Part shown: positions 1 through 64,000 of the stretch, piece after piece | How positions within the stretch are numbered: the first letter of the stretch is position 1 | Layout: each line of letters opens with the position of its first letter | Origin: a virus | Lineage: Duplodnaviria; Caudoviricetes | Virus record (IMG/VR): IMGVR_UViG_3300033073_000489 | Coordinates: 18,781-82,780 of that record | Reading direction: 5' to 3' (one strand) | Length of the DNA stretch: 64,000 bases | Program-made: the position numbers and the translations under genes | The notes under the pieces: generated by a model | What the model was told of the DNA's origin: nothing | Seen by the model: the letters and a program-made list of their open reading frames with translations, nothing else | Database searches by the model: none

Positions 1-512
1 TTACGATGATTCTTGACCATGTCATATGGTCCAAACTTTTCAATTTCTTTATAGAAGCTACTTGAAGCTTTTGGATGACAGTAGCCGCATTTAAAATTAC
101 ATTCGTTGCCAAATGATATTTCAATGTATTCGGGATTAATGTTAAAGTCTATATCATTAGACTCGATCTCGGACATACGAGCTTCTGTGTAAATGCTCGC
201 GTTGCGCTCGTGTCTGTCACTTATGTAATCAGGACCTAACGCTTCAATGTTCCAACAATACTGACAACCACTCGGTTGTTCACCGTTCAGCATTGCAATT
301 CTTTGATTCTTTTTCTCTTGAGTATTGTGTAGCGCACTTGGGTTTTCTGCTATTTCACTTAATGGAATTGCGTGTGGCGCTGGATGATAACAACTGTGCG
401 TTTCGCCCGTTTGTAGATAGATTGTTGTATGGTGCCATTTGGCTAGGCAAAAGGTTGGACTTATTTTGTCAGTAACGTCTTTGATTTTAATTATACGTTG
501 TTTGTTCATCAT
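1..512 (-). CDS. Radical SAM protein (5' part; runs off window start)
   Basis: Manual translation from ATG at 512: MMNKQRII...TFCLAKW...GCQYCW...ECNFKCGYC (CxxxCxxC). Not in ORF track because no stop lies in the window. Confidence 0.85.
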   Translation of the reverse strand, partial: MMNKQRIIKIKDVTDKISPTFCLAKWHHTTIYLQTGETHSCYHPAPHAIPLSEIAENPSALHNTQEKKNQRIAMLNGEQPSGCQYCWNIEALGPDYISDRHERNASIYTEARMSEIESNDIDFNINPEYIEISFGNECNFKCGYCHPKASSSFYKEIEKFGPYDMVKNHR

Positions 513-542
513 GTATATAGTCAAACAAAAAGGCCCACAGCC

Positions 543-905
543 TCAACTGTGAACCTCTTTGTATTTTTCCAGTGCCAGCGCTCTTATTTGAGCTAGTCTG
601 TCTGTAATGTGTTTAGGTAGTTCCTCGTCATCATCAAATAAGTTGTATTCAATTTTGACAAGTTCCGGACGACGGTAAGCAACAAAAATATCAATTTCGT
701 CGCCATACTCGTCATCCGAGTCGTCTACATCACTTTGACGCTGGCTTAGTAGCTGGTGCTGCTGCCTTTTCGTCCTTGGCAGGAGCACTTTTTGCAGGCT
801 TTGCTGCCTCTTTAGCAGCTGGGGCTGGAGCACTAGCGGCAGGTTTGGCAGCAGGTGCCTTTTCTTCTTTCTTAGCAGGCTCTGCGGCGAACGCTGTAAC
901 TGCAA
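543..905 (-). CDS. Small acidic hypothetical protein, start uncertain
   Basis: Only the C-terminal ~60 aa (DDSDDEYGDEIDIF...DDDEELP) look protein-like; the upstream part overlaps the 730-942 gene in another frame. Confidence 0.35.
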   Translation of the reverse strand: MQLQRSPQSLLRKKKRHLLPNLPLVLQPQLLKRQQSLQKVLLPRTKRQQHQLLSQRQSDVDDSDDEYGDEIDIFVAYRRPELVKIEYNLFDDDEELPKHITDRLAQIRALALEKYKEVHS

Positions 906-942
906 ATGCTGATGCGATTAAAGTTGCGATAAGTTTGTTCAT
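730..942 (-). CDS. Secreted Ala/Lys/Pro-rich low-complexity protein
   Basis: Start moved to MNKLIAT; signal peptide ending AFA-A followed by APAAKP-type repeats. Confidence 0.75.
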   Translation of the reverse strand: MNKLIATLIASAFAVTAFAAEPAKKEEKAPAAKPAASAPAPAAKEAAKPAKSAPAKDEKAAAPATKPASK

Positions 943-953
943 TTTGTTTTCCT

Positions 954-1247
954 TTAAGGTTGATTTTGAACTAATACCAGTCTGTAGCAATTACAGTTAG
1001 CGTCTAAGATGTTTTCGTAGTGATAACCGTATGGTGCAGGTGGCGGTTGTATACTAGGTGGATTTTGTATTACTACTGGTTGCGGCGGCCTGGTGAGTGC
1101 ATACGTTACTACGCCTCCTATCACAAGCGGCGCAACCCAGCCGTAATGATTGTGATAACCATGATGATGACCATGTCTCGGATTTGCCTGGCTTGTCCCA
1201 CTTATTAGGATCAGACTCGCAAGAGCTATAGTTTGTAGCAGTTTCAT
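954..1247 (-). CDS. Secreted His/Pro-rich small protein
   Basis: Signal peptide, HGHHHGYHNH tract, Pro-rich linker, C-terminal DANCNCYR. Confidence 0.7.
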   Translation of the reverse strand: MKLLQTIALASLILISGTSQANPRHGHHHGYHNHYGWVAPLVIGGVVTYALTRPPQPVVIQNPPSIQPPPAPYGYHYENILDANCNCYRLVLVQNQP

Positions 1248-1306
1248 ACATAATGCCTCCTAGCATATATATACAACGCCTTAGCTAACTATAAAGTTGA
1301 CATAAA

Positions 1307-1882
1307 TTATGATATTTTATGTCCAATTTGCTGATACATGTAGTATTGTGCCGCAAAGGTGATTCTTAAGTTATTACTCACAGGATCAGTTGCTCTATGA
1401 TAGATATTACTAGGGAAAATAACAGCTCGATTCTTCTTATACTCACACCGCATGATTTCAGTAGTCTGATCGTCATCGAAGAACAATAGATCCCCGTCGC
1501 TATCATTTACAAAATAAACAATAGTCCACTGCGATGTATGGTCATGCGAGTCAGCATCATTATCCCTGTGTATGCTAGGGCAATGACCTTTTATTGTTCC
1601 GTTCCACCGTATACCAAAAAAACCAGTAATCTTAACATTGGGAACTGTTCTAGGTATAAGATCTATAGTGAGTGCATCGTTTATGATCTCAGTCATGCCA
1701 ATTCGATCACTCGGATCGTTGTGGTTATTATATGATAGTGTAGCTTCCGTATATGTAGGAGAGTGGACACGTTCGCGAAACTCCCAGGGAATTAACCGTG
1801 CCCGCCTTTCAATATGAGTTTGAAACCATTCCGGAAACGCATTGTCAACTATAAAAACTTTATTAAGGTCTATCATGTCCAC
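1307..1882 (-). CDS. 2OG-Fe(II) oxygenase
   Basis: H-x-D (IHRD), IVYFVN, FPSNIYH and RITFA motifs. Confidence 0.8.
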   Translation of the reverse strand: MDMIDLNKVFIVDNAFPEWFQTHIERRARLIPWEFRERVHSPTYTEATLSYNNHNDPSDRIGMTEIINDALTIDLIPRTVPNVKITGFFGIRWNGTIKGHCPSIHRDNDADSHDHTSQWTIVYFVNDSDGDLLFFDDDQTTEIMRCEYKKNRAVIFPSNIYHRATDPVSNNLRITFAAQYYMYQQIGHKIS

Positions 1883-2712
1883 AATCCATGTCTTACTTTA
1901 ATTAGACGAATCATCATTTCTTCATCTTCTTTTTCGTAAGCGGCTTCTATCTTTTGAAGAAGCTTGTGTGCTTTATCGCCTTGTTTCTTTAGGTCTTTAT
2001 TCTTAGTTTGTGCAAGGCTTAACCAGATTTTACTACCAGTTTCATCTCGGCAAGCATCACAATAAGCAGTCCAGCCACTTGCTTCCATAGGCTCTGGACG
2101 ATTGCGATAAGTCTCAGTCCACCACTTGTAAAGGTCTAGGATTTCTTGCGCTTTGATTGCCTGCGGAGTAAGTTTGCCAAGTTCTTTATGGTCTGGACCA
2201 ACTTCGTCTTCCTTCCAACGTAGATTACGTTGCCATTCAAGGTTGTCAAGGCCGGCTTGAGGACAACGCCATGTGCGCCAGCGGAACCAACCACTAGCCC
2301 AAAAAGGTGCTTTGTATTTTTCTTTTTCATCTTTGTCTGCCCATGCGATATGCCACCATGCTAGTTCAACTTCGACAAAATCCTGTAGCTCATTAAATAG
2401 GCAAGGGAGAAAACGATTTCCTACATCGGTCCAAGTGCCTGGCTTAATATCGCGGGGATTGGCAGTGAGAGCGTGAGTGCGAGTAACCCAACGGTTATTG
2501 ATATAGTATTTTGCGGCATAAATTTTATCCGGAATAAACATAACAATGTTTTGTAGCATGTCTAGCCCTTCTTCGGCAAGCCACCAACGGATAGGATAAT
2601 CTGCCTTGGCACGGGTTTCCCATTCGTGCCAGCCTTCGGCAGTTTTGGCGCCACCCTTGGTAGTGCCACGAATCCAATCTGCAAATGTGCTACAAGTCCA
2701 ATAGTTTCTCAT
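1873..2712 (-). CDS. Hypothetical phage protein (Trp-rich)
   Basis: 279-aa ORF in the operon; no recognisable motif. Confidence 0.75.
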   Translation of the reverse strand: MRNYWTCSTFADWIRGTTKGGAKTAEGWHEWETRAKADYPIRWWLAEEGLDMLQNIVMFIPDKIYAAKYYINNRWVTRTHALTANPRDIKPGTWTDVGNRFLPCLFNELQDFVEVELAWWHIAWADKDEKEKYKAPFWASGWFRWRTWRCPQAGLDNLEWQRNLRWKEDEVGPDHKELGKLTPQAIKAQEILDLYKWWTETYRNRPEPMEASGWTAYCDACRDETGSKIWLSLAQTKNKDLKKQGDKAHKLLQKIEAAYEKEDEEMMIRLIKVRHGLWT

Positions 2713-2834
2713 AATTTATATAACTCACTAAATGATTCAAATGGCAACTTACTCCAAAAGGTCATAGCTTCGTTAAACGTTTCAAACTCTTTTGATCTGC
2801 GTTTGTTCATCCTATAGAAAACTACACGAAACAT
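2709..2834 (-). CDS. Small hypothetical protein (41 aa)
   Basis: MFRVVFYRMNK...ELYKL fills the gap and overlaps both neighbours at start/stop. Confidence 0.55.
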   Translation of the reverse strand: MFRVVFYRMNKRRSKEFETFNEAMTFWSKLPFESFSELYKL

Positions 2835-3523
2835 CAATCTTTCTTTTCACCAAACAGTTGGAGCAAATTAAGGAATAGGTTAATGAAATCCAAATACAAA
2901 GTTAATGCTCCTGTAACTTCGGCAATGCCATCATTTTCAACGCTAACTTCTTCACGGATTTGCTGTGTGTCGTAAGCAGTCAAACCAAGGAAGATGAGAA
3001 TTGCAATGGCACTAATGACCATTTGGAATACTGTGCTACCAATAAAGATATTAATGATAGACGCAATAATCAAAGCAATTAATCCGACAAACAATAGAGA
3101 GCCGAGTCCACTAAGATCTTTCTTAGTAAAGTATCCGTAACCACTCATTACCCCAAACAAAACTGCGCCTGCCATAAACGCACTTACAATACTGCCCATA
3201 TTATAAATTACAAAGATCGTAGCAAAGCTCAAGCCCATGAGCGCGGCAAAACCATGTAGCATTAATTGGGCTCCAAGTTTACTTGGGCCTGCATTGAGAG
3301 CAATAGTGATGCCAAAGATTGCTACTAGCGGTGCAAAGATAACAATCCATTTCATAATACCTGTAAAGAAGAACGCCATTAAGCCGGCATTACTTCCAAC
3401 CTGATAACTAACAAACATTGACACTAGAACCGCTAGCGCCATATGCCCGTAGACTCTACCCATTGCAGAATTAATCTGTTCGGCAGAGCGATACTCGTTT
3501 CCTGTATAAGTTGTTCCAAACAT
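2834..3523 (-). CDS. Bax inhibitor-1/YccA family membrane protein
   Basis: About 7 TM helices, YDTQQI and GALTLYLDFINLFL family motifs. Confidence 0.9.
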   Translation of the reverse strand: MFGTTYTGNEYRSAEQINSAMGRVYGHMALAVLVSMFVSYQVGSNAGLMAFFFTGIMKWIVIFAPLVAIFGITIALNAGPSKLGAQLMLHGFAALMGLSFATIFVIYNMGSIVSAFMAGAVLFGVMSGYGYFTKKDLSGLGSLLFVGLIALIIASIINIFIGSTVFQMVISAIAILIFLGLTAYDTQQIREEVSVENDGIAEVTGALTLYLDFINLFLNLLQLFGEKKD

Positions 3524-3525
3524 AA

Positions 3526-3912
3526 TTACTCCTTAGTAATAAAAGGTTTCAAATCCGGTGCAACCCAACCGGTAGGTTTTAAAACTTTACCATCCTCACG
3601 TTTTCGAACTTTGCCAGTTTCTTTGTCAATTTTAGCAAAGTTAGTCTTCATAACTTCTTTCCAGCCGCCATCACCGTCTGCACCCATAGAGTGAATAGCA
3701 CCGATAGTGACAACTATAATGTCTTCTAATGCATCTAGGATTTCTACAGGATCGCAAGCATCGATTGCTTCTTGTAGTTCCTTACGTTCTTCGTCAATTA
3801 GATCGACGTATAGTTTAAATTGTTCTTGATTCCAACCTTCGACTGTTTGGTCGCAGGCTCGCATAAATTTTTCTTGATCTCGAAACGGGTTTGTCATTTG
3901 TATTTGTTCCAT
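3526..3912 (-). CDS. MazG-like/HisE-like NTP pyrophosphohydrolase
   Basis: EERKEL...EILDALEDII and N..K...RKREDGKVLKP motifs. Confidence 0.8.
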   Translation of the reverse strand: MEQIQMTNPFRDQEKFMRACDQTVEGWNQEQFKLYVDLIDEERKELQEAIDACDPVEILDALEDIIVVTIGAIHSMGADGDGGWKEVMKTNFAKIDKETGKVRKREDGKVLKPTGWVAPDLKPFITKE

Positions 3913-3914
3913 GT

Positions 3915-4100
3915 TTATTCTGGTAGGGGGCTAAATCGTTGGAGGAAACTTTCTTCATAGCAACTATACTCTCTCGGAGGAGATCCAACTTCGTCCCTGT
4001 AATGAACCCAAGTATGCCCATCCTGCTCAATCGTGTGTAGCACTACAAATACTTTTCGATCATATGCACCCCAGCGACTTCCTTCTTTAATTGTTTTCAT
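3915..4100 (-). CDS. Hypothetical protein
   Basis: 61-aa ORF tightly packed in the operon. Confidence 0.6.
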   Translation of the reverse strand: MKTIKEGSRWGAYDRKVFVVLHTIEQDGHTWVHYRDEVGSPPREYSCYEESFLQRFSPLPE

Positions 4101-4345
4101 TTTAACGCATCCATTGTTTGTCGTTTAGCTTCTTCTTTGACTTCTTCTCTGTGAATCGTTTGTAATCCGCGAAACATTTCTTCAACAACATGTATAATAG
4201 CAGCCTTGCCATCATCTGTCAAGTGACTATATTCAGGACTGACTGAACTTTCATGCCAAACTTTTTGATTCTTTGCTAACTCGAGCATCGCCCCATACAA
4301 CATGTCTTTATGCATGGACCGACGAATATCAAATTTTCTCCCCAT
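4097..4345 (-). CDS. Hypothetical protein
   Basis: Start moved to MGRKFDIR (4345); the longer track ORF lies inside the ligase gene. Confidence 0.6.
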   Translation of the reverse strand: MGRKFDIRRSMHKDMLYGAMLELAKNQKVWHESSVSPEYSHLTDDGKAAIIHVVEEMFRGLQTIHREEVKEEAKRQTMDALK

Positions 4346-5657
4346 TCTCAAACCCTCTAAAATGTAAGAACCTCGGAAAGCGTAAAGAATAGCTTCCATC
4401 CTGGTTTTGTGTGATAGCGTCAGCACGGATTTCAACAACTTGACCAATAAGGGTTTCACGACTGCTCCAAAAAGTATCACGGTCGGAATCACTAAAGCCA
4501 GAACCGCAGTTAACTCGAATTGACTTTCCATCATCTTCACCTTCGCATACTAATGCACCTAACTTACCAATGTTCTTGCCGGTGCCTTCTTCTACTGCAA
4601 CAACACTAAGGCTTACTTCAATAAATGGTTTGAGCTTGAGCCAAGCCACACTACGTTTACACTTATAACCTGCATCAACATCTTTGAGCATAATGCCTTC
4701 GTATCCACCGGCAATAGCCTGTGAATTGATTTCCTTATACCTCTTTTGACCTTCGTTAGTGTCAAGGTCAACAAGTTCGTTGCCTACAACTGCTACATTG
4801 GGCATTTCGTCTTTGTATGTTTTATGCCAGTGATACAACATAGCACTACGTTCTTCTTGACCCTTGTCCCATTCGCCTTTTTCAAAATCTGCCAGCGGCA
4901 AGAAGTCAAACAAATGTAGAACAGCATCACCCGATACAACATTGTCTTTACGATGAACTTGCTTCATTAAGTCTTGGAATGAGCTAGACATAACTTCACC
5001 ATCTAGCACAAAGTCAATATTTTTAGTAGTGCCATGCTTTTTAACAACCGCACTAATCTGTTCTGCAATATGGGGGAAGTTTACCAACTCCTTACCGTTT
5101 CGGCTAAACATATCAACCCGGCCATCAGCACGAACAATCGTAATAACGCGAACGCCATCGAGTTTGACTTCAATAAGTTTCTTCCCTGTAACCTTTCCTT
5201 CGTGATTAGCACTATCATGAGCAAGCTGGCAAGTGAAAACAGGAATTGCATATTGTGGCCATTTCTTTTCTACGACTTTATTAACTGTGTTATCGCTGAA
5301 GCCAGCTCGCATATCCTTAATAAGAATGCGTCGATACCATCCATTCCATTCTGCCTTTGTAGCAGTTGACATCATCTGATCAACGGCATCCCTAGCAGAG
5401 TTGCCGGTGAGTTCGCGATTGCGTAGGCGAGTAGCAACATCGTTGAAACAAGCCCAAGATAGGCCAGGGCCATCTTCATCATTTTTTTCCTTAATTTGTT
5501 TGAGACCAAACGTGATCATAGAATCATAGCATAGACGCAAGCCTTTAAAAAATACGTCATTGCCGGCTTCTGCCTGCGCAAGAATGATTTGTTCTTTGTT
5601 CAAACGACTAGGATGATCTTCCAAACTGGAAATAACATACTGGCAGGGATCGCTCAT
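4329..5657 (-). CDS. lig: ATP-dependent DNA ligase
   Basis: Motif I EVKLDGVR, LDGE, EGIMLK, WLKLK, SLRFPRF. Confidence 0.95.
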   Translation of the reverse strand: MSDPCQYVISSLEDHPSRLNKEQIILAQAEAGNDVFFKGLRLCYDSMITFGLKQIKEKNDEDGPGLSWACFNDVATRLRNRELTGNSARDAVDQMMSTATKAEWNGWYRRILIKDMRAGFSDNTVNKVVEKKWPQYAIPVFTCQLAHDSANHEGKVTGKKLIEVKLDGVRVITIVRADGRVDMFSRNGKELVNFPHIAEQISAVVKKHGTTKNIDFVLDGEVMSSSFQDLMKQVHRKDNVVSGDAVLHLFDFLPLADFEKGEWDKGQEERSAMLYHWHKTYKDEMPNVAVVGNELVDLDTNEGQKRYKEINSQAIAGGYEGIMLKDVDAGYKCKRSVAWLKLKPFIEVSLSVVAVEEGTGKNIGKLGALVCEGEDDGKSIRVNCGSGFSDSDRDTFWSSRETLIGQVVEIRADAITQNQDGSYSLRFPRFLHFRGFENGEKI

Positions 5658-5687
5658 GTTTAGACCTTAGTTAATTGTAATGTAACT

Positions 5688-5716
5688 ATTATACAGTCTA
5701 ATTATCAGTATGTCAA
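5688..5716 (-). promoter_or_regulatory. sigma70-type promoter
   Basis: TTGACA-N17-TATAAT directly upstream of the ligase gene. Confidence 0.85.
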
Positions 5717-6433
5717 GTAGTTAGTAGTCTTAAATGGCTTACCAATGTAAGCATATTCTAATTGTTTTAGAATCTTTTGTTTCATTTGGCGAACTTTTGG
5801 ATGATTGTGGTTCCAATCAAATGCAGCCAAATATCTATGATAGGTAGTTTTTTTGTGTCGTTTGGCTTGCATACTGTCCATATATTTTTGGATAGTTCTG
5901 CGATCAGGTCCAAATCGATCAATCATATCACATGCAATGTTGAAACTAAAAGCACCCATTTCATCTCGGTCGCCATAATACTCTTGATCCACACGTTGTT
6001 TATGATAATGGGCTGTGCTTTCGTAACCAGGAATTGGTTTAAAGTTTCTGCTACGATACTGCCTCATGTGGATAACTTCGTGCAAAATAGTATCTGCAAA
6101 AAGCGCACAGAGTCTAGCCCAACGATAGTCAGTTACCTTAATCTTATCATCTAATGGATGGTAGCAAAGTATTACTTCAATAAAACGGGTATAGCCTTTC
6201 CTGTCCAAGTCGCTGTAGTAAGTGCCGCCCATATAAATTAGGCCGCGCTTTTGCGAATAGTCGTTTTGCTTACGAATAACTTTTACGGGCAAATACTGCT
6301 TAATCTGCGCACTTATTAATTTTTGCAGATCCTTAACTGGTAGCTTTTTGCCAACAATATCCCTACCAGCGTTGTATAACACGCTATATAGGTTTTCACG
6401 GGTTAAAAGACTCCAGTTAAAATCTTCACGCAC
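5705..6433 (-). CDS. HExxH metallopeptidase-like hypothetical protein
   Basis: ILHEVIHMRQ plus downstream YYGDRDEMGA. Confidence 0.65.
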   Translation of the reverse strand: MREDFNWSLLTRENLYSVLYNAGRDIVGKKLPVKDLQKLISAQIKQYLPVKVIRKQNDYSQKRGLIYMGGTYYSDLDRKGYTRFIEVILCYHPLDDKIKVTDYRWARLCALFADTILHEVIHMRQYRSRNFKPIPGYESTAHYHKQRVDQEYYGDRDEMGAFSFNIACDMIDRFGPDRRTIQKYMDSMQAKRHKKTTYHRYLAAFDWNHNHPKVRQMKQKILKQLEYAYIGKPFKTTNYLTY

Positions 6434-6484
6434 GATTATCTCCCAACGGGCTCAAAGTATTTAGTAGCCCGCCTAAGAAACAAA

Positions 6485-7105
6485 TTATGGGCGTTTTTCG
6501 ATAACTTTATCCGCTAAACCGTATGCTACCGCTTCTTCCGCACTCAAAAATGTGTCAAATTTCATGGTCTCGAACAGTTCTTCGTAAGTTTTGCCCGCAG
6601 TATTGTGGCGCACGTATAGCTCTGTTAGTCGTTTGTTAATACGGACAGATTCTTCAAAACTACGTTTTGCGTCTTCGAACTGCAAATCCTGCACATGGAC
6701 TGAACCACGGGTTCCGGGTGTTCCAGAACTAACACGGTGAATCATTGTGCGCGATTCAGGCAGGACAAACCGCTTTCCTCTTGCGCCGGCTTGAGCAAGG
6801 AATGAGCCCATACTACAAGCCTGTCCGAGAACGTAAGTTGCGACGTCGGGTTTAATAAACTGCATGGTGTCGTAAATAGCAAGGCCAGCAGTAACGGACC
6901 CACCAGGGCTATTAATAAAGAAGGTAATGTCTTCATTTCCTTGACTCTCCAAAAAGAGCAACTGTGCAACGATCACACTAGAAGTATGCTCATTAACATC
7001 CGTATCTAACATTACAATACGGTCCTTGAGCAAACGACTATAAATGTCGTAAGCTCGTTCACCTTTTGGTTCTGATTCAATGACTGTTGGAATAAGTCGT
7101 GTCAT
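6485..7105 (-). CDS. clpP: ClpP protease proteolytic subunit
   Basis: AYDIYSRLLKDRI, FINSPGGSVTAGLAIYDTMQ, ACSMGS (Ser), MIH (His), FLSAEEAVAYGLAD. Confidence 0.95.
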   Translation of the reverse strand: MTRLIPTVIESEPKGERAYDIYSRLLKDRIVMLDTDVNEHTSSVIVAQLLFLESQGNEDITFFINSPGGSVTAGLAIYDTMQFIKPDVATYVLGQACSMGSFLAQAGARGKRFVLPESRTMIHRVSSGTPGTRGSVHVQDLQFEDAKRSFEESVRINKRLTELYVRHNTAGKTYEELFETMKFDTFLSAEEAVAYGLADKVIEKRP

Positions 7106-7117
7106 TTGTTTCCTTGA

Positions 7118-7657
7118 TTACTCTAGTTCTTTAAAGGCTTCAGTAGAGCGCTTTGCAGCCAACTCTTGAATCCTTTGATTTTCTTTTGCGCGGCGCAATA
7201 CGTTTGCATCACCAGTTGGCAGGGCTAGCAATACATAAGCACGATATTTGTTACCTTCGGTGATGATTTTCTTTTCGGAAACTTCAACACCTGTGATGTC
7301 AACTTCCTTACATGAAGACCGTGACACGGACTCACTAAGGGTAGTTGATTCTGTTTTGTAAGTTTTCATACGCTGGCTAGCAGTTCCGCCTGCAGCCATA
7401 CACAACTTGTCATATGCATCTTGTCGTGCAATTTTAAAAGCCATAGAATAGTCCATAGCAGAGCCTGTTCCTGCAGAATATACTGCACTCTTGCTAGTAG
7501 GAACTTCTAGCATCCATTTAGGTGCTTTGTCAATTACACGCTCAACATAACGTTCTTGACGTTCACGTTCAGCATCTGCACGTTTTGCATACGGATCAGT
7601 AGAACCGCAAGCGGCAAGCATTGCAACAACAGGAATTAGTGTTAGAATCTTTTTCAT
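7118..7657 (-). CDS. Lipoprotein (LPP20-like)
   Basis: Lipobox LAAC; APKWM and AVYSAGTG segments. Confidence 0.7.
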   Translation of the reverse strand: MKKILTLIPVVAMLAACGSTDPYAKRADAERERQERYVERVIDKAPKWMLEVPTSKSAVYSAGTGSAMDYSMAFKIARQDAYDKLCMAAGGTASQRMKTYKTESTTLSESVSRSSCKEVDITGVEVSEKKIITEGNKYRAYVLLALPTGDANVLRRAKENQRIQELAAKRSTEAFKELE

Positions 7658-7779
7658 TATTTTCCACCCATCTTTTCTTTAGTCCAGTCAGCGGCTGACG
7701 AAATGTCTTTGCCTACACCTGACACAGTTGAACATGCGGCCAAGAAACTAGCCAGAATTAAAACTGCAACTATTTTCAT
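7657..7779 (-). CDS. Entericidin EcnA/B-like lipoprotein (40 aa)
   Basis: MKIVAVLILASFLAACSTVSGVGKDISSAADWTKEKMGGK: lipobox plus TVSGVGKDI. Confidence 0.75.
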   Translation of the reverse strand: MKIVAVLILASFLAACSTVSGVGKDISSAADWTKEKMGGK

Positions 7780-7916
7780 TTTGCCATCTCCACAGATTGT
7801 GTTTTAACTGTGTCGACGCCTTTGTCCATAAGTTTAGCAACACCGTTAACTACGCCGGAAAAACCGACTGTAGCAACTGCAATGCCAAAGATGGTGCCTG
7901 CGATAAATGCCTTCAT
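7776..7916 (-). CDS. Small membrane protein (46 aa)
   Basis: MKAFIAGTIFGIAVATVGFSG..., ATGA overlap with next gene. Confidence 0.6.
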   Translation of the reverse strand: MKAFIAGTIFGIAVATVGFSGVVNGVAKLMDKGVDTVKTQSVEMAK

Positions 7917-7948
7917 TGTGTGCCTCTATGTGTGTTGAACATGTGTAT

Positions 7949-7977
7949 ATTATAACTGAACTCAGTTCAATCGTCAA
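7949..7977 (-). promoter_or_regulatory. sigma70-type promoter
   Basis: TTGACG-N17-TATAAT; spacer holds inverted repeat TGAACT-C-AGTTCA. Confidence 0.8.
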
Positions 7978-7994
7978 TACTCAAGTTAGCCAAA

Positions 7995-8852
7995 TTAAAA
8001 AGTGATCATTTTATCTTCGAGCCCTTTAATAAACACTTTGGCTACTTCGACAGCCTTTTCCATTGTATCCGCTGGCTCTCCGTTTACATAACCTCTGCGA
8101 CTTTGGAATTTGGCTTCGTAGCCATTTTGGTCGCAAACTTCCTTAAATGTTTTTCGGAACTCGTCAGTATTGGCTTTACCGGCATGCCAAATTTCAACAA
8201 ATGCGCCCGAAGTCTTATACGGGCAAATAGCAACAGTAAGACCAGTGCCGCCTACGTTAGTTTTACTAACATAGTATTTGGCTACGTTTGTAAAGATTCC
8301 CGGATTGTTATCGTAGATGGATTGACATTGTTCCGAAATGATATTGTCCGATTCAGTGCTAGGGCTAGACCTTCTTACAATTTTCTTATCTTTAGTTTGA
8401 GTTGGGCGGATAAGGGGAATGAATTCGCAGTAAGGATTCTTACCGTTTTCATAAATTACAACGCCCACAAGGGTAATGCGAAGAGGCGTATTTTCGTTAA
8501 GCCAGCGAACAAATCCTTTGATATGTTCATCTGCATCTTCACAAATAAGAACACCATCATCGCATTTTTTATCATACATATAATATGTGATTTTACTTGC
8601 GTGAATAGAATCTAGCCAACCAGAAGCATCCTGGCTTTCAATTACAAGGAATGTATCGCCGTCACGGTCTCGAACAATAAGGTCGACACGTTTGTCGTGG
8701 ACTGTATGTTCCTCTGGCGTAACACTATAATCTTCTTCGTCAAGATCTAACGCATTGAGCAAACGCTTAGATGTTTCTAAATCTGAAGCAATGAATTTGG
8801 TAAAAGGAACCTCACCACCGAACGCAGATTTAATGTCTAATCTTTTTACCAT
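7995..8852 (-). CDS. PD-(D/E)xK nuclease-like protein (DUF4268-type)
   Basis: RVDLIVRD...LVIESQ motif; start moved to MVKRLDIK. Confidence 0.55.
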   Translation of the reverse strand: MVKRLDIKSAFGGEVPFTKFIASDLETSKRLLNALDLDEEDYSVTPEEHTVHDKRVDLIVRDRDGDTFLVIESQDASGWLDSIHASKITYYMYDKKCDDGVLICEDADEHIKGFVRWLNENTPLRITLVGVVIYENGKNPYCEFIPLIRPTQTKDKKIVRRSSPSTESDNIISEQCQSIYDNNPGIFTNVAKYYVSKTNVGGTGLTVAICPYKTSGAFVEIWHAGKANTDEFRKTFKEVCDQNGYEAKFQSRRGYVNGEPADTMEKAVEVAKVFIKGLEDKMITF

Positions 8853-9190
8853 TTGTCTACCACTAACCAATTTGTGTCGCTATTGTCAACTTGACAAATA
8901 ACGCCGTTGTAAACTCGCAACTTACCTTTGACTGTTTGGTTCTCCATGAACAATCTGCAACGACTATTTCGGTAATTGAAATAACCAACATCTACCCGAG
9001 ACTTGTTTACTTCACTTTCCAAAATAACATCGCCCTTTTTGATCTTTGGAAATTCCCCAACGCCCTCTTTGCAAACTGTAAGAGTTTCGTTAGCAACGAT
9101 ACCTTCGCGCTCAATTGATGCAGATGTTTGGCGGCAGTCTGCAAATGCAGAAGTGCAAAGGACTGCAAGAACTACAGTAAGGTATTTCAT
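8846..9190 (-). CDS. Secreted hypothetical protein
   Basis: Signal peptide (SAFA-D), four Cys. Confidence 0.65.
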   Translation of the reverse strand: MKYLTVVLAVLCTSAFADCRQTSASIEREGIVANETLTVCKEGVGEFPKIKKGDVILESEVNKSRVDVGYFNYRNSRCRLFMENQTVKGKLRVYNGVICQVDNSDTNWLVVDKW

Positions 9191-9462
9191 GATTTTTCAC
9201 ACCTGTAGGCATACCACCAGATGGTAGCTTTCAAACGACTATTAAAGATACGATCCTCTTCGCTGAGCATATCGGGATCAGAATGAAACCCCTTTTGAGC
9301 TTGCAAATTGTGTAGCTCGGCAAGTTGTTTATCGGCACGATCACAGCTAACAGGGTAATCGACTAATTGTTGGTAAGTCATTACCTTGGGAGTGTATTCT
9401 TCGCTTTGACGTTCACTGCATCCAGCTAGCACTAGTGCCAGCACAATCAGGGCTCGTTTCAT
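9187..9462 (-). CDS. Lipoprotein
   Basis: Start MKRALIV, lipobox LAGC. Confidence 0.65.
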   Translation of the reverse strand: MKRALIVLALVLAGCSERQSEEYTPKVMTYQQLVDYPVSCDRADKQLAELHNLQAQKGFHSDPDMLSEEDRIFNSRLKATIWWYAYRCEKS

Positions 9463-9905
9463 CCGTGTCTTTCTACAAGTTCCGTTGAAGTTAATTGGGC
9501 AAGTGTTTGAAACTTTTCCCAAGCCATTTTAAGTGTAGGGTTTGCATCGAGCTCTTCACTGGGCAAAACAGTCTCAAGCCAAATGTAGGGCAAGCGGCGA
9601 GGGTGTGCGCCAAATTGGCGAGGCTGATGGAATTTGCCGCTTTCCCACAACTCGATGCTCACTGAACGGAAACGATCTTCGTCTTCGTCTGAGTAGTTTG
9701 CCCATTCAGGGAAACTACTGCTAAAAATGCCACGCAAGGAGTTACCGTCAGACCCGCCACCGTATCCCTGCCAGATACTTTTCCACTGTTTGTCATCGTG
9801 TGGATCGAAATCAGTTCTTGCAATAATTAGCAAAACATCGTCAATGTCCACTTTGCCGTCGATGATATCTCGAACACATCGACTGTAACTGAGCCCGATT
9901 TTCAT
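9459..9905 (-). CDS. Hypothetical phage protein
   Basis: 148-aa ORF in the operon. Confidence 0.7.
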   Translation of the reverse strand: MKIGLSYSRCVRDIIDGKVDIDDVLLIIARTDFDPHDDKQWKSIWQGYGGGSDGNSLRGIFSSSFPEWANYSDEDEDRFRSVSIELWESGKFHQPRQFGAHPRRLPYIWLETVLPSEELDANPTLKMAWEKFQTLAQLTSTELVERHG

Positions 9906-10206
9906 ATTTTTCCTTTAGCGAATAAAGCTCGCGACCACGATCTCTAATTAATGATTTTGCACCAATTGGGTCGTCTTCAAACAGTTTGGCAAACTCTTTA
10001 GCAGTAACACCATCAACTGTTATAGAATAAACTTCAAATGGTTCTCTTTCTTGTGCATGTATTATAGCACGTCTGAACTCTGCGAGCAAGCCAATTGGCT
10101 CGTTTCCTTTGAGTGTTTCCCACATGGCTTTCTTATCGTAGCCCGAAACATCTGCAACCCAATCCAATTTATCGTCAGTCCACTTGACAATAAATGTAGA
10201 TTCCAT
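9841..10206 (-). CDS. Hypothetical protein
   Basis: 121-aa ORF; C-terminus overlaps next gene by 65 nt. Confidence 0.6.
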   Translation of the reverse strand: MESTFIVKWTDDKLDWVADVSGYDKKAMWETLKGNEPIGLLAEFRRAIIHAQEREPFEVYSITVDGVTAKEFAKLFEDDPIGAKSLIRDRGRELYSLKEKYENRAQLQSMCSRYHRRQSGH

Positions 10207-10207
10207 T

Positions 10208-10447
10208 TTATCCCCTTGAGCCCGTTTGGGTTTTGCTTATTTTTGGACCATTGCTAATAAAGTCCATTCCTGCCATTCTTCCCTCGTATACTCGCCCGTT
10301 CCAATTCATTAAGAGCTTGACACTTTTGTTCATAACAACGGTAAGGTTACGACCCTCGTTGAAGGCCATAACCGTTGCTTCCACTTGTCGTTTAGTTGCT
10401 TCTTGAATAACGGTGCAAGTTTCGCTATGTCTCGTCACTGTGCTCAA
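10208..10447 (-). CDS. Hypothetical protein
   Basis: 79-aa ORF in the operon. Confidence 0.65.
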   Translation of the reverse strand: MSTVTRHSETCTVIQEATKRQVEATVMAFNEGRNLTVVMNKSVKLLMNWNGRVYEGRMAGMDFISNGPKISKTQTGSRG

Positions 10448-10748
10448 ATTCTTCTCCGATTGTTATTTTTACATTTTTAATGCTGTCCCATCGAAAACTT
10501 TTCCAATGTTTAGATTCAAGATCGTAAACTGGCATAACATCTTCGTTGACTTTCTTTTCTCGCTTAGGTGTAGCATTTTCAACAACCGGCTCTTGAGGCA
10601 CAAGATCCGAACTGGTAGTGCAAAGCATAACCCGTTCGGTCCCGTCCTTTTTAGTAAAAGCTACAGTAACTTCGCCCATTGCTAACATGCTTCTAAGCCA
10701 TGGCTTAAACTTTGCCATGTCCTTTTCAGTAAAGTTACTGACTATCAT
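10425..10748 (-). CDS. SH3/WYL-like phage protein (DUF2693-type)
   Basis: VTVAFTKKDGTERVMLCT...VYDLE..WKSFRWD pattern. Confidence 0.7.
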   Translation of the reverse strand: MIVSNFTEKDMAKFKPWLRSMLAMGEVTVAFTKKDGTERVMLCTTSSDLVPQEPVVENATPKREKKVNEDVMPVYDLESKHWKSFRWDSIKNVKITIGEEFEHSDET

Positions 10749-10905
10749 GTGCAGCCTCTAGCTCTGAAACACGTTCGGTTAGTCGTGCAACTTCCATTTC
10801 TAGTTGCTCAATATGAGCAGCCACTTGCTCCATAAATTGAGAGGTATTTGCACCAGTAATTCTAAGCATAGTAGGCACGCTCGGTTTCAAGTCTTCGTTA
10901 CTCAT
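10735..10905 (-). CDS. Small coiled-coil protein (56 aa)
   Basis: MSNEDLKP...IEQLEMEVARLTERVSELE fills the gap. Confidence 0.55.
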   Translation of the reverse strand: MSNEDLKPSVPTMLRITGANTSQFMEQVAAHIEQLEMEVARLTERVSELEAAHDSQ

Positions 10906-11760
10906 TTAAATCTCCAAAATTAAGTTAGGGTTCCAGCCGGTTTCCTCGCTGTAACCATCATTTTCGTAACCACGTGGGTTACATACAACTCGTGTCTCAC
11001 CGATCATGTAATCAAACGGATGATGGGTGTGTCCGTGCGTCCACAGTTTAATCTGCGGATGATCTAAAATGAACTCACTCAAATCGCTGTGATATCCACC
11101 GTTCATAAGTGTTTCATGTTTGTAAGATTCATGCACACTTTGGAAGCTAGGACTGTGATGTCCAACAACAACAAATTTCTTGTCATGTTGTTCAGCTAGC
11201 ACACTTCTAAAGTATTGCAAAGTCTTACGGTGACGGACAGTAACATCGATAGCACTCATAGGGGCAAAACTACGTTTGTCATTGCGAATGATTCGGAAGT
11301 CGTTCATCATGCCTTCGATGGCATGCATGGTCAAAGGATCACCTTTGTTCATGTCAGTCCAAAGAGTGCCGCCGATGAATGTTACATCGTCGATTACTTT
11401 AGTGTCGCACTCTAACATATAGATGTTAGGAAATTTGGCACACTCTTCTCTCATGTGTTCGATACTGTCGTAGAACCGACCGTGGTAGAACTCGTGATTG
11501 CCCATGATGTAGATAACATGTGGGAACTGAAACGAACAACGCTTTAGAAAATCACGAAAGCGAGCTACTCTTTGTTGTTTACGACCAAGTGCTTCAAACG
11601 CACCATGCTGGTATGGATTAAAATCAAATGTAGGATGGTCGTGCAGATCTGCGGCAATCATAATATCACCACCGAGGATAAGCACGTCAGCGCCTTCATC
11701 ATTTTTAATATTGATATCCGAAAACTCTAAATGGAGGTCGGATACAAGTTTAATCTTCAT
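10906..11760 (-). CDS. Calcineurin-like metallophosphoesterase
   Basis: SDLH, GGD, GNHE, GHH, HGHTH motifs. Confidence 0.9.
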   Translation of the reverse strand: MKIKLVSDLHLEFSDINIKNDEGADVLILGGDIMIAADLHDHPTFDFNPYQHGAFEALGRKQQRVARFRDFLKRCSFQFPHVIYIMGNHEFYHGRFYDSIEHMREECAKFPNIYMLECDTKVIDDVTFIGGTLWTDMNKGDPLTMHAIEGMMNDFRIIRNDKRSFAPMSAIDVTVRHRKTLQYFRSVLAEQHDKKFVVVGHHSPSFQSVHESYKHETLMNGGYHSDLSEFILDHPQIKLWTHGHTHHPFDYMIGETRVVCNPRGYENDGYSEETGWNPNLILEI

Positions 11761-12313
11761 TTATAAACCTTCTGGCTTTCTCTCTGAGCTTGTCAGGGTC
11801 TTTGTCAAATTCTTCGATTGCGTTTACTAGCGCACGTTCAACTAGTTCATTAAAAGTAATGTCTAGTTCATGTGCCATTTTCATATATTGTAACAGTTCT
11901 TCGTCCGAGAAGTCAACCGGAACTTTAACACGGGTGTCATAGTCTTTATTGTTAACTATAGCATTAATCTTTTCCAAGATATCCTCTGCTACATCCAAAT
12001 CAATGTAGTTGCGTCCGTCCATAGATTCGTAAACATCTACATCATGTTTGGCACATGCTTTCATGTGGGCTTTAACGTAGGCAGGATTAATCCAACGATA
12101 TTCTCTATCATTAATGTAGTCCCAAAGTTCGATAGCATAAACAGTTTGGTCTACGCTGTCGTAGATAGCATGAATGCTGTAAGCGCCACCGTGGCCTTCT
12201 TTTTCGTGGCAATCTAGATAGCGAGCATTTTCGCCGTAGCATTTCCAGCAATACTCACTGCCGGCAGAAATTTTATACTGAATAGCTTCCAAATAATCTT
12301 TTAGAGTAATCAT
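11750..12313 (-). CDS. Hypothetical phage protein
   Basis: 187-aa ORF in the operon. Confidence 0.7.
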   Translation of the reverse strand: MITLKDYLEAIQYKISAGSEYCWKCYGENARYLDCHEKEGHGGAYSIHAIYDSVDQTVYAIELWDYINDREYRWINPAYVKAHMKACAKHDVDVYESMDGRNYIDLDVAEDILEKINAIVNNKDYDTRVKVPVDFSDEELLQYMKMAHELDITFNELVERALVNAIEEFDKDPDKLREKARRFINED

Positions 12314-12747
12314 AGTTCCAAGCCATCCTTTCTTGCTTGTTCTTCGATACGAGCTTGACGCTCCAATTCATGTTGATCGCATAGTGTGCGGACCCATCCG
12401 CCTCCTCTGCGCTTGCCAATACCGCCACATTCTTCACAAGCAATACCTGCCCAGGACTCGGCCATGCTCACTAGTCCGTGAACATAGTCATCCCCGCCTT
12501 GATAGTAAAAACGAAGTCCGCCGAACTTTTCTTTGATCTGTTCTACAACAACTTGTGGACAAACTTCTTCGTTCTTGTTCACATGTTCAATATGTTGCTG
12601 GATGCTGGCGCACAGTCTTTCAAGGATTGGATACCAACCCTTGCCCACAGCAAATCCACCGTATGCCCCAGGAAACATTTTAGGATAGGATTTCTCCATC
12701 CGTTGTGCAAACTTTTCATATTCTATAAATTCTTGATCTTCGTTCAT
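12310..12747 (-). CDS. Hypothetical phage protein with C-terminal Cys cluster
   Basis: QIKEKFGGLRFY and CEECG...TLC pattern. Confidence 0.7.
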   Translation of the reverse strand: MNEDQEFIEYEKFAQRMEKSYPKMFPGAYGGFAVGKGWYPILERLCASIQQHIEHVNKNEEVCPQVVVEQIKEKFGGLRFYYQGGDDYVHGLVSMAESWAGIACEECGGIGKRRGGGWVRTLCDQHELERQARIEEQARKDGLEL

Positions 12748-13451
12748 TGAAATGCCTTTACATAATTTAATCTAGTTACAGGAACATCTTGATGCTTCCA
12801 ATGCGTAGAATGGTCTTTTACTTTGCCTTTTATAATTACGCAGGCCCCCAATTTTAGGTCAACTTTACTCATCCATGAAACCATCATATTGTTGATTATA
12901 GCATCAATATTAAACGCATCAAAGTTCTTTGAACGTTTTGAACTAATAACATCGCAGTCCAAATCTAAAACTTCAGCACCAACAGGAGCCAAGTAGCCAA
13001 TGTCTACAGTCTTAATACGCTTTTCAAATTGAGTCTTTGCATAGTCACGCTTGTATGTGCTAGGCAAACAGGCAATAAACCCAAACTTGTTTAGAGGAAC
13101 ATCTTCTGCATTTAACAGTGAGTTCACTTCTGTTTGAAACTCGTTGTCACCCTGAATAGCAGAAAACATCAACCTCTTATAAAACTTTTGGATTTCAGTT
13201 GCTAACTCTCTATCATCCAAGTTAGTTGAAATTAGCTGTGGCATTGTTTTTGGATCTGCGTAGGTTGTTTTGTCCTCGCCTAAGGCCACGAGCATTAAAG
13301 TTTTATTAGCGTGTTTGTATGCTACGGTTACTCCGTCGCTAGCTGTAACGGCTTCAACGCTTTTGATATAATCTTTATTTGATCGTTGGGCGGCGCAAGC
13401 CAATTCGAGCACCGTTTGCAATGGATAACGATTTACGGCTTCTTTTGCCAT
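12744..13451 (-). CDS. Hypothetical phage protein
   Basis: 235-aa ORF; possible OB-like C-terminus. Confidence 0.7.
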   Translation of the reverse strand: MAKEAVNRYPLQTVLELACAAQRSNKDYIKSVEAVTASDGVTVAYKHANKTLMLVALGEDKTTYADPKTMPQLISTNLDDRELATEIQKFYKRLMFSAIQGDNEFQTEVNSLLNAEDVPLNKFGFIACLPSTYKRDYAKTQFEKRIKTVDIGYLAPVGAEVLDLDCDVISSKRSKNFDAFNIDAIINNMMVSWMSKVDLKLGACVIIKGKVKDHSTHWKHQDVPVTRLNYVKAFQ

Positions 13452-13484
13452 TTTAAGTCCAAGTGGTTAATTTATACTTGTATT

Positions 13485-14150
13485 TTACATGAAAATAGAA
13501 TCTTCGTCAACCTTCATTAATCGAACGTATACTTTTTTGGCTAATTCACGTAGGACTGCACTATTAACATTTTCAAAATGGGATACGTATTCTAATAAAT
13601 TTGGACTAGCGTAATTGCCGCTGACCTTTAATCTGCTAAGGCTAGTAAATTTGGACATATATCTCAACGCCCTGCCTTTGCCCAAACTTCTGCAGAGTTC
13701 GATCGCAATGCTTAATGCATACGCATCAATCTCGTCAGGGTCTCCCAGATATCGATAAATGCTACCGCTACTGTCCCAATAAGTTTTATAGTGGCGTTTT
13801 CTACTTTGCCTTTGGTGTTTAAATTCGTGGACTACTGCATCAAAAATTTGTATTAGCAAGTTACCAACATGAAACTGATCCCATTCTAAATCTTTAGGAA
13901 AGTTGTGATGGATAATAACTTCTATTGCAGTATCTTTATTTTTATCGTCTTCAGGGTCATAATATGCGTTAACATAAAATTCTTCCTGATTCATTCTATT
14001 AGATCTTGCTGATCTAAGTTTTAAATCAATCCCCTGCGTTCTAAACTCTTTGCGAGTTTTAGTTAACAGGTTTTGGAAACTAGTTGTAGGTTTGCAACTG
14101 TCTTTAACTGTCTTGCAGATCTGCGCAACTAGTTCCAATACCGAGTTCAT
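13485..14150 (-). CDS. HExxH metallopeptidase-like protein (resembles 5705-6433)
   Basis: VVHEFKHQRQ and YLGDPDEIDAY. Confidence 0.65.
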   Translation of the reverse strand: MNSVLELVAQICKTVKDSCKPTTSFQNLLTKTRKEFRTQGIDLKLRSARSNRMNQEEFYVNAYYDPEDDKNKDTAIEVIIHHNFPKDLEWDQFHVGNLLIQIFDAVVHEFKHQRQSRKRHYKTYWDSSGSIYRYLGDPDEIDAYALSIAIELCRSLGKGRALRYMSKFTSLSRLKVSGNYASPNLLEYVSHFENVNSAVLRELAKKVYVRLMKVDEDSIFM

Positions 14151-14151
14151 A

Positions 14152-14370
14152 TTATAACCTATAAGTTACTCTGCCCTTTGTTAAGTCGTATGGGCTGACT
14201 TCTACTTTAACGCTATCCCCTAGGATAACTTTAATCTTATGTTGTTTCAACTTACCGCCCATGTAGCATAGTAGCACATGGCTTTGTCCGTCAACTTTTA
14301 CCCTAAACATATTACCCGGAAGGACTTCTTCAACCTTACCGGTTAGTTCAATTAAATCTTGCTTGCTCAT
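14152..14370 (-). CDS. infA: Translation initiation factor IF-1
   Basis: 72 aa; GKVEEVLPGNMFRV, GDSVKVEVSPYDLTKGRVTYR. Confidence 0.95.
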   Translation of the reverse strand: MSKQDLIELTGKVEEVLPGNMFRVKVDGQSHVLLCYMGGKLKQHKIKVILGDSVKVEVSPYDLTKGRVTYRL

Positions 14371-14537
14371 GGTTTAGTAATAATTAGTGCGCCGTTTTCA
14401 ACTGTTATATTCAAAACATCTCCCTCTTTCCATCCCTGAGCTTCGCATATCTCAGGCGGTATTTTTAGCATGACATTATCGGGGTCGCCGTCAATATCTT
14501 CAAACAGTTCCTCAACTGTGTAGGTTAATTTAGTCAT
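14367..14537 (-). CDS. AbrB/MazE/SpoVT-like DNA-binding protein (56 aa)
   Basis: Manual ORF: LKIPPEICEAQGWKEGDVLNITVENGALII. Confidence 0.7.
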   Translation of the reverse strand: MTKLTYTVEELFEDIDGDPDNVMLKIPPEICEAQGWKEGDVLNITVENGALIITKP

Positions 14538-14548
14538 CGTGTATTTAC

Positions 14549-14938
14549 TTAAACAAAATCGTCATCGTAAGGAACTGGAAACCATCCTAGCTTGTCAAGA
14601 TCGTTAAGTATTTCTTCTTTGACTTCGCCCTCGGATGCATAACCTTTTTCGTCCCACCATTCGTTTTCTTTATCGTCATATTCTACATTTCGAATACCAG
14701 AGCAGTAATAGTCCATGTAGTCTTCGCCTGCATTGCGAAGATCTGCAACAATACCGCCGGCACCTCTCCAACTAGCAGACCAATAATTTTCTGCTAGAAT
14801 AGGCCAAGTGTCTCGTTTACACCATTGCATATTACACCATGCCGCATACAAATTTTGGGCATAGCGCCTATCTTCCGCACGAATCTTAGCCATTATTTCA
14901 GGGCAGTTGCGAATGTCTTCAACTAGGTCGTATTTCAT
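14549..14938 (-). CDS. Hypothetical phage protein
   Basis: 129-aa ORF, YAQNLYAA...WSASWRGAG. Confidence 0.7.
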   Translation of the reverse strand: MKYDLVEDIRNCPEIMAKIRAEDRRYAQNLYAAWCNMQWCKRDTWPILAENYWSASWRGAGGIVADLRNAGEDYMDYYCSGIRNVEYDDKENEWWDEKGYASEGEVKEEILNDLDKLGWFPVPYDDDFV

Positions 14939-15252
14939 TAAGGATGCCAGTTTCCGTTAATACAATGGAGTAACTCGTGACCAAGTGTATGTTGATTGGT
15001 AGTTTTGCCAACGATGATAGTGCATTCAGTATCAGTCCAAAAACTACAACCTTGAACTGCATAACCAAATCCGTTATTTCCTACACGTCTACTTTCTCGC
15101 TCGCAGGCTTGCGTAGGATTCTTTTCAAATCTAAAACTTACAGTCATAGTCTTGTTAGGACTTGTAATTCGAACAGGTGTAGTAGGATTATCGTTATATG
15201 CAAAAGCGCACATCGATATACTTGCCAAAACTGCTGAAATCATTGCCTTCAT
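14938..15252 (-). CDS. Secreted HExxH peptidase-like protein
   Basis: Signal peptide; LGHELLHC. Confidence 0.65.
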   Translation of the reverse strand: MKAMISAVLASISMCAFAYNDNPTTPVRITSPNKTMTVSFRFEKNPTQACERESRRVGNNGFGYAVQGCSFWTDTECTIIVGKTTNQHTLGHELLHCINGNWHP

Positions 15253-15278
15253 TGTATGCCTTTCAAAGTTGCCTAAAA

Positions 15279-15377
15279 TGGTGCAGGCGGTAGGATTCGA
15301 ACCTACAAAGGCGCTCTAAGAGCTAGCCCCGTTCCCTCCCCGAAGGGAGGAGGTCTACCAATTCCACTCACGTCTGC
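15279..15377 (-). ncRNA. tRNA-like RNA without a canonical anticodon loop
   Basis: GCAGACG/CGCCUGC-ACCA acceptor, Leu-like D loop, GUAGG-UUCGAAU-CCUAC T arm; the anticodon arm is CUCCC-UUCG-GGGAG. Confidence 0.75.
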
Positions 15378-15383
15378 ATTTGT

Positions 15384-15412
15384 ATTATATAGTTATTTTG
15401 AGTAAAAGTCAA
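15384..15412 (-). promoter_or_regulatory. sigma70-type promoter for the tRNA-like RNA
   Basis: TTGACT-N17-TATAAT, -10 box 6 nt before the RNA 5' end. Confidence 0.75.
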
Positions 15413-15438
15413 CTCAGTTTGGCTCATTTTGATAGAAC

Positions 15439-15446
15439 TATAAATA
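15439..15446 (+). promoter_or_regulatory. T4-type late promoter
   Basis: TATAAATA 22 nt before the first island gene. Confidence 0.6.
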
Positions 15447-15468
15447 CCCATATTATGAGGAATTAACG

Positions 15469-16410
15469 ATGATTAAATTTATTTTGGCTAGTTTTTTATT
15501 TTGCACGACAGCATTGGCATTTGAACCAATTGGAAAGCCAATTACCATTATCACTGGGTTTGCGCCCGGTGCAACCGATCAAGCATTAAAGCCATATACC
15601 GATGCTTTAGCAAATAGTGGATACACGTTTATAATTGAGCGCAGACCCGGTGCCGGTGGAATGATTGCATTAAATCATTTTGCAAATAATTCACCAGCTG
15701 ATGGGTTTACACTATTTGCTACAGCATCGTCGATGTTTACAGTTGCTCCGTTGTTTACACCCGAAACAGTTGCGCATAACGGTGTTATACCTATAACAAC
15801 ATTAAGCGCCGGGCCGATAGTTTTAGTTGCTAGTCGAGATTCATCGATCAAAACGTTTGATGACTTTAAGAAAACAGTCCAACAAAATACTACGCCTCCT
15901 ATCGCAGTCCCTTCATTATTCTTTCAAGCCGGTGCAGAATATATTGCAACTAAGATTAATAAGAATGCAACAATTACAACGGCAATGTATAAATCTGGGC
16001 CAGATGCGTTACGAGATATCGTAGGAGGACATGCACAACTAGGAGTGATACAGTTATCGGTTGTTGCACCTATGCTAACATCTGATAAAATCTCAATCCT
16101 TGCAATTAGCGGAGAAACTAGATTAGATACCTTAACTAATGTTCCAACATTCTCTGAAAAGATTAAAGGTATTAATCCACGAATTGAAGCTAGCTGGGGT
16201 ATTGCATTGCCGTTGGGAACCCCTCCGGAAATTCAAAAATTTTATAATGATTTTTTCTTACAGGTTGCACAACAAGAATCAACTAAGAAAGCCTTGGCAG
16301 TTAATTACATGATTATTCCAAAGAACTACTTAGGAAGGCAAGCATTTGACAAACGTATTGCAGAAGAAACCGAAATGTGGTCGTCGGTGCTGCACAGGAT
16401 TCCAAAATGA
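15469..16410 (+). CDS. Bug/TctC tripartite tricarboxylate transporter substrate-binding protein
   Basis: Signal peptide; KPITIITGFAPGATD, ERRPGAGGMIA, APADG-like segment, WGIALPLGTPPEI. Confidence 0.85.
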   Translation: MIKFILASFLFCTTALAFEPIGKPITIITGFAPGATDQALKPYTDALANSGYTFIIERRPGAGGMIALNHFANNSPADGFTLFATASSMFTVAPLFTPETVAHNGVIPITTLSAGPIVLVASRDSSIKTFDDFKKTVQQNTTPPIAVPSLFFQAGAEYIATKINKNATITTAMYKSGPDALRDIVGGHAQLGVIQLSVVAPMLTSDKISILAISGETRLDTLTNVPTFSEKIKGINPRIEASWGIALPLGTPPEIQKFYNDFFLQVAQQESTKKALAVNYMIIPKNYLGRQAFDKRIAEETEMWSSVLHRIPK

Positions 16411-16592
16411 GTTTTGAGCAAACTAATCCCTCAGACAATTCTGACCAACAGCCGTATGTTGGCCGCGGTCAAAGTGACTGGGCAGGCAGCGGAGTTGTAA
16501 TCTATCGAAAAGAAGATAAAGGTCGGAAACAAGACCCTCAAACAAATATGCCCGGTGGTTTACCTAATATGGAGACCGGAGATGACGACTAA
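16407..16592 (+). CDS. Small acidic disordered protein (61 aa)
   Basis: ATGA overlap with upstream stop; MSFEQTNPSD...METGDDD. Confidence 0.55.
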   Translation: MSFEQTNPSDNSDQQPYVGRGQSDWAGSGVVIYRKEDKGRKQDPQTNMPGGLPNMETGDDD

Positions 16593-17292
16593 GCAGTATC
16601 TTAACGTAGTAGTCGATCAGGAAACAAAAGGTATTCTAACACGATGTTCAACACCAAGTGTTGCAAATGCTGTTGCTAGAGGAATCCCAAACAGCTCAAT
16701 GATGATAATTGAGTTTCCGTTTATGAAGCACGAGATTGTTAATTATCAAACTGACATAAACTTAAATTATAAACTCTTAAGGAAGTTGTATCCCCAACAT
16801 TCTGATGTGATTCCTCTAGACAGCGAAAGCAATGTGTTTGAAGTAGTTGACGATACACCGTCAGGCCGGCCCTTTGATATAATACCGATGGACGCTACAC
16901 CTGCTTGGATTGAACAACGAAAAATTGCAAATTTTAAAGCATTTGCATTTAATGACTTAGAGAACAGATGTGACAGATATCTAGCACGTATAGAAACATT
17001 TAGTCACGATGAACTATTTTATCAATACCTTGCAAAAGAACTTGAGCAAGTAAACGTTGATGATAATTACTATCCGGTAGGAATCACTGAATGGGCTGAA
17101 ATTAACGACATGAGTAATTTTGCAGCATACCAAGAACTTAAGATGAACTACCAGTCTAATGGAATTATTCTTATGCGCATTCATGCAATATGGAATAGAT
17201 ACCAGGACCTGATTAATGGTATAAGCACATATGATGAGTTATGGAAATTAGTATACCAGGTAGAAACAGAGTTAAGGTTTGGTAAGAGATGA
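16582..17292 (+). CDS. Hypothetical island protein
   Basis: Start moved to MTTKQY (GGAG SD). Confidence 0.7.
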   Translation: MTTKQYLNVVVDQETKGILTRCSTPSVANAVARGIPNSSMMIIEFPFMKHEIVNYQTDINLNYKLLRKLYPQHSDVIPLDSESNVFEVVDDTPSGRPFDIIPMDATPAWIEQRKIANFKAFAFNDLENRCDRYLARIETFSHDELFYQYLAKELEQVNVDDNYYPVGITEWAEINDMSNFAAYQELKMNYQSNGIILMRIHAIWNRYQDLINGISTYDELWKLVYQVETELRFGKR

Positions 17293-18374
17293 AATCAGTT
17301 ACTGCAAGTTTAGCATTAGAGCTTAAGGATCTAAGAGCATTAGACATTATTAAAAATTATCCGGATATTGATATCTACAGACAAACACATGTATTGATAG
17401 GACAGTCTTGGATTCTTGATAGGACGCAAACTGTGCAATTACCATTTCGCAGCACAGTATTAGTTGAACATCAATTACCTGACTTTACGCTTATACCTGA
17501 ATACGACTTATTAGATATTTGCCTCAGACGTGCGGCTGAATTGATTAGCACTAATCGTCAGTTATTCTTCTTCTGGTCTGGCGGCATTGATTCTACGCTA
17601 GGATTAGTTAGTTTTTTAAAATTAGGTATCCCATTAGATCAAGTAACTGTAGTATGTAATAATGATAGCATACGAGAAAATTTAAAATTTTATCAGGATC
17701 ACATTCGTGGAAAATTTAAGTTAATATCGTCTGAATTAATGATGCAACAAATGAAGACTACGCAAATTGACGGAATCATTGTAAGTTCAGAACATGGCGA
17801 CTTAATGTATGGTCAAGATTTTGGCCATGCAATGTTTGAGATGTTTGGGACTAACTATTTGCGTGAAAAGCCAACTCGTGAGAATATTACTAAATTTTTT
17901 AGGCAAGGTAAGATGTCTGACCAAGCTGCTAACTGTTGGTATGATTTATATATGGATAGTGCAAAAATGTCGCCTAGACCGATAGACACAACTTATGACT
18001 TTAGCTGGTGGGCCGGGTTTAATTGGAGGTGGCAATGGGCCAAAGAAAAAATTAAAATTAGGACTGCAATTGACCTAGACATTAGAACTTTCTTTTCAAC
18101 GCACGAGTTTCAAAAATGGTCTGTAAATCATACACAGTCAGACATGAAAAATAAACGAGATATTAAAATAGAGTTTAAGAAAATTATATTAGACTATACA
18201 CACGACCAGACATACTTTGACACTAAGATCAAACATCCGTCTGTTACAATGTATTATGGCGGAAATTCTTTTGTAGCAATTGATGAGCAAGGAAAGAAAA
18301 TATCTGCAAACGACTTTACAATATTAGACTATTACCAGAGTGATAATTTTATAGCAAACTGGCTCAAGTCATAG
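17289..18374 (+). CDS. AsnB-like / PP-loop adenylating enzyme
   Basis: FFWSGGIDST PP-loop, SSEHGDLMYG, DFSWW. Confidence 0.75.
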   Translation: MKSVTASLALELKDLRALDIIKNYPDIDIYRQTHVLIGQSWILDRTQTVQLPFRSTVLVEHQLPDFTLIPEYDLLDICLRRAAELISTNRQLFFFWSGGIDSTLGLVSFLKLGIPLDQVTVVCNNDSIRENLKFYQDHIRGKFKLISSELMMQQMKTTQIDGIIVSSEHGDLMYGQDFGHAMFEMFGTNYLREKPTRENITKFFRQGKMSDQAANCWYDLYMDSAKMSPRPIDTTYDFSWWAGFNWRWQWAKEKIKIRTAIDLDIRTFFSTHEFQKWSVNHTQSDMKNKRDIKIEFKKIILDYTHDQTYFDTKIKHPSVTMYYGGNSFVAIDEQGKKISANDFTILDYYQSDNFIANWLKS

Positions 18375-18399
18375 AAAAAGGACCCGAAGGTCCTTTTCT
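18373..18399. terminator. Bidirectional intrinsic terminator
   Basis: AAAAGGACC-CGAA-GGTCCTTTT between convergent genes. Confidence 0.85.
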
Positions 18400-18413
18400 A
18401 TTAGTGTTACTAA

Positions 18414-19439
18414 TTAATCTGCTTTCTTGATTTCTTTAACCAATTGCTCACTACCTGGAACATAATGATATGCTCTAAAGTATTGTTGAGGAGCAGCTTC
18501 TCTTAGAGTAGCTGTTTCTTCTGCAGAAATTTCTTTAATTGTTACACCGTTAGCTACAGCATTGTCTTCGTATGCTTGCGCATCATCTAACGACCACTGA
18601 CGTTCTAACTTAGCAACAACCTTTGCTGCTTTCTTAAACACAGCTTGTTGTTCTGCTGTTAACGAATCAAAGAATGGTCCACCAACTAAGATAGTTGTTA
18701 AGAACATGCTGTGGTTTGTTTTGAGAACATTTTTACCTGCAAAGCGTAGATAAGTAGTTTCAATAGCACCACCTTTAGCTACTTGCTCTGCTGTTTGATC
18801 AATCTTCTGATTCATTCTGCTAGTTGCCTTAGCAGTAAATCTTTCAAAGAATGTGCGAGTCATTGGTGTTGTAGTAATGTCTACAGTCTTTAATGCTTCA
18901 ACACTTTCAATTGGGTGATTAGATCCAACAATGCGATATCCACCTGAGTAAGTAAATGCTAGGCCTTTGACGTTAGTCTTGTCTCCTAGTTCCTTACATA
19001 GTGAATCACCGATTTCACCGTCTAATACTTTGCTAACGTGATCGTGACTGTTAAACAAGAAAGGCAAATCTAAAGTAGCAAACTTATCGTGCAAGTGTCC
19101 GCCGATAACTGTTACTTGTGTTTGGCTTAAATGAATCTTACCGTCGCGCATGCCGTTAAACATTGCAGCCCATTTCTTAGTTACGTCTTTCCATTCAATA
19201 GGAGTAAAGAAGTCACTGTTAGGCAACGACTCGATCCCGTCGACTGTTCCTGGGCGCATTTGAAGTTCTGGAATATCTCCATACTTTTCAATATACTGTT
19301 TCATGGTTAAAATTTCAATCTCAAACTGCCCTGGTAATTCTTTTTCTAGTTCAGCAGCAAATGCTTCTGCTGTTCTAACAAACAAATAGGCAGGTTGGTG
19401 AGCAATTAACCAACGTAGTTTCATAGGTCCTTGAGACAT
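18414..19439 (-). CDS. TRAP DctP-like solute-binding protein, no signal peptide
   Basis: LDLPFLFNSHDH, GLAFTYSGGYR, FDSLTAEQQAVFKKAA. Confidence 0.8.
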   Translation of the reverse strand: MSQGPMKLRWLIAHQPAYLFVRTAEAFAAELEKELPGQFEIEILTMKQYIEKYGDIPELQMRPGTVDGIESLPNSDFFTPIEWKDVTKKWAAMFNGMRDGKIHLSQTQVTVIGGHLHDKFATLDLPFLFNSHDHVSKVLDGEIGDSLCKELGDKTNVKGLAFTYSGGYRIVGSNHPIESVEALKTVDITTTPMTRTFFERFTAKATSRMNQKIDQTAEQVAKGGAIETTYLRFAGKNVLKTNHSMFLTTILVGGPFFDSLTAEQQAVFKKAAKVVAKLERQWSLDDAQAYEDNAVANGVTIKEISAEETATLREAAPQQYFRAYHYVPGSEQLVKEIKKAD

Positions 19440-19451
19440 ATCTGCTCCTAA

Positions 19452-20408
19452 TTAATGTAGTTGAATCTTGCTAACAAGTCCTGGAGTAAAGTAGTCGGCA
19501 TACATGTCGTATACTTGGCTAGTTACTTCCTTAAACTTATTAACTTCATCGCCTGACATAGTTACAACTTCAACACCTTCTGATTCGCATTGTGCTAAAA
19601 TATTTGGAATATCTGCAACTGACTCACGACGCTCTGCGCGAGCTGCATTGAATGCGGCTGTTGCAAAAATTTCTTGAGTTGCTTGATCAAATTGAGACAT
19701 GAAGTCTTTGTTTACAATAATAGAAGTTAAGAACAAGCTGTGTGCTGTGTCGTTAACAACTTTGAAACTCTTGTGCTGATCTAGAGGGAACACACGAACG
19801 TATGTTGACTCACCAGCTTCGATGATACCTTGATCAGCAGCAGCGTTCATCTGCTCTAATTCAATACCTTCAAATGGGACAGCACCTAATAGCTTAAATG
19901 TATCAACTGCTACAGGGCTACGGCTTGTGCGAACTTTCTTGCCTGCCCAAGCAGCAACAGTATCACCACGGAAGTTAGCAGGAACAACACGATAGCCACC
20001 GCTATATGTAAAGCTCATTGCGTGAATGTTACTATTCTTAGAAACACCAGCTAATAGCTCTGCACCAATTTCACCTTCTAAAACGCGATCAGCGTGTGCG
20101 TGATCTTGGAATAGGAATGGTAGATCTAAAGCATGTAGATCTTTATTGTAGTCAGCTAGCCATGTTGTGTAGATGTGGCTCATCTCGATTGTGCCGTCAT
20201 TGATTAGGCCCATCAAGTCATTCTTAGTAATTTTCTTACCATCATTATATTTTGTAGCATAGTCGCTTAGTGACAATACTTCAATATCAAACTTACCACC
20301 AGTTTTTTCGTTCACTTCTTGTGCGAAACGATTTGCTACTTTTAGGAAAAGTCCAATTGGTTCATGGGCGATTACCCAACGAATTTTTGTGCTCATATGA
20401 TTCTCCAT
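19452..20408 (-). CDS. TRAP DctP-like solute-binding protein, no signal peptide
   Basis: LDLPFLFQDHAH, SFTYSGGYR, GKKVRT; paralog of 18414-19439. Confidence 0.85.
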   Translation of the reverse strand: MENHMSTKIRWVIAHEPIGLFLKVANRFAQEVNEKTGGKFDIEVLSLSDYATKYNDGKKITKNDLMGLINDGTIEMSHIYTTWLADYNKDLHALDLPFLFQDHAHADRVLEGEIGAELLAGVSKNSNIHAMSFTYSGGYRVVPANFRGDTVAAWAGKKVRTSRSPVAVDTFKLLGAVPFEGIELEQMNAAADQGIIEAGESTYVRVFPLDQHKSFKVVNDTAHSLFLTSIIVNKDFMSQFDQATQEIFATAAFNAARAERRESVADIPNILAQCESEGVEVVTMSGDEVNKFKEVTSQVYDMYADYFTPGLVSKIQLH

Positions 20409-20446
20409 TTAACGTTAAATTGGGCAGGTCATGACTCTGCTCAAAG

Positions 20447-20454
20447 TATTTATA
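20447..20454 (-). promoter_or_regulatory. T4-type late promoter
   Basis: TATAAATA upstream of the DctP pair. Confidence 0.55.
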
Positions 20455-20707
20455 CTTTTGGAACTTCTAAGCTGTTATCTGCTAGTTTTTTGCCCCAATC
20501 GGCTATGTTCCATGCACGTTCGTGGAAGAAATAAAGTATGCTGTTAACTACTAGGGCAAAGCTAACGACACCTAGACCAACCATCCAGCTACCGCTTGCT
20601 AACCATCCGCCGATGAAATTAGTAATAGTTACTAAGATACGCCAGGTAATGACCTTGGCAACTGAGCGAGGGATGCGCTCTTGGAATTTAGTTTTAATAT
20701 TGAACAT
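20450..20707 (-). CDS. DUF2061 small membrane protein
   Basis: RSVAKVITWR...YFFHERAW signature. Confidence 0.8.
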   Translation of the reverse strand: MFNIKTKFQERIPRSVAKVITWRILVTITNFIGGWLASGSWMVGLGVVSFALVVNSILYFFHERAWNIADWGKKLADNSLEVPKV

Positions 20708-20781
20708 TATGTCTCCTTTGTAATTAAAACTGATTCCTAACCAAAATGCTTTCGTAAAAGCACTTCAGATAAGAATTTCTC

Positions 20782-21666
20782 TTACTTGCTGCTGTTAATT
20801 TTATCTTTATATTTGACTTGTAGAGATTTAACTTGCCCTACAGATCTAGTATAAAACTCTTCAGCAGTGACATTGTCAAACTGCGGCGGGCGCATTGCAG
20901 ATAGATTATAGATCTCTTGCTCGCCTACTTTAGCAGTGGCATTGGTTAAAATCATTGCAATAGCTTTACGTCTTGCTTCTGGCATAGATTTATGTGCAAC
21001 AGTAATATTAAAAACATATGGTGCATCAATTCCTAGTTGTTTTAATGTTTTTACATTGGGTGCTTGTTTTAACCTAGTAGGGCAACTGGCAGCAACCATT
21101 TGAAGTTTAGCGTTTTTCGTCTTTAATGCTTCATAGCTTTCAAACTTGTCAATTACAAATTCAACCCCGTTGTTTCCTGCCATATTGATCAAAGCATCGT
21201 TGTTACTCTTAAACACAATGTATCTAACATCAAACTTATACTTGTCACCTAGTGCTAGGGCAGTTAAGTGTGCAGCATTGCCATAGCCAACTCCCCCGAC
21301 TACAAATTCTTTTTGCCCTTTTAAAGGTTTGTTAGTTACCACTGCCCAACAGGCATCACCGAAAGCGTGTAACGGAATATAGTCTGCTTCGTTTAGCTTA
21401 CCCGACTCTACATTTTCTACGTAAGCGGGGGCAATAATTGCAAGGCTGTTTTCATCTAAACTCTTCACAGCAATAATTTGATTACCACCTGGTTTAAATT
21501 CTACAATAAATTTGTAGATAGATTGACTAGCGTTAGCTTCGTCCACAACCCTGTGTAGTGCAGGAGTAGCACTATGTCCAGGACTGTAGGGGCTATAAAT
21601 TTTAATTGTTTCTGCAAATAGAGAGTTGCTAAAAAGGATCATTAATCCAAGGATAATTTTTTTCAT
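20782..21666 (-). CDS. Bug/TctC-like substrate-binding protein
   Basis: Signal peptide; YSPYSPG, EFKPGGNQIIA, NVKTLKQLGI. Confidence 0.7.
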   Translation of the reverse strand: MKKIILGLMILFSNSLFAETIKIYSPYSPGHSATPALHRVVDEANASQSIYKFIVEFKPGGNQIIAVKSLDENSLAIIAPAYVENVESGKLNEADYIPLHAFGDACWAVVTNKPLKGQKEFVVGGVGYGNAAHLTALALGDKYKFDVRYIVFKSNNDALINMAGNNGVEFVIDKFESYEALKTKNAKLQMVAASCPTRLKQAPNVKTLKQLGIDAPYVFNITVAHKSMPEARRKAIAMILTNATAKVGEQEIYNLSAMRPPQFDNVTAEEFYTRSVGQVKSLQVKYKDKINSSK

Positions 21667-22913
21667 GTATCTGTCCAGTTGATTGAGTAATTAATAATGT
21701 GATGTCTAAAGTATTCTCTTACACTAGGATCTTCCATTGAAAGCATTTCATAATCTTTGCTCAGTGCTAGGTTAGACTGCCACGGAAGAATTGCCTTACC
21801 TTTAATTAGTAAATTGCCTAACGATTCTAATTTAGTTTTAAAATGAAAATACCAATCATTTTTATCATAGTTATGTATGTATTCACGAGCTACGTATTTG
21901 TAAGTCCCCACGGTATTTCTAATCTTACAACCGTTGTTATTATTGGCCATACTCCATAGTTGGTAGTCGGTTCCGTTAAACCAGTTAATTGTAGAATCTA
22001 TACATTCACGTTTAGGCATTTCCATATTGAAATATAATGCACCGCGAACAGAACAGTTTAGATACTTAACATTAAAAATTAACCACCAAAAGAAATCATG
22101 TAATGTATGGACTGGAACTCTTGCAGTATTAATGTTATGGCGATACTTTTCGTATAACAATCTACCAAACTCTAATCCTTCGGGCGTATGATCATATGCC
22201 AAGTGTCTTACAATAATGTCTTTGTAAACACTAAAATGCACTTCGCCGGTTGCTATTTTATATTTTAATGGTCGCAGTCTTTCTCTAGTTTCTGGACTCA
22301 AATGTCTAATATACGCATCGTAGTTGTGATATAGTTCCAACCCAATACTAGTCCCCATAATGCAATCACCTTCGTCAGAAGTAATTGGCATGTATCCTGC
22401 ATTAATGAGATCGTCATACCAATATTTGTGAGAGTCAAGTATTGTAAACTTACCAAAGATATATTTTTCCCACACATAGGGGTTTTCTATAATAACGTGA
22501 ACGCTTGCACATATTACTACAGACTTTAGTTCTTCTGTGGTTAAGTTCTTTAATAGTGCAATTAATACTAGTGTGCTATCCATGCCCCCAGAGTAAAGTA
22601 GTGCAAACTTTTTCCCTGCATTAATTAAGGCTTTAATTTCCAGGGCACGGGCGTCGGTAACTTCTTCGAATGTTTTTTCAAACCTAGGGTTATACTCGGG
22701 CATAGCAAAGTCGGGTATAATTTCTTGCTTCCATGGCAAGCTCCACTCGCTATCATTTCTACTTACAAAACGATTTAACGGAAAACGCCTAGCAATGTCT
22801 AGGTAAAATTTGCCACCGGGTCCTGCCTCTTCTCTAATACTGTTCCAGAAGTCCCACGGTGCAAAGTGATCGCCGCGAATATTATGGAAGTATATAGTAT
22901 CATCTAAATTCAT
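21663..22913 (-). CDS. AsnB-like / PP-loop adenylating enzyme
   Basis: LLYSGGMDST, ITSDEGDCIMG, HDFFWW. Confidence 0.75.
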   Translation of the reverse strand: MNLDDTIYFHNIRGDHFAPWDFWNSIREEAGPGGKFYLDIARRFPLNRFVSRNDSEWSLPWKQEIIPDFAMPEYNPRFEKTFEEVTDARALEIKALINAGKKFALLYSGGMDSTLVLIALLKNLTTEELKSVVICASVHVIIENPYVWEKYIFGKFTILDSHKYWYDDLINAGYMPITSDEGDCIMGTSIGLELYHNYDAYIRHLSPETRERLRPLKYKIATGEVHFSVYKDIIVRHLAYDHTPEGLEFGRLLYEKYRHNINTARVPVHTLHDFFWWLIFNVKYLNCSVRGALYFNMEMPKRECIDSTINWFNGTDYQLWSMANNNNGCKIRNTVGTYKYVAREYIHNYDKNDWYFHFKTKLESLGNLLIKGKAILPWQSNLALSKDYEMLSMEDPSVREYFRHHIINYSINWTDT

Positions 22914-23665
22914 CTTTTTCTAATCAATGGAATTAATATTTTTGCAGAGCTGTCAAACTCCCACCATTTCTCACCAAAGTTGGCAGCACCAGCATTATAA
23001 TGATGATTGTTATGCCAGCCGTGTCCCCATATAAACAATCCAGTAAACCAATTGTTAACTGAGTTATCGTCAGTATTATGATTCCTATATCCCATTGAAG
23101 GCAAATGCCCTACTAGGTTTACTAGGTTATCCTGATGGTGACTTATTAGAATTGCAGGAATTAACATACCTAATGCAAATTGCCAAGAGATTAAAGTAGC
23201 AATAATTATAGTTCCCCAGAATACTTTATTATGGTTTTCGTGTAAGAACATTAGATACGGATCTTTCATAATGTCTCTGGCCGATAGTAAATTTACAGTC
23301 TCTGGATTGATCTTGACCTGCCATGTAATAAACGCACTTAGCTTGCCGTGTATTGGACTGTGAAGGTCTTGCTCTTTATCAGCATATCTATGATGACTTC
23401 CCCTATGTAACGCCACCCAAAACGGCAAACTTCCGTCTGCACTCATGAGTCCTAAGTATGCTAATATCTTAGCAATGATAGGATATGTTTCAAAACTTTT
23501 GTGAGCAAAATATCTATGATAACCAACTGCAACACCGTATCCGCCTATAAGAGTCCATAGAATAAAAATCCCAACAGCGTTTACCCATGTATAGTCTATA
23601 AAAAACAAACTAATAAAAAAAATTGCATGTAGCGGATAACTTACTTCATGTAAATGTTTATTCAT
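22910..23665 (-). CDS. Membrane fatty-acid desaturase (delta9-like)
   Basis: His boxes HRYFAH, HRGSHH, HNNHH; DLHSP. Confidence 0.9.
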   Translation of the reverse strand: MNKHLHEVSYPLHAIFFISLFFIDYTWVNAVGIFILWTLIGGYGVAVGYHRYFAHKSFETYPIIAKILAYLGLMSADGSLPFWVALHRGSHHRYADKEQDLHSPIHGKLSAFITWQVKINPETVNLLSARDIMKDPYLMFLHENHNKVFWGTIIIATLISWQFALGMLIPAILISHHQDNLVNLVGHLPSMGYRNHNTDDNSVNNWFTGLFIWGHGWHNNHHYNAGAANFGEKWWEFDSSAKILIPLIRKR

Positions 23666-24224
23666 TTTTATAACACCACCTCACTGTTTGGTCTACTGGA
23701 AATACAAGCTGATTGACTAGGTTATTTATGAGTATGCTATCTACCCGTTTATTTTTAGGAATAAGGCACATGTCAAAAACTTTATACTTTCTTAATTCTG
23801 CAGAGTGGTCTCGAGTGTTTGCACTAGAAGTAAAGCTAGTCGGTTGCACATAGATAAAATTATGAATATTGTGTGATTCCCAATAAGGTATAGCAGTATC
23901 GTAAAGCGCAGCTATACCATTAGTTGCTGCATCGAATCTAGTATTGCCTTTCTTACACACTACTAGGCTCATATACCATGCAGGTAAAAATAATAGTCGC
24001 TTGGTTACCATAAAAGATATAAGCTCGTGATTATCATCGAAGCAGCCAAATGTTATCACATCCATTGTTAGGATACGTTTAACATCGGAGGCGGACATGC
24101 GGTTCTGCAAAACACGCCTGCTAAATTTATGATGCTCTAAACATAGATTATGAATTTTTTGAAAATCATGATCGTCGCATACTCTTACATACATTCGTTG
24201 ACCCTCTTGGTAAGTTCTTCCCAA
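23658..24224 (-). CDS. GNAT-like hypothetical protein
   Basis: TFGCFDDNHELISFM pattern shared with 32787-33434; fold is inferred. Confidence 0.5.
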   Translation of the reverse strand: MGRTYQEGQRMYVRVCDDHDFQKIHNLCLEHHKFSRRVLQNRMSASDVKRILTMDVITFGCFDDNHELISFMVTKRLLFLPAWYMSLVVCKKGNTRFDAATNGIAALYDTAIPYWESHNIHNFIYVQPTSFTSSANTRDHSAELRKYKVFDMCLIPKNKRVDSILINNLVNQLVFPVDQTVRWCYKNE

Positions 24225-24760
24225 CTTATGCTTGGAACAAAGGTTGCCGAAATAGTTAATCTCGGCAACGTATTTTTACTTACATCTAAGACATGCGGAT
24301 ACTCTGTGCGAACAAACGCACCGGACATTGATAACGTTTCTTGATGTAGCGCAGGTTCTATAATTGGGAGAATAAACGCACCAGAATGGTTGTCAAACGA
24401 TTTAATATCAAAGTCGTCAGGTATAGCATGCCAAGATATAATACCCGGTTCGCCACCGACATAAAAGGCTAGTCGAAAACGGAGAGGCCCCTCAACAGTA
24501 TTCCCATCTATATGATTGCTAGTAACAGTTCCGGGTCTGGCAGTAAATGCATTAATCTTTGCTACTCTCAAACCTAGTTTTCTAGCAAGCTCTGTTAGAT
24601 TTTTTCCAAACTGTGTTTTTAAGATAGTTCTTAAATTTAAATATCCGTGGTATTCTAACTGTTTGGTTGAATCGTGTTCATGGAGCATTGCCTGTATTAA
24701 TGCAACATCTTCTTGAGATGGAGTAAAACTTGTAAAGGGTATTAGGAAGTTTTCTCTCAT
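24185..24760 (-). CDS. 2OG-Fe(II)/cupin oxygenase-like protein
   Basis: NHID, RTEYPHVL, RLTIS. Confidence 0.65.
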   Translation of the reverse strand: MRENFLIPFTSFTPSQEDVALIQAMLHEHDSTKQLEYHGYLNLRTILKTQFGKNLTELARKLGLRVAKINAFTARPGTVTSNHIDGNTVEGPLRFRLAFYVGGEPGIISWHAIPDDFDIKSFDNHSGAFILPIIEPALHQETLSMSGAFVRTEYPHVLDVSKNTLPRLTISATFVPSISWEELTKRVNECM

Positions 24761-26019
24761 CAGTTTGGCCAGTCTATTTGATAGTTAGTAATTTTGTTTC
24801 TAAAGAAGTCTGCAACACCGGGTTCGTCGAAGCACAGCCATTCGTATTTGTTATTAACACCTAGAATATGCCTATCTTGGAATCGCATATTGTGTATCTT
24901 ACCTTTGGTGCGCAAGTTGCTTAACGATTCTAATTTAGTTTTGAAATGAAAATACCATTCATTGTTATCAACATCTTTAATATATTCTCTTGCGGCATAC
25001 TTGTATGTTGCAACAGTATTGCGGATCTTCTGACCATTATTGTTATTGGCCATACTCCATCGCTGATAGTCTGCACCATTAAACCAGTTAATAGTCTGAT
25101 CTATGCATTCCTTAATTTCTAATGAATCGTTAAAGAAAATTGCACCGCGAACAGAGCAGTTCAAATATTTAACGTTAAAAATTAACCACCAAAAGAAATC
25201 ATGTAGTGTATGCACTGGCACATTAGATGTATTTGCGTTATGCACATATTTTTCATATAGCAATCTACCAAATTCTAATCCTTCAGGTGTTTGGTTGTAT
25301 GCCAGATGTTTGACAATAATGTCTTTGTAAACACTAAAATGAACTTCGCCTGTTGCTATCTTATATTTTAATGGTCGCAGTTTTTGTTTAGTTTCGGGAC
25401 TTAGATTATGAATGTAAGCATCATAGTTATGATAAACTTGTAACCCTATGCTAGTCCCCATAATGCAATCGCCTTCGTCGGCAGTAATTGGCATGTATCC
25501 AGCGTTAATAATATCATCATACCAATTGTAGAGTGATTCAATAATAGTAAACTTACCTTGAATATATTTGTTCCATACGTGCGGGTTTTCAAGCATAGCA
25601 TGAACGCTTGTTGAAACAGCAACCGACTTTAATTCTTCTTCAGATAAATTCTTAATTAGAGATAACAATACTAAGGTGCTGTCCATACCGCCCGAATACA
25701 TTACTGCAACCTTTTTGCCCTGCCTTATTAAATCTCTAACATAGAGCGCCCGTTCGTCAGTTACTTCTGCAAATGATTTTGAAAAGTTAGGATCGTATAC
25801 CGGCATTTCAAAACCTGGCATTAATTCTTGATTCCATGGCAATGACCATTCACCTGCTCTAGCAACAAAGCGGCTAGGACTTAGTCGCTTTCCTAGATCA
25901 ATAAAAAACTTTCCACCAGCACTTGATTGCGCTCTTACTTCGTCCCAAAAGGCTACAGGCCCAAAGCGATTTTCGTAGCGAACATTTCCAAAGTATAAGA
26001 TTTCATTTGGTTGTATCAT
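24760..26019 (-). CDS. AsnB-like / PP-loop adenylating enzyme (close paralog of 21663-22913)
   Basis: VMYSGGMDST; start moved to MIQPNE (ATGA overlap). Confidence 0.75.
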   Translation of the reverse strand: MIQPNEILYFGNVRYENRFGPVAFWDEVRAQSSAGGKFFIDLGKRLSPSRFVARAGEWSLPWNQELMPGFEMPVYDPNFSKSFAEVTDERALYVRDLIRQGKKVAVMYSGGMDSTLVLLSLIKNLSEEELKSVAVSTSVHAMLENPHVWNKYIQGKFTIIESLYNWYDDIINAGYMPITADEGDCIMGTSIGLQVYHNYDAYIHNLSPETKQKLRPLKYKIATGEVHFSVYKDIIVKHLAYNQTPEGLEFGRLLYEKYVHNANTSNVPVHTLHDFFWWLIFNVKYLNCSVRGAIFFNDSLEIKECIDQTINWFNGADYQRWSMANNNNGQKIRNTVATYKYAAREYIKDVDNNEWYFHFKTKLESLSNLRTKGKIHNMRFQDRHILGVNNKYEWLCFDEPGVADFFRNKITNYQIDWPN

Positions 26020-26744
26020 GCAGGACCATTCATTGTAAAGTTGTGTTTTTCGTCTATAAGAGTATAATAGTAATCTGCCATCCACCATACTTTGTCATAG
26101 TTTTCTCTCCAGATTGTTTCAATCTTAGATTTAGCTTCTTCAAGTGTTTGACTGAAATATAAAATCTTCTTAATTTCTTGAGTAATTCCGTTTGAAAAAT
26201 CTGACCTATCGGTATACGAGCTAACAGTATCTAACCATTCTTTAGGTAGGAACTCTTGCGCTACAGTATTATTATCGTGGAAGTTTGCGGCTGCGTTACA
26301 CACGCTAGTTGCATACATTGACTTGTGAACATAGTCTGCATATTCTTTAATCTTTGTAAGCATTTCTAAAGGCCTACCAAACTTGTAGTCTGCCGGTAAA
26401 CCTTGATAATCGAGCTGTAGCGGATTATCAATAATTCTTACCATAGGGAGCTGTCCTGCAATCAAGTCTGCAACACCTGCTTTCTTTTGTCTAGTCTTAT
26501 CAAACAACATAAAATGTAAGCAGTTCTCGTTTGTCACTTTGCCGATCGATGCTGGCAAAACATACACCATCGAAGCAATCTTTGATGATAGCACTCTTGC
26601 GGTCTGAAGAGTAGTCCAAAGATCGTATTGATCGATTATCAGCCATCTATCAAAGACTTGACAGTAAATCCCGTAGTTCTTTCGGTTGCCGTCTTTATCA
26701 AAGTAGTAATGATGATATGCTGGCAAATTTGGTCCCCATTCCAT
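26016..26744 (-). CDS. Hypothetical island protein
   Basis: 242-aa ORF coupled to the AsnB-like gene. Confidence 0.7.
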   Translation of the reverse strand: MEWGPNLPAYHHYYFDKDGNRKNYGIYCQVFDRWLIIDQYDLWTTLQTARVLSSKIASMVYVLPASIGKVTNENCLHFMLFDKTRQKKAGVADLIAGQLPMVRIIDNPLQLDYQGLPADYKFGRPLEMLTKIKEYADYVHKSMYATSVCNAAANFHDNNTVAQEFLPKEWLDTVSSYTDRSDFSNGITQEIKKILYFSQTLEEAKSKIETIWRENYDKVWWMADYYYTLIDEKHNFTMNGPA

Positions 26745-26825
26745 TAATTAAAGTCCTATATTATAGGAAATATTTAGTGTGCGATGAATTTCAAGATAAA
26801 TATTGTGACTAAAGGAGTCAAATAT

Positions 26826-27119
26826 ATGACCTATCAACATACAACTATCTTAATTAGACCGGACACTAGTTCGGAATTTTTTACGTTTACCCCTTCTGTC
26901 CAGGCATATGTTAAAGCAACATACGAAGACACAGGCAAGGTTCAAAACGTTTATACAGTTTCCCCAGACGGCCTATCAAAAACTTTACAAAAGACATGGG
27001 TTGATCACGAAGCATCTTTACAGTTTGCACATGATCCTGCACTTCAGGAAGAGTTTGCAAGACGCGATGCATACATGATTGAGCGCGGTCACACTTACAG
27101 ATCATTTCCAACACCCTAA
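26826..27119 (+). CDS. Small hypothetical protein
   Basis: Start moved to MTYQ (AAGGAG SD). Confidence 0.65.
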   Translation: MTYQHTTILIRPDTSSEFFTFTPSVQAYVKATYEDTGKVQNVYTVSPDGLSKTLQKTWVDHEASLQFAHDPALQEEFARRDAYMIERGHTYRSFPTP

Positions 27120-27133
27120 TTTGAAAGGCGAGC

Positions 27134-27961
27134 ATGTTCCAACAGGAAGTATTAGCACATAAATCAGCAATTAAAGATAAGAATTTTGTTGTTCCGGACT
27201 ATATCCTTAACAAAGGCGAAACAAACGTAAATTTGTTTAACAGGCATTGTCCACATAGGATGTATCCTTTAGCAGAACCGGGACAACACGTAGAAAATAT
27301 TCTGTGCGAACTGCACGGATTTGAATGGACTAAATCTGGAATTCCTATCAACAACGATCGAAAGATTGGTTGCGGTAGTGCTAATATTGGTAAGTCTGGA
27401 CTTGTGTTAAAAAACTTTACAGAGCCCAATCATAAATGGGTTGATGTGTTAGCCAGCGAAACTGGCTTAGAATATAGTCACATGTGTAAGGGTGCCAGCA
27501 ACGGCAACTGGTTATTCATGATGGATATTCAAGCAGATTTGTTTCATATTAGAAAAGGCGGTGTCCACCCTGGCCTATCAGAAGAGACAAACTTAGACGA
27601 AGTTACATTAGATCAGGGCGATGGTTGGGTCATACAATACTGCGCAACTGGGTTCTGGCTTGTAATTTATCCATACACTTTTATCGAATGGAGTCCCGGT
27701 TGCCTGGCGATAAACTATGTTACGCCTAACGACCCTGCAAGCGAATTTGGATTTACTTGGAATACACAGTTCTACTATGATCCTGCAACTACCTTAGAAA
27801 AACGTAAACAGTTTGAAACACTAGAAGATGTTTTTAAGGAAGACGTTGGAGCGATCGAAAAGATAAAAGGAAAATTCTTTCCTGTTATGAAATCAGAGAG
27901 TCCACTTGAGGATCACTGTGTTCACTTTGGCCAGTGGTTGTTTCAGAACAGAGTGCGGTAA
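27134..27961 (+). CDS. Rieske [2Fe-2S] oxygenase (ring-hydroxylating alpha-like)
   Basis: CPHR...CELHG Rieske motif; DLFH..GVHP mononuclear-iron His pair; EDVGAIE. Confidence 0.8.
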   Translation: MFQQEVLAHKSAIKDKNFVVPDYILNKGETNVNLFNRHCPHRMYPLAEPGQHVENILCELHGFEWTKSGIPINNDRKIGCGSANIGKSGLVLKNFTEPNHKWVDVLASETGLEYSHMCKGASNGNWLFMMDIQADLFHIRKGGVHPGLSEETNLDEVTLDQGDGWVIQYCATGFWLVIYPYTFIEWSPGCLAINYVTPNDPASEFGFTWNTQFYYDPATTLEKRKQFETLEDVFKEDVGAIEKIKGKFFPVMKSESPLEDHCVHFGQWLFQNRVR

Positions 27962-28865
27962 GTAGCTGCTCTTCTGTATAGATATAAGTGTTAGACCTAA
28001 CTTTAGCAACAATATTTTTTGCACCAAAGTCTAACATAAAGCGAGGCTTTGACATTACCCCTGGGTCTTGTTCCCCTTCAAAGCCTACCATCTTTGGTCT
28101 CACTTCAATACTTGGCCACCACTCTTGATGTATAATTGCCTTACTACTGTTAATTGACAGTTTCCCTGGGATATTGTCGTTAAGCAAGGCCTGAACCATA
28201 GGTAGACGAGTATGTGCTACAATTAGCTCAGGCGAATACTCATACCAGTCAGTAATAGCCGGACGACCTATAGTTTTATGATAAACAGCCCAGTGCTTTG
28301 GCCCTTCTGCTAGTTCAAACACCCACGGATATTTTTTAGTCATATCTCGACTAGTTCTGCGCCAGTAAGATTCCCCACTTCCAAATATAGGAGTTCCATC
28401 TAGATATTCAGTCATCTTCATATGCGGTAACCAACCTGTGCTATTTGCATAGCACTTGGACCAAATATCATACGCTTCTTGTTCAAAGAATTTTTCTAGA
28501 TTAAAATCTATCACTTTAGGAGTAACATTTAATTCTTGACAAATTTTAATAGCACGATCAAACTCTCTATAGTTGTAGTTGTTTTCGTATTTGAAGATGT
28601 AAACATTAATTGGTATTTTTAAATCGTGGTAGATTCGTAAAATAATTTCGCTGTCAATTCCACCGGAGAACAACAGATCTAGATCACCTGAGAATGTATC
28701 GCGAATAAGGGTAGCGTTTGCAGCTAATTCTTCGTAGTAGCTTCTTACAGGGCCGGTTACTATATTTTTAAGTTTAATGTTAAATCTGCTAGTTGGCTTT
28801 AGTTTAGGCCCGTATGGCTCTGCATTATCGTAGTTCCATTCTAACCAATTATCTTTATAAAACAT
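27885..28865 (-). CDS. AsnB-like / PP-loop adenylating enzyme
   Basis: LLFSGGIDSE; start moved to MFYKDNW. Confidence 0.7.
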   Translation of the reverse strand: MFYKDNWLEWNYDNAEPYGPKLKPTSRFNIKLKNIVTGPVRSYYEELAANATLIRDTFSGDLDLLFSGGIDSEIILRIYHDLKIPINVYIFKYENNYNYREFDRAIKICQELNVTPKVIDFNLEKFFEQEAYDIWSKCYANSTGWLPHMKMTEYLDGTPIFGSGESYWRRTSRDMTKKYPWVFELAEGPKHWAVYHKTIGRPAITDWYEYSPELIVAHTRLPMVQALLNDNIPGKLSINSSKAIIHQEWWPSIEVRPKMVGFEGEQDPGVMSKPRFMLDFGAKNIVAKVRSNTYIYTEEQLLTALCSETTTGQSEHSDPQVDSLIS

Positions 28866-28885
28866 GTTTTGTCCTGTAAGTGAGA

Positions 28886-28893
28886 TATTTATA
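28886..28893 (-). promoter_or_regulatory. T4-type late promoter
   Basis: TATAAATA 20 nt before ATG 28865. Confidence 0.6.
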
Positions 28894-28938
28894 GGGCTAG
28901 TTAAAGCTGTAGATAAATACTGAATAAAGGAATTCAAT

Positions 28939-29736
28939 ATGTCAATCACAGCTAGCAAGATTAAATCATTATGGTATCCACGAGAGTGGTTCTTTATTCT
29001 AATGCAATTATTAGCCGCAGGATCGTTTGTGTGGGCATTACTTAATCCTGCAGGATTAGACTATTGGTTGCTGTCCCTATTGGGTTATTTTCTAATCACG
29101 TGTTTAGGCATTACTGTTACATTTCACAGACTGTTAACACATCGCTCTTATGTGCTAGCTAAACCGTTAGAAAGACTGTTTAGTTTCTTTGGCAACATTG
29201 GCTGCACCGGCAGTTCAGTTGGGTGGGTCTTTGTCCACAGGGCTCATCACAAACATGCAGATCAAGCAGGTGACCCGCACAGTCCAGTAACCTTAGGACC
29301 TGTTGGGGCTATAGTTGGTGACTACGGCGGTCCATTTAATAAATGGTTAGTTAAGGATATCATCAACGATCCAGTTCAGCGCTTTATGCACGAATACTAT
29401 ATTGCAATGATCCTTGCTCTGTTAGCAGGATTGTTCATTGTTAATCCGTTAGTTGCAGTATACTTGTTTTTAATTCCAGTATTCTTTAATACGATTGCAT
29501 CACGTTTTAGTAATTGGATTGATCACGATCCTAAGTTTGGAACTCGCCCTGTAGAAACTAAAGATGCTTCACACAACGTTTGGTGGTGGGCATATTTGAC
29601 ATTTGGCGAAGGTTGGCACAACAACCATCACGCACGACCCGGCGATTATCAAATTGGTAAAAAATGGTATCAGTTCGATCCGGGCAGATATGTTATTGAG
29701 TTGTTGATGCTTTTAAAACTAGCACATCCTAGATAA
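28939..29736 (+). CDS. Membrane fatty-acid desaturase
   Basis: HRLLTH, HRAHH, GEGWHNNHH; DPHSP. Confidence 0.9.
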   Translation: MSITASKIKSLWYPREWFFILMQLLAAGSFVWALLNPAGLDYWLLSLLGYFLITCLGITVTFHRLLTHRSYVLAKPLERLFSFFGNIGCTGSSVGWVFVHRAHHKHADQAGDPHSPVTLGPVGAIVGDYGGPFNKWLVKDIINDPVQRFMHEYYIAMILALLAGLFIVNPLVAVYLFLIPVFFNTIASRFSNWIDHDPKFGTRPVETKDASHNVWWWAYLTFGEGWHNNHHARPGDYQIGKKWYQFDPGRYVIELLMLLKLAHPR

Positions 29737-29739
29737 CTA

Positions 29740-30288
29740 ATGCGGTATTTTAAAGAAATTGATATAGATTTTTATGACGAAATTGTTAAGAAATCTATAG
29801 AATATGTATTATCACAACCCTTTGTAACAGAAGAGAAGATAGACAATTTTTTTAAATTAGATTTAAAATCATATTTTAATTATTGTCCAGAAGCCCTTAA
29901 GGCGTTTAGTAAACTAGGCCTTACGCCTATGATGGTTGCAGTTTACTATACTGTTAAAGACGAAGAGAGTCCTATACATATAGACTATCCAACTCCCGAT
30001 TGTAGAATAAACATTCCTTTAATAAACTGCGACAGTTCTGCTACAGTATTTTATGAAGCACCACTTACTACTAAAGAGCAACAAAACAATGGTTTGAATT
30101 TTTATTTGTGCGATGCCGACGCTGCTGTTGAAGTTGCAAGAGTTACTATTAGAAAAGCAACAGTTATTCGTGTTAATAAACCTCACAAGGTTCATATGTT
30201 TAAAAAAGGTGCTCCGCGTATGTGCCTAACTGTTCGATTTGTGCAAGATCCTAAGTTTTTATTAGAAGACGACGATGAGATATTATAA
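29740..30288 (+). CDS. 2OG-Fe(II)/cupin oxygenase-like protein
   Basis: IHID, RINIPL, PHKV, RMCLT. Confidence 0.7.
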   Translation: MRYFKEIDIDFYDEIVKKSIEYVLSQPFVTEEKIDNFFKLDLKSYFNYCPEALKAFSKLGLTPMMVAVYYTVKDEESPIHIDYPTPDCRINIPLINCDSSATVFYEAPLTTKEQQNNGLNFYLCDADAAVEVARVTIRKATVIRVNKPHKVHMFKKGAPRMCLTVRFVQDPKFLLEDDDEIL

Positions 30289-30838
30289 TAAAATTGATTT
30301 AGATAATATAGATATCATTATCGAAAAGAGTCTAAACTATGTAAAACTTCAAACAGATGTTTATCTTAGAAAGAAAGATGCTTCATTCTATTGGCTTAAT
30401 GCATCTGAGTTACTTGAAGCATGTCCGGAAATTAATCAGAGCTTTTCTAAGTTTGGATTAACTTGCAATTATGCTGCGGTGTATATTACCTATAAGAAAT
30501 CAGATGCAACAATACATGTTGACGATTACTATCACAAAGCGAGAATAAACATTCCCCTGTTAAATTGCAAAGGTAGCTTTACAAATTTTTATAGTAATGT
30601 TAAATTTGAGAAAGTGATTAATGAATTTACAAAGTGCCCGTATCTTCGAGTTGTAAATGATGATTACAAGTTAGAGGATCGTGTTGAAATAGACCAAGCA
30701 ACTGTCATTTTAACAAGCGAAGCACATATGGTAGACATGAACATTGCCGAATCTCCTAGGATTGCTCTTACACTAGGATTTGATAAAGATCCAGCGTTCC
30801 TTATTCCACAAGACACTACGGTTATTCGTAGTGAATAA
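30275..30838 (+). CDS. 2OG-Fe(II)/cupin oxygenase-like protein
   Basis: IHVD, RINIPL, AHMV, RIALT; tandem paralog of 29740-30288. Confidence 0.7.
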   Translation: MRYYNKIDLDNIDIIIEKSLNYVKLQTDVYLRKKDASFYWLNASELLEACPEINQSFSKFGLTCNYAAVYITYKKSDATIHVDDYYHKARINIPLLNCKGSFTNFYSNVKFEKVINEFTKCPYLRVVNDDYKLEDRVEIDQATVILTSEAHMVDMNIAESPRIALTLGFDKDPAFLIPQDTTVIRSE

Positions 30839-31430
30839 AGTCAGGGTATCTTGCCTGGCTTTCTTCGATTAACTTTTTATAATAGTCTGTTTTAAAAGAA
30901 CCGTAATAAACAATAAGTTGTTTATGGTGCCCATACCAGAAGTCTGTGCCGTGTTGCGACTTGTTATCCCAATACAACCAAGTATTTGAATCAGGGGGCA
31001 ATCGCTGATACTTTTGTTCTTCATTTACTTTGTAATAAAATGTAGGTTTGAAATTATTATCATAAAGCATTGAGCGAACACTAATTGCTGGAACTGTATG
31101 ATCATTGTGCGGAATAACTGTAGCTAAACTAGACACTACTCGCATTGCTTTAATCTCAACTGGAAACGCATCTAGGTTATTAAACAAGGTTGGAAACAAA
31201 TCTGGACAGTCAACATTTGGTGCAGAATATCCAGTTAGTGCTTCTGTATCGACACCGGGGGCTACATACACATCAAATCCGCGCCATTCTGCTCCAGTCT
31301 CATTATGATTTTTATTAACCTTTGGTATTCGTTTACCTTCAGTTAACCAAAGGCGCCACCAGCGCGGCCAATCTACTGGCTGTATCTTTGGCCATACTAT
31401 CGGAGCTGAAATTATTTTTAAGTCGTCCAT
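30822..31430 (-). CDS. Asp/Asn beta-hydroxylase-like 2OG oxygenase
   Basis: IPHND and SQHG motifs. Confidence 0.55.
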   Translation of the reverse strand: MDDLKIISAPIVWPKIQPVDWPRWWRLWLTEGKRIPKVNKNHNETGAEWRGFDVYVAPGVDTEALTGYSAPNVDCPDLFPTLFNNLDAFPVEIKAMRVVSSLATVIPHNDHTVPAISVRSMLYDNNFKPTFYYKVNEEQKYQRLPPDSNTWLYWDNKSQHGTDFWYGHHKQLIVYYGSFKTDYYKKLIEESQARYPDFIHYE

Positions 31431-31435
31431 GTGGT

Positions 31436-31443
31436 TATAAATA
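31436..31443 (+). promoter_or_regulatory. T4-type late promoter
   Basis: TATAAATA 17 nt before ATG 31461. Confidence 0.6.
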
Positions 31444-31460
31444 GTTGTATATAATTATTT

Positions 31461-32051
31461 ATGACCATGAAAGAACTCTATAAAAATATTGTAATTCCAA
31501 ATTTTGAATCAATTCAACAAGAGCTACTTGCCTGTATTGATCACGATTACAAAGCAGATACAAAACCTCATGCGTTTACTTATAGTGAACAATACATGTC
31601 AGAAAAGTGTCCGCAGTTTATGAGCTGGCTACGTCCAAGGTGCAAACTGCCAATCAGACTCTTAAGATTTTATATAACGCCACCACATCAAAAGCTAGGC
31701 GCACATATAGACGGTGGCGGCAGAAGCCCTGTAGTTCCGTTAGGATTAAACATACCAGTTGCAGGTTCAACAAATACGTTTATGACATGGTATGAGTGTA
31801 AGCCTGAAAATTTACGCACAGACAACCCAGATGGATACTTAGGCGGAGTTCATCCTAAAGATTATACGCAACTAGTTCCGATTGAATCTATTGAAATCAC
31901 TAAACCGTGCTTTACTAATAATTCAATCATGCACGGTGTTGAAAACAAGAGTGACGAATACCGAGTTATGTTTACCGTTCGATGGGTGCTAGATCATTTT
32001 ATTGGAAGAACTATTGAGGACTGTATTAAAACCGAAGGGCTATTTGAATGA
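31461..32051 (+). CDS. 2OG-Fe(II)/cupin oxygenase-like protein
   Basis: AHID, LNIPV, MHGVEN, RVMFT. Confidence 0.7.
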   Translation: MTMKELYKNIVIPNFESIQQELLACIDHDYKADTKPHAFTYSEQYMSEKCPQFMSWLRPRCKLPIRLLRFYITPPHQKLGAHIDGGGRSPVVPLGLNIPVAGSTNTFMTWYECKPENLRTDNPDGYLGGVHPKDYTQLVPIESIEITKPCFTNNSIMHGVENKSDEYRVMFTVRWVLDHFIGRTIEDCIKTEGLFE

Positions 32052-32809
32052 GATATCTAGCAGCTAGTGCCAACACTATTACAAATGTTCAATTATTTAC
32101 AGGCGTTGCTTCTGTTATAGGATTGTTCTTTGCCGACTTTACACTAACAAATATATTAATTACTATTGCGTTCTTTTATATCTATAGTATTTTAGGTATC
32201 AGTATTACGCTACACAGGTATTATACTCACAAGGCGTTTGAATTTAAACATCCTGCTCTTAAATGGTTGTTTACTTTGTTTGCTTTGTTAGCAGGCCGTG
32301 CAAGTATACTAGGTTGGGTATATGTCCACAGACTGCACCATGCTAACACAGATAACGACAAAGATCCGCACTCGCCCCTAACTATTGGATATAAACTATT
32401 TGGGTTTAAACACATAGAAGAAAAGTCAGAGAAGATGAAAATTTTCCTAGTCAAAGATTTAATGACCAAGGAGCACATCTGGATCAATAACTATTACCTA
32501 ACAGTTATTATAAGTTGGATTATACTAATGGGACTAATCAATCCTAGTCTAATTTACTTTACTTGGATCTTACCAGCATTTATCGTTCAGCTTAGTCAAA
32601 ATAATTTTAACTACTTTGCACACAAGAACGGGTATAGGAACTTTGAAACTAAAGACATGAGCACAAATAATGCTTGGTTGTTTCCGTTTATTCTAGGCGA
32701 TGCTTGGCATAACAATCATCACGGTAGACCTGCTGTTTCAACTACAAAAGTAAAATGGTGGGAAATTGATCCAGCTGAATGGATTATTACTTTGGTAAAG
32801 AAGGCTTAG
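32048..32809 (+). CDS. Membrane fatty-acid desaturase
   Basis: HRYYTH, HRLHH, GDAWHNNHH; ends in TAG. Confidence 0.9.
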   Translation: MRYLAASANTITNVQLFTGVASVIGLFFADFTLTNILITIAFFYIYSILGISITLHRYYTHKAFEFKHPALKWLFTLFALLAGRASILGWVYVHRLHHANTDNDKDPHSPLTIGYKLFGFKHIEEKSEKMKIFLVKDLMTKEHIWINNYYLTVIISWIILMGLINPSLIYFTWILPAFIVQLSQNNFNYFAHKNGYRNFETKDMSTNNAWLFPFILGDAWHNNHHGRPAVSTTKVKWWEIDPAEWIITLVKKA

Positions 32810-33434
32810 CCTGTAGTTCTTCTACGGAATATGGGCTAGCGCCTTGCTCTAAAGGACTAACATTATCGTAATCTTTTCTGAACTCGGGGCGCAAACTCCG
32901 GTGTTTGACAGTCATGTCAGTGGGCTTAACTTGTTCACCTAACAGCCTGTAAACAAATCTAGGCTCTGGGATAGTATTTGCTGGAACACGAGCATATGTT
33001 TCTAAGTCATATCTTCCGGTATCTACCCAGGGATTCTTCATCCATTGACGCTGATAAACATGTTCTAGTCGCGATGCTAGTGTGTAAAAGTAGTCCCAAT
33101 ATTTTCTATGTTCTGCAATTTCAAAACAGCCTTTCATTAAGTATCCCATCTCGGGCTTATCAAATGATAGGATATTACTAAATCGATTAGACCATAACGA
33201 TGTAATAGTCCAGATGTTCATGTCGTCTTGTTTTCCAAAACGTAGAGTTGCCCAGCTAATCATCTTATCTTCTTCGTAATACCCAAGGGCCAATGCAATC
33301 GGGCTAGTTGTAAAATAATAGTAGTAGCGTTTGTCTAACTGATCAGATGGTGCTGTTCCGCCGTGACGTGACTTTAACGAAGTCATTTTTATTGCTTCGT
33401 CAAAATCCATTATGTTTAATACTTTTAATCTCAT
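32787..33434 (-). CDS. GNAT-like hypothetical protein
   Basis: Start moved to MRLKV; ALGYYEEDKMISWA resembles 23658-24224. Confidence 0.5.
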   Translation of the reverse strand: MRLKVLNIMDFDEAIKMTSLKSRHGGTAPSDQLDKRYYYYFTTSPIALALGYYEEDKMISWATLRFGKQDDMNIWTITSLWSNRFSNILSFDKPEMGYLMKGCFEIAEHRKYWDYFYTLASRLEHVYQRQWMKNPWVDTGRYDLETYARVPANTIPEPRFVYRLLGEQVKPTDMTVKHRSLRPEFRKDYDNVSPLEQGASPYSVEELQAKPSLPK

Positions 33435-33461
33435 GCCTGCAATCTCATAATAAGTATATGT

Positions 33462-34070
33462 ATGTATATGATCCACGAATATAAACAGTTTGATCAAGAG
33501 CGATTTTTTCATTTTTTAAAAAAAGAACATCTTGATATTAAACACCCTGCACACATTAACATGTGGCATGATGATTGGAAAACTCACAATAATACGCTTC
33601 CTTATCTCTTAGAACAGACTAACAGATTCGTAGAGCCCAAAGGTAATTTTTATATTCTTACAGATAATGATACTATTGTAGGTTGTAGCGGAGTCTATAT
33701 CAGTGACTTCAGTGATAAAGTGGCGATGGCCGGAACTCGATCGTGGATTACTAAAGAATATCGAAATAGGGGATTGCTAAAAGATTATCTCTTACCTGAA
33801 CACAAAGATTGGGCTATTGCAAATAAATGTGAACAAGTTGCACTATGCTTTAATGATTATAACAAGAATTTAATTGAAGTGTTTAATAGAACTCGGCTAG
33901 CGGAACCCGTTAATAGAATAACATCAAGGTCTGATCGTAACTTATTTTATTCAGGTCTTCATCGAGTTCCATTTCGTGTAAACATACAATACACACCTCA
34001 GTGGGTCATCTACGAAACTATTGCACCCGGTGAAAGTTTTAGCTGGGAAACGATTCGTAATCTAGACTAA
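33462..34070 (+). CDS. GNAT acetyltransferase-like protein
   Basis: IVGCSG...WITKEYRNRGL (motif A R-x-x-G). Confidence 0.6.
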   Translation: MYMIHEYKQFDQERFFHFLKKEHLDIKHPAHINMWHDDWKTHNNTLPYLLEQTNRFVEPKGNFYILTDNDTIVGCSGVYISDFSDKVAMAGTRSWITKEYRNRGLLKDYLLPEHKDWAIANKCEQVALCFNDYNKNLIEVFNRTRLAEPVNRITSRSDRNLFYSGLHRVPFRVNIQYTPQWVIYETIAPGESFSWETIRNLD

Positions 34071-34081
34071 GCAGTCAAAAA

Positions 34082-34103
34082 AATAGGACCCGGAGGTCCT
34101 ATT
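34082..34103. terminator. Bidirectional terminator
   Basis: AATAGGACC-CGGA-GGTCCTATT at the island's right border. Confidence 0.8.
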
Positions 34104-34566
34104 ATTCTGCATACCAAATTTCTGTAAAACCTTCGTCTTCGGTTGGCATTTCAAACCCAGCAATCATACTAGCAATAACGTGCTCTGGAATTTCTTTCCC
34201 AGGACGACTCCACAGTCTACGAATCAACTCCTTATGCTCTGGTGTCTTGAACACGACGGCAATATGCTCGTAGTTTGGCAGAGTGTTAAACTTACGCTTA
34301 CGGCTAGCAATAGTTGTTGAAGTTTGATCCCAGATTACATCTAAGTTGTTTGCTTGACAGACCAACGCTTGGTTTGCCATTAACCGAACAGCGATTGGCA
34401 TGTATTCAGTAAACACTTCAGAGTAAGTCTTACCTTGCTCCTTAGCGTATGCTTCTACAAAGTTGTCAGTAGACACTACAGGAATATCCTTAGCCCAGTC
34501 TTGGTTGTTAATCCAAGTAGACTTTCCAGATCCTGGAACACCGACTAATTGATAACACTTTGGCAT
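34102..34566 (-). CDS. P-loop kinase, polynucleotide-kinase-like (AAA_33)
   Basis: GVPGSGKST, WDQT...RK. Confidence 0.8.
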   Translation of the reverse strand: MPKCYQLVGVPGSGKSTWINNQDWAKDIPVVSTDNFVEAYAKEQGKTYSEVFTEYMPIAVRLMANQALVCQANNLDVIWDQTSTTIASRKRKFNTLPNYEHIAVVFKTPEHKELIRRLWSRPGKEIPEHVIASMIAGFEMPTEDEGFTEIWYAE

Positions 34567-34739
34567 TTTTGTAACCTTTCTATTTCATCAGCTGCCTCTT
34601 CCAGCAGGTCTGCTATACGATCTCTTGCACCTTCTTCAACACTCTTACGGCCAGGTATCTGTCGTCTAATCTCCGCCCGTTTGCGCAAACGGAAGACTAG
34701 ACTTTGTTCAGATACTGGCAAGTGACTTTCATCTTTCAT
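34545..34739 (-). CDS. Small hypothetical protein
   Basis: Start MKDES; LVFRLRKRAEIRRQI...DLLEEAADEI. Confidence 0.65.
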   Translation of the reverse strand: MKDESHLPVSEQSLVFRLRKRAEIRRQIPGRKSVEEGARDRIADLLEEAADEIERLQKCQSVIN

Positions 34740-35635
34740 GCTAATTGTTCCCTTACCCATGCTAGACGAGCTTGCTCGTCCATTGCTGTGTATTCTACTA
34801 TGTTAGCACGGATTGCGTCAACCAGTGGATAGTATTCTTCATCTAGATTGTGCTTAATGTCCTTGTTCAAGTCTACTAACTTATCTGTGCGTGGATTGCG
34901 AGCAACCCACTTTGAAGTTAGGTAGTATGGTGACTTGATCTTAGCACTCACACCTTCGTCAGTATAGAATACATAACCTTCATGCTTACATTCCTTAGCC
35001 AACTGTTCCAAACGTGCCATGTTAGTTGTAACACTTTCTGCCCAGAAACAGTTTAGGCTACGAGCAAAGTCCATTAGGATGTATGGGTCATGTAAGATCT
35101 TAGAGCCGAACACGTTTTCGCGCCAGCCTAACAAATACATACCCGACTTTTCTGGAATGATATGTGGATCACTTGGATGCACACATTCAAACATAAAAGT
35201 CACTCCCTTGCACTCTGCGTTGCCTAGTGCCATTTGCCAGTCAGCCCAGCACATATGAGTTAGCATCATTTCTTTTGCCATTGCTACATATGGGCTGTCT
35301 GTGCTACCAGTAGTAGACACTAGGATGTCTCCGTTGTGCCAAGTCATAGCAACCATGAACCCGTTTATCTTACGGAACGCTGTAACCTTAGTATCGCCGG
35401 ATAGCTTTGGAGCTTCCTTTTCAATACCGTAGTTATAGATCTTTGTGAATGGATATGTAACTAGGTTAAAATCCTTGTCCACAATAGACCCACGACATTC
35501 TGCAATGTAGTCGTTCCACAAGTTGTCGTAGAATACCTTCTTCTTATACTTTAATACAAAGAGCCCGTCACTACATTCCTTCATGTTAACCAATCCAGAA
35601 GTAGCAACGTAGTTCTTTAACTCATCCTTAAACAT
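34736..35635 (-). CDS. RNA ligase (T4 Rnl1-like)
   Basis: ECRG, PFTKIYNY, motif I RKINGFM, FECVHP, HEGYV, KIKSPYY. Confidence 0.85.
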   Translation of the reverse strand: MFKDELKNYVATSGLVNMKECSDGLFVLKYKKKVFYDNLWNDYIAECRGSIVDKDFNLVTYPFTKIYNYGIEKEAPKLSGDTKVTAFRKINGFMVAMTWHNGDILVSTTGSTDSPYVAMAKEMMLTHMCWADWQMALGNAECKGVTFMFECVHPSDPHIIPEKSGMYLLGWRENVFGSKILHDPYILMDFARSLNCFWAESVTTNMARLEQLAKECKHEGYVFYTDEGVSAKIKSPYYLTSKWVARNPRTDKLVDLNKDIKHNLDEEYYPLVDAIRANIVEYTAMDEQARLAWVREQLA

Positions 35636-36176
35636 GATGACCCTTAATTTCTTTGTCCTTGATCATACGTATAGCACGATCCAAGCCAATTACAATTTCT
35701 CCAGTTGAGTCCATACCCACATCTAATGCGCGATACTTTTCCAACCCGCTTACACCACCGTGCAAGTGTCCATGAAAATGCAAAGCTCCTCTGTGCATTT
35801 GATCCCACTCAGCGATTGGATAGTGGAACATAACAATCTTGTGACCGTCATACGTCATATCCAAATACTTGTGAACTTCCTTAAATGCATTACGGAAAGT
35901 TACATCCATCAATGTCTTGCGATCGTGGTTACCTTCAATCAAAATCTTTGTGCCGTTCAAACGATTAATCATTCTACCAGCATCGCTACCTGACATGAAC
36001 GCTACATCACCTAAGATGTAAACTGTGTCTTCGGGTTGAACCTTGTGGTTCCATTCCTCAACCATAGCATTATTCATGTAGGTAACATCGTCATTAAAAC
36101 GTGCTCGCGTCTGTGGGCAGAACTTCATAATGTTCTTATGCCCAAAGTGCAAGTCACTTGTAATCCATGTTTTCAT
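35628..36176 (-). CDS. Calcineurin-like phosphoesterase
   Basis: SDLHFGH, LGD, GNHD, HYP, HGHLH, DVG. Confidence 0.9.
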   Translation of the reverse strand: MKTWITSDLHFGHKNIMKFCPQTRARFNDDVTYMNNAMVEEWNHKVQPEDTVYILGDVAFMSGSDAGRMINRLNGTKILIEGNHDRKTLMDVTFRNAFKEVHKYLDMTYDGHKIVMFHYPIAEWDQMHRGALHFHGHLHGGVSGLEKYRALDVGMDSTGEIVIGLDRAIRMIKDKEIKGHHV

Positions 36177-36374
36177 TTATTCACCTACAAATTCTTTTAC
36201 CCATTCAAAATGAGTTTCGCTGGCCTTAACCCACTTAAACTGCTCTCGACGTCTGTTGATCTTGTCGAAGTCAAAGCAAATAAAGATCCAGCCCTTTTCT
36301 TCTGAGAACTGCACAGATTCAGCAACCCGAACAATCTGCACAATCCTGTCCTTAAACTTTGCTACGATCATCAT
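36177..36374 (-). CDS. Hypothetical protein
   Basis: 65-aa ORF in the operon. Confidence 0.6.
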   Translation of the reverse strand: MMIVAKFKDRIVQIVRVAESVQFSEEKGWIFICFDFDKINRRREQFKWVKASETHFEWVKEFVGE

Positions 36375-36383
36375 ACTGGCTCC

Positions 36384-36665
36384 TTACATGGACCAGTAAG
36401 TCTCCGAAGCTGGATTGCAACACCAAGGAGTGTCGCGATCAATTTGGACATCTTTACCGGTCATCAAATTCTTAACTGTTTTCATTGTTGGGAAATATTC
36501 AAAACGATAGCCCAACTTTGCAGGATACAAACTAAACAATTCGGCGCATTCACGCTTCATGCTCGCTTCATCGCGGGCTTGCCAAACTGTAGTAGAAACA
36601 AGACGCTCACCTCGCTTAGTGCGCTTGTCCAATTTGTAGATATACAATGTCCAATCTTGTTTCAT
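36384..36665 (-). CDS. Hypothetical phage protein
   Basis: YKLDKRTKRGER...TPWCCNPASETYWSM. Confidence 0.7.
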   Translation of the reverse strand: MKQDWTLYIYKLDKRTKRGERLVSTTVWQARDEASMKRECAELFSLYPAKLGYRFEYFPTMKTVKNLMTGKDVQIDRDTPWCCNPASETYWSM

Positions 36666-36696
36666 TTCGCTCTCCTATGTGTTTCAGTATATGTAT

Positions 36697-36725
36697 ATTA
36701 TATGCTCAAACGGCTAAGGCGTCAA
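36697..36725 (-). promoter_or_regulatory. sigma70-type promoter of the RNA-repair operon
   Basis: TTGACG-N17-TATAAT. Confidence 0.8.
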
Positions 36726-36754
36726 CCAGAGAGTTGTTGTATTAATACAACACT

Positions 36755-36946
36755 TTACCAATCTTCGACACCGCTAATCTCAATGTTAAACGAGCCCTGT
36801 AGCCCGCCAGCATCAAGTGGAAATGTCATCGTAGTGACGCTTCCAATTCCACTGCTAGAATCTTGGTCTAGTTCAAAAATTTCTACTTCTGGAAACTTAT
36901 CCAAAACTTCTTGAATTTTGTCGATGTCTTTTCTAGTTAAGTGCAT
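36755..36946 (-). CDS. Hypothetical protein
   Basis: 63 aa, DSSSGIGS. Confidence 0.65.
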   Translation of the reverse strand: MHLTRKDIDKIQEVLDKFPEVEIFELDQDSSSGIGSVTTMTFPLDAGGLQGSFNIEISGVEDW

Positions 36947-37413
36947 CAGTCTATACTCCTAAATGTGCGCCAATCATCAAGATTGGGCTTTTCGTTTTCG
37001 TCGTATGTCCAGCCCAATGCCTTCATCATACGATGCTTGACTAACAAGTTAGGGCTACGGAAACGACCAGTATCCTGGAAGCCCATCATGACACCAACTT
37101 CACAAACTGCACCCGAACGGCAGATACCTGCAAAGCAATGAACAACAACGTTCATGTGGTTGTCCTTTGCGTGTTGCAACAGGCGAACTAGCTCGTCGGC
37201 TTGTTCTTGACTGCAACGCATTTCTTCGTCGTCTACGTGATCATTCTTTTCTACATCCAAGAATTCAAAGTTATGAATTTCCTTGAACTTGTGCGCAGGA
37301 GTAGGACGCCAGCTTGCAGGATCAGTAATACTGATCAGCATACTGTTCTCCCCTGCTTCGTGATGGAACCGCTTTGGAATGTCATCAGCGGCGACATTTT
37401 CAATCCATGGCAT
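36946..37413 (-). CDS. Cys-based protein/tyrosine phosphatase-like protein
   Basis: VHCFAGICRS (CX5R). Confidence 0.8.
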   Translation of the reverse strand: MPWIENVAADDIPKRFHHEAGENSMLISITDPASWRPTPAHKFKEIHNFEFLDVEKNDHVDDEEMRCSQEQADELVRLLQHAKDNHMNVVVHCFAGICRSGAVCEVGVMMGFQDTGRFRSPNLLVKHRMMKALGWTYDENEKPNLDDWRTFRSID

Positions 37414-37434
37414 TTACTGCTCCTTTAAAGTTAA

Positions 37435-37463
37435 ATTATACTAGATGTTTTGGACTACGTCAA
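37435..37463 (-). promoter_or_regulatory. sigma70-type promoter
   Basis: TTGACG-N17-TATAAT. Confidence 0.8.
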
Positions 37464-37471
37464 CCTAAAAA

Positions 37472-37493
37472 AATAGCACCCGAAGGTGCTATT
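37472..37493 (-). terminator. Intrinsic terminator after the TROVE-like gene
   Basis: AATAGCACC-UUCG-GGTGCTATT followed by U tract. Confidence 0.85.
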
Positions 37494-37508
37494 AAAAAGT
37501 AATACTTT

Positions 37509-38918
37509 TTAGCTAAGGTCGTAGCGTGGGACCATTACAGTCTTAAGCATGATACCTTCTGGAGTGAATTGGTCCAGATCAGCGGACAGCAAAGCTGTCA
37601 TGATGCTTGGGCTAAATCCGCTAACTAGAGCGGCTCCAGACTTGTCTGACTTAACAGGAACGTTACCGCTACTGTTCAAGTTCCAGAACACAACTTGTGG
37701 TGCGGTATAACCCGCATCAGCATACTTGCGTTCGATCATTTCCATTGCGCTGTCGTCGAAACGAGCGCATTGGTTGAACTGCATGTCTGACAAGATTAGC
37801 AACATCTTTGGCATGTCGCTAGCTGGGACGTTACCCTTAACTGCAACGCTTAGGATCTTGTCCATAGCGGCATGCAAGTTAGTGCTCATTTCCCAGTTGC
37901 TGGTCGACATTTGTTCGACCTTTTGAACAATGTTACCCTTTAGAGTAACAAGTTGTGGCTTGCTAGAGAAAGTCAAGAATGTGTCCTTGAACACGCCCTT
38001 GTTCTTGTCTGCAAGATACAAACCTAGTCCAACCGCTACATCCAAACAACGAACAGTCGAACCTGGAACAGATGTTGTCATCGAACCAGATACGTCAACT
38101 AGAGGCAGGATACTTGCGTCACCTACGTAGTTAGGCAGAGCGTCCCATTGTGCGATCACATGGTCTGTTTCTGTCTTGTTCAGCTTGGTGTAGCTGTGTG
38201 CAATGCCCTTCAACACATCATGTGGGTAGATTGCTGAGGCGTTAACCTTAACAGTCTTATCACCACTTGTCAACTTGGCCACATACTCTGCGAACGCAGG
38301 TGTGTGACGGTTGAATGCCTTCTTGTAGTTGCGAGCAGCCACAGAAGGAACGTGTGAGAAGTTGATGTTATCCCAGTCGTTGGCACACATTTGTGTTTCA
38401 ACAACCTTGGTAAGTGCCACAAGGCTCTTACGATATTGCTTTGGAGTCATTCCAAAGAACGCACGGATTTCCTGTGCGATTTGACCCTTACGAGGAGTCC
38501 ACTTTGCAGCCAAGCCATTACGAGCACGAAGTGCATCGCCTAGCATAGTGTAAGCGGCGCTCTTAAGAGCAGGAGTAGAGAAGACAAAGATGTCGTCCCA
38601 ACGTCCCACTTCAGGCGCCTTCTTTAGCAAAGCCAAAGCGGCGTCTGGGTCACGCTTTTCCAAGTGAACAAGAATGTCACGGAAAAGTTGACGTTCACCC
38701 GCACCACCACGGACATCACGTGCCCATTGTGCGATGCGTAGAGCAACGTCTTGGTTTTCAACATAAGCGGCTGTAAAGTCGCCTACGATGTTCTTACCAC
38801 GGCTTGCGCCAATGTTGTAAAACAGGTCAACTGTAGCCTTGGCTGTTGACTTACGTGCCTTCATACCGTTAGCGGTGCGGGCTTCTTGATTTGCTACTGC
38901 GTTTACAAATGCGTTCAT
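37509..38918 (-). CDS. DUF2828 / TROVE(Ro60)-like protein with vWA domain
   Basis: RDVRGGAGER, WDD, AAKWTPR, vWA MIDAS DVSGSM, ILSDMQF, VFWNL, VSGFS; Ro60 relationship is inferred. Confidence 0.8.
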   Translation of the reverse strand: MNAFVNAVANQEARTANGMKARKSTAKATVDLFYNIGASRGKNIVGDFTAAYVENQDVALRIAQWARDVRGGAGERQLFRDILVHLEKRDPDAALALLKKAPEVGRWDDIFVFSTPALKSAAYTMLGDALRARNGLAAKWTPRKGQIAQEIRAFFGMTPKQYRKSLVALTKVVETQMCANDWDNINFSHVPSVAARNYKKAFNRHTPAFAEYVAKLTSGDKTVKVNASAIYPHDVLKGIAHSYTKLNKTETDHVIAQWDALPNYVGDASILPLVDVSGSMTTSVPGSTVRCLDVAVGLGLYLADKNKGVFKDTFLTFSSKPQLVTLKGNIVQKVEQMSTSNWEMSTNLHAAMDKILSVAVKGNVPASDMPKMLLILSDMQFNQCARFDDSAMEMIERKYADAGYTAPQVVFWNLNSSGNVPVKSDKSGAALVSGFSPSIMTALLSADLDQFTPEGIMLKTVMVPRYDLS

Positions 38919-38931
38919 TTTAATTACCTTT

Positions 38932-38988
38932 CAGAATGTGTTTTTTTTTCGATATGCTTGAAAATTTAAAGTTGCTGTTAACATTCTA
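38932..38988 (-). ncRNA. CAGCAA-scaffold RNA copy A (5' UTR of TROVE-like gene)
   Basis: AGAAUGU-UAA-CAGCAA...ACAUUCUG directly followed by AAAGG SD and AUG. Confidence 0.7.
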
Positions 38989-38997
38989 TGTTTCTAG

Positions 38998-39236
38998 CAG
39001 GATGAGCGGAACAGTTTTTATTTTCTGGTTGGCCCCATCCCCTGTATATTGGTTCAGTTCCCCAACCCTAGCTGTCCTTGTGTCTGCGACAGCGCATATA
39101 TGTCTTTCCATAAGTCAACAGTTCCATTAGCGTTATGGTTTATACATTTCTGTATTGCCACTACAGCCGTTCCACGGGCCGCCGTCTACTGCATGAACGG
39201 TTTCAGTATAAAGTTAAAGTTGCTGTAATCATCCTA
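38998..39236 (-). ncRNA. CAGCAA-scaffold RNA copy B (long, GGA-rich insert)
   Basis: AGGAUGA-UUA-CAGCAA...UCAUCCUG. Confidence 0.75.
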
Positions 39237-39243
39237 TGATTAA

Positions 39244-39408
39244 CAGGATCGTTGTTGACTGCTTTTATTAGACTCAGGCCATCACTCTGAGCTTGTTGGT
39301 CTATTTCAATAGCAACCTTCAACGTCTCCAGGCGAACCTTTTGACTCCAGCCGACTACCATAGGGTCCAACGATCCATAGTAATATGAATGTTGCTGATA
39401 CGATCCTA
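39244..39408 (-). ncRNA. CAGCAA-scaffold RNA copy C
   Basis: AGGAUCGU-AU-CAGCAA...ACGAUCCUG. Confidence 0.75.
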
Positions 39409-39440
39409 AAACTCTCTGCAAGTTGCCTTGCTATGTGTCT

Positions 39441-39469
39441 ATTATAGTATAGATCAAACTGCTTGTCTA
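39441..39469 (-). promoter_or_regulatory. sigma70-type promoter for copies C, B, A and the TROVE-like gene
   Basis: TAGACA-N17-TATAAT. Confidence 0.7.
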
Positions 39470-39493
39470 GCCTTTTGGCTAAACTGAATAAAA

Positions 39494-39607
39494 CAGGATA
39501 CTATTCTTTGACGAATGCTCTACCTAATGAGCTATTTTTCCCTAGCGGAAAAAGATGGAATCGAACCACCTACCTATCGTTTGGATAGTTTTGCTGTGAG
39601 TATCCTA
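39494..39607 (-). ncRNA. CAGCAA-scaffold RNA copy D, YrlA-like permuted tRNA mimic
   Basis: AGGAUACU/AGUAUCCU encloses a hairpin, T arm GGUGG-UUCGAUU-CCAUC, loop-closed acceptor stem UUUUUCC/GGAAAAA and D arm GCUC-AUUAGGUA-GAGC. Confidence 0.85.
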
Positions 39608-39610
39608 AAT

Positions 39611-39685
39611 TGGAGGTCAGGGTAGGGGTCAAACCTACCTGTATCCGGTTTGCAATCGGAAGCATAGTCGCTCTGCCACCTGACC
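39611..39685 (-). tRNA. tRNA-Cys(GCA)
   Basis: Cloverleaf, loop UUGCAAA, U73, CCA encoded. Confidence 0.9.
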
Positions 39686-39691
39686 ATTGCT

Positions 39692-39766
39692 TGGTGGATC
39701 GTGTAGGGATCGAACCTACGACCTACGCCGTGTAAAGGCGGAGCTCTACCGCTGAGCTAACGATCC
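39692..39766 (-). tRNA. tRNA-Val(UAC)
   Basis: Cloverleaf, loop UUUACAC, CCA. Confidence 0.92.
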
Positions 39767-40192
39767 AATATGCTTTACTTCAATCCCGGACTTTTCCAGG
39801 AAATTTATTCCGCTATCATCCCGATAGTGGCTACCAAAAAATACACGAGCAATACCTGACTGATGGATAAGTTTGGCGCACTCAATGCAAGGACTGTGAG
39901 TGACAAATAAATCAGCACCCAAGCCACTATTACTAGACTTTGCCAACTTAGCAATCGCATTAGATTCTGCATGTAATACCTCTGGCTTTGTTTTCAACGA
40001 AGTTGTATCATCAGAATGTTGTATAACATCTTCGCAGTTGTTATCCCAACCGGCTGGCATACCATTGTAGCCATAACTGATGACACAGTCGTCTTTAACA
40101 ATAACGGCTCCGACTTGCAAACGTTTTGCGTGACTTAGCTGAGTCAGGCGTGTAGCCCAATCCATGTATAAGTCTATATACTTTTGCTTCAT
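39746..40192 (-). CDS. dCMP deaminase
   Basis: VGAVIV, GYNG, HAESNAI, SPCIEC. Confidence 0.92.
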   Translation of the reverse strand: MKQKYIDLYMDWATRLTQLSHAKRLQVGAVIVKDDCVISYGYNGMPAGWDNNCEDVIQHSDDTTSLKTKPEVLHAESNAIAKLAKSSNSGLGADLFVTHSPCIECAKLIHQSGIARVFFGSHYRDDSGINFLEKSGIEVKHIGSLAQR

Positions 40193-40419
40193 ACCCGTTT
40201 TAAATACTCTTTACCGACTTTACCAGCTTGGATTTCTTCCAATGCTGTTAGCGCACTATGCACATGTTCACGCTTGTCGCTTTCGCGATGTTGACGTTTA
40301 ATTTCACGTGCCCTAGCAGCCGCAATTAAAACAAGATCAAATCGATTACCGCCTGCGTTTTCTACGCACTTCTCAGTGTCTACATTTGGTCCACGACTTA
40401 AAAATTTTGATTGCAACAT
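40189..40419 (-). CDS. rpoZ: RNA polymerase omega subunit homolog
   Basis: NRFDLVLIAAARAREI...ALEEIQAGK. Confidence 0.85.
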   Translation of the reverse strand: MLQSKFLSRGPNVDTEKCVENAGGNRFDLVLIAAARAREIKRQHRESDKREHVHSALTALEEIQAGKVGKEYLKRV

Positions 40420-40438
40420 ACGCTGTCCTTAATGTTTA

Positions 40439-40467
40439 ATTATATAGCAATGTTTGACAAGTGTCAA
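40439..40467 (-). promoter_or_regulatory. sigma70-type promoter
   Basis: TTGACA-N17-TATAAT upstream of rpoZ. Confidence 0.85.
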
Positions 40468-40476
40468 CATTTAAAT

Positions 40477-40551
40477 TGGTCTCGTAGCCCGGAATCGAAC
40501 CAGGATCTACTCTTTAGGAGAGAGCCGTTCTGTCCATTGAACTACAACGAG
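40477..40551 (-). tRNA. tRNA-Arg(CCU)
   Basis: Loop CUCCUAA, CCA. Confidence 0.9.
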
Positions 40552-40552
40552 C

Positions 40553-40651
40553 TGGTCCCTCTGGCAGGACTCGAACCTGCACACTCAGGCTTATCTGGCC
40601 TGTGCTTTGGCGAGGTATAAGCTCGCGTCTTTACCATTAAGCTACAGAGGG
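40553..40651 (-). tRNA. tRNA-Ile(UAU) with 29-nt extra arm
   Basis: GCGAG-CUUAUAC-CUCGC; extra arm AGGC-CAGAUAA-GCCU. Confidence 0.75.
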
Positions 40652-40655
40652 AAAT

Positions 40656-40733
40656 TGGTCGGGGTGGTGGGATTCGAACTCACGACCCTCTGCTCCCAAA
40701 GCAGATGCGCTAACCAGACTGCGCTACACCCCG
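40656..40733 (-). tRNA. tRNA-Pro(UGG)
   Basis: Loop UUUGGGA, CCA. Confidence 0.93.
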
Positions 40734-40740
40734 AATAAAC

Positions 40741-41334
40741 TTAGACTAGGTTAGGACCACATACCCAACCGACTAGCGTTTTTCTTACCCCTTTAGTTAC
40801 AGGAGTAACGCTGTGCGGTATGTATGATGGAAACAAAACCATCTCACCTTTTTGCAAGTTAGCAGAATACGGCTCTTTGCTAACATGAAATAATAAATCA
40901 CCGCCTTCGAACTCGCTAGGATCATTTAACAATATGCTAAAAGATATCTTGCGATTGAAGCCATTTGTATTTCTTAATTGTGTATCACAATGAATATCGT
41001 AAAACCCAAGATTTGAACTTTCGTAAACCGAGTATTGCAACACTTCGGTATAGTTTAAACTGTATCTAAAATGTGTTGTGTTAACACTTAACACAACGTC
41101 AAATACCTTTGTGTATAATCCAGAAAACACTTCCATGTCATGTAAGAACATAACACTGGACCTACGATAGTCTGTGTCTACAGGGTCGTTATCAGTTCTA
41201 ACTTCCGCCTCTACTAGTTGGTCCGGAAACGCACTCGCGTAATTTTCAATAACTTTGATCTCTTCATCGGACAATACATTTGGGATCTTATAATCCCATC
41301 CGATAATTTGATCAGGTGGTTCGAACCAAATCAT
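40741..41334 (-). CDS. 2OG-Fe(II) oxygenase (PKHD/P4H-like)
   Basis: YDIHCD, RKISFS, FEGGDL, FPSYIPHSVTPV..G.RK.LVGW. Confidence 0.9.
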   Translation of the reverse strand: MIWFEPPDQIIGWDYKIPNVLSDEEIKVIENYASAFPDQLVEAEVRTDNDPVDTDYRRSSVMFLHDMEVFSGLYTKVFDVVLSVNTTHFRYSLNYTEVLQYSVYESSNLGFYDIHCDTQLRNTNGFNRKISFSILLNDPSEFEGGDLLFHVSKEPYSANLQKGEMVLFPSYIPHSVTPVTKGVRKTLVGWVCGPNLV

Positions 41335-41921
41335 AAAGAATCCTTATATATAAATTTAATGTTAAACGATATTGATATACGTGTGTTATCAGTATTGTTC
41401 ATCATAACTGCATGTTCTAAAAACGACGGAAATAACAACAACTTACCTTGTAGCGGTTTATGTGCCACATACTTGTTTAATAGAATTGAACTTGATATAT
41501 GTGCAGACGACGGGGACTTAAATTTAATATCACCATCTTCAACAGTTGATTGATAATAGTAGCAACCAGAGATATCTGAGAATGTATGCGAGTGATAATT
41601 TTGATATCCACCACGATCGGAAAAATTAATCCACGAGTCTGTTATTTTAAAATCAATAACAGGTAGCTTCGGGTTAACTTCTGCAAAATATTGTATCATA
41701 TGATTACGAATTGCTTCTTTAAAGATAGGAGTTTGTTCAACAAAGTTCCTAGGAGCATTATAATCAAATGATGACTTAACAGTATCATCCCACGGATTCT
41801 TTAAACTGTCGATGTCTAATGAACTAATAGCTGTAGCAATTTCTGATTGCACAAGTTTATATTCTTCGTTCTTAACTATATCAGAATAGATTGGAATTGG
41901 AAATAAATTTTCTACAGGCAC
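41331..41921 (-). CDS. Putative 2OG-Fe(II) oxygenase
   Basis: LFPIPI, HSH, ISGCYY, LFPSFLEHAV, RISISFN. Confidence 0.85.
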   Translation of the reverse strand: MPVENLFPIPIYSDIVKNEEYKLVQSEIATAISSLDIDSLKNPWDDTVKSSFDYNAPRNFVEQTPIFKEAIRNHMIQYFAEVNPKLPVIDFKITDSWINFSDRGGYQNYHSHTFSDISGCYYYQSTVEDGDIKFKSPSSAHISSSILLNKYVAHKPLQGKLLLFPSFLEHAVMMNNTDNTRISISFNIKFIYKDSL

Positions 41922-41937
41922 ACTAGTCTCTTTAAAA

Positions 41938-42011
41938 TGGAGCGGGGTAAGAGAATCGAACTCTCAGCATTAGCTTGGAAGGCTAAGGTATTACCACTAT
42001 ACGAACCCCGC
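41938..42011 (-). tRNA. tRNA-Gly(UCC)
   Basis: Loop CUUCCAA, U73. Confidence 0.93.
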
Positions 42012-42014
42012 ATA

Positions 42015-42158
42015 TTATCTTCTTGTCACTTTGCGAATTAAAATTAACCAGTAATATTTAATACCGCGGAATGTTGGCATCCAACTAAAGTCAAAGTTGA
42101 TTCCAACTTCCTTTGGAATGCTGCCATACGCTTTTTGTAATGTTTCATCTGGTTTCAT
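42015..42158 (-). CDS. Small hypothetical protein (47 aa)
   Basis: AAGGA SD; MKPDETLQKAYGSIPKEVG... Confidence 0.55.
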   Translation of the reverse strand: MKPDETLQKAYGSIPKEVGINFDFSWMPTFRGIKYYWLILIRKVTRR

Positions 42159-42174
42159 CAACATTCCTTTTGTT

Positions 42175-42249
42175 TGGTGCCGGTTGTCGGGATTGAACTG
42201 ACGACCTACCGCTTACAAGGCGGTTGCTCTACCACTGAGCTAAACCGGC
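42175..42249 (-). tRNA. tRNA-Thr(UGU)
   Basis: Loop CUUGUAA. Confidence 0.93.
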
Positions 42250-42264
42250 ATAATCTTACTTATA

Positions 42265-42531
42265 TTAAACAGGATTACCGGTTGCGTCTTCTTGATTAGT
42301 CATATACTTTTCAAGTGCTTCTTTATATTGGTCCTCATTTAAACCATGCCAACCGATACACTTACCAGTTGGGCTACGACCGCAACCGCATTTACCAATT
42401 TCGCTTGAATCTTCTTGAACTCTTACTTGCACAGGTTTATCCTTTTTAAAAATTCTATCCCAGTTAGTGTCAAATTCTTTTTGACTGATACTAAAAGGTC
42501 TCGGGCTATCACCCTTACCGCCATCACCCAT
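42265..42531 (-). CDS. CDGSH-type iron-sulfur-binding small protein
   Basis: CGCGRS...KCIGWH matches CxCxxS...CxGxH. Confidence 0.7.
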   Translation of the reverse strand: MGDGGKGDSPRPFSISQKEFDTNWDRIFKKDKPVQVRVQEDSSEIGKCGCGRSPTGKCIGWHGLNEDQYKEALEKYMTNQEDATGNPV

Positions 42532-42552
42532 AAAATCTCCTAACTAATACTT

Positions 42553-42628
42553 TGGTGGAGGTGACAGGACTTGAACCCGCTACCTTCTGAATGCAAATCA
42601 GACGCTCTCCCAGGTGAGCTACACCCCC
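42553..42628 (-). tRNA. tRNA-Ala(UGC)
   Basis: G3:U70, loop UUUGCAU. Confidence 0.93.
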
Positions 42629-42632
42629 AAAT

Positions 42633-42709
42633 TGGTTGCGGAGGCTGGATTCGAACCAGCGATTCTTGGCTTATGAGACCAAGCGGATAGACCACTTCCA
42701 TACACCGCG
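42633..42709 (-). tRNA. tRNA-Met(CAU), initiator-like
   Basis: C1:A72 mismatch, loop CUCAUAA; lacks the three G:C anticodon-stem pairs. Confidence 0.8.
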
Positions 42710-42711
42710 AT

Positions 42712-42992
42712 AATTTTTAGTATGCACATCTCTTTCACCAACGGAGCCTGTCTTATGTGCAGGGCGCGATATACATACTAAAAATGTCTAGCCACTCCCA
42801 CCACAGGAGCCCTAAACTGAGCTGTTACTCTGTCCACACCTTTTTCCATTTAGACGGCTAGTGTTGCCGCCTTTGTGATTTCTCAAGTCGTTCCTAAAGA
42901 GAACCTTGCGGTAGATCCAATGCACCGTGCTGTTCTCGCTTACAGCAATCGCGCACTTTAGTTAACGTAAAAGTGTAAAACGGGGTCTGTTA
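42712..42992 (-). ncRNA. Candidate ~280-nt multi-hairpin ncRNA
   Basis: No ORF; 16-bp stem UUUUUAGUAUGUAUAU/AUGUGCAUACUAAAAA, ACC-GCAA-GGU, GGCGGC/GCCGUC, UGCUGU/ACAGCA. Confidence 0.65.
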
Positions 42993-42993
42993 T

Positions 42994-43167
42994 TTACTCA
43001 GCAGCCTTGCGTTCTGCTTTAGATTTGACAACCACACGCGATGCAAGCTCTGCACCGATCATTGCGTGTTTCCATGCATGTCGATCTTCTGCGTTTCGAA
43101 ATTTTCCTAATGCAAGCATTGTTTTTGTTGGCTTGCTCATTTTGTAAGTTGCTGTTGGTTTTAGCAT
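42994..43167 (-). CDS. Small basic hypothetical protein (57 aa)
   Basis: Manual ORF MLKPTATYKMSKPTKTMLAL...KAAE. Confidence 0.6.
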   Translation of the reverse strand: MLKPTATYKMSKPTKTMLALGKFRNAEDRHAWKHAMIGAELASRVVVKSKAERKAAE

Positions 43168-43177
43168 TTTGGTCCTT

Positions 43178-43185
43178 TATAAATA
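43178..43185 (+). promoter_or_regulatory. T4-type late promoter
   Basis: TATAAATA 5 nt before ATG 43191. Confidence 0.6.
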
Positions 43186-43190
43186 ACGTT

Positions 43191-43994
43191 ATGCTTGATT
43201 ATACATTCCATAGACTGAATCACCGCAATAAAACGGAACAATGGCATCAATCTGATAGAGAAGATCAATATAAGACTGAAAATGTTTTCGGTCCTAATAT
43301 ATATACACCTGAATCATTTGACTATAAATTTAACAGTTACGGTTTTCGCTGTGACGAGTTTGATTTGCCTAGTGATGTGCCTATTGTATTTTTAGGTTGC
43401 AGTTTTACAGAAGGTGAAGGCCTACCAGTTGATAAGACTTGGGCGTATGTTCTACTAGAACACATAAGAAACAAAACTAAAAAGAACATTCCGTTTTGGA
43501 ATCTGGCTATATCTGGCGGAAGCACTGATATTAATGCAGGTGTTCTTGCTAATTTTATTGATCAACTTCGTCCTAGATATGTTTTTTATCTTCGACCACC
43601 GTGGATGCGTAGAGCAATCTTTGTAGAAAAAGATCATCTTCAAAACTGGATCCCTGGCTATCTTGGCTCTCCCCATCCATGGATGCTACCTACACACTTC
43701 ACAGAAACTCTAATCCACGAAGATTTTGCAATACAACAAGCTGATCGCAGTCTAACTATAATTGACTTACTTGCAGAAAGATACAACACTAAAGTCTATC
43801 ACTTTCCGTGGCAATTAGGTGAGTCTGAAAATGCAATACAGCCTTCTATCAATAGATTGAAAAATTTTTACAAATTATCAGTGCCTTGGTTAGAAAATAT
43901 AGATATGGCGCGAGATTCTCTGCATCCCGGACCAGCTACTCACAAAATGGTTGCTGATCGTCTGTGGGAGTTTGATGTGAAACATTTATTTTAA
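43191..43994 (+). CDS. SGNH-like hypothetical protein (lone plus-strand gene in the tRNA array)
   Basis: YKFNSYGFR, FLGCSFTEG (block I), NLAISG, ARDSLHPG (DxxH). Confidence 0.7.
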   Translation: MLDYTFHRLNHRNKTEQWHQSDREDQYKTENVFGPNIYTPESFDYKFNSYGFRCDEFDLPSDVPIVFLGCSFTEGEGLPVDKTWAYVLLEHIRNKTKKNIPFWNLAISGGSTDINAGVLANFIDQLRPRYVFYLRPPWMRRAIFVEKDHLQNWIPGYLGSPHPWMLPTHFTETLIHEDFAIQQADRSLTIIDLLAERYNTKVYHFPWQLGESENAIQPSINRLKNFYKLSVPWLENIDMARDSLHPGPATHKMVADRLWEFDVKHLF

Positions 43995-43995
43995 A

Positions 43996-44072
43996 TGGCT
44001 GGCATACCTGGGCTCGAACCAGGGACCCTTTGATTAACAGTCAAATGCTACTACCAACTGAGCTATATGCCA
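43996..44072 (-). tRNA. tRNA-Asn(GUU)
   Basis: U1-A72, loop CUGUUAA, G73. Confidence 0.92.
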
Positions 44073-44078
44073 ATAACC

Positions 44079-44168
44079 TGGCGGAGTGACTGGGACTTGA
44101 ACCCAGAAGCCTGCTTTCGCAAACCGACGGATTAGCAATCCGCTCCAATACCATTATGGGACCACTCC
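44079..44168 (-). tRNA. tRNA-Ser(GCU)
   Basis: Long extra arm, G73. Confidence 0.92.
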
Positions 44169-44174
44169 AATGTT

Positions 44175-44259
44175 TGGTGCGCCTAGCCGGAATCGAACCA
44201 GCACGCCTTACGGCGGGAGATTTTAAGTCTCCTGTGTCTACCTATTTCACCATAGGCGC
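44175..44259 (-). tRNA. tRNA-Leu(UAA)
   Basis: Loop CUUAAAA, long extra arm, A73. Confidence 0.93.
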
Positions 44260-44265
44260 ATAATC

Positions 44266-44466
44266 TTATATTCTACGCTTTTTCCACGTATAGTCAATAC
44301 CATCTGGGCATTTTCCATCTTCGATAGAGTCCGCACCAAACATACCGACAATTTCCATTCCGTTACCACTTATGGTGACAAAAATTCCTAATTCCTTAGC
44401 ATAAGCCATTGCTTGATCTAAGTTAACGAATTCTGTTTCTTCTTCTTTGTTTATTACTTTATACAT
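44266..44466 (-). CDS. Small hypothetical protein
   Basis: 66 aa, EIVGMFGADSI...YTWKKRR. Confidence 0.65.
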   Translation of the reverse strand: MYKVINKEEETEFVNLDQAMAYAKELGIFVTISGNGMEIVGMFGADSIEDGKCPDGIDYTWKKRRI

Positions 44467-44517
44467 TGTTAATTTTACTTTCTTTTCTCTCTCATCACAA
44501 CAATGACGACATTAATT

Positions 44518-44591
44518 TGGCATCCCGGCAGGGACTCGAACCCCGACCAACAGTTTTGGAGACTGGTATGCTGCCATTACACTACCGAGAT
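44518..44591 (-). tRNA. tRNA-Trp(CCA)
   Basis: Loop CUCCAAA, G73. Confidence 0.9.
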
Positions 44592-44598
44592 ATAAATG

Positions 44599-44740
44599 AA
44601 TTTGTTTACCGCTACACGCTGTCCAAGTCGTGCGCTGAACTTACGCTTTGTAAGTCTGTCACACGCATCAGGTTCATTAGAAAGTGTCTTGGGCGACTCT
44701 CTAATCACATATGGTATCCGTGTGCCCACATAAACAAAAC
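44599..44740 (-). ncRNA. Candidate ~140-nt structured RNA
   Basis: Closing stem UUUGUUUAU/GUAAACAAA; hairpins ACUUAC/GUAAGU and UUAGA/UCUAA. Confidence 0.5.
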
Positions 44741-44816
44741 TGGCGCCCCGTAGGGGTTTCGATCCCCTTACCTCCGCAGTGACAGTGCGGTGCTCTCCCG
44801 ATTGAGCTAACAGAGC
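44741..44816 (-). tRNA. tRNA-Asp(GUC)
   Basis: Loop CUGUCAC, G73; T loop AUCGAAA. Confidence 0.88.
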
Positions 44817-44821
44817 TAATA

Positions 44822-44911
44822 TGGCGGAAACGGTGAGATTCGAACTCACGGAGCATTTCTACTCGGCAGTTTTCAAGACTGCTGCAATAAACCGGACTCT
44901 GCCACATTTCC
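44822..44911 (-). tRNA. tRNA-Ser(UGA)
   Basis: Loop CUUGAAA, long extra arm, G73. Confidence 0.93.
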
Positions 44912-44918
44912 GTGTATT

Positions 44919-45004
44919 TGGTGGAGACGACTGGACTTGAACCAGTAATGCCATAAGGCGGCGGATTTACAGTCCACTGGGGTTACCAATTTTCCTACAT
45001 CTCC
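44919..45004 (-). tRNA. tRNA-Tyr(GUA)
   Basis: Loop CUGUAAA, long extra arm. Confidence 0.92.
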
Positions 45005-45008
45005 ATAT

Positions 45009-45091
45009 TGGTGCCCCAGGACGGACTCGAACCGTCACGCTCGCGCACTGGCTTCTAAGACCAGCGTGTCTACCAATTTCACCACCAGGGC
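45009..45091 (-). tRNA. tRNA-Leu(UAG)
   Basis: Loop CUUAGAA. Confidence 0.93.
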
Positions 45092-45100
45092 ATAAACTTT

Positions 45101-45223
45101 CCATTGTTGAATATTCTGCACTATTTGCCTATTCTCAACAGCTTTACTCGAGTTTACTGTTTATTGAATAAGTTACATAACGCACGATCTAAGCCTCTGA
45201 GCTTACAGAATACTCAACAATGG
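45101..45223 (-). ncRNA. Structured spacer whose 18-bp stem begins with the CCA of tRNA-Glu
   Basis: CCAUUGUUGAGUAUUCUG / CAGAAUAUUCAACAAUGG with two internal hairpins. Confidence 0.65.
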
Positions 45224-45295
45224 AGACCCATAGGAGAATCGAACTCCTCTTGCCAGGATGAAAACCTAGTGTCCTAACCGATAGACGAATGGGTC
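45221..45295 (-). tRNA. tRNA-Glu(UUC)
   Basis: Loop UUUUCAU. Confidence 0.9.
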
Positions 45296-45350
45296 ATTGT
45301 CACTTCAAATTTTTAAGGAACGTTGCTAACAGTTGCTAGCGTATGTATCT

Positions 45351-45379
45351 ATTATATAGCTTAAATGCAGTATTGTCAA
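45351..45379 (-). promoter_or_regulatory. Internal sigma70-type promoter of the tRNA array
   Basis: TTGACA-N17-TATAAT. Confidence 0.85.
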
Positions 45380-45410
45380 CTACTTTTTGGCTAAACTAAC
45401 AAATATATTT

Positions 45411-45484
45411 TGGTGCTCTTAGAAAGAATCGAACTTTCATTACCTCCATACCAAAGAGGCGTTCTACCATTTAACTATAAGAGC
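45411..45484 (-). tRNA. tRNA-Thr(GGU)
   Basis: Loop UUGGUAU. Confidence 0.88.
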
Positions 45485-45488
45485 AAAA

Positions 45489-45597
45489 CAGGATGATGTA
45501 GTATTGCCGGGAATCGAACCCCAATTTCAACTACGGTCCCCAATTGGACGGCCTGGCAGAACAATGGCGCCAAAAAGTGTTTGCTGGATTCATCCTA
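45489..45597 (-). ncRNA. CAGCAA-scaffold RNA copy E (partial tRNA-like insert)
   Basis: AGGAUGA-AUC-CAGCAA...UCAUCCUG; insert has GGG-UUCGAUU-CCC. Confidence 0.75.
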
Positions 45598-45601
45598 AAC
45601 T

Positions 45602-45676
45602 TGGCCGGGCCTGAGAGGATCGAACTCCCACCCTCTGGTTCGAAGCCAGAGATGATATCCATTTCACCAAAGCCCG
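45602..45676 (-). tRNA. tRNA-Arg(UCG)
   Basis: Loop CUUCGAA. Confidence 0.88.
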
Positions 45677-45683
45677 AAATACA

Positions 45684-45761
45684 TGGTGCCCCATCTCTGA
45701 TTCGAACAGAGAGAACTTCTCCTTTTGAGAGAGACGACTTTACCAATTTGTCCAATGGGGC
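45684..45761 (-). tRNA. tRNA-Leu(CAA), short extra arm
   Basis: Loop CUCAAAA; only a 6-nt variable region. Confidence 0.82.
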
Positions 45762-45768
45762 ATTATAG

Positions 45769-45929
45769 GTTTTCGAAGTGCCCAACTATCCTCCTGGGAA
45801 GACTCGCTGGATTGTCTCGAACAGGCAAGTTTAAACAAACCGGCTTCAGTCATACTGTAGTGTCAACACAGTCAACCCCACTGTGCCTAGACTGGCAGGG
45901 ACTCAAACCCATCGTCTAACTTCGAAACT
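45769..45929 (-). ncRNA. Candidate ~160-nt structured RNA with T-arm-like element
   Basis: Closing stem GUUUCGAAGU/ACUUCGAAAAC; GGG-UUUGAGU-CCC; GCACAGU/ACUGUGU. Confidence 0.55.
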
Positions 45930-46018
45930 TGGAGGAGGGATAGTAGAATCGAACTCTAACCGCTTTCGCAGTCCATCTGTTTTCAAGACAGTGCTGGGCC
46001 CAGCCCAGATAACCCTCC
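45930..46018 (-). tRNA. Atypical tRNA-Ser(UGA)
   Basis: Loop CUUGAAA, long extra arm, CUGGG/CCCAG D stem, bulged T stem, U73. Confidence 0.65.
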
Positions 46019-46109
46019 ATAATAAAAACGCACTCGTCACTTTTCACGACGGTGGTGTGCAGTCCTTACAACCTAACTTATAGCTAGGTCAAGTGCGTTT
46101 TTATTATGG
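46017..46109 (-). ncRNA. Structured spacer pairing the upstream tRNA CCA with the downstream tRNA 5' GG
   Basis: CCAUAAUAAAAACGCACU / AGUGCGUUUUUAUUAUGG, perfect 18 bp. Confidence 0.7.
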
Positions 46110-46227
46110 CCCCGCCCCGTGGATTCGAACCACGATCTCGTCCTTGACATGGAATTGTGTATTATGCTGACTGTATCCTTAACAGGATAACCTTTTAATA
46201 CGTGTGCTACCATTACACCAAGGCGGG
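46107..46227 (-). tRNA. 121-nt tRNA-like gene with expanded anticodon domain
   Basis: Normal acceptor, D and T arms, G73-CCA; insert carries UAUCC-UGUUAA-GGAUA and UCC-AUGUCAA-GGA. Confidence 0.7.
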
Positions 46228-46235
46228 TTAAATTG

Positions 46236-46310
46236 TGGTCTCGCCTGCAGGAATCGAACCCACATTCACAGGGTAGAAGCCTATTGTATTTTCCATTATA
46301 CGAAAGCGAG
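46236..46310 (-). tRNA. tRNA-Arg(UCU)
   Basis: Loop CUUCUAC. Confidence 0.88.
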
Positions 46311-46317
46311 AATTGAA

Positions 46318-46512
46318 TTTGTAAGCATTGCGTCCCTCATATCGCAAACATTTTCCCTTGTAATAAAGCCGGCAGGGTCAAGATACGTCATTACAGTTAC
46401 TCATCCAACGCTTCTATATTTGTGCTAGGGTATTGCGCCCCTCGTTGTTTACCTAATCTTTGGCTGGCCAGCTACTCGAGTTGGTGACTTTCACTTACTG
46501 ACACTTACAAAA
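46318..46512 (-). ncRNA. Candidate ~195-nt structured RNA
   Basis: Closing stem UUUGUAAG/CUUACAAA; AGGG-GCGCAAUA-CCCU, UGUAAUGA/UUAUUACA, UUGCG/CGCAA. Confidence 0.55.
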
Positions 46513-46514
46513 CT

Positions 46515-46589
46515 TGGCGCCCGCATATGGAATCGAACCACAATCCCCGGCTTCGTAGACCAGTGTATTATCCATTATACTATGCGGGC
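46515..46589 (-). tRNA. tRNA-Arg(ACG)
   Basis: Loop CUACGAA. Confidence 0.9.
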
Positions 46590-46597
46590 AAATTAAA

Positions 46598-46656
46598 CAG
46601 GATGCATTTACTTTTTTCCGAATAAAAGAAATGTAATGTTTGCTGTTAGCATCCTA
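46598..46656 (-). ncRNA. CAGCAA-scaffold RNA copy F (short)
   Basis: AGGAUGC-UAA-CAGCAA...GCAUCCUG. Confidence 0.75.
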
Positions 46657-46660
46657 AAAC

Positions 46661-46736
46661 TGGGGAGTTATATGAGGATCGAACTCATACTAGCGGAATC
46701 ACAACCCGCGGTGCAGACCACTACACTAATAACTCC
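46661..46736 (-). tRNA. tRNA-His(GUG)
   Basis: G-1:C73, loop UUGUGAU. Confidence 0.92.
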
Positions 46737-46744
46737 ATAGAACT

Positions 46745-46819
46745 TGGTAGTTCCTACTGGTGTCGAACCAGTCACCTCTACAATGTCAATGTAGCGTTCT
46801 ACCGATGAACTAAGGAACT
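46745..46819 (-). tRNA. tRNA-Val(GAC)
   Basis: Loop UUGACAU. Confidence 0.9.
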
Positions 46820-46821
46820 GT

Positions 46822-46899
46822 TGGTGCGGGATAGGAGATTCGAACTCCTTCTTGCTGGGTGGAAGCCAACTGTGCTAGGCCGTTAAACACTAATCACGC
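46822..46899 (-). tRNA. tRNA-Gly(UCC) variant
   Basis: Loop CUUCCAC; A73. Confidence 0.8.
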
Positions 46900-46905
46900 A
46901 TAACT

Positions 46906-46979
46906 TGGTGCGGGGTAAGGGAGTCGAACCCTTGACTAAACGTTGGCAACGTTTGATTTTACCGTTAAACTAACCACGC
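46906..46979 (-). tRNA. tRNA-Gly(GCC)
   Basis: Loop UUGCCAA; A73. Confidence 0.85.
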
Positions 46980-46986
46980 ATTAAAT

Positions 46987-47061
46987 TGGTAGCCATGGAC
47001 AATTTTGAAATGTCGACCCTCGCCTTATCAAGACGATGCTCTTCCTCTGAGCTACACGGCT
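46987..47061 (-). tRNA. tRNA-Ile(GAU) variant
   Basis: Loop UUGAUAA; atypical T arm GACAU-UUCAAAA-UUGUC. Confidence 0.78.
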
Positions 47062-47062
47062 A

Positions 47063-47136
47063 TGGTTCCTCCAACAAGAATTGAACTTGTAATGACCGGT
47101 TATCAGCCGATTGTTATACCATTTAACTATAGAGGA
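47063..47136 (-). tRNA. tRNA-Ile(GAU)
   Basis: Loop CUGAUAA. Confidence 0.88.
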
Positions 47137-47142
47137 ATAATT

Positions 47143-47217
47143 TGGTGGTGAAGGTGAGATTCGAACTCACACCTTGCTCCGTATGAAGGAGGTGCACAAC
47201 CATTATGCTACTTCACC
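47143..47217 (-). tRNA. tRNA-Met/Ile2(CAU)
   Basis: Loop UUCAUAC; identity not resolvable by eye. Confidence 0.82.
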
Positions 47218-47298
47218 ATATGGAAACACACTAGCCTGCAGGACTACTATTAACTCCACGGGTTCGCCGCTGTTAATAGGTAATGTGTTTTCATATGG
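47216..47298 (-). ncRNA. Structured spacer pairing the upstream tRNA CCA with the downstream tRNA 5' GG
   Basis: CCAUAUG-A-AAACACA / UGUGUUU-C-CAUAUGG plus CUAUUAAC/GUUAAUAG hairpin. Confidence 0.65.
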
Positions 47299-47370
47299 TC
47301 GGAGCACGGGGATTCGAACCCCGAACTGGCGGATTAAAAGTCCGCTGTGATACCATTTCACCATACTCCG
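47296..47370 (-). tRNA. tRNA-Lys(UUU)
   Basis: Loop CUUUUAA. Confidence 0.92.
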
Positions 47371-47374
47371 TATA

Positions 47375-47449
47375 TGGTCCCTCCAGACGGATTCGAACCG
47401 TCACCTCATCGGGTAAGAGCCGAGTATGCTACCATAACACCTCGAAGGG
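47375..47449 (-). tRNA. tRNA-Lys(CUU)
   Basis: Loop CUCUUAC. Confidence 0.85.
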
Positions 47450-47543
47450 ATAGCTTGTATTAAAAAGATCTTTAACATCTTACACTCAGTTAAAGAGTTC
47501 TTTAATGTGCCATCCCGGACCAATACGGAGTCTCAGGATGACA

Positions 47544-47567
47544 CTATCGTTTCATTGAACGTTTCAT
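47544..47567 (-). CDS. Micro-ORF MKRSMKR-amber followed by a hairpin
   Basis: GGAG SD 6 nt upstream; ATG AAA CGT TCA ATG AAA CGA TAG, then an 8-bp stem. Confidence 0.4.
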   Translation of the reverse strand: MKRSMKR

Positions 47568-47590
47568 GTCATTCTCCAAAAAAAAAAATG

Positions 47591-47666
47591 TGGTGCCGCC
47601 TCTAGGGATCGAACCTAGTTCCTCGGTGCTTCAAACCGGTGCTATGACCACATCAGCTAAAGCGGC
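47591..47666 (-). tRNA. tRNA-Phe(GAA)
   Basis: Loop UUGAAGC. Confidence 0.85.
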
Positions 47667-47674
47667 AAATAAAA

Positions 47675-47738
47675 CAGGATGTATTTTTACGGTTTAGATT
47701 AAAAGTCTAATGTATAAATTTTTGCTGTTAACATCCTA
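47675..47738 (-). ncRNA. CAGCAA-scaffold RNA copy G carrying a Lys(UUU)-type anticodon stem-loop
   Basis: AGGAUGU-UAA-CAGCAA...UUAGA-CUUUUAA-UCUAA...ACAUCCUG. Confidence 0.8.
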
Positions 47739-47743
47739 AAACT

Positions 47744-47817
47744 TGGTGCTCCATCGAGGAATCGAACCACGATTGCCGGACTACAAAACCGGAGTATTAC
47801 CATTATACTAATAGAGC
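47744..47817 (-). tRNA. tRNA-Thr(UGU) variant
   Basis: Loop UUUGUAG. Confidence 0.85.
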
Positions 47818-47824
47818 ATTAACT

Positions 47825-47902
47825 TGGTCTCCACGGTAGGATTCGAACCTACAGCCTCCTGACTCCAGATCAGGCCGTCTACCAGATTGACATTACGCAG
47901 AG
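47825..47902 (-). tRNA. tRNA-Pro(UGG) variant
   Basis: Loop UCUGGAG (C33). Confidence 0.8.
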
Positions 47903-47909
47903 ATAAACT

Positions 47910-47983
47910 TGGTGCTTCGTAAAGGAATCGAACCTCTATCTACGGTATGTAACACCGTGGCCCTGCCATTAGACGAACGAAGC
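47910..47983 (-). tRNA. tRNA-Val(UAC) variant
   Basis: Loop GUUACAU (G32). Confidence 0.82.
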
Positions 47984-47988
47984 ATATT

Positions 47989-48075
47989 TGGTGGATAGCA
48001 ACAGAATCGAACTGTTACCCTTTTCAGGGTAGACCGGTTTAGCAAACCAGCTCGTTACCATAAACACTACTATCC
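47989..48075 (-). tRNA. tRNA-Ser(GCU) variant
   Basis: Loop UUGCUAA, long extra arm, A73. Confidence 0.78.
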
Positions 48076-48081
48076 ATAACT

Positions 48082-48156
48082 TGGTGGAAGCCGAGGGAAT
48101 CGAACCCTTCTAGACACGATGCTTGCAAGGCAACGCCGTAGCCCACTACTGCCCCC
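48082..48156 (-). tRNA. tRNA-Ala(UGC) variant with reduced D arm
   Basis: G3:U70, D arm GUAG-UGGG-CUAC, loop CUUGCAA. Confidence 0.75.
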
Positions 48157-48162
48157 AAATTT

Positions 48163-48236
48163 TGGCACCCCCACCAGGATTCGAACCTGGAACGACTGAG
48201 TCAAAGTCAGTTGTGTTACCATTACACCATGGAGGA
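48163..48236 (-). tRNA. tRNA-Gln(UUG)
   Basis: Loop CUUUGAC, G73. Confidence 0.88.
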
Positions 48237-48247
48237 ACAGATTAAAA

Positions 48248-48371
48248 CAGGATAGAATTTAACATAGTGCTACCGTTACACCAAACACCGCCTAAGCGAT
48301 GCCGCGGAGTCGAACCGCTCCCTTACTTTTCAAGAGTAGTAGTTGTTATTAATTTTGCTGTTACTATCCTA
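48248..48371 (-). ncRNA. CAGCAA-scaffold RNA copy H, YrlA-like permuted tRNA mimic
   Basis: AGGAUAG/CUAUCCU encloses UACU-CUUGAAA-AGUA, T arm GCGG-UUCGACU-CCGC, closed acceptor GGCAUCGC-UUAG-GCGGUGUU and D arm GUG-UAACGGUAG-CAC. Confidence 0.85.
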
Positions 48372-48382
48372 AAACTTCTTTG

Positions 48383-48458
48383 CTCCGCATTTGAGAATCG
48401 AACTCAACTAACCACTGATTAACAGTCAGGTCCATGCACCTTGCTCGGATTTTGCGGA
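48383..48458 (-). tRNA. tRNA-Asn(GUU) variant without encoded CCA
   Basis: Loop CUGUUAA, G73; leader CUUCUUCGC pairs with trailer GCAAAGAAG. Confidence 0.65.
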
Positions 48459-48537
48459 GCGAAGAAGTCTTTGCATTAGTTTCTATATCCCCCATTGAAA
48501 CTAACAAACATTGAGTGTATTGCTACACTATTTGCCC

Positions 48538-48612
48538 TGGCGCCGTAGACGAGAATCGAACTCGCCTTAGTCGGATAGACAATCCGTTGCCCTCCCAGAG
48601 AACTACTACGGC
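48538..48612 (-). tRNA. tRNA-Asp(GUC) variant
   Basis: Loop UUGUCUA (U37), G73. Confidence 0.8.
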
Positions 48613-48617
48613 ATATA

Positions 48618-48695
48618 TGGTGCAGCCAAAGGACTCGAACCTTTGCGGGAAACTAGTATGCGGCGCACAGGGCGCCTACCCCATTCCATTGCTGC
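48618..48695 (-). ncRNA. Aberrant tRNA-like RNA (acceptor, T arm and CCA; no canonical D or anticodon arm)
   Basis: GCAGC/GCUGC-ACCA, AAAGG-UUCGAGU-CCUUU; internal GGCGC-CCUGU-GCGCC. Confidence 0.6.
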
Positions 48696-48700
48696 AAAAT

Positions 48701-48775
48701 TGGTATCGCGGACGGGAATCGAACCCGCCTCTTTGGCTTGAAGGGCCAAGGACCTACCCAGAAGTCCACCGCGAT
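48701..48775 (-). tRNA. tRNA-Glu(UUC) variant
   Basis: Loop CCUUCAA (C33), A73. Confidence 0.78.
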
Positions 48776-48780
48776 ATAAC

Positions 48781-48857
48781 TGGAACACCGGGTGGGACTC
48801 AAACCCACGGCTTTACGGATTTGCAATCCGCTACATTGGTCGCTCTGTCACCGGTGC
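48781..48857 (-). tRNA. tRNA-Cys(GCA)
   Basis: Loop UUGCAAA, U73. Confidence 0.88.
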
Positions 48858-48864
48858 ATACATA

Positions 48865-48952
48865 TGGTGGAGCCTGATGGAATCGAACCACTTGCCGCCA
48901 CCCCACTTAATAATGGCTACCGGGTTACAGCCGGCAATGGGGAACAAGCTCC
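48865..48952 (-). tRNA. Atypical D-armless tRNA-Tyr(GUA)-like RNA
   Basis: GGAGCUU/AGGCUCC-ACCA, CCGG-CUGUAAC-CCGG, long extra region; D region reduced to ~11 nt. Confidence 0.6.
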
Positions 48953-48960
48953 ATAATCTT

Positions 48961-49166
48961 CACACACTCTTTCGAATGTGTCGTATAAAATAAGCTAGTT
49001 CATCCCGTCAAAGGGGAAACGTTATACGATTCCTAACTTACTTTATACGCTACCTTTTTACGCATTCTAGTTATCGCCTAGAACTTACCATCCGGTAGGC
49101 CGCCCACATTAAGCCGATGTTTATAGTGCCAGCAGGGTCGCGTTCCCTATACACACTTTTTCGAAA
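48961..49166 (-). ncRNA. Candidate ~205-nt structured RNA at the head of the tRNA array
   Basis: Bracketed by UUCGAAARAGUGUGU direct repeats; hairpins UUCUAG/CUAGAA, AGGG/CCCU, UCCC/GGGA. Confidence 0.6.
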
Positions 49167-49170
49167 TCTT

Positions 49171-49208
49171 AAAAAGCAAAAACCCCAGGGTGTTTAGTCC
49201 TGGGGTCC
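49171..49208 (-). terminator. Attenuator terminator upstream of the tRNA array
   Basis: ACCCCAGG-ACUAAACAC-CCUGGGGU-UUUUGCUUUUU. Confidence 0.85.
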
Positions 49209-49231
49209 TTTTGGGTAAAATTGTGTAGTGT

Positions 49232-49381
49232 TTAGTTACACGATCCTCCAATGGACCCCGGGGTAATCCCCTCTGGTGTGCGATCATAAGACAGACTATT
49301 AATCGCTAACCAGCATGAGGGCATAAAGCCTACATGTTTGGCTATCGTATTAAATTGTTGTTGTCTGTTAAACGATTGCAT
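49232..49381 (-). CDS. Putative leader peptide (49 aa)
   Basis: MQSFNRQQQFNTIAKHVGFMPSCWLAINSLSYDRTPEGITPGSIGGSCN; contains CCGGGGUCC, complementary to the terminator 5' arm. Confidence 0.6.
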   Translation of the reverse strand: MQSFNRQQQFNTIAKHVGFMPSCWLAINSLSYDRTPEGITPGSIGGSCN

Positions 49382-49442
49382 TTTGTTTTCTCTTTAAAAT
49401 CCTTGTTTGTTAACAAGCACCATTGCTTGCTAACTAGTCTCT

Positions 49443-49471
49443 ATTGTAGTGCCTTTCGGCACCTATGTCAA
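49443..49471 (-). promoter_or_regulatory. sigma70 promoter P1 of the tRNA operon
   Basis: TTGACA-N17-TACAAT then AGAGACTAGTTAG; spacer hairpin GTGCC-GAAA-GGCAC. Confidence 0.85.
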
Positions 49472-49541
49472 CAACTTTTGGTAAATCTTTTTGTTGTATT
49501 TTTACAACGCTTAGAAGCACCTTGCTTGCTAACATGTCTCT

Positions 49542-49570
49542 ATTGTATAGTTATTTAGTTCCTGTGTCAA
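49542..49570 (-). promoter_or_regulatory. sigma70 promoter P2 of the tRNA operon
   Basis: TTGACA-N17-TACAAT then AGAGACATGTTAG. Confidence 0.85.
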
Positions 49571-49624
49571 CCTGGTTTTGCAAATTTGAGCAAAAAGATT
49601 GTGCTGACTATCTAACTAGTCTCT

Positions 49625-49653
49625 ATTGTATTGTATATAGTCTCTTCTGTCAA
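49625..49653 (-). promoter_or_regulatory. sigma70 promoter P3 of the tRNA operon
   Basis: TTGACA-N17-TACAAT then AGAGACTAGTTAG. Confidence 0.85.
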
Positions 49654-49709
49654 GACCTATGTTGAAATAGGCGAATTTTGTTGTTTTTTGACAACTGTAA
49701 ACTTTTGTT

Positions 49710-50330
49710 TTAAATCCTGCCCGGGTCGGTGAGCGACAGTTGTTCAAACCCCCACGACCGTTCGTTACAGCCGTTGCATTGATTACACCTTCCAATCTCC
49801 TGTGCCGAACAACTATGAGTGATGTAAAACAACGACTCTAGTTGTAACTGAGAACAAAGATCAACAATATGACTTTTATTTAATTTTGAAAGTGGTGCTT
49901 TAAATTTATCAGTCTCGGTGTAAGGGATTGGTTGCCAACCTACCATATGTTGCGGTAATTGTTGAATTAAACCAGTATATGCTCGATCAAATTGTAAGCG
50001 CCATGCATCATGAACACCAGATTTGACTTGTTGTTCTTCGGGCAAGGTGTTATTGCCCACAATTATCGGGTCAATGTATGGAAGGTCAAACATTGATCGA
50101 ACGTGGGCAATAACTGGTTTAGCAAAATGCTTAGACCCTTCTTTTCGCAAAACAGTAAGAGGAACAATGTCGTGAACTCCGCCTACCCGTCTATTTTCTT
50201 CTAATAACAAGTAATATAAAACTGCACTATCTAAGCCACCGCTTATAAAAATTGCAATCTTTAACGGGTCAAATGGCAACTCTAGTTCAAACGTTCTCCG
50301 ATCTGTTTCGCAACCACAAGCCAGTATCAT
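49710..50330 (-). CDS. QueC-like PP-loop ATPase
   Basis: ISGGLDS, APL..LNK, THSC...CNQCNGC. Confidence 0.7.
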   Translation of the reverse strand: MILACGCETDRRTFELELPFDPLKIAIFISGGLDSAVLYYLLLEENRRVGGVHDIVPLTVLRKEGSKHFAKPVIAHVRSMFDLPYIDPIIVGNNTLPEEQQVKSGVHDAWRLQFDRAYTGLIQQLPQHMVGWQPIPYTETDKFKAPLSKLNKSHIVDLCSQLQLESLFYITHSCSAQEIGRCNQCNGCNERSWGFEQLSLTDPGRI

Positions 50331-50335
50331 AGCGT

Positions 50336-50842
50336 TTAACTATTCAACACCTTAGCAACAGAGTTCATTACTGCGGCAATACGTCCAATGTCACGAAGTT
50401 GTTCTACTGTGTAGCCTTCCTTCTTGAGTGTGTCGTAATGGGCTTTCACACAAAAATGACACTTGCCAACAATACTTGCGGCAAGACTAAACGCTTCAAA
50501 GTTTGCCTTAGTAGTTCCGCCATGTGACGCAATAGCATTCATGCGTAACTGTGCTGGCAGGCCCTTTAGTTGTTCATCATCTGCCATTTCAACGTAAGGA
50601 TACCATACATTGTTCTGTGCCATAATGCTAGCGGCAGTCATTGCGGCTTCTGCATAAACTGGCGCATCTGCTAACATAATGCTTAGAACTTTGCCGTTGC
50701 CTGTTGCGGCCAATGCAGCCACAGCACAACCCATAGCAACATCTGGGTCCAGTGTGCTACGCAAAAGGACAGCGTCCAAGTTTAGTTTGGTGTCCTTTGC
50801 GTATTCTGGCAACGCACCTTTAATAGTGTCGTTGAATGCCAT
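50336..50842 (-). CDS. ahpD: Alkyl hydroperoxide reductase AhpD
   Basis: LPEYAKDTKLNL, CHFCVKAH. Confidence 0.9.
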   Translation of the reverse strand: MAFNDTIKGALPEYAKDTKLNLDAVLLRSTLDPDVAMGCAVAALAATGNGKVLSIMLADAPVYAEAAMTAASIMAQNNVWYPYVEMADDEQLKGLPAQLRMNAIASHGGTTKANFEAFSLAASIVGKCHFCVKAHYDTLKKEGYTVEQLRDIGRIAAVMNSVAKVLNS

Positions 50843-51381
50843 TATAGAGTCTCCCCGCCTACTGTGCGGTTACATGCACATAGCTCGCCTGTTTGTAGCG
50901 CATCTAGAACACGAAGTGTTTCTTCTGGGCTACGACCAACGTTCAAGTTGTTAACAGTAACGTGCTGGATAACGTTTTCTGGGTCAACGATGAATGTTGC
51001 GCGAAGTGCGGCACCTGCTGGAGCATAGAATACACCTAGTTGTTCGATCAAGCTCAACTCGCCGCGCTGTGTGTCTGCGAACTGTGTATGTGTAATCTTC
51101 TGTAGGTCTGGGTGTGCTTTTTGCCATGCTACTTTGCAGAACTCATTGTCTGTGCTACCTGTGAGCAATACTGCATCACGGTCAGCAAAGTCGCCTGCTA
51201 GTTTGTCATAGGCTACAATTTCTGTAGGACAAACGAATGTGAAGTCTTTTGGATAGTAAACGATTACTTTCCACTTGCCAGCAAAACTTTCATCGGTAAT
51301 ATCGAAGAAAGCATCTTCTGGTTGTCCTGGCTTAACACCAGTAATTGCGAATTTTTCTAATTTATGTCCAACTGTTTTCAT
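50842..51381 (-). CDS. ahpC: Peroxiredoxin AhpC
   Basis: YPKDFTFVCPTE, VGRSPEETLRVLDALQT. Confidence 0.95.
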   Translation of the reverse strand: MKTVGHKLEKFAITGVKPGQPEDAFFDITDESFAGKWKVIVYYPKDFTFVCPTEIVAYDKLAGDFADRDAVLLTGSTDNEFCKVAWQKAHPDLQKITHTQFADTQRGELSLIEQLGVFYAPAGAALRATFIVDPENVIQHVTVNNLNVGRSPEETLRVLDALQTGELCACNRTVGGETL

Positions 51382-51528
51382 ATCATTCTCCTTTTAGTGT
51401 GTGTTGAAAACTTTAAGAACTGTTTGTTCCATGTTCTTATTGTAATAGTATTTAATAATTAAATCAACGGTTTTTATAGATTTTTTCAATAATTATTTTA
51501 ATAACGCTTATAGGAAAAATCAATAACA

Positions 51529-51550
51529 AAAAGGGCCCGAAGGCCCTTTT
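51529..51550 (-). terminator. Intrinsic terminator
   Basis: AAAAGGGCC-UUCG-GGCCCTTTT. Confidence 0.85.
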
Positions 51551-51564
51551 GAATCTAAGTTTGA

Positions 51565-52017
51565 TTAGAACGAATATTTCAAACCAGCAGTTACAACGTT
51601 ACCGTCGAACGAGCTAACACGGTTCTGACCGTATTGACGATCAACTGACAAAGTTGCCGCTACATTTTTTGCAAGCGGAGCAACTGCGCCAACACCAACT
51701 GTGACAGCCGAACCGTCTTCGCCAGTTTGGTTATTCAAGTAAGCATAGCCAACACGGCCTGTTAGGCTAACTGGACCTGCTTTGAATACCTCACGACTAC
51801 CGACCAATGTAACACGAGTTTGGTCGTTAGCTTCGCGATTGAAGCGGCTAAGACCTGCGGTTACATTGTAAGCGCCAAAGTTCTCACCAACGGTGACACC
51901 ATAACCATAACGGTTTGGATTTGGAGTTGTTTGGTCAACTGCGGTAACGCCTACTTCGATTGCTGAAGCTGCGATTGCGGCTGTTGCCAAGATTGTTGCG
52001 ATTGCAAATTTTTTCAT
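51565..52017 (-). CDS. Outer-membrane beta-barrel protein
   Basis: Signal peptide, alternating beta strands, C-terminal KYSF. Confidence 0.8.
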   Translation of the reverse strand: MKKFAIATILATAAIAASAIEVGVTAVDQTTPNPNRYGYGVTVGENFGAYNVTAGLSRFNREANDQTRVTLVGSREVFKAGPVSLTGRVGYAYLNNQTGEDGSAVTVGVGAVAPLAKNVAATLSVDRQYGQNRVSSFDGNVVTAGLKYSF

Positions 52018-52101
52018 AATACTTCCTTTAAAACATGACTCTGTGTCATTGCGTTATTATATAGTAGTAAAACTACAAGAGCAAGATATTTTCACTCCAA
52101 A

Positions 52102-52674
52102 TTAACTATACTCAAATGGTGTGCTAGGGTGTCCATAGTCTACCTTAATGTCATCGCCTTTAATGTTATCATACTCTGTATAATAAGACTCATTTGGCTT
52201 TACTTCATGCCAGTCATTGTATTTGATTTGAGCTAGCATGACTTCCTTTTTACTCAAGAGATCACAAATAATAAATGTGCTAGAACATCGACCTTGGATA
52301 GTTTTAAATGGGCTATGTTTGTATTCGTTTTGTAACAGTCCTTTATGGATGCCACTACCGGGACGAAACATAATCCGTGTGATGCCCAACTTCTGATTGC
52401 GAAGTCTAAATTTATCGTAGATGGTGAGTTCTGTTAATGTAGCTTCGTTGTCATCGCTAACACGCAGGAGTGCGTTCTTAACTTTGATGCTACCTTTGGT
52501 ATGACTGTTGTCGGGTGTTTCCTTAGTGCTCCAAGGAATGCTACAGTCTACATGATTGACATATAATGTCTCCCCATGAAATTTTAAGACCCACATGGGA
52601 ACAGTTTGGTCTTCTAAGTGTTTTTTATTAAAATGGAACACTACGTCCTTACAAGCATATTCAATCTATTTCAT
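52102..52674 (-). CDS. Conserved-looking phage protein with in-frame TAG at codon 3
   Basis: GGAGA-N6-ATG AAA TAG ATT GAA TAT GCT TGT AAG GAC GTA GTG TTC CAT, in frame with track ORF 52102-52641. Confidence 0.6.
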
Positions 52675-52677
52675 TTT

Positions 52678-52824
52678 TTATCTCCAAGTTTTTTGTGCGA
52701 TCCAATGTTGGATCTCCTGAACCTTCCATGCTAGCCCCCATGGCAACATGAAAGGAATTTTATTTCCATTAGGAGTATACATAGTTTTACCATCGTTGTC
52801 GACGCCCATCAATCCAATAAACAT
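52678..52824 (-). CDS. Small hypothetical protein (48 aa)
   Basis: GGGAGA SD; MFIGLMGVDNDGK...KTWR. Confidence 0.55.
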   Translation of the reverse strand: MFIGLMGVDNDGKTMYTPNGNKIPFMLPWGLAWKVQEIQHWIAQKTWR

Positions 52825-53011
52825 AAGTTTCTCCCTTGTTGGATATTTAGTATAACATCTTATTTAAAATAAGCAAGAACGGCTTTTATCAAAAGTAAGG
52901 CTCCGAATATTGCCATTAAGCAAATTCCCCAAATGATCATTATAGCTTTAATAATTCCGTTATCTGCTAATCTATATAGCCATCGTTGATGTGTTGGTTT
53001 ATCGTGGTGAC

Positions 53012-53794
53012 TCATCTTCCGGTCCATATTTTTGGCTCTGCATCTCTTCTTCTTTGTTCCTCAGTCTTAGGCATCCAACCAGTTCCTAAGTGCGGATATT
53101 TCTGTATACGATCTTCTACCACTAAAGCAAATGCTACTCCAACGGATGATGCAAGGAATAGAGCGCCTACTCCTAATGCAATATCAATATGTATACGGTC
53201 CATACGCTTTCTACGTTTAAGTCTAGCCGCATACTCATCTTTCATTTGTTTGGCAATGAGCACTTCTTGCTCAGCCCCCATTACTTTCATCATCTCAGAT
53301 ACTTCAGTGTATAGTGCGCCTAGCTCTGGAGGACTTTGATAAACCATTAGTTCACGAAGTTCTGTCCCCATTTGCTCTAATTGCTTACGCATTAGAATAC
53401 GTTGCAAGGCACGTTTGCCTATACTAGCATCACCTGTGTAGACTTCGTTATGGGCACGTTTTTCTTCTTCGTTAAAAATAGCAAGACACTTGTAATAGTT
53501 GTCGTAGTATTGACCTAAGTGTTCGCCAATCTCTGCGTAGACGCCAGTTGTTTCTCCAGCGTTAGCTTTTTTGTTAAGTTCAATAACTTCATTCTTTTGT
53601 TTAATAAAGTTATTCTTTTGTTCAACCGTAGGAGGTTTGTCTGGAGGATGCAATTTCTTAAATTGCTCATCCATATCTTTGATGACGTCCTTAACTTCCC
53701 CGGCCGCACCTTTAATATCTCTATATAGTTTACACCCTGCCTTAACTGCTGAAACCGCTCCGTTAGCAAGGGCAAATAGCGTCATTGGATCCAT
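53012..53794 (-). CDS. Coiled-coil membrane-anchored hypothetical protein
   Basis: MDPMTLFALANGAVSAVK N-terminus, helical core, C-terminal TM segment. Confidence 0.7.
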   Translation of the reverse strand: MDPMTLFALANGAVSAVKAGCKLYRDIKGAAGEVKDVIKDMDEQFKKLHPPDKPPTVEQKNNFIKQKNEVIELNKKANAGETTGVYAEIGEHLGQYYDNYYKCLAIFNEEEKRAHNEVYTGDASIGKRALQRILMRKQLEQMGTELRELMVYQSPPELGALYTEVSEMMKVMGAEQEVLIAKQMKDEYAARLKRRKRMDRIHIDIALGVGALFLASSVGVAFALVVEDRIQKYPHLGTGWMPKTEEQRRRDAEPKIWTGR

Positions 53795-53831
53795 TATACC
53801 GCTCCTGGATCATAATACTATTATTTAATAA

Positions 53832-53853
53832 AAAAGGGCCCGAAGGCCCTTTT
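53832..53853 (-). terminator. Intrinsic terminator
   Basis: AAAAGGGCC-UUCG-GGCCCTTTT, same as 51529. Confidence 0.85.
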
Positions 53854-53873
53854 AGGATAGTTAAGTGCGTATA

Positions 53874-54638
53874 TTACGCAAATATTTCTAATGCAGTTCC
53901 GCACTCGACACAAAACTTAGCATGAGCTTTGTTTTGCTTGCCGCAAGTTACACACTTGGGCTTATGCTTAACTGTAACAGGTTTTACTACAGGTTTGTTA
54001 TCACCCAAGTCGCCGACTAGTTTCAACACAATGTTGTGAATAGTAGGATCAAGTGCGCCCATTGTAACTGTAGTGAAGCTCTGTGTTGACTTACTACCGG
54101 GAACAGTAATACCAGTTTCGTTCTTAAAGCTAGCGGCTTGTGCTGATACATTTACACTATTGAGTGTAGCACCGGATGCTGTAACAGAACTATAGGTTGC
54201 GCTCATTGGACCGGCCCAGTCTCCTGTGCTACCGCTAATACCACGAAGGGTAGTATTACTCCACAAAGGTTGGATGACAGGGCGTGAGATCTCAAATTGA
54301 TATTCGATGCGAACAAGGCCATCTTCTAGTTTAATGCCGCGTGGGCCGTCTTCGATTGCCTGTGTGCGTTCAATGAACTTAAATTTGTTACCTTCGGAGA
54401 GATTGCCGTTTTTAATCCAACGCTCTAAGTCGACAGTCCGACCCGGGTCTACAACCAATCCGCCGGGAACGACATTCTCTCCGTCGATAAACACATTTAC
54501 GACAGCACGAACAGTATTGAGGTTTTTGAGTAAGATGCTATATTCGCTTGCAAATGGAATATAGACTGTGTCCTTAAATTCACGTAGGACTTTTCCGTTG
54601 GCTTTTACGCTCGCCACGAGCTTTTGATTATACATCAT
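53874..54638 (-). CDS. Hypothetical protein with C-terminal zinc ribbon
   Basis: EYSILLKN N-domain; CVTCG...FCVECG. Confidence 0.75.
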   Translation of the reverse strand: MMYNQKLVASVKANGKVLREFKDTVYIPFASEYSILLKNLNTVRAVVNVFIDGENVVPGGLVVDPGRTVDLERWIKNGNLSEGNKFKFIERTQAIEDGPRGIKLEDGLVRIEYQFEISRPVIQPLWSNTTLRGISGSTGDWAGPMSATYSSVTASGATLNSVNVSAQAASFKNETGITVPGSKSTQSFTTVTMGALDPTIHNIVLKLVGDLGDNKPVVKPVTVKHKPKCVTCGKQNKAHAKFCVECGTALEIFA

Positions 54639-54723
54639 TTTTCTTCCTTTTTACTGGCTACACTCTAAAGCCATATTAATTTAAAGAGTGTTGGTTGCGG
54701 ACCTTCCGCAAATTTATTTAGTA

Positions 54724-54963
54724 TTACATTAGAGAACCAGGTATAACATTGAACAATGCATCTCCTGCTCTTTGATCAAAAGGAACACCGTTTCCTGCAA
54801 TATATTGTGCATCAGAACGTTCGTTCTGTCCTTGACCGACACCAATGTAGTATTTGAAGTTAGCTTCACCGGTTTGGCGGTATGTATCGCGTTCATGCTC
54901 TTGAACAATCTGCACAATGCCAATACACTCGTTACCTGCAAACCAAATTTGATTAGTAATCAT
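54724..54963 (-). CDS. Hypothetical protein
   Basis: 79 aa, CIGIVQ...KYYIG. Confidence 0.6.
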   Translation of the reverse strand: MITNQIWFAGNECIGIVQIVQEHERDTYRQTGEANFKYYIGVGQGQNERSDAQYIAGNGVPFDQRAGDALFNVIPGSLM

Positions 54964-54976
54964 ATAAAATGTTTAG

Positions 54977-55051
54977 TGGTGCGCTAGACAGGATTCGAAC
55001 CTGCTACACGGCGGTTTAGAGTCGCCTACCCTTCCAACGGGAGACTAGCGC
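54977..55051 (-). tRNA. Amber suppressor tRNA (anticodon CUA)
   Basis: GCGCUAG/CUAGCGC-ACCA, GGCGA-CUCUAAA-CCGCC, canonical T arm. Confidence 0.85.
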
Positions 55052-55058
55052 ACGTTAA

Positions 55059-56030
55059 TTACTTTTGAGCAAAGGGCCAAGCACCTGCTTCAACTTTTGC
55101 TGTTGTATAGCGATAACGTTCGTTGCCGCCATACTTGCGATCGTCTGTGCCTTTTTCAAAGCCTTCGCGGTAGTCACGACGGTCTTTACCAAAGTGGTCA
55201 TCAGTTGCATTGTAGCTACCTTGCCAACCTGCTGAATAGCCTGCATAGAACGGGCTGTTACCCAACTTAGGACCTGCATATACAGGCTTGCTACCGACTG
55301 CTGTAGACTGCACAGGCTTAGTGAACGCATCTTCCGGCTCAACGTTCAGTTCACCGATCACCTCGTAGCGGCAAGCACGACCCTTAGCTTGATTGTAGTC
55401 GCTTGGGATACTGACAACGTCACGTGGGTTAACCTTGACAATAACTGTGCGAGCACCACCGAAGCTAGACAAGTAGCTCATGCCACAGAAGTGCAAACCT
55501 GTTGAACAAGTTTCGTCTTTGTTGTCGTTAACTTCGTGGCGTTCCATCTCAACAACATTACCAACGGAGTTATCCATTGTGCCGCTATGAACGTCAAAGT
55601 AGTTATCACGAACTTTCTTGTATGCCAGGAAGTGGCCGTCTGGAGTAATCGGCAATGCGTTCTTTTCCAAGAAGCCATACAGTTCTGTAACTGCACGGTG
55701 ACTTGGGTTTTGATACAAGTTCTCCATGAAGTTAACCATTGGCTCAATTGGGAAGCCATCTTGCAACATTTGGATCATACGCACCGACAAGCCAGTGTTC
55801 AGTTCCTTACCTTTCCAGAACAACGTTTCACCTTGGATAGACACATTGCCTTGTCCGTAGTTCAACACGACCTTCTTAGGTTCGATAATATCGGGCAAGG
55901 CATCCCAGTCCTCTGCCTTGATTGCGTCCAACACCTTTTGATAAGTGATGTGCGTCTTGCTAACGGTGTGCGATTTATTGCCAATAACGACAACAATGTT
56001 ATTACCTTGAATCAAATATGGGTAAGCCAT
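55059..56030 (-). CDS. rIIB-like protein
   Basis: Start MAYPYL; PITPDGHFLAYKKV, CSTGLHFC, VKVNPRDVVSIPSDY...RACRYEV. Confidence 0.85.
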   Translation of the reverse strand: MAYPYLIQGNNIVVVIGNKSHTVSKTHITYQKVLDAIKAEDWDALPDIIEPKKVVLNYGQGNVSIQGETLFWKGKELNTGLSVRMIQMLQDGFPIEPMVNFMENLYQNPSHRAVTELYGFLEKNALPITPDGHFLAYKKVRDNYFDVHSGTMDNSVGNVVEMERHEVNDNKDETCSTGLHFCGMSYLSSFGGARTVIVKVNPRDVVSIPSDYNQAKGRACRYEVIGELNVEPEDAFTKPVQSTAVGSKPVYAGPKLGNSPFYAGYSAGWQGSYNATDDHFGKDRRDYREGFEKGTDDRKYGGNERYRYTTAKVEAGAWPFAQK

Positions 56031-56031
56031 T

Positions 56032-58203
56032 TTAAATACCTTTCTGTGTGTCAACCATGTTAACATATTCGGCAACTTCTGCGTTAGGGGCACTACGCAA
56101 GTAGGCCAGCAACGGATACCGTTTGTCAATGGTTGCACATTCATCAACAAACTTTTGAACAAAAGCCTCTGGGCTAAAGTTAACGCCGGGGGCATAACGA
56201 TTGCACAAACGCTTCAAACTGTGTTCGCTATAACGAATCTTTTCGTAGCCCTTAAATTGATTAACCAATTTCAAATATGGGCTATTAGGATTAGCAATAG
56301 CGTCAACGATATTAGCAGTATAACTGAGCAAGTTAAAATTGTCAACAGCCTGCATTACCAAACTCATCATTAATTTATGATCAACGACTTTCAATTGGCT
56401 TGCAATGTGAGTTTCAATGTTAACCCAATTCTTCTTGTTCTTGATAGCGTTGATATCGCTCTTACGAACACCGTAGATAGTCTGCTTCAGACCAGTAACA
56501 CCGCACTCCTTCAAATCGTTGTAAAACTCTTTGACATTAGACATGCTGTAGTTACTTTGAACTGTGTAGCCGCTCAAAGGCAAGTAGTAGAAAGTTTCTT
56601 GGTCGCTGAATGTGTCCAGCTTGCCTGCATCTTTCCAAACCATTTCTTTTTCACGATAGTATCCACCGTAGCCACGTTCTTGCATTACCAAGATTGTAAC
56701 GTTCTTGCCCAAGCCAGAATCAACACGATCTTTCTTCAAAAGCGCACTCGCCACATGACGTGTATTTTCAGGTGGGTTAGACAGCATCTTAAAGAATGCC
56801 TTTGTGTTTACAGGCTTAGTCCGGTCATATGCTTCGATAACAAACACTGATTGGCTATATGGGCCGTTAGGATCAGCAACTGTGTTTCTCCAGTGATACT
56901 TAGCACGTTCCAACGCACCAACATTTGTATCGTTTACAACAAAATTAATACCTGCTTGAACAGGAATAACCCAAGAATAAATTGTCTTCACAGGAGTTGT
57001 GGAACGATCGTGTTCAACACACTCTTTCAAAGAAGAACAAGCGGCATTACCGCGGCTCTTTGTAAAGCCACGAATAATCATATTGTATTTGGTCTTCAGC
57101 ATGTCAACATCCAAGTTGAAACGCTTCAAAGCATTATAGCCACCGTGCTTGCCAGGTGCATACAATTCAAACTTAGTGTCCGCAATGTATTTGTTTACTG
57201 CCGCTTGCCACAAGTATGAGTCGCCTTTCTTTTGCAAGAACAACGCACGATCCCACAGGTTAGTGATAGCATCAGCTTCTTTGGCCAACACAGTAGTCAA
57301 AGCAACATTAAGGGCTTCTAGCTTCTTCTTGATAGCAGCCACAGTTTCTGGAATATAGCTCAAGCCTTCACGTGACGCTTGGAAGTCCAATTCGCCAATG
57401 TCAAAGTGCATTTCCAAACCACAGTTCAACAAGTTGCGAACATGCGCCAATGTTTTGTCTGCGTCTGGGATTTGAATAGGGTATGCAATATTGCCCATAA
57501 TAGCTGTGCTACTACGGGCGCCTTTGTAGGAATGCACACCCGGAATAATATTCTTGCTTTCGTATTCAACATCTGCAAATTTAAAATCTGCATTGCCAGA
57601 AATAACAGGGCGCAATGTAAAGTAAGTGTAAACTTGGCGAGCTTCTTGACGGAACTTGTCAAAGTCGTAACGATCGTTGACGCTGAACTTAACTTCAACG
57701 CCAGCAGGCTCATTGGTCGCTTCAGTCATCATTTGTGCAATACTAGGCACACCTTGCTCGTTAATAAAAGCGGTGTAGATGCCTTTTACGCCATCTTTGA
57801 TAGCGGTTACTGTGAAGTTATCCGTGTAAGAAAATGGTGACTTTGAGCCAAGACCAAGAGCACCAATAAAATCATTGCTACCAGTTTTAGTGGATTCAAA
57901 ATAAGTTGTATAAATGTTTGTAACTTGTTCATGAGAAAGGCCTGTGCCATAGTCGCGAATGGAGAACCAAGGTTCCAACGTATTTGGAAGATGGACATCA
58001 AATGGAGTATCTTGTTTGCCTGCGGCAACGTGTGAGTCAACTGCATTACAAGACAGTTCACGAACGATAGCACGGATCTTGTTAGCATACAAGCCCGAAC
58101 TCAAAATGTTAAATGCTTTCGCAGAATTGCGAATACGGAACTCGCCGATTTCACCAACGTTAGAAACAATAGCTTCGTTAACTGGAGCATTGTTGAGAAT
58201 CAT
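56032..58203 (-). CDS. rIIA-like protein (GHKL ATPase N-domain)
   Basis: RELSCNAVDSH, IRDYGTGLS, STK, GALGLGSKS. Confidence 0.88.
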   Translation of the reverse strand: MILNNAPVNEAIVSNVGEIGEFRIRNSAKAFNILSSGLYANKIRAIVRELSCNAVDSHVAAGKQDTPFDVHLPNTLEPWFSIRDYGTGLSHEQVTNIYTTYFESTKTGSNDFIGALGLGSKSPFSYTDNFTVTAIKDGVKGIYTAFINEQGVPSIAQMMTEATNEPAGVEVKFSVNDRYDFDKFRQEARQVYTYFTLRPVISGNADFKFADVEYESKNIIPGVHSYKGARSSTAIMGNIAYPIQIPDADKTLAHVRNLLNCGLEMHFDIGELDFQASREGLSYIPETVAAIKKKLEALNVALTTVLAKEADAITNLWDRALFLQKKGDSYLWQAAVNKYIADTKFELYAPGKHGGYNALKRFNLDVDMLKTKYNMIIRGFTKSRGNAACSSLKECVEHDRSTTPVKTIYSWVIPVQAGINFVVNDTNVGALERAKYHWRNTVADPNGPYSQSVFVIEAYDRTKPVNTKAFFKMLSNPPENTRHVASALLKKDRVDSGLGKNVTILVMQERGYGGYYREKEMVWKDAGKLDTFSDQETFYYLPLSGYTVQSNYSMSNVKEFYNDLKECGVTGLKQTIYGVRKSDINAIKNKKNWVNIETHIASQLKVVDHKLMMSLVMQAVDNFNLLSYTANIVDAIANPNSPYLKLVNQFKGYEKIRYSEHSLKRLCNRYAPGVNFSPEAFVQKFVDECATIDKRYPLLAYLRSAPNAEVAEYVNMVDTQKGI

Positions 58204-58244
58204 TGTAAAGCCTTTCTGTGCCTGTGTGTTTAATTTATGTATAT

Positions 58245-58273
58245 ATTATAGCAAGGATTGAGCAATGTGTCAA
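58245..58273 (-). promoter_or_regulatory. sigma70-type promoter
   Basis: TTGACA-N17-TATAAT. Confidence 0.85.
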
Positions 58274-58668
58274 TCACTAATTGCTCTGCGGAACACCAAT
58301 TCTTGTTTTGCAAACGCATCTTGTTCCCAGGGCTGATCCAAATATTTGGTTTTTTTGGAAAACTGTTTGCCGTTCCAAATTGTTCCTTTTGGGCCCGATT
58401 TAAGAATCCCCTTAGCCATTTGACGAACATGGACCATTTCGTGCGCAAGGGTAATACCCATTGCTTCAATTTTGGCAGGATTAACTACAACCAAATATGT
58501 GTCAATTTCGTCCATGGGTATAGTAACACCCTGGCTATCGATCTTGTCCGTTTTTACAATTAGAAACTTACGGCTGTTTGTAAGTTTGAGCTGTTTAATC
58601 ATAGAAGGCAAAATGGCTTCAAAAAACTTACGTGTCTTTTGGCTACGTGCTTCAACTACAAATTCCAT
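58270..58668 (-). CDS. HExxH metallopeptidase-like protein
   Basis: TLAHEMVHVRQ...YLDQPWEQDA. Confidence 0.75.
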   Translation of the reverse strand: MEFVVEARSQKTRKFFEAILPSMIKQLKLTNSRKFLIVKTDKIDSQGVTIPMDEIDTYLVVVNPAKIEAMGITLAHEMVHVRQMAKGILKSGPKGTIWNGKQFSKKTKYLDQPWEQDAFAKQELVFRRAISD

Positions 58669-58696
58669 TTTGGACTTTCTTTGTTTCTATGTATGT

Positions 58697-58725
58697 ATTA
58701 TACAGTCAAAAGAACAGGGTGTCAA
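58697..58725 (-). promoter_or_regulatory. sigma70-type promoter overlapped by an inverted repeat
   Basis: TTGACA-N17-TATAAT; ACAGGGTG-TCAAG-CACCCTGT at 58714-58734. Confidence 0.85.
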
Positions 58726-58755
58726 GCACCCTGTCTTATTTTGGACTAGCTCTGA

Positions 58756-59847
58756 TCAAAAAGCATCGTAGTAGCTGTAGCTCTTTTCCTTGACCTTGTT
58801 AAGGACCAAAGTAGTGCCGTCCTTGCTTACAAAGACAAACTTACCAGTTTGGCTGTCAATCTTTGTAAGGTCGGCTGGGCTGAAACGAATTCGTTCCCAA
58901 TCCCAATCAAAGTCTCCTTCGTCGTTCTTTTCGTCATCGTAAGATTTGAAGTGAACGCTGACTTGACCTTGGAGTGGGTTACCGCTCCATTCTTGGCTTT
59001 CCAGATCGGTGTCTTCCAGTTCTTCGCCGTCCTTGATCAACTTGATTGTGAACTTGTTGCCTGAATCAAATTCTGGCTTAACGTTCAACATACGCAGAGC
59101 ATCTTCTGGCGATTCGTCGTAACGGTTCATTTCTTCAACAGTTGCTTTCAACATGTCGAAGTTGAACTGTGCAAACAATGCCGCGATTTGGCACAGTTTT
59201 TCAGTGTGCTTCAACAGAGCCGGCTTCAAATTGTCATTACAATATTCTGTAATGAAGTTTGCATCCAAGCCTTTGTAGTCAATCATATAGAACAAGCGAC
59301 CAGGACGATTACGCATGTGTTGGTCAATACGCCACTTGTCGTTGCAAGTCAAGACAAACAACTTCTTGCTTGGGAATACGCCGTCAAGCAAAGTCAATGC
59401 CTGTTCTTGGCTGTCGCTATCATAGACCTTTTCAAACTCGTCAAACAGGACTACGCATGGTTGTTCGATCATCTGCATGAACGCATTAAACTTGTCACCA
59501 ACCCAAGGAGCATTGATAACGATAGTTGGAATTTCCAAACGCTTTGCGGCTTCAATTGCCAAGTTCTTAGCCAGCAATGACTTACCGGAACCTTTTTCAC
59601 CTGCTAGCATAACACCAGTAGATGAGCTACGATCCATGAACGTATTCAAAATACGGTCAGTGTTCTTGTCAAGGTCGCCGTAACGCTTACCCTTAATTTC
59701 AAATGATTCAATGTGTTCAAGATAAAGAGGACCATCCATTGGCATCTCTTTAACTACGTAATTACCTGCGGGCAACTTTTCGTGAAGATCCATAGCTTCT
59801 TTTGTAGAAACTCGGAACGTGTTACCTGACTTCAGAAAATAAGACAT
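58756..59847 (-). CDS. AAA+ ATPase
   Basis: GEKGSGKS, VLFDEFEK, NRPGR. Confidence 0.9.
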   Translation of the reverse strand: MSYFLKSGNTFRVSTKEAMDLHEKLPAGNYVVKEMPMDGPLYLEHIESFEIKGKRYGDLDKNTDRILNTFMDRSSSTGVMLAGEKGSGKSLLAKNLAIEAAKRLEIPTIVINAPWVGDKFNAFMQMIEQPCVVLFDEFEKVYDSDSQEQALTLLDGVFPSKKLFVLTCNDKWRIDQHMRNRPGRLFYMIDYKGLDANFITEYCNDNLKPALLKHTEKLCQIAALFAQFNFDMLKATVEEMNRYDESPEDALRMLNVKPEFDSGNKFTIKLIKDGEELEDTDLESQEWSGNPLQGQVSVHFKSYDDEKNDEGDFDWDWERIRFSPADLTKIDSQTGKFVFVSKDGTTLVLNKVKEKSYSYYDAF

Positions 59848-59885
59848 GAAAAATCCTTAGTGTGTCTTTGTTAATGTATGCGCTA

Positions 59886-59914
59886 ATTATAACAGGGGCT
59901 CAGGCCCCTGTCAA
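59886..59914 (-). promoter_or_regulatory. sigma70-type promoter with palindromic spacer
   Basis: TTGACA-N17-TATAAT; ACAGGGGC-TCAG-GCCCCTGT. Confidence 0.85.
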
Positions 59915-59928
59915 CTGTATTTTACAGT

Positions 59929-61329
59929 TTATTTGCGAGCGTTAGCTCGAACTTGATCGAAAGTAATTTCGTTTACAAGTTTACCATTACGGAAAACTTC
60001 TTGCAATGCAGGAACCCATCCACCGATGCCTTTGTCAGTCCAACCAGTTGGAGCAGTGACACCGCTAGCAAACTCACCACCACTGTTAGTCCAAAGTTGG
60101 ACACGACCAGCTTTTGACTTCTTGCCAGAGTCAGTAACAGGATCTTTTTGCACATCGACCCATTTACCGTTAATTTCCGCACTCGAGCATTTCATTGCAA
60201 ACTTTTGAGTATCGCGATCTACTTGTTGCAGTAGTGCGCCGCCCATACCAAATGCAATGTTATCGGCACTATAGCCATACACTTGGAATGAACCAAGGAT
60301 ACAACGAATAGTGTGTTCGTTAACACCGTCACCTTGGATAAGGCGAACGTTGTTAAGGACCTTGAAGCCTTTGCTGTTAACAGTAGATCCAAACTTTTGG
60401 TCTAAGATTTGAACAAGTTGTCGACATACAACGTCAGGATCCCCAGAGTCTGGACGGATGACAACAGTAGCGCCACTATCAATAACCTTCTGCTTGAGTT
60501 CTTCACCCCAGAGTTTCGAGGCAGCGTTGAAGATATCATAACTATCGCTAACCACTGCAACGATACTACCAGGCTTAGCAAATTGAGCAAGCATATTTTC
60601 ATAGGCTTTTACCTCACCATCACGGCCCCAGCTAGTAATTGTTGAGTGTTCGGCGGCAGGGATAGAAAAGCCGCTAACCCCAGCATCATAGTATTCGCGA
60701 GCATACAGAACACCAGAAATAGTATCACTACCCATGAAGTTAACCAAGTGTGCCGCACCTCCGATAGCCGCTGATTCCAAGCTAGAAACACCACGAGCAC
60801 CGAAATCGTGCAACTTAAAGTCAATAAGGGAAGGGTCACCTGTTTTCTCCAATGCGTCTAAGATAACCTTGCGGATTGTGTAACTCTGTGTTGCCACAGT
60901 AGTTGGATACCACACGGCACGAAGCAAGGCAGTTTCGAGCCAGGTAGTTAGCCAGAAGCATTCTGGATCAGTGTTTTCAATCGTTGCCAGGACTTGCTTG
61001 ACTGGGACAACTGTGCCTTCAGGGACGGCTCTGATAACAACTGGGAGGTATCCAGAGTGCTTGTCAAGAATGTATTGCCATCCTGCTCTGTTGAAAGGCT
61101 CACCGTGTGCGGTAAGGATCTCGTCAGCAATGTCGATATCGGATTGCGTGATAGGATCGAGCAAGTATTCCTTGATAAAGGCCTGTAGTCCGAACATGAC
61201 AGTTTTGTCATATCGACCGCCTCGCGATTCAATGTAAGAATATACACCAGTAGTTCCTGCTGGATATTGTTTGAACATCGACACTTTGTATGAGTCGGTG
61301 TTGAGAATAATGTTTTTTGCTAGTTTCAT
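59929..61329 (-). CDS. nadV: Nicotinamide phosphoribosyltransferase (NAMPT)
   Basis: TDSYKVS, LHDFGARG, PAAEHS, SDSYD, IRPDSGDP, QGDG, FGMGG. Confidence 0.93.
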   Translation of the reverse strand: MKLAKNIILNTDSYKVSMFKQYPAGTTGVYSYIESRGGRYDKTVMFGLQAFIKEYLLDPITQSDIDIADEILTAHGEPFNRAGWQYILDKHSGYLPVVIRAVPEGTVVPVKQVLATIENTDPECFWLTTWLETALLRAVWYPTTVATQSYTIRKVILDALEKTGDPSLIDFKLHDFGARGVSSLESAAIGGAAHLVNFMGSDTISGVLYAREYYDAGVSGFSIPAAEHSTITSWGRDGEVKAYENMLAQFAKPGSIVAVVSDSYDIFNAASKLWGEELKQKVIDSGATVVIRPDSGDPDVVCRQLVQILDQKFGSTVNSKGFKVLNNVRLIQGDGVNEHTIRCILGSFQVYGYSADNIAFGMGGALLQQVDRDTQKFAMKCSSAEINGKWVDVQKDPVTDSGKKSKAGRVQLWTNSGGEFASGVTAPTGWTDKGIGGWVPALQEVFRNGKLVNEITFDQVRANARK

Positions 61330-61352
61330 GATAAACTCCTTATCAGTTAATC

Positions 61353-61376
61353 ACCCGTTGCGTCTATCGCTTGGGC
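61353..61376 (-). promoter_or_regulatory. Leader hairpin motif 1 (CGAUAGACG)
   Basis: GCCC-AA-GCG-AUAGA-CGC-AAC-GGGU upstream of the AAGGAG SD. Confidence 0.65.
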
Positions 61377-61384
61377 TTAGTTAT

Positions 61385-61413
61385 AGTATAACGTCTACAC
61401 CATGTAGCGTCAA
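61385..61413 (-). promoter_or_regulatory. sigma70-type promoter of NAMPT
   Basis: TTGACG-N17-TATACT. Confidence 0.75.
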
Positions 61414-61614
61414 CTATTTCTTACCACGAATGGCATTTAGCTTGTCCAATCGTTCGTAATCTTCTCTGCACTCTTTTGAGCAAAATGCTCCTTGAGTTGG
61501 TTCTTCACAGGCCAAACAGAATCCAGTTTTCTCTGGAACTTTTGCCCTGTTGCGTAACGCTTCTTGAAATAACATTTCGGTTACTTGTTCCGCGTCTTCT
61601 AACATATCTGCCAT
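61414..61614 (-). CDS. TraR/DksA-like C4 zinc-finger protein
   Basis: Start MADMLEDA; CLAC...FCSKEC; ends in TAG. Confidence 0.65.
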   Translation of the reverse strand: MADMLEDAEQVTEMLFQEALRNRAKVPEKTGFCLACEEPTQGAFCSKECREDYERLDKLNAIRGKK

Positions 61615-61624
61615 TTTATTATCC

Positions 61625-62089
61625 TTATTGCCCAAATTCAACTAATGTAACTGAGCCACCTTGAGCTGTCATTTTGGCTGCAAAATCTTCAATCATTGGA
61701 ATGATGCGATTTGGATCTCCTCCAGCTAACCCCATTCCAATCATTGGCAGACCAATTCGATATTTACCAAATCGTTTTGCCAATTTATCTAGGATTATTT
61801 GGAAACTTGTGTATTCAAATACATCCTCGCCTGGATAGCTTGCTGTGTTATATTGGGTGTAGGCGTTGATAACAACTAAACGTCCTGCCATACCAATTGT
61901 ATAGCAACCCAACTTGTTACGATCGCCGGCTAGCGTTTCTTGATCAGCTAGCCATGCATCTGGAAACTGCTCACGAATGCTTTTGGCAATACCACTACCC
62001 ATTACGTTCCAGCAGTTACAGCCTTGAACAATAATGTCAAACTCGTTTGCCTTACCTAGTGCGAGCAAGTCGCCTTTAACTAATTTCAT
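61625..62089 (-). CDS. Macro domain (ADP-ribose binding/hydrolase) protein
   Basis: KGDLL, QGCNC..MGSGIA, INAYTQ, PMIGMGLAGGD. Confidence 0.9.
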   Translation of the reverse strand: MKLVKGDLLALGKANEFDIIVQGCNCWNVMGSGIAKSIREQFPDAWLADQETLAGDRNKLGCYTIGMAGRLVVINAYTQYNTASYPGEDVFEYTSFQIILDKLAKRFGKYRIGLPMIGMGLAGGDPNRIIPMIEDFAAKMTAQGGSVTLVEFGQ

Positions 62090-62090
62090 G

Positions 62091-63128
62091 TTATGATCCT
62101 AAGAAGTGTTGAATAATTTCGTAGTGGTCTTCAAAGCATTCCTCGCTTCTAACTTCAGCGATAGGAACCCACCGTGCTTTTTCTGCGTCATCGCTACCTT
62201 TTACCTTAGGCAACTCACCGTCGGGAAGTTGAATGTAAAAGGCATGCGTAATTATACGTCCTCTAGGACTTCTGTCAATTGCATCGAACACTTTGCTACG
62301 GACAATACTGCCACGAAGCACAGGAGCAGGAACTTTGATCATCGTTTCTTCACGCAACTCACGAATGGCCGCATCTTCAACTGACTTGTCAGTATTAGCG
62401 TTTACATATCCGCCTGGCAATGCCCACAGGCCTCGACCTGGCTCAGCACGGCGCTTGATAAGCAAGATGTGTCCGCTTTGAATCACAACCGCATCGGCAG
62501 TTGAGAAGATTGGCGGGTAGGGCAAACTTGCATATTGTTTCTTGTAAGTTTCCACAAACTCGCGTTCGCGAATGATTTGTTCGTATTCTGGAGTAGATTT
62601 GAATCGTTCAAGGAAATCAAAAGTGCTTTCTGGAACTACGCCTTTAATGAACTTCATGTTGACATCACGCTTGAAGAACAAGTCACGAATGTTAACGGCT
62701 GACAGGAACTCGATAAGTTCTACATCTTCATATCCCCATTGTGGGAACATATCAAGATAGAAACTACTGTCGTCTTTTTTGTGACCGATGATGCCGACCT
62801 TCATATTTTCTTTGGGACCATAATTGTCCCAAGTGTGTTTGGCTACAAGTTGCTGGACGCGAACTGCCCATGCTTGATCGTTGTAGATAGTATCTGTATT
62901 GGCTTCGATGCTGATCTGCATACTAAGACCTGCTGTAGCGGCACGGATCATATCACGGCGCTCGGCAAAAGTAAATGGGTTCTTATAAGTGCGTGGTTGG
63001 CAAGAACTACCAACGACAATAACCAACTTATCGCACAGGGCCGTGGCACGTTTGATAATCTCTAAGTGAGCACTATGAATTGGTTGAAAACGTCCAATGA
63101 GGACGAGGGTATCGTATTTTTTAGACAT
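62091..63128 (-). CDS. nadM: Bifunctional NMN adenylyltransferase / Nudix ADP-ribose hydrolase
   Basis: GRFQPIHSAH, NPFTFAER, LSAVNIR, Nudix GGYV...AAIRELREET, SDDA. Confidence 0.92.
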   Translation of the reverse strand: MSKKYDTLVLIGRFQPIHSAHLEIIKRATALCDKLVIVVGSSCQPRTYKNPFTFAERRDMIRAATAGLSMQISIEANTDTIYNDQAWAVRVQQLVAKHTWDNYGPKENMKVGIIGHKKDDSSFYLDMFPQWGYEDVELIEFLSAVNIRDLFFKRDVNMKFIKGVVPESTFDFLERFKSTPEYEQIIREREFVETYKKQYASLPYPPIFSTADAVVIQSGHILLIKRRAEPGRGLWALPGGYVNANTDKSVEDAAIRELREETMIKVPAPVLRGSIVRSKVFDAIDRSPRGRIITHAFYIQLPDGELPKVKGSDDAEKARWVPIAEVRSEECFEDHYEIIQHFLGS

Positions 63129-63150
63129 TGAAAAATCCTTTCAATAATGT

Positions 63151-63175
63151 CAGCGCCACGTCTATCGTTTTGCTA
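63151..63175 (-). promoter_or_regulatory. Leader hairpin motif 2 (CGAUAGACG)
   Basis: UAGC-AAA-ACG-AUAGA-CGU-GGC-GCUG upstream of the AAAGGA SD. Confidence 0.65.
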
Positions 63176-63219
63176 TATTTTTATTTATGCCTTAAGTATA
63201 ACACTAAGGCATAAACTGG

Positions 63220-63663
63220 TCAAGCTAATTTGGCTCTAATTTCCATGTAGAATTGATGATACTTAGCCATTCGGGCGATGTCTTTTTCAGTTACCCCTTT
63301 GAGTCTACGGATGTCAGTGTTGTGACGCAGATCAGCCATTTTGACACGCATTGCATCTTCACTAGCAAATACGCCTTCCTTATATTCTTCATAAGTTTGG
63401 CCCGGTTGCTTAGTAAGAGCACGGATACCAGTAATAACACGCTCGCTAATACCAGCTTCACGAAGTTCCTTGTAAGTAACCTTAGTGTCTTCAATAACGT
63501 CATGACCTAATGCCATGCACATCAGTTCTTCGTCGTCGGACTTCAAGTAGTGCATAACTTTGAGAGGGTGGAGAATGTAGGGGTTTCCACCTCTGTCAAA
63601 TTGACCGTGGTGTGCATTAGTTACAATAACTAGCATCTTGTCTAACATTTCGCCTTTTCTCAT
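63220..63663 (-). CDS. HD-domain protein, RelA/SpoT hydrolase-like
   Basis: AHHGQFDRGGNPYILHP, ALGHDVIEDT, VKMADLRHN. Confidence 0.85.
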   Translation of the reverse strand: MRKGEMLDKMLVIVTNAHHGQFDRGGNPYILHPLKVMHYLKSDDEELMCMALGHDVIEDTKVTYKELREAGISERVITGIRALTKQPGQTYEEYKEGVFASEDAMRVKMADLRHNTDIRRLKGVTEKDIARMAKYHQFYMEIRAKLA

Positions 63664-63742
63664 TTTGGACTCCTTTTACTACACTTTTAGTATAACATCA
63701 AAGCTATCTTTGTCAACCGGTGTTGTTTTAAAGCCACAAAAG

Positions 63743-63764
63743 AAAAGCGCCCGAAGGCGCTTTC
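63743..63764 (-). terminator. Intrinsic terminator ending the tmRNA coding piece
   Basis: AAAGCGCC-UUCG-GGCGCUUUU. Confidence 0.85.
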
Positions 63765-63982
63765 TGCTATTTTGGGTGACAAGGTATAACTACCTCGCAA
63801 GTGCAGTTTCTTAGGCTGCTAGTTCGAAACGCTCAGCGTTTGCAGCCTTAGCTACGAATGCTGGCACTTCGAAGTGCTTGAATGTAGATGCTGTTGCATT
63901 TACTAGTTTTGCTTGATTTACGGTCATCGCCTACCGTGTTGCCGTCTTCAATATCTACCCCTGTCGAAACCATGGCAGGCCC
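63765..63982 (-). ncRNA. ssrA: tmRNA, 5'/coding piece (probably permuted two-piece gene)
   Basis: 5' GGGCCUGCCAUGGUUUCGACAGGG; UAAAU before resume GCA; tag ORF 63897-63811 ATASTFKHFEVPAFVAKAANAERFELAA. Confidence 0.85.
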
Positions 63983-64000
63983 ATTATAAAACACACTAGA

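What the first reader, a model, noticed from the sequence alone, without database searches (positions are those of the whole stretch)
48248..48371. Second permuted tRNA mimic (copy H) with a Ser(UGA)-type loop
Seen: UACU-CUUGAAA-AGUA (same loop as tRNA-Ser(UGA)), T arm, 8-bp acceptor stem closed by UUAG, and Gly/Gln-type D arm. The topology matches copy D but the sequence is unrelated. Inference: independent capture of a tRNA into the scaffold, suggesting a general route for making decoys.
Basis: partly seen in the sequence, partly recalled or inferred. Interest (0 to 1): 0.75.

Follow-up and report, generated by a model that had tools for sequence, protein, structure and literature searches.

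The report
Permuted tRNA mimic on Ro60-partner RNA
A 124-base RNA gene in a giant phage's tRNA cluster carries a rearranged tRNA look-alike on a conserved "handle", and it is most likely a partner RNA of the phage's Ro60-shaped protein, a pairing not found in Rfam or the papers searched.

Summary
On the minus strand, 48248-48371 folds into a 7-bp terminal helix enclosing four hairpins. These are an anticodon-arm look-alike (loop CUUGAAA), a T arm, an 8-bp loop-closed acceptor-like stem, and a D arm.

At least 18 distinct relatives in IMG/VR phage contigs keep these helices, with compensatory changes.

The "independent tRNA capture" reading is not supported:
- The lineage is conserved.
- Most relatives have only a 4-bp GNRA-capped stem in place of the acceptor.
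- The insert is no closer to any resident tRNA than tRNAs are to each other.

The terminal helix plus CAGCAA "handle" recurs nine times in the window. It also lies beside DUF2828/DUF7788 genes in seven distant cultured phages. The window's copy of that protein models confidently (pLDDT 91), and its 12 best PDB matches are all Ro60.

Best reading: a YrlA-like tRNA-mimicking Y RNA with a different handle and a different protein family, sitting upstream of an RNA-repair cassette. Protein binding and function are inferred, not shown.

The handle resembles Dictyostelium Class I RNAs, with a sub-threshold Rfam match.

This scan has already noted the same handle/DUF2828 system in more than 120 other genomes.

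The parts
48248..48371 (-). Whole element (copy H): handle plus permuted tRNA-like cargo
   Evidence: Fold. Homologues. Covariation. Consensus fold.
48364..48370 (-). Handle, 5' strand of the terminal helix (AGGAUAG)
   Evidence: Pairs with 48249-48255. The helix covaries among the nine window copies and among homologues.
48355..48360 (-). Handle motif CAGCAA, 3 nt after the helix
   Evidence: Invariant in all 18 H homologues. Present in 9 minus-strand copies in the window. Present beside DUF2828 genes in 7 distant phages.
48324..48338 (-). Anticodon-arm-like hairpin UACU-CUUGAAA-AGUA (it occupies the place of the 'V' arm in YrlA drawings)
   Evidence: Pair 35-47 switches between AU (11) and UA (6). 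Loop variants CUGUAAA, CUGAAAA and one 5-nt loop occur in relatives.
48304..48318 (-). T arm GCGG-UUCGACU-CCGC
   Evidence: The outer pair is AU 11 / GC 6 / CG 1.
48284..48303 (-). Loop-closed acceptor-like stem, 8 bp plus UUAG
   Evidence: Relatives replace it with three other self-complementary hairpins: 4 bp + GNRA (the majority), about 6 bp + UUUA, and 9 bp + GCAA.
48267..48281 (-). D arm GUGU-AACGGUA-GCAC
   Evidence: It is invariant in homologues, but that was fixed by the search pattern.
48248..48255 (-). Handle, 3' strand CUAUCCU plus the invariant G
37509..38918 (-). Gene for the Ro60-fold protein (DUF2828 + DUF7788; phrog_850 'RNA-binding protein'), the proposed partner
   Evidence: Pfam and PHROGs. 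The AF2 model has pLDDT 91. The top 12 PDB matches are all Ro60/Rsr/phiRo60.
38926..39610 (-). Four tandem handle RNAs (copies A-D) directly upstream of the protein gene; D is the other permuted tRNA mimic
   Evidence: D scores 31.3 bits against Rfam YrlA, below the cut-off.
45483..45600 (-). Handle RNA copy E, whose cargo includes a T-arm-like hairpin
   Evidence: Homologues.
46107..46231 (-). 'X' form: a tRNA-Asp(GUC)-like body with normal ends and CCA, with the handle inserted as a GUUA-capped hairpin in the anticodon stem. This is the unpermuted counterpart of H.
   Evidence: Sequence. ARAGORN in intron mode calls tRNA-Asp with a 47-nt insert. Relatives.
46592..46659 (-). Handle RNA copy F (short hairpin cargo)
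   Evidence: It matches Rfam Dicty_Class_I_RNA end to end at 26.3 bits, below the cut-off of 41.5.
47669..47741 (-). Handle RNA copy G (short hairpin cargo)
34102..37413 (-). RNA-repair-type genes downstream on the same strand: a dual-specificity phosphatase, a phosphoesterase, an Rnl1-like RNA ligase and a polynucleotide-kinase-like P-loop protein
   Evidence: Pfam and PHROGs.

Best explanation
Copy H is a small non-coding RNA made of two modules.

Module 1 is a 'handle': the 5' and 3' ends pair in a 7-bp helix, with NNN-CAGCAA just inside on the 5' side and an unpaired G after the 3' strand. Module 2 is a circularly permuted tRNA look-alike. In order it has an anticodon-arm-like hairpin, a T arm, a loop-closed acceptor-like stem and a D arm.

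The proposed steps, all inferred:
1. H is transcribed with the minus-strand tRNA cluster.
2. It is released by the nucleases that trim the flanking tRNAs.
3. Its handle binds the phage's Ro60-fold protein (DUF2828/DUF7788), much as Y RNAs bind Ro60.
4. The tRNA-shaped cargo presents a tRNA body to proteins that recognise tRNA. Candidates are processing or modification enzymes, host tRNA-cutting defence nucleases, or the phage's own ligase/kinase repair enzymes.

In this phage the acceptor-like stem has grown to 7-8 bp. By analogy with Mycobacterium smegmatis YrlA, it might therefore be opened by RNase P and receive CCA.

What is shown: the structure, its conservation, the recurrence of the handle beside this protein family, and the Ro60 fold of the protein. 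What is inferred: binding, processing and function.
For: Structure:
- MFE fold.
- 18 distinct homologues with 95% of cells paired, compensatory changes in four helices, and four alternative self-complementary acceptor-like hairpins.
- RNAalifold consensus.
- The un-permuted sequence is called a tRNA by ARAGORN, against 0 of 500 shuffles.

Handle family:
- Nine minus-strand copies in the window, with helices that differ but stay complementary.
- More than 120 IMG/VR stretches hold the exact handle motif.

Link to the protein:
- 2-5 handles per locus lie next to the DUF2828 gene, on its strand, in seven phages: mycobacteriophage Rumpelstiltskin, the FelixO1-like coliphage pinkbiff, cyanophage BUCT-ZZ01, Listeria LMTA-94, Bacillus Thrax2, Campylobacter PC14 and Enterococcus Bop. 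Shuffled loci give 0.24 hits each.
- Three of those handles, one in Bacillus and two in Enterococcus, also carry permuted tRNA-like cargo.

Protein:
- Pfam DUF2828 + DUF7788 and phrog_850 'RNA-binding protein'.
- AF2 model with pLDDT 91 and pTM 0.90.
- The best 12 PDB matches are all Ro60, Rsr or Thermus phage phiRo60, full length, TM 0.35-0.65, probability 1.00.
- Homologues in mycobacteriophages are annotated 'Ro-like RNA binding protein'.

Precedent:
- YrlA Y RNAs have a Ro-binding end plus V, T, acceptor and D arms in this order. M. smegmatis YrlA, with a 7-bp acceptor stem, is cut by RNase P and CCA-tailed (PMC4201824).
- In the P100-like Listeria phage CKA15, the tRNA-adjacent protein CKA15_055 has Rsr as its best HHpred match. 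Three very abundant unannotated transcripts lie within 2 kb upstream and were proposed to be Y RNAs (PMC12282133). I infer from the matching gene context, not from a sequence comparison, that CKA15_055 belongs to this family.

Context: a phosphatase, a phosphoesterase, an Rnl1-like ligase and a PNK-like kinase follow the Ro-like gene.
Against: - No binding, expression or processing data exist for this phage.
- H lies 9.3 kb from the protein gene, farther than the 4 kb typical of YrlA.
- The protein does not match Pfam TROVE or any solved chain by sequence.
- The handle motif is CAGCAA, not the GNCGAA/CGAA motif of known Ro partners.
- Rfam YrlA does not detect H at all.
- No handle was found within the flanks fetched for Vibrio phage nt-1 or an Erwinia jumbo phage that carry the protein.
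- In Dictyostelium, RNAs with a look-alike handle are reported to bind an RRM protein, Rnp1A, not a Ro-like protein (PMC7919456).
- Covariation within the H family is modest, with 5 pairs showing double-sided changes, because the homologues are close relatives.
Confidence: 0.62

Rival explanations
1. The handle RNAs, H included, are real structured RNAs, but their partner is not the Ro60-fold protein. The partner could be a host protein, an RRM-type protein as reported for Dictyostelium Class I RNAs, or the neighbouring ligase or kinase. On this view the genes sit together only because both belong to the tRNA/RNA-repair region.
For: - In Dictyostelium, Class I RNAs (terminal stem, 11-nt motif next to the 5' strand, 3' CUGU) bind the RRM protein Rnp1A directly (PMC7919456).
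- Copy F matches the Class I model end to end at 26.3 bits.
- H is 9.3 kb from the Ro-like gene.
- nt-1 and the Erwinia jumbo phage have the protein with no handle within the flanks fetched.
Against: - Handles abut the DUF2828 gene in seven phage lineages with otherwise unrelated gene neighbourhoods. One of them is a mycobacteriophage with no annotated tRNA gene in the 7.3-kb stretch fetched.
- The protein has the fold of a known RNA-handle binder, Ro60.
Confidence: 0.15
2. H is a cis-acting spacer of the tRNA operon. It would be a processing, stability or folding element that guides the nucleases cutting the polycistronic tRNA precursor, with no life of its own as an RNA-protein particle.
For: - H and copies E-G sit exactly between tRNA genes on the tRNA strand.
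- In most relatives H starts a few bases after a tRNA's CCA.
Against: - The same handle occurs away from tRNA genes, in tandem next to the protein gene (window copies A-D; Rumpelstiltskin; Listeria phage).
- The cargoes are elaborate and conserved, which a spacer would not need.
- The transcripts upstream of the Rsr-like gene of the Listeria phage CKA15 are among the most abundant RNAs in infection (PMC12282133).
Confidence: 0.1
3. H is a genuine circularly permuted tRNA gene. The handle would be removed and the ends joined by the phage's ligase, kinase and phosphoesterase. RNase P and CCA addition would open the acceptor loop, giving a decoding tRNA(UGA). This would resemble the permuted tRNA genes of the red alga Cyanidioschyzon merolae.
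For: - The pieces rejoined in tRNA order pass ARAGORN.
- The window copy has a 7-8-bp acceptor stem.
- Healing-and-sealing enzymes are encoded nearby.
- In the unpermuted 'X' relatives, removing the handle insert leaves a perfect 5-bp anticodon stem, and that stem covaries across the insert: CGU..ACG versus CUU..AAG.
Against: - Most H homologues have a 4-bp GNRA-capped stem that cannot become an acceptor stem.
- The anticodon-like stem has 4 bp and the T stem 4 bp plus a mismatch.
- A UGA anticodon sits on a body with no long variable arm.
- The loop changes to GUA- and GAA-type triplets among close relatives.
- Several X-type relatives have 8-nt loops and A at position 32.
- No splicing endonuclease or bulge-helix-bulge motif was seen.
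- The phage already has a normal tRNA-Ser(UGA).
Confidence: 0.04

Closest known systems
YrlA-type bacterial and phage Y RNAs bound by Ro60/Rsr (Rfam RF02553; Chen et al. 2014, PMC4201824)
   Same: - Two modules: paired 5'/3' ends carrying a short conserved motif on the 5' side, and a tRNA-like domain.
- The domain has the order stem-loop, T arm, loop-closed acceptor stem, D arm.
- Encoded on the same strand as a Ro60-fold protein, several RNAs per locus, some without tRNA-like parts (like YrlB).
- Variants exist with a long acceptor stem, and one of them is cut by RNase P and CCA-tailed.
   Different: - The handle motif is CAGCAA after a 7-bp helix, not GNCGAA(N)G.
- The protein is DUF2828/DUF7788, not Pfam TROVE.
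- The Rfam model does not detect H, and scores copy D at only 31 bits against a cut-off of 69.
- H is embedded in a tRNA gene array 9.3 kb from the protein gene.
Class I RNAs of dictyostelid social amoebae (Rfam RF01414; Kjellin et al. 2021, PMC7919456)
   Same: - A short covarying stem joins the 5' and 3' ends.
- A conserved 11-nt motif lies next to the 5' strand. Its conserved positions 6, 9, 10 and 11 are C, C, A, A, which fits ..CAGCAA.
- The 3' end is CUGU, whose C pairs with the conserved 5' G.
- The rest of the RNA is variable.
- Copy F of the window matches the model over all 56 positions (26.3 bits, E 0.022).
   Different: - The match is below the curated cut-off of 41.5 bits.
- Class I RNAs are 42-65 nt, eukaryotic, have their own promoter element, and are reported to bind an RRM protein.
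- None is reported with tRNA-like cargo.
- H is 124 nt and was not matched.
Thermus phage phiLo phiRo60 with Yrl1/Yrl2 (PMC12135203; PDB 9KOP, 9L5Y)
   Same: - A phage-encoded Ro60-fold protein with adjacent small RNAs that have a 5'-3' stem and a motif in an internal loop.
- The window protein's model matches 9KOP and 9L5Y (TM about 0.55).
   Different: phiRo60 is a recognisable Ro60 homologue, its RNAs carry the CGAA motif, and no tRNA-like cargo is described for them.
Circularly permuted tRNA genes (Cyanidioschyzon merolae) and two-piece permuted tmRNA
   Same: The gene order puts the 3' half before the 5' half, with the acceptor strands adjacent.
   Different: Those mature into functional tRNA or tmRNA with free acceptor ends. 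In most members of the H family the acceptor is a 4-bp capped stub, and there is no tag reading frame and no Rfam tmRNA match.

Membership tests
YrlA (Rfam RF02553) | Covariance-model score at or above the gathering score (69 bits) | tested here: not met
   H gives no match at E<=10. Copy D scores 31.3 bits, full length, E 2e-6.
YrlA (Rfam RF02553) | tRNA-like domain in the order stem-loop, T arm, loop-closed acceptor stem, D arm, between paired 5'/3' ends | tested here: met
   The architecture is as described in PMC4201824.
YrlA (Rfam RF02553) | GNCGAA(N0-1)G motif near the 5' end | tested here: not met
   The sequence there reads AGGAUAG-UAA-CAGCAA.
YrlA (Rfam RF02553) | Encoded within about 4 kb of, and on the same strand as, a Ro60 orthologue with a TROVE domain | tested here: not met
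   The strand is the same, but H is 9.3 kb away. There is no PF05731 match in the 82.8-kb record. The neighbouring protein is DUF2828/DUF7788, though its fold is Ro60-like.
Ro60/Y RNA particles in the broad sense | Partner protein has the Ro60 fold (a ring of HEAT-like repeats plus a vWA domain) | tested here: met
   AF2 model with pLDDT 91. The top 12 Foldseek PDB matches are all Ro60/Rsr/phiRo60.
Ro60/Y RNA particles in the broad sense | The RNA is physically bound by the protein | not testable with these tools
   The only evidence is co-occurrence in seven distant phage lineages.
Dictyostelium Class I RNA (Rfam RF01414) | Terminal stem, motif ending CAGCAA next to the 5' strand, 3' CUGU | tested here: met
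   The handle of H and the other copies shows these features. The family features are from PMC7919456. The exact 11-nt motif sequence comes from my memory and was checked only against the positions the paper names.
Dictyostelium Class I RNA (Rfam RF01414) | Model score at or above the gathering score (41.5 bits); length 42-65 nt | tested here: not met
   H is 124 nt and gives no match. Copy F reaches 26.3 bits.
tRNA (RF00005) | Contiguous cloverleaf with free 5'/3' acceptor ends, detectable by tRNA finders | tested here: not met
   Not called by ARAGORN or Infernal in its native order. It is called only after manual re-ordering.
Permuted tRNA genes (C. merolae type) | 3' half upstream of 5' half | tested here: met
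Permuted tRNA genes (C. merolae type) | Matures to a canonical tRNA (7-bp acceptor stem, 5-bp anticodon and T stems) | tested here: not met
   The anticodon-like stem has 4 bp and the T stem 4 bp plus a mismatch. The acceptor is only 4 bp plus GNRA in most family members.

The most novel reading that the evidence does not exclude
The handle RNAs are exchangeable baits on a Ro60-like platform. Each cargo displays a tRNA body or anticodon arm (triplets seen across relatives: UGA, GUC, GUU, GUA, CAU, UCU, GCU). The cargo would capture or divert host tRNA-cutting defence nucleases, or recruit the adjacent ligase/kinase repair enzymes to cut tRNAs. The window's copy H, with its expanded 7-8-bp acceptor stem, would be opened by RNase P and CCA-tailed into a two-piece tRNA-like RNA. 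The shared handle would also link this phage system by descent to the unexplained Class I RNAs of social amoebae.
Probability: 0.15. Interest if true: 0.85.

Novelty: new variant of a known kind. Interest (0 to 1): 0.6.

Why it matters
- DUF2828/DUF7788 proteins occur in at least 706 cultured phage genomes and thousands of metagenomic proteins, and have no established function. A defined partner RNA family would make that function testable.
- Copy H shows that the tRNA-mimic cargo known from bacterial YrlA also exists on a different handle and with a different protein family.
- The same cargo exists in both permuted (H, D) and unpermuted (X) topologies. This argues that the tRNA shape itself is what matters.
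- The setting is a large tRNA array followed by ligase, kinase and phosphoesterase genes. This points to the conflict over tRNA cleavage between phages and bacterial defences.
- The sub-threshold likeness of the handle to Dictyostelium Class I RNAs hints at a much wider distribution.

Tried and rejected
- **Rfam.** All of Rfam at gathering thresholds over the window gave only tRNAs and a partial permuted tmRNA. At E<=10 around H there was no YrlA, tmRNA, ribozyme or Class I match.
- **TROVE.** A Pfam TROVE search of the record found nothing.
- **PDB by sequence.** A sequence search with the protein gave nothing meaningful. Only the fold search worked.
- **Cultured phages.** BLAST of 48100-48700 found no homologue of H, only of the neighbouring tRNA-like element and tRNA-Gln.
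- **Extra helix.** An extension of the terminal helix (UAACA with UGUUA, from the MFE fold) pairs in only 77% of cells with no convincing covariation. RNAalifold proposes a different pairing of the invariant AGC, also without covariation. Neither was adopted.
- **First hairpin.** The alternative register chosen by the MFE fold and RNAalifold has only one-sided changes and some broken pairs.
- **Capture from a resident tRNA.** There is no special similarity to any of the 43 tRNAs.
- **Dimeric-tRNA artefact.** This false positive is known for YrlA searches, and one such case (L204) turned up in my pattern search. It does not apply to H, whose acceptor strands pair with each other across a 4-nt loop.
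- **Self-cleaving ribozyme or group I intron.** I considered both for the handle. There is no Rfam support, and the handle is too small for group I.
- **Rotation control.** Blind rotation of the other copies' cargo gave ARAGORN calls only for D and H.
Full report
**Setting.** The window is part of an 82.8-kb IMG/VR virus record that CheckV rates 23% complete, so it comes from a very large uncultivated phage. Between about 39.6 and 48.9 kb the minus strand carries most of the window's 43 ARAGORN-called tRNA genes. A partial permuted tmRNA lies at the window's end. The finding lies in a 300-nt gap between tRNA-Gln (48163-48236) and tRNA-Asp (48538-48612).

**The observation.** Read on the minus strand, 48371-48248 contains the following:
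- a terminal helix AGGAUAG/CUAUCCU, followed by G;
- UAA-CAGCAA just inside the 5' strand;
- a hairpin UACU-CUUGAAA-AGUA;
- a T arm GCGG-UUCGACU-CCGC;
- an 8-bp hairpin closed by UUAG, with three G.U pairs;
- a D arm GUGU-AACGGUA-GCAC.

The minimum-energy fold gives the terminal helix enclosing four hairpins, at -35.2 kcal/mol with z = -2.5. The 7-nt loop equals that of the resident tRNA-Ser(UGA). The D arm resembles that of tRNA-Gln.

Neither ARAGORN nor Rfam calls the element in its native order. I rejoined the pieces in tRNA order: acceptor 5' strand and D arm, then the first hairpin, T arm and acceptor 3' strand. ARAGORN then calls a tRNA(UGA) at its default threshold, and none of 500 shuffles is called.

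The weak points as a tRNA are:
- a 4-bp anticodon-like stem;
- a 4-bp T stem with an A.G mismatch at the fifth position;
- one extra U between the acceptor and D stems;
- no long variable arm.

**Conservation.** BLAST against loci fetched from IMG/VR found H homologues at 80-90% identity. A pattern scan brought the set to 18 distinct sequences.

On that alignment 95% of cells in the proposed pairs are standard pairs, against 38-50% when partners are slid. Compensatory changes occur in four places:
- the first hairpin (A-U 11 / U-A 6);
- the T stem (A-U 11 / G-C 6 / C-G 1);
- the terminal helix;
- the acceptor-like stem.

RNAalifold independently recovers the terminal helix, T arm, acceptor-like hairpin and D arm.

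The most telling feature is the acceptor-like hairpin. Most relatives have AGCC-GNAA-GGUU. The window has 8 bp plus UUAG. L203 has about 6 bp plus UUUA, and L213 has 9 bp plus GCAA. Four unrelated self-complementary sequences at one position show that a hairpin is selected there. They also show that a 7-bp acceptor stem is not a family requirement.

The loop of the first hairpin is CUUGAAA in 14 of 18 sequences, CUGUAAA in two, CUGAAAA in one, and a 5-nt loop in one.

**The scaffold.** The 5' block AGGAU-N5-CAGCAA occurs nine times on the minus strand of the record, all between window coordinates 38972 and 48370, allowing one mismatch in two of the copies.

Eight copies have the form helix, NNN-CAGCAA, cargo, complementary strand, G. 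Their helices differ in sequence but remain complementary, and their cargoes range from about 35 to 215 nt. Four copies stand in tandem directly upstream of ORF 37509-38918.

The ninth copy (46231-46107, here 'X') is different. It is a tRNA-Asp(GUC)-like body with normal ends and an encoded CCA. The handle helix is closed by a GUUA loop and inserted, with its CAGCAU motif, into the 5' strand of the anticodon stem. ARAGORN in intron mode calls it tRNA-Asp with a 47-nt insert.

H and D are therefore circular permutations of X. In H and D the RNA ends lie at the handle and the acceptor is capped. In X the handle is capped and the acceptor is open.

The same X form occurs elsewhere:
- twice downstream of the homologous gene in Synechococcus phage BUCT-ZZ01;
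- in Aeromonas phage Aeh1;
- in many IMG/VR loci, with loops carrying GUC, UCU, CAU, GUU, UGA, GCU or GUA.

Several X forms have 8-nt loops and A at position 32. The part of the anticodon stem that spans the insert covaries: CGU..ACG versus CUU..AAG.

**The protein.** ORF 37509-38918 matches Pfam DUF7788 and DUF2828 and PHROG 850 'RNA-binding protein'. It has no Pfam TROVE match and no sequence match to any solved chain.

An AlphaFold2 model built on 66 diverse homologues is confident, with pLDDT 91 and pTM 0.90. Its twelve best Foldseek matches in the PDB are all Ro60 proteins: Xenopus and human Ro60, Deinococcus Rsr, and Thermus phage phiRo60. The matches are full length, with TM 0.35-0.65 and probability 1.00. 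The next matches are isolated vWA domains at E > 0.03.

Homologues occur in 706 cultured phage records. Mycobacteriophage annotators call them 'Ro-like RNA binding protein'.

**Co-occurrence.** I scanned the neighbourhood of the homologous gene in ten distant cultured phages for the rule: 7-bp helix, 3 nt, CAGCAA (or its seen variants CAGCAU/CUGCAA), cargo, complementary strand, G. Seven of them have 2-5 such elements on the gene's strand, mostly abutting the gene:

| Phage | Handle elements |
|---|---|
| Mycobacteriophage Rumpelstiltskin | 3 |
| Coliphage pinkbiff (FelixO1-like) | 4 |
| Cyanophage BUCT-ZZ01 | 4, plus 2 of X type |
| Listeria phage LMTA-94 | 3 |
| Bacillus phage Thrax2 | 5 |
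| Campylobacter phage PC14 | 2 |
| Enterococcus phage Bop | 3 |

Shuffled loci give 0.24 hits each.

One Bacillus element and two Enterococcus elements carry permuted tRNA-like cargo. The Bacillus one has the same T loop (UUCGACU) and a near-identical D arm to H. The remaining three phages were Aeromonas phage Aeh1, Vibrio phage nt-1 and an Erwinia jumbo phage. Aeh1 showed no element of this form, only the X-type forms noted above. nt-1 and the Erwinia phage showed no handle within the flanks fetched.

Independent experimental hints come from a P100-like Listeria phage. Its tRNA-adjacent protein CKA15_055 has Rsr as its best HHpred match and is found in virions. Three of the most abundant transcripts of the infection map to unannotated DNA within 2 kb upstream, and the authors suggested they are Y RNAs (PMC12282133). 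I did not compare CKA15_055 with the window protein, and I could not check that those transcripts coincide with the handles.

**Comparison with known systems.**

*YrlA.* YrlA Y RNAs of bacteria and some phages have paired ends with a GNCGAA(N)G motif, and a tRNA-like domain with V, T, acceptor and D arms in exactly the order seen in H. M. smegmatis YrlA, which has a 7-bp acceptor stem, is cleaved by RNase P and CCA-tailed in vivo (PMC4201824). H shares the architecture. It differs in three ways: the motif, the Pfam family of the protein, and the Rfam model, which scores copy D at 31.3 bits (cut-off 69) and does not see H.

The paper describes a short covarying terminal stem, an 11-nt motif next to the 5' strand with conserved C, C, A, A at positions 6, 9, 10 and 11, a variable middle, and a 3' CUGU whose C pairs with the 5' G (PMC7919456). 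The phage handle fits this description. Copy F matches Rfam RF01414 over the whole model at 26.3 bits, below the cut-off of 41.5. I treat this as a resemblance, not as membership.

**What H most likely is and does.**

Shown:
- a conserved, structured RNA of two modules;
- membership of a large handle family;
- recurrence of that family beside a Ro60-fold protein.

Inferred:
- H is cut out of the tRNA precursor by the enzymes that process its neighbours.
- Its handle binds the Ro60-like protein.
- Its cargo offers a tRNA shape to tRNA-recognising proteins.

The genes that follow the protein gene are a phosphatase, a phosphoesterase, an Rnl1-like RNA ligase and a PNK-like kinase. They place the system in the RNA-repair context that also surrounds bacterial Rsr/YrlA. 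Whether the cargo acts as a decoy for anticodon nucleases, a tether for repair or processing enzymes, or something else cannot be decided here.

An independent capture of a tRNA is not supported. The lineage is conserved, its acceptor is usually a stub, and no resident tRNA is specially similar (best identity 0.67; the tRNA-to-tRNA median is 0.59 and the 95th percentile 0.68).

**Rivals.** A functional permuted tRNA gene is unlikely for the family, because of the stub acceptor, short stems, changing triplets and missing variable arm. A mere operon spacer does not explain handles away from tRNAs or their elaborate conserved cargo. A different protein partner remains possible.

**Status.** The same handle/DUF2828 pairing has been noted by this scan in more than 120 other genomes. 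I found no Rfam family above threshold and no paper that defines the RNA family.

Noticed in passing
window 46107-46231 (-): 'X': a tRNA-Asp(GUC)-like gene with encoded CCA. Its anticodon stem is interrupted by a 47-nt insert holding the handle helix (GUUA-capped) and CAGCAU. Removing the insert leaves a perfect 5-bp stem, CGUCC/GGACG. Many relatives carry other triplets, some with 8-nt loops. It could be an intron-like insert or a retained extra arm; this is unresolved.
   Followed up: partly
window 48380-48460 (-): A tRNA-like element directly upstream of H. It has an 8-bp acceptor stem, an odd D region and a CUGUUAA (GUU) loop, and neither ARAGORN nor Rfam calls it. It is about 80% identical to unannotated DNA in many Acinetobacter T4-like phages and in cyanophage BUCT-ZZ01, and it occurs in 23 fetched loci.
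   Followed up: partly
window 38926-38932 and 38918 (-): The 3' strand of handle copy A ends 8 nt before a Shine-Dalgarno-like AAAGG and the AUG of the Ro60-like gene. Binding of the protein to this handle could regulate its own translation.
   Followed up: no
window 45930-46018 (-): By eye, an uncalled class II tRNA-like sequence with acceptor GGAGGGU, a long variable arm, CCA, and the same CUUGAAA (UGA) loop as H and tRNA-Ser(UGA).
   Followed up: no
window 48613-48700 (-): By eye, another uncalled tRNA-like sequence. It has a T arm (AAAGG-UUCGAGU-CCUUU) and ends GGCUGCACCA, between tRNA-Glu and tRNA-Asp.
   Followed up: no
window 45483-45600 (-): Handle copy E carries what looks like an unpermuted mini tRNA-like cargo: a short acceptor-like helix, a D-like hairpin with GG, and a T-arm-like hairpin, with no anticodon arm. 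It is conserved in four fetched loci.
   Followed up: no
L232:9193-9314 (Aeromonas phage Aeh1): The 122-nt feature annotated in GenBank as 'tRNA-Val (CAC)' looks like an X-type tRNA-like RNA with a handle variant (CCGCAA). Read my way it has a UCA-type loop. A second X-type element (GUU loop) lies just upstream at about 9060-9176.
   Followed up: partly
window 63811-64000 (-); L224:3780-4076: A permuted (two-piece) tmRNA gene is cut by the window's end. The related cyanophage BUCT-ZZ01 has a complete one.
   Followed up: no
window 40556-40651 (-): A 96-nt tRNA called by Rfam but not by ARAGORN. It has a UAU-type anticodon loop and a long variable arm.
   Followed up: no

Follow-up and report, generated by a model that had tools for sequence, protein, structure and literature searches.

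A candidate ribosome-mediated attenuator with a leader peptide of all 20 amino acids precedes the tRNA array of a T4-like giant phage

The DNA analyzed here, referred to as the window, is a stretch of 64,000 nucleotides (positions 18,781 to 82,780) of the IMG/VR virus record IMGVR_UViG_3300033073_000489 (Duplodnaviria; Caudoviricetes), from a lake phage. The whole record is 82.8 kb long, with an estimated completeness of 23%. Since the window codes for rIIA, rIIB, NAMPT, a DNA ligase, and a Ro-like RNA-binding protein, we assigned it to a T4-like giant phage. The element described below lies on the minus strand. Near-consensus σ70 promoters are abundant on this strand across the whole window, which is the expectation for early genes transcribed by the host RNA polymerase. 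ARAGORN identified 41 tRNAs, from 48857 to 39611. An additional tRNA-Tyr-like gene, missed by the program, precedes them; it matched the tRNA-Sec model weakly (26.9 bits), and the first tRNA is a tRNA-Tyr in several relatives too. Several tRNAs of the array have unusual anticodon loops. The coordinates of the features are collected in Table 1.

Table 1. Features of the leader region and of the adjoining tRNA array, in window coordinates
Feature	Positions	Strand	Remarks
Promoter P1	49625..49653	-	TTGACA-17-TACAAT, 11/12; followed by its own short 5′ hairpin
Promoter P2	49542..49570	-	TTGACA-17-TACAAT, 11/12
Promoter P3 (proximal)	49443..49471	-	TTGACA-17-TACAAT, 11/12; about 90 nt upstream of the start codon
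5′-terminal stem-loop of the P3 transcript	49409..49434	-	Predicted; 11 bp, 4-nt loop
Leader ORF head, codons 1-37	49271..49381	-	Ends at the conserved ..DRTPE; holds all 20 amino acids; proposed sensing window
Leader ORF tail, codons 38-49 and stop	49232..49270	-	Stop codon TAA at 49234-49232; variable amino acids, constrained RNA
Helix A, 5′ strand of the antiterminator, CCGGGGUCC	49253..49261	-	Complementary to GGACCCC-A-GG (49208-49199)
Helix B and hairpin C	49211..49251	-	Helix B pairs 49251-49243 with 49221-49211 and encloses hairpin C (49241-49223), inside which lies the stop codon
Intrinsic terminator	49171..49208	-	Stem 49206-49199/49189-49182, loop 49198-49190, U tract 49181-49171
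Structured RNA between terminator and first tRNA	48954..49165	-	Conserved; predicted first read-through product in this phage
tRNA-Tyr-like gene	48868..48953	-	Anticodon loop CUGUAAC, CCA end; missed by ARAGORN
tRNA array, first block	45411..48857	-	24 ARAGORN tRNAs ahead of the next σ70 promoter (45379)

A first-pass annotation, made from the letters of this stretch, had proposed that three tandem near-consensus σ70 promoters, a 49-codon ORF, and a strong terminator form a leader-peptide attenuator that gates the tRNA operon. The three promoters were found on the minus strand, each with 11/12 matches, and belong to one 64-nt direct-repeat family (D1). Tandem promoters were kept in 13/13 relatives checked. 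The number of consensus promoters in tandem varied from two to four, with up to five promoter-like matches in the locus L008, and the proximal promoter was located at -74 to -91 in all relatives. In the alignment, a hairpin built from different sequences occupies the same 5′ place in the relatives. The proposed ORF is also present, at 49381-49232; its 49-amino-acid peptide contains all 20 amino acids and is encoded by 36 distinct codons, as had been counted.

We searched for relatives of this region in several collections. The query 48860-49720 gave no match in the GenBank phage collection using blastn in distant mode. Three relatives of the upstream QueC-like gene were found, none of which was syntenic downstream of this gene or carried the leader DNA. 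The single 49-residue peptide retrieved 19 viral loci, and the peptide alignment retrieved 27; from metagenomes, 80 of 124 loci were kept. A database of 5.8 billion proteins contained 437 homologues, none of them informatively named, and the leader homologues among the matches listed were about 46 to 53 amino acids long. Altogether, 115 related loci with the same layout represent 80 distinct leader sequences. Every locus long enough to judge showed the same order of tandem promoters, 5′ hairpin, ORF, terminator, and tRNA array, and the array began 400 to 940 nt past the start of the ORF in the 13/13 loci long enough to tell. The recurrence of this layout in 115 loci is more than chance.

The comparison indicates that the leader ORF is translated, because the ATG is invariant across the homologues (23 to 93 compared), indels in the first two-thirds of the ORF come in multiples of three, and codon changes at invariant residues are synonymous only. 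One invariant leucine is encoded by five different codons and another by four, and invariant Ile, Asn, Ser, Arg, and Pro residues use two codons each. The consensus of the conserved head is approximately G-F/V-M-P-S-x-W-L-A-I-N...S-L-x-x-D-R-T-P-E, in which W24, N28, D33, R34, and P36 are invariant. Past the conserved glutamate, the amino acids diverge and the reading frame shifts between subfamilies while the nucleotides are retained; the motif GGGUCC falls in frame 0, 1, or 2 in 54, 25, and 1 of the 80 distinct leaders, respectively. Constraint therefore acts on the RNA in the tail and on the protein in the head. Two hairpins were predicted within the head, where changes are one-sided and synonymous only. 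The mean relative synonymous codon usage (RSCU) of the leader was 1.01, compared to 1.21 ± 0.07 for the phage's own genes (P of about 0.008), a difference partly due to the RNA-constrained tail and for that reason given no weight here. Searches of Pfam and PHROGs with the leader peptide returned no match. Using a 40-sequence alignment, AlphaFold2 gave a pLDDT of 55.7 and no secondary structure in the peptide; the absence of a predicted fold is weak evidence in keeping with a leader peptide.

Downstream of the ORF, we confirmed the strong terminator expected ahead of the tRNA array. The hairpin ACCCCAGG / CCUGGGGU (49206-49182) has an 8-bp GC-rich stem (-14.3 kcal/mol) and is followed by the U tract, UUUUGCUUUUU. 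An intrinsic terminator was present in all relatives. The annotation had also noted that CCGGGGUCC within the ORF could pair with the 5′ arm of the terminator. This complementarity is present, and the resulting helix A was predicted by RNAalifold and covaries in relatives. Helix A, helix B, and hairpin C together make up the antiterminator rod. Since GGACCC(C) (GGACCCC, 49208-49202) is part of both the rod and the terminator, the two structures are mutually exclusive. Two further competing hairpins had been proposed, GGGG-AUUA-CCCC and GGUCC/GGAUC; both are present in the window, but neither is kept across the family. We detected no conserved anti-antiterminator; the window hairpins that could sequester GGGUCC are not conserved.

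Several lines of evidence point to the rod as a conserved structure. From the alignment only, RNAalifold chose the GGGUCC/GGACCC helix together with helix B, and not the terminator. Of the alignment cells in helix A, 94.9% were paired, compared to 88.6% in shuffles, and the covariation score was 0.312, compared to 0.191; neither value was reached in any of 500 shuffles. As a control, we slid the 3′ partner along the alignment, which gave pairing in at most 66% of cells. The antiterminator was present in 80/80 leaders and displayed four kinds of compensatory change. For instance, the seventh pair of helix A is G-C, A-U, or G.U in 8, 14, and 1 of 23 sequences, with no mismatches. L052 and one more leader carry a paired insertion (GGGUUCC:GGAACCC), and three positions are changed on both sides in L077 and L117 (GGGCUU:AAGCCC). 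Compensatory changes were found in helix B too, and hairpin C is built from unrelated sequences across the relatives, with the stop codon always inside. The relatives keep both the ORF and the covarying GGGUCC/GGACCC pairing despite the divergence of the peptide tail, in a set of 80 distinct leaders. In terms of predicted energy, the rod is the local minimum-energy fold in 23/23 sequences (-22 to -33 kcal/mol, compared to -11 to -14 kcal/mol for the terminator hairpin). When the RNA was folded up to the terminator loop, the minimum-energy structure joined the tail to the terminator 5′ arm by 6 to 13 bp in 80/80 leaders. Compared to shuffled sequence, the leader as a whole has a far more favorable fold (z = -7.7).

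The presence of all 20 amino acids in the peptide had been rated as suggestive only, and the family gives this observation considerably more weight. All 20 amino acids were found in 74/93 family peptides, 19 in 18/93, and 18 in 1/93. When the residues were shuffled within alignment columns, a procedure that ignores relatedness, complete peptides numbered 22.4 ± 3.6, and none of 2,000 shuffles exceeded the maximum of 36. Relatedness alone would not produce a pattern in which each residue is always present at least once, at changing places. Only Cys (12/93) and Val (8/93) were ever missing. Counted by DNA, 65 of the 80 distinct leaders were complete and 15 were one residue short. The head alone (36 to 40 residues) was complete in 53/93 peptides and one residue short in 30/93. 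Among the phage's own proteins, complete windows amounted to 0.4% at 37 amino acids and 3.5% at 49 amino acids. Moreover, His, Tyr, Lys, and Phe occupied 15 to 22 different sets of positions each and were never absent. Relocations were seen even among sequences at least 80% identical (8 for His, 10 for Cys, and 4 each for Tyr and Val); L034 and L050, for example, read PSSW...SLSYD and PSYW...SLSND. We looked for clustered regulatory codons and found no codon runs in the leader, which instead contains each amino acid one or more times. Judged from these comparisons, completeness is clearly under selection across the family.

To relate the position of a translating ribosome to the two RNA folds, we modeled ten leaders. 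The ribosome was represented by removing all RNA as far as 15 nt downstream of the first nucleotide of the P-site codon, an assumed footprint, and the output was the ensemble probability of the terminator at equilibrium folding. The stop codon lies 14 to 21 nt after helix A and 20 to 31 nt before GGACCC in 79/80 leaders. In the model, the probability of the terminator was at most 0.4 without a ribosome and was generally low with the P site anywhere up to about codon 35. Three of the ten leaders displayed brief rises around codons 32 to 35, up to 0.98. The probability reached about 1 from the point where the P site was at codon 36 to 39. This modeled boundary tracked the end of the conserved head, even in leaders with insertions of one or two residues in the head; a delay within the head would therefore favor read-through, and timely arrival at the tail would favor termination. 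With no conserved anti-antiterminator detected, the prediction for RNA that is not being translated is read-through, in contrast to the trp leader. The switching direction, the ribosomal positions, and the nature of the physiological signal are all inferred.

No σ70 promoter separates the terminator from the tRNAs. In a σ70 scan, we found no σ70-like site of at least 9/12 from 49170 to 48000 and no promoter of at least 10/12 between the terminator and 45379; phage-specific middle or late promoters may still lie downstream of the terminator. Most relatives also had no σ70-like site of at least 10/12 before the first tRNA. The block of 24 tRNAs is thus, as far as the scan indicates, the part of the array that would depend on read-through. 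Two phage-type candidates were inspected by eye and rejected: the TATAAA-like string resembling a T4-type late promoter (TATAAATA) after the terminator forms part of the loop of a covarying hairpin and is not kept in relatives, and the TGCTT past the U tract, which recalls a MotA-box promoter, is absent from relatives. In about half of the relatives, a second small ORF follows the U tract, with a good ribosome-binding site beginning about 10 nt past it. This site adjoins the U tract, and transcription can reach the second ORF only through the terminator. Strong tandem promoters running into an efficient and unregulated terminator would make little sense. In this phage, the first product of read-through would be the structured RNA, in which 18/43 predicted pairs were kept through two-sided changes (9 sequences); it had no Rfam match at an E value of ≤1. 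At the same threshold, Rfam detected only tRNAs and weak tRNA-like matches in 38000-56000, and the leader region (49160-49460) was without a match. In metatranscriptome runs X15 to X18, Logan contigs from relatives covered 48000-49571 in short pieces, with none over 49620-50270. One contig of 226 nt spans the terminator, and the contigs carry no information on ends, strand, or level; they establish only that sequence from this region of the relatives occurs in RNA libraries. The gene located in the uncovered 49620-50270 interval is not conserved in relatives.

Taken together, the comparative evidence (a translated ORF, covarying and exclusive folds, and no downstream σ70 promoter in the scan) supports the original proposal of leader-peptide attenuation. 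Ahead of the phage tRNAs there is probably a ribosome-mediated attenuator, sensitive to slow decoding whichever codon causes the delay. Conservation of the head, however, is far above what a sensor of composition needs. The head is therefore likely to have a second role as well, for example through a nascent-peptide effect or as a small protein. It may also act as a nascent peptide, or it may overlap with conserved hairpins.

We considered whether the ORF might instead encode a functional small protein made in quantity from the tandem promoters, with the hairpin as an ordinary, partly leaky terminator and the rod as mere structure at the 3′ end of the mRNA. A large family of uniform length whose head is under strong purifying selection at the amino acid level is what such a protein would show. 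A protein would not account for the maintenance of GGGUCC in three reading frames and its covariation with the terminator 5′ arm, nor for genes without their own promoter that begin immediately past the U tract. In a folded protein, there would likewise be no rationale for selecting all 20 residues at moving positions, and neither a predicted fold nor a Pfam or PHROGs match was found. We regard this explanation as unlikely. The invariant residues of the head, W24, N28, D33, R34, and P36, could alternatively belong to a sensor that works by nascent-peptide arrest, like TnaC, SecM, or SpeFL. The conserved head would then halt its ribosome when a specific ligand or factor is present, and the place of the stall would choose between terminator and antiterminator. 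In TnaC, a tryptophan lies 12 residues ahead of the proline, and the window peptide has the same spacing; the modeled switch point also falls at the end of the conserved motif. Yet the spacing from W to P varies, with insertions of 2 and 1 amino acids in some subfamilies, and for this reason we rejected a TnaC-like arrest peptide with fixed spacing. In several relatives GGGUCC begins only 3 to 7 nt past the motif, where a ribosome stalled at the proline would already cover it, and arrest leaves the all-20 composition unexplained. An arrest sensor is accordingly quite improbable.

It is also conceivable that no switching takes place, and that the terminated transcript of about 260 nt is itself the product, as a dual-function small RNA, or that the rod is an RNase III-type site that frees the tRNA precursor. 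T4-type tRNA clusters carry extra stable RNAs, the rod is long and conserved, and the folding of the leader relative to shuffled sequence would suit an RNA product. Rod and terminator, however, occupy the same nucleotides and cannot coexist, and the ORF is clearly under coding selection, which makes either variant very unlikely indeed.

According to the attenuation model that we favor, the locus would be an early operon of stable RNAs driven by the host RNA polymerase, with the attenuator at its head. The tandem promoters, three in the window, would fire into the leader of about 49 codons. If no ribosome is near the tail when the terminator 5′ arm is made, helix A, helix B, and hairpin C would form; the rod would then sequester this arm, and the polymerase would go on to transcribe the structured RNA and the tRNA genes. 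If a ribosome keeps in step, with its P site past codon 36 to 39 or so, the 5′ half of the rod would be covered or unwound. Disruption of the rod would allow the 8-bp terminator to form, and transcription would stop at about 49171-49181. Because the head retains every amino acid, a slowdown at any one hungry codon should raise read-through. The output of tRNAs would thereby be coupled to how well the cell can decode at the time, and the phage tRNAs, after restoring decoding, would exert negative feedback on it. More tentatively, and with some doubt on our part, the leader could serve as a universal sensor of decoding capacity, which would switch on the gated replacement tRNAs when any host tRNA is depleted or cleaved and throttle them after recovery. 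Anticodon-nuclease defenses and the phage's own host shut-off would be possible triggers of such tRNA loss.

Attenuators of this general type are well known. In the classical examples (trpL, hisL, pheL, thrL, leuL, and ilvL, and pheM of pheST), a promoter is followed by a short ORF and alternative hairpins, and the position of the ribosome decides the outcome. Their leaders contain runs of one or a few regulatory codons in peptides that are otherwise unconserved, and they control biosynthetic or synthetase genes. A 1:2 anti-antiterminator causes their untranslated RNA to terminate. The phage element shares the arrangement of promoter, short ORF, antiterminator, and terminator, but its leader has no codon runs, contains one or a few of every residue, and has no conserved anti-antiterminator that we could find. 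For pheL, see PMC3082878.

The closest known system appears, by analogy, to be the uORF attenuator of whiB7 (wblC) in mycobacteria and other Actinobacteria. There, stalled translation of the uORF permits an antiterminator to form and transcription to read through an intrinsic terminator, and starvation for most amino acids activates the system according to the residues of the uORF (PMC10274678). The uORF of Mycobacterium smegmatis contains 19/20 amino acids, one Trp codon suffices for a response to Trp starvation, and basal expression and read-through rise when the start codon is lost (PMC10274678). The uORF is variable in sequence, enriched in alanine, and often without several amino acids (PMC10274678). 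Both systems place a translated uORF before an intrinsic terminator, and the basal rise without a start codon matches the default-on prediction for the phage leader. The two have no sequence relationship; whiB7 is a bacterial chromosomal locus that controls a transcription factor, whereas the phage leader is viral, has a strongly conserved head, is selected for completeness, and would gate tRNAs. The window peptide has only 2 alanines in 49 residues and sits before tRNAs rather than a WhiB7-family gene. On this comparison, the phage element would work like the whiB7 attenuator without being a member of that group.

The remaining analogies are more distant. Like TnaC, SecM, and SpeFL, the phage element has a short leader with a conserved amino acid sequence, and the window copy carries Trp about 12 residues before Pro, but this spacing is not conserved in the phage family. 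Those peptides act on Rho or on translation initiation and not on an intrinsic terminator. A T-box RNA, which lacks an ORF, directly binds a single specific uncharged tRNA. With T-box riboswitches the likeness is a functional analogy only, in that poor tRNA charging raises read-through of a leader; the phage leader has an ORF and no T-box match in Rfam at an E value of ≤1. A full-text literature search did not return a description of the element; the attenuator type is known, and the all-20 variant is so far undescribed in the literature that was searched.

To our knowledge, essentially nothing is known about how the expression of phage tRNA genes is controlled. These genes are now thought to offset the loss of host tRNAs and tRNA-targeting defenses (eLife 2023 PMC10264068; Nature 2024 PMC11464382). 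If the reading as a universal sensor of decoding capacity is true, the element would be the first regulated phage tRNA counter-defense, as well as the first attenuator under selection for a complete amino acid alphabet. As a natural attenuator with one of each amino acid, it would make the question of whether a single hungry codon suffices addressable for all 20 in one construct, and it could possibly be used as a compact reporter of translation stress. In the large family of uncultured giant freshwater phages in which it occurs, the element would then be a simple sense-and-respond circuit, in which slow decoding leads the phage to make tRNAs.

A structured RNA some 210 nt long separates the terminator from the first tRNA; we recognized at least five helices in it. 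In 18 of its 43 pairs, pairing was maintained despite two-sided changes, a count that comes from a comparison of only 9 sequences. Its hairpin loop GCACUAUAAACAU is conserved, and the RNA also carries the motif AACGGGCGG. Rfam returned no match for it. The element is kept in all relatives.

The gene that follows is tRNA-Tyr-like, with the features listed in the table; its D region is aberrant, and ARAGORN made no call for it. A normal tRNA-Tyr is the first tRNA downstream of the leader in several relatives. In approximately half of the relatives, a second small ORF of 57 to 61 amino acids with a strong ribosome-binding site lies directly 3' of the terminator U tract. This ORF matched no known family and is absent from the window.

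Because the array contains further consensus sigma70 promoters, dependence on the proposed attenuator is limited to the first block (48953-45411). For amino acids with tRNAs in both blocks, the anticodon loop differs between the copies. Two of the gated copies, those for Glu and Pro, lack U33.

Other RNA genes and tRNA-like matches were also detected. ARAGORN made no call at the tRNA-Sec-model match and labeled the CUA tRNA as Pyl. The weak YrlA match adjoins the Ro-like gene. A tmRNA gene called by ARAGORN in one relative precedes the leader by about 1.4 kb. Immediately upstream of the tandem promoters, the window carries AhpC-like, AhpD/CMD-like and QueC-like genes; a 368-kb relative (L052, 877-2784) has AhpC and CMD at the same position.

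Features of the window and of relatives (L-numbered loci)
Feature	Position	Strand	Remarks
AhpC-like peroxiredoxin, AhpD/CMD-like and QueC-like proteins	49710-51381	-	
Structured RNA	48954-49165	-	
tRNA-Tyr-like gene	48868-48953	-	Anticodon loop CUGUAAC; extra arm long; ends in CCA
tRNA-Glu	48701-48775	-	Gated block; loop CCUUCAA
tRNA-Pro	47825-47902	-	Gated block; loop UCUGGAG
tRNA-Sec model match	45934-46018	-	45.3 bits, slightly below gathering score 47
Promoters within array	45379, 44297, 40467, 39469	-	
YrlA (Y-RNA-like family) match	39491-39607	-	31 bits, E 0.002
PHROG phrog_850 'RNA-binding protein' match, Ro-like	37509-38918	-	
tRNA, anticodon CUA (amber-reading)	54977-55051	-	Outside main array
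Second small ORF	L017:3218-3395; L012:3194-3350; L053:1878-2051		Relatives only
tmRNA gene	L015:1175-1606		ARAGORN call

When the window sequence was folded at full length, the ribosome-binding region of the leader (49392-49404, -) paired over 13 bp with 49163-49177 (-), the sequence immediately 3' of the U tract. This predicted pairing could mask the leader start in read-through transcripts.

What the first reader, a model, noticed from the sequence alone, without database searches (positions are those of the whole stretch)
52102..55051. Amber suppressor tRNA plus a gene with TAG as its third codon
Seen: a well-formed tRNA(CUA) at 54977-55051. 2.3 kb away, GGAGA-N6-ATG AAA TAG ATT GAA TAT GCT TGT... 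continues in frame for 188 codons. The track's GTG start has no comparable SD. Long genes here have no internal TAG, and TAG stops are rare (seen at 18374, 32809, 39746, 47544, 61414). Established: some phages recode TAG and carry CUA tRNAs. Inference: gene-specific amber gating or an early stage of recoding, not genome-wide code 15.
Basis: partly seen in the sequence, partly recalled or inferred. Interest (0 to 1): 0.8.

Follow-up and report, generated by a model that had tools for sequence, protein, structure and literature searches.

The report
Phage gene gated by own amber tRNA
A giant T4-like lake phage that otherwise uses the normal genetic code keeps a UAG stop as the third codon of one conserved gene and carries its own UAG-reading tRNA, so the protein is most likely made only when that tRNA overrides the stop, a natural one-codon switch that I did not find in the papers searched.

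Summary
A tRNA with anticodon CUA lies at 54977-55051 (-). At 52674 (-) a gene reads GGAGA-N6-ATG AAA TAG and then 187 sense codons.

- **The TAG is conserved.** It is present in 80/80 related viral contigs, in 26/26 and 60/60 family members found by pattern scans, and in all 44 distinct sequence versions. No copy has a sense codon there.
- **The stretch after the TAG is translated.** Codons between the TAG and the annotated GTG change synonymously. That GTG is a start codon in only 20/44 versions.
- **The tRNA is linked.** A covarying tRNA(CUA) sits on the same strand within 3 kb in 60/80 loci, and 3.7-8 kb away in all five other contigs tested.
- **The code is otherwise standard.** This holds for this contig and for a complete 364-kb relative.
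- **Link to a hydrolase cassette.** In distant phages the protein's N-domain is encoded directly after, overlapping, or fused to a Pth2-type peptidyl-tRNA hydrolase gene that carries the same early TAG.
- **Stop and anticodon co-vary.** Phosso has TAG with CUA; Agrobacterium phage Atu_ph07 has TGA with UCA.

My reading is a dedicated suppressor-tRNA gate on a translation-related cassette, and not an early stage of recoding. The inserted amino acid and the protein's activity are unknown.

This scan noted the same family before on other DNA. No paper I searched describes it.

The parts
54977..55051 (-). tRNA with anticodon CUA (amber suppressor), CCA encoded, discriminator A73. It lies 7 nt after the rIIB stop codon.
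   Evidence: ARAGORN. Rfam tRNA model, 41.3 bits. In 40 relatives the anticodon CUA, G1-C72, C2-G71, A73 and CCA are invariant, and G3-C70 is kept in 39 of 40 (one A-U). 12 of 16 stem pairs show compensatory changes.
52681..52685 (-). Shine-Dalgarno GGAGA, 6 nt before the ATG
   Evidence: Read. Relatives keep GGAG or AAGGA at the same distance from the ATG, whatever the length of the leader.
52669..52674 (-). Two-codon leader ATG AAA (Met-Lys)
   Evidence: In relatives the leader is mostly 2-4 codons (MK, MA, MS, MSK, MTQK and others).
52666..52668 (-). In-frame TAG, codon 3: the gate
   Evidence: TAG in 80/80 loci, 26/26, 60/60 and 44/44 distinct sequence versions.
52381..52665 (-). N-terminal conserved domain, with the motifs FHFNK...PMWV.K...STKETPDN..TKGS. 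It is a beta-barrel plus a helix.
   Evidence: AlphaFold model of the domain alone, pLDDT 94. No clear solved relative: best Z 4.2, with many weak OB-fold rows. The domain family recurs next to tRNA(CUA) and Pth2-like genes.
52105..52380 (-). C-terminal ferredoxin-like domain with a near-invariant Arg and Cys
   Evidence: Model pLDDT 89. Only generic ACT/RRM-like matches, Z at most 5.2. Conserved R97 and C127. No detectable homology to Pth2.
52639..52641 (-). GTG used as the start by ordinary gene callers. It is probably only a Val codon.
   Evidence: GTG in 20/44 sequence versions, GTC/GTT/GTA in 24/44, and Val in 44/44.
53830..53853 (-). Intrinsic terminator hairpin (GGGCC-UUCG-GGCCC followed by a U run), between the tRNA's transcription unit and the unit holding the gated gene
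   Evidence: Fold energy -15 kcal/mol, z -2.35. Sequence read. The consensus scan did not list it.

Best explanation
The phage encodes a dedicated amber-suppressor tRNA. Its only recognisable client is this gene.

Ribosomes start at the SD-ATG, make Met-Lys and meet UAG at codon 3. If charged tRNA(CUA) wins against release factor 1, a protein of about 190 residues is made. If not, only a dipeptide results. The UAG therefore works as a translational gate that makes the protein depend on the activity of the phage's own tRNA.

The protein has a small beta-barrel domain of a family that in other phages is the operon partner of a Pth2-type peptidyl-tRNA hydrolase, or is fused to one. It also has a ferredoxin-like domain. 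It probably acts on tRNA or peptidyl-tRNA.

Shown: the tRNA is intact and under selection; the TAG and its context are invariant; the stretch after the TAG is under protein-level selection; the tRNA and gene are linked; stop codon and anticodon co-vary in cultured relatives; the rest of the genome uses the standard code.

Inferred: that the tRNA is charged and decodes this UAG; that the purpose is regulation (timing, or sensing of suppressor and termination capacity); and the protein's activity.
For: - **TAG conservation.** 80/80 loci, 26/26, 60/60 in metagenomes, and 44/44 distinct sequence versions, with Ile always following.
- **Translation from upstream.** The nine codons between the TAG and the GTG vary synonymously while the residues stay the same. 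The GTG is not a start codon in 24/44 versions. These residues form beta-strand 1 of a confident model.
- **tRNA linkage.** A tRNA(CUA) lies on the same strand within 3 kb in 60/80 loci. It lies 3.7-8 kb away in 5/5 further contigs. The tRNA family covaries and keeps CUA.
- **Rhizobium phage RHph_I1_18.** The homologue reads M-S-E-F-M-TAG. It has no canonical start for 23 conserved residues, and a tRNA(CUA) follows 12 nt after the gene.
- **Distant phages.** The order is tRNA(CUA), then a TAG-gated Pth2-like gene, then an overlapping gene for this domain. 56 of 63 distinct loci hold at least one gated gene. One locus holds a natural fusion of the two.
- **Co-variation.** Phosso has TAG with CUA. 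Atu_ph07 has TGA with UCA, in the same gene order.
- **No other client, no recoding.**
Against: - Nothing here is experimental. Expression, charging and the inserted residue are unknown.
- TAG still ends about 6% of the phage's long ORFs, and there is no enrichment of back-up stops. A strong suppressor should therefore have a cost.
- In this window an intrinsic terminator separates the tRNA from the gated gene, so the two are not one transcript.
- An Ile codon (AUU/AUC/AUA, weak initiators) always follows the TAG in this clade. That leaves room for reinitiation.
- A regulatory purpose cannot be told apart from a stop that is merely tolerated and has become fixed.
- The protein's function rests on guilt by association. 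No Pfam or PHROG family matches and no solved fold matches clearly.
Confidence: 0.68

Rival explanations
1. The UAG is decoded by the phage tRNA, but it has no regulatory role. Once a suppressor tRNA existed, a stop arose in a tolerant position, and gene and tRNA became mutually dependent (neutral entrenchment).
For: No client other than this cassette was found. The purpose of the gate is not shown by any result. The leader residues are variable.
Against: The stop is always within the first 2-12 codons and always on the first gene of the cassette, whether that gene is Pth2-like or this domain. It is kept through a change of stop and anticodon together, TAG/CUA to TGA/UCA. It is never lost in well over 100 contigs. 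Neutral entrenchment would scatter stops along genes and lose them often.
Confidence: 0.12
2. The ATG-AAA-TAG is a separate mini-ORF. Ribosomes terminate there and reinitiate at the adjacent AUU, so no suppression is needed and the tRNA serves something else.
For: An Ile codon (ATT 39, ATC 4, ATA 1) follows the TAG in all 44 sequence versions of this clade. AUU is a known weak bacterial start codon, as in infC (my own knowledge).
Against: In distant relatives the codon after the stop is AAC, CAA, ACA, GAA or GTN, with conserved protein sequence before any start codon. The tight linkage to tRNA(CUA), and the switch to TGA with tRNA(UCA) in Atu_ph07, would both be left unexplained.
Confidence: 0.08
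3. The protein starts at GTG 52641, as the gene track has it. The upstream ATG-AAA-TAG is a coincidence.
For: An SD-like AAGGA lies 4 nt before the GTG. Many database entries are called this way, as 179-aa proteins.
Against: That codon is GTC, GTT or GTA in 24/44 sequence versions. The nine residues upstream are conserved with synonymous variation, and they build beta-strand 1. Homology to distant phages starts before the GTG.
Confidence: 0.04
4. The phage is recoding TAG genome-wide (code 15), or is at an early stage of doing so.
For: TAG is the rarest stop, at about 6% of long ORFs. Some gene callers translated relatives with Q at this site.
Against: TAG still ends genes. There is no excess of frames joined by TAG here (11, against 19 for TAA and 18 for TGA) or in the complete 364-kb relative (15, against 54 and 30). 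Only this gene has the pattern. The same single-gene layout is shared by very distant phages, so it is not a transitional state.
Confidence: 0.03

Closest known systems
Stop-codon-recoded phages with phage-encoded suppressor tRNAs (TAG read as Gln, 'code 15': crAss-like, Lak and others; bioRxiv 10.1101/2021.08.26.457843, PMC9523058)
   Same: A phage tRNA(CUA) and an in-frame TAG in a phage gene, in a host assumed to use the standard code. Those authors also propose that suppression times gene expression.
   Different: There, tens to hundreds of genes carry TAGs at scattered positions, and TAG is no longer a stop. Here there is one gene and one TAG, always in the first codons, and TAG still terminates other genes. 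The tRNA is not Gln-like: it has A73 and G1-C72, whereas the phage's own tRNA-Gln has G73 and a weak 1-72 pair.
Orphan suppressor tRNAs of standard-code jumbo phages (XacN1, PMC5852040; Atu_ph07, PMC6102473)
   Same: Large phages with many tRNAs plus a CUA or UCA suppressor and a peptidyl-tRNA hydrolase gene.
   Different: The XacN1 paper could not identify a target gene, and the Atu_ph07 paper names no specific target, only the many UGA stops. Here a target is identified. In Atu_ph07 I find an early TGA in the Pth2-like gene.
prfB (RF2) autoregulation through an early in-frame UGA (my own knowledge)
   Same: An early in-frame stop in a translation-related gene makes its synthesis depend on the competition between termination and an alternative decoding event.
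   Different: prfB escapes by a +1 frameshift and senses its own product. Here the escape is by a dedicated tRNA, and no feedback from the product onto UAG decoding is shown.
Synthetic amber-suppressor gates (for example the suppressor-tRNA feed-forward loop, PMC7969014)
   Same: The logic is the same: an output protein with an early TAG is made only if a suppressor tRNA is also expressed.
   Different: Those are engineered circuits. This one is natural, ancient and widespread.
Lambda bar minigenes and peptidyl-tRNA drop-off countered by Pth (my own knowledge)
   Same: A 2-4-codon ORF ending in a stop, with a genetic link to peptidyl-tRNA hydrolase.
   Different: bar minigenes are free-standing. 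Here a conserved protein continues in frame after the stop.

Membership tests
Canonical elongator tRNA | Cloverleaf that scores above the Rfam tRNA threshold | tested here: met
   41.3 bits against a gathering score of 29, full length.
Canonical elongator tRNA | Stems kept by compensatory changes, and the anticodon kept, across relatives | tested here: met
   12 of 16 predicted pairs show changes on both sides. CUA is invariant in 40/40.
Genome-wide TAG reassignment (code 15) | Many genes with in-frame TAG | tested here: not met
   Only this gene in 82.8 kb, and only its homologue in a complete 364-kb relative.
Genome-wide TAG reassignment (code 15) | TAG no longer used as a terminator | tested here: not met
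   TAG ends 5/80 and 22/343 long ORFs.
Pyrrolysine system (ARAGORN's label 'tRNA-Pyl') | PylRS-type synthetase encoded alongside | tested here: not met
   No PF01409 core in this contig or in relatives that are 93% and 100% complete. This contig is only about 23% of a genome.
Gln-type amber suppressor (as inferred for code-15 phages) | tRNA-Gln identity elements: G73 and a weak 1-72 pair (my own knowledge) | tested here: not met
   A73 and G1-C72 are invariant. The phage's own tRNA-Gln has G73. Which amino acid is loaded is not testable here.
PTH2 peptidyl-tRNA hydrolase (PF01981), for the window's protein | Sequence match to the family profile | tested here: not met
   No Pfam hit. hhalign against the phage Pth2-like alignment gives probability 1.25%. 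No PF01981 in G000, G001, G003 or G004.
PTH2 peptidyl-tRNA hydrolase (PF01981), for the window's protein | PTH2 fold | tested here: inconclusive
   The C-domain gives only generic ferredoxin-like matches, Z at most 5.2. No PTH2 chain is among the listed rows.
Suppressor-tRNA-gated cassette (undescribed; recurs in this scan) | Phage tRNA reading a stop codon, on the same strand near the gated gene | tested here: met
   2.3 kb upstream here. 60/80 loci within 3 kb, and 5/5 others within 8 kb.
Suppressor-tRNA-gated cassette (undescribed; recurs in this scan) | SD-ATG, a few codons, then an in-frame stop that matches the anticodon, conserved in relatives | tested here: met
   The anticodon and the stop change together in Atu_ph07.
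Suppressor-tRNA-gated cassette (undescribed; recurs in this scan) | Pth2-like gene in the cassette | tested here: not met
   Absent from this clade. It is present next to the homologous domain in distant phages.

The most novel reading that the evidence does not exclude
The cassette could be a self-contained homeostat for stop-codon read-through. In this reading the gated protein acts on the suppressor tRNA itself, or on release factor 1. Its barrel domain would bind tRNA, and its second domain would be catalytic (a Pth2-type hydrolase in other phages, a Cys/Arg domain here). More read-through would then make more of a protein that lowers read-through. That would let the phage hold UAG suppression of host and phage genes at a set level, a tRNA-based counterpart of prfB autoregulation.
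Probability: 0.15. Interest if true: 0.9.

Novelty: new variant of a known kind. Interest (0 to 1): 0.8.

Why it matters
- **It gives orphan tRNAs a target.** Papers on jumbo phages list suppressor tRNAs without identifying a target gene. This finding supplies a concrete one.
- **It shows a natural switch.** A stop codon and a private tRNA can act as a single-gene switch in a genome that keeps the standard code. Synthetic biologists had to invent the same design.
- **It exposes an annotation error.** The gene is either truncated to a false GTG or ATG start, or translated with 'Q' by code-15 gene models.
- **It links an unknown domain family to tRNA biology.** The domain family is found with Pth2-type peptidyl-tRNA hydrolases. 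That points to an unexplored piece of phage control over translation, or of the conflict over tRNAs.
- **It can be tested.** Three cultured phages (RHph_I1_18, Phosso, Atu_ph07) carry related versions.

Tried and rejected
- **Similar phage DNA.** A megablast of the region against GenBank phages found nothing.
- **Family searches.** Pfam and PHROGs gave nothing for the gated protein.
- **Fold searches.** Foldseek against the PDB had no hit at E <= 0.001. Against the viral library it found only an uncharacterised homologue. VIA-align gave only generic ferredoxin-like matches for the whole model (Z at most 5.2) and weak OB-like matches for the N-domain alone (Z at most 4.2).
- **ESM Atlas.** The C-domain search gave chance-level rows.
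- **Homology to Pth2.** hhalign of the family against phage Pth2-like proteins found none.
- **Complex prediction.** The Pth2-like protein with the domain protein from one locus gave no verdict, score 0.20 against a mark of 0.32. This counts neither for nor against binding.
- I therefore could not look at the DNA behind the database proteins that show 'Q' at the TAG site. I answered the question indirectly with two pattern scans.
- **Single-protein locus search.** A search with a distant member found nothing.
- **Amino-acid identity.** The acceptor stem resembles the phage's tRNA-Leu(UAA) and its A73 glycine tRNAs, but this is not decisive. The covariance model's next-best hits differ between genomes (Lys, Arg, Met).
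- **Back-up stops.** There is no enrichment after TAG terminators.
- **Terminator scan.** The consensus scan missed the hairpin at 53830-53853. I confirmed it by folding.
Full report
**What is there**

The window is part of an 82.8-kb contig of a large T4-like phage. It holds 43 tRNA genes, all on the minus strand. Exactly one of them has a stop-reading anticodon: tRNA(CUA) at 54977-55051, which scores 41.3 bits on Rfam's tRNA model. It sits 7 nt after the stop of an rIIB homologue at 55059-56195 (phrog_609).

On the same strand, 2.3 kb downstream, the sequence reads GGAGA, six bases, ATG AAA TAG ATT GAA TAT GCT TGT. It stays open for 187 sense codons to a TAA at 52104-52102. Ordinary ORF calling starts the gene at GTG 52641, giving 179 aa. 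An intrinsic terminator hairpin at 53830-53853 (-) separates the tRNA's unit from the unit that holds the gene.

**Is the TAG real and selected?**

- A protein-guided scan of viral contigs returned 80 loci at 62-91% identity. All 80 have TAG at the same site, preceded by an SD and ATG plus a short leader.
- An exact-context scan with the codon left free found 26 family members in viral contigs and 60 in metagenomes. Every one has TAG and none has a sense codon.
- Collapsed to 44 distinct sequence versions, the TAG is 44/44. The next codon is always Ile (ATT, ATC or ATA). The following eight codons change mostly synonymously (GAA/GAG, TAT/TAC, GCT/GCA/GCG, TGT/TGC, GAT/GAC).
- The codon used as the 'GTG start' is GTG in only 20 versions and GTC, GTT or GTA in 24, yet it is always Val.

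So this stretch is translated as protein from upstream. In the structure model it forms beta-strand 1.

Database proteins that show 'Q' at the site come from short contigs, while the 179-aa calls come from long ones. With no CAA or CAG found in any DNA, the Q is best read as a code-15 gene call.

**Is the tRNA tied to the gene?**

- A tRNA(CUA) lies on the same strand within 3 kb in 60 of the 80 loci, often within 30-250 nt of the gene.
- Some of the other 20 loci have too short a flank to tell. In all five long contigs I tested with a covariance model, the top hit is a tRNA(CUA) 3.7-8 kb away on the same strand.
- Across 40 distinct tRNAs the anticodon, U33, A37, G1-C72, C2-G71, A73 and the encoded CCA are invariant, and G3-C70 is kept in 39 of 40. 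12 of 16 stem pairs show compensatory changes. This is a working tRNA under selection.
- It is not Gln-like. The phage's own tRNA-Gln has G73. ARAGORN's label 'Pyl' only names the anticodon, and no PylRS-type core is found.

**Is the genome recoded?**

No. In this contig TAG ends 5 of 80 long ORFs. Long frames joined by a TAG (11) are fewer than those joined by TAA (19) or TGA (18). Only this gene shows SD-ATG-x-TAG followed by an ORF.

I fetched a relative rated 100% complete (364 kb, 31 tRNAs, one of them CUA). There too only the homologous gene is convincing. TAG-joined frames number 15, against 54 and 30. TAG ends 22 of 343 long ORFs.

**What is the protein?**

It matches no Pfam or PHROG family. 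The model is confident (pLDDT 89; N-domain alone 94). It shows a beta-barrel plus helix (residues 1-95) and a ferredoxin-like domain (about 96-175) with a near-invariant Arg and Cys. Structure searches give only generic or weak matches.

The informative evidence is genomic. The N-domain family (motifs FHFNK, PMWV.K, STKETPDN, TKGS) occurs in three forms: the two-domain form seen here, the domain alone, and the domain behind a helical extension.

- In Rhizobium phage RHph_I1_18 the unannotated domain-only gene reads M-S-E-F-M-TAG. It has no canonical start for the next 23 conserved residues, and a tRNA(CUA) follows 12 nt after its end.
- A profile scan gave 80 more distant loci. In many, the order is tRNA(CUA), then a Pth2-type peptidyl-tRNA hydrolase gene (PF01981, 27-64 bits), then the domain gene overlapping its end. 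There the Pth2-like gene carries the early TAG (M-T-TAG-I-N-N-Q, M-K-TAG-I-N-P and the like), and the domain gene has an ordinary ATG.
- One locus holds a single frame with an early TAG, the domain and a Pth2-like domain, which is a natural fusion.
- Among 63 distinct loci, 56 have at least one gated gene. The gate sits on the first gene of the cassette: the domain gene carries the early TAG in 21 of 28 distinct loci where no Pth2-like gene is adjacent. 44 of the 63 have a tRNA(CUA) within 2.5 kb.
- The window's clade has no PF01981 gene, and its C-domain is not detectably Pth2.

**Co-variation of stop and anticodon**

Two cultured jumbo phages share the order Pth2-like gene, small gene, domain gene, phosphatase.

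- Phosso has a tRNA(CUA). Its Pth2-like gene is preceded in frame by SD-ATG AAG TAT TAG.
- Atu_ph07's best match to my tRNA model has anticodon UCA. Its Pth2-like gene reads ATG ATT GGC GAA CAC TTT TGA, with no ATG, GTG or TTG before the conserved first strand of the Pth2 domain.
- The annotated starts cut off the first 12 profile positions of the domain.

A stop and an anticodon that change together are hard to explain unless the tRNA reads the stop.

**How it most likely works**

The ribosome starts at the ATG and reaches UAG after two codons. Suppressor tRNA and RF1 then compete, and only read-through yields the protein. The A that always follows the UAG fits the context known to favour amber suppression in E. 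coli (my own knowledge).

The gate could set timing, or it could report the state of the suppressor and of termination. I cannot tell which. A merely tolerated stop remains possible, but the position is always early and always on the first gene, and the stop is never lost. That argues for function. Reinitiation at the Ile codon, the GTG start, recoding and artefact are each contradicted by the comparative data above.

**Literature and earlier notes**

Work on recoded phages describes suppressor tRNAs with many recoded genes. The XacN1 paper could not identify a target for its suppressor tRNAs, and the Atu_ph07 paper reports one without naming a specific target gene. Searches combining Pth2, phage, UAG and tRNA found no paper.

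This scan's own notes record the same gene family, and Pth2-gated cassettes, on other genomes. I had reached the Pth2 link independently, before reading them. Here I tested the claims on conservation, on the cultured Rhizobium phage, and on stop-anticodon co-variation.

Noticed in passing
window 55059-58203 (-): An rIIB homologue (phrog_609, E 8e-78) with a 723-aa ORF upstream of it, possibly rIIA. The suppressor tRNA starts 7 nt after the rIIB stop, so it is probably made from that transcript.
   Followed up: partly
window 53874-54638 (-): A 254-aa ORF between the tRNA and the gated gene ends in a zinc-ribbon (PF13240, 27.4 bits). It is followed by the strong terminator at 53830-53853.
   Followed up: no
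window 51565-52017 (-): The 150-aa ORF just downstream of the gated gene gives weak outer-membrane beta-barrel matches (YfaZ 21.2 bits, OMP_b-brl 18.1 bits, both below their cut-offs). That is odd for a phage.
   Followed up: no
window 45684-45761 (-): tRNA-Leu(CAA) is only 78 nt long and has a very short variable arm, unlike the other two Leu tRNAs (83 and 85 nt).
   Followed up: no
L366 1435-1899 (-) = G004:C1:231207-231671, a complete 364-kb relative: A 154-aa ORF with a release-factor GGQ domain (PF00472, 70.9 bits) lies beside the tRNA cluster. It looks like an ArfB- or PrfH-type peptidyl-tRNA hydrolase and has no early TAG. No match was found in this contig or in G003.
   Followed up: partly
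L206 and L210 (distant relatives): In two loci the domain gene has an ordinary ATG but an internal in-frame TAG inside the conserved domain (..DP-TAG-GIPPW / ..DP-TAG-NIPPW). The stop can therefore sit elsewhere in the gene.
   Followed up: partly
protein database entries P0005-P0121: The same gene is recorded in two wrong forms. One is truncated at GTG or ATG (164-181 aa, mostly from longer contigs). The other is full length with Q at the TAG (189-193 aa, from short contigs). This is a systematic annotation artefact.
   Followed up: partly
phages collection: Pth2-like genes also occur in cultured Sinorhizobium phiM12-group phages, Xanthomonas Xoo-sp13, Ralstonia RsoM2USA and several mycobacteriophages. 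I did not check whether these are stop-gated.
   Followed up: no
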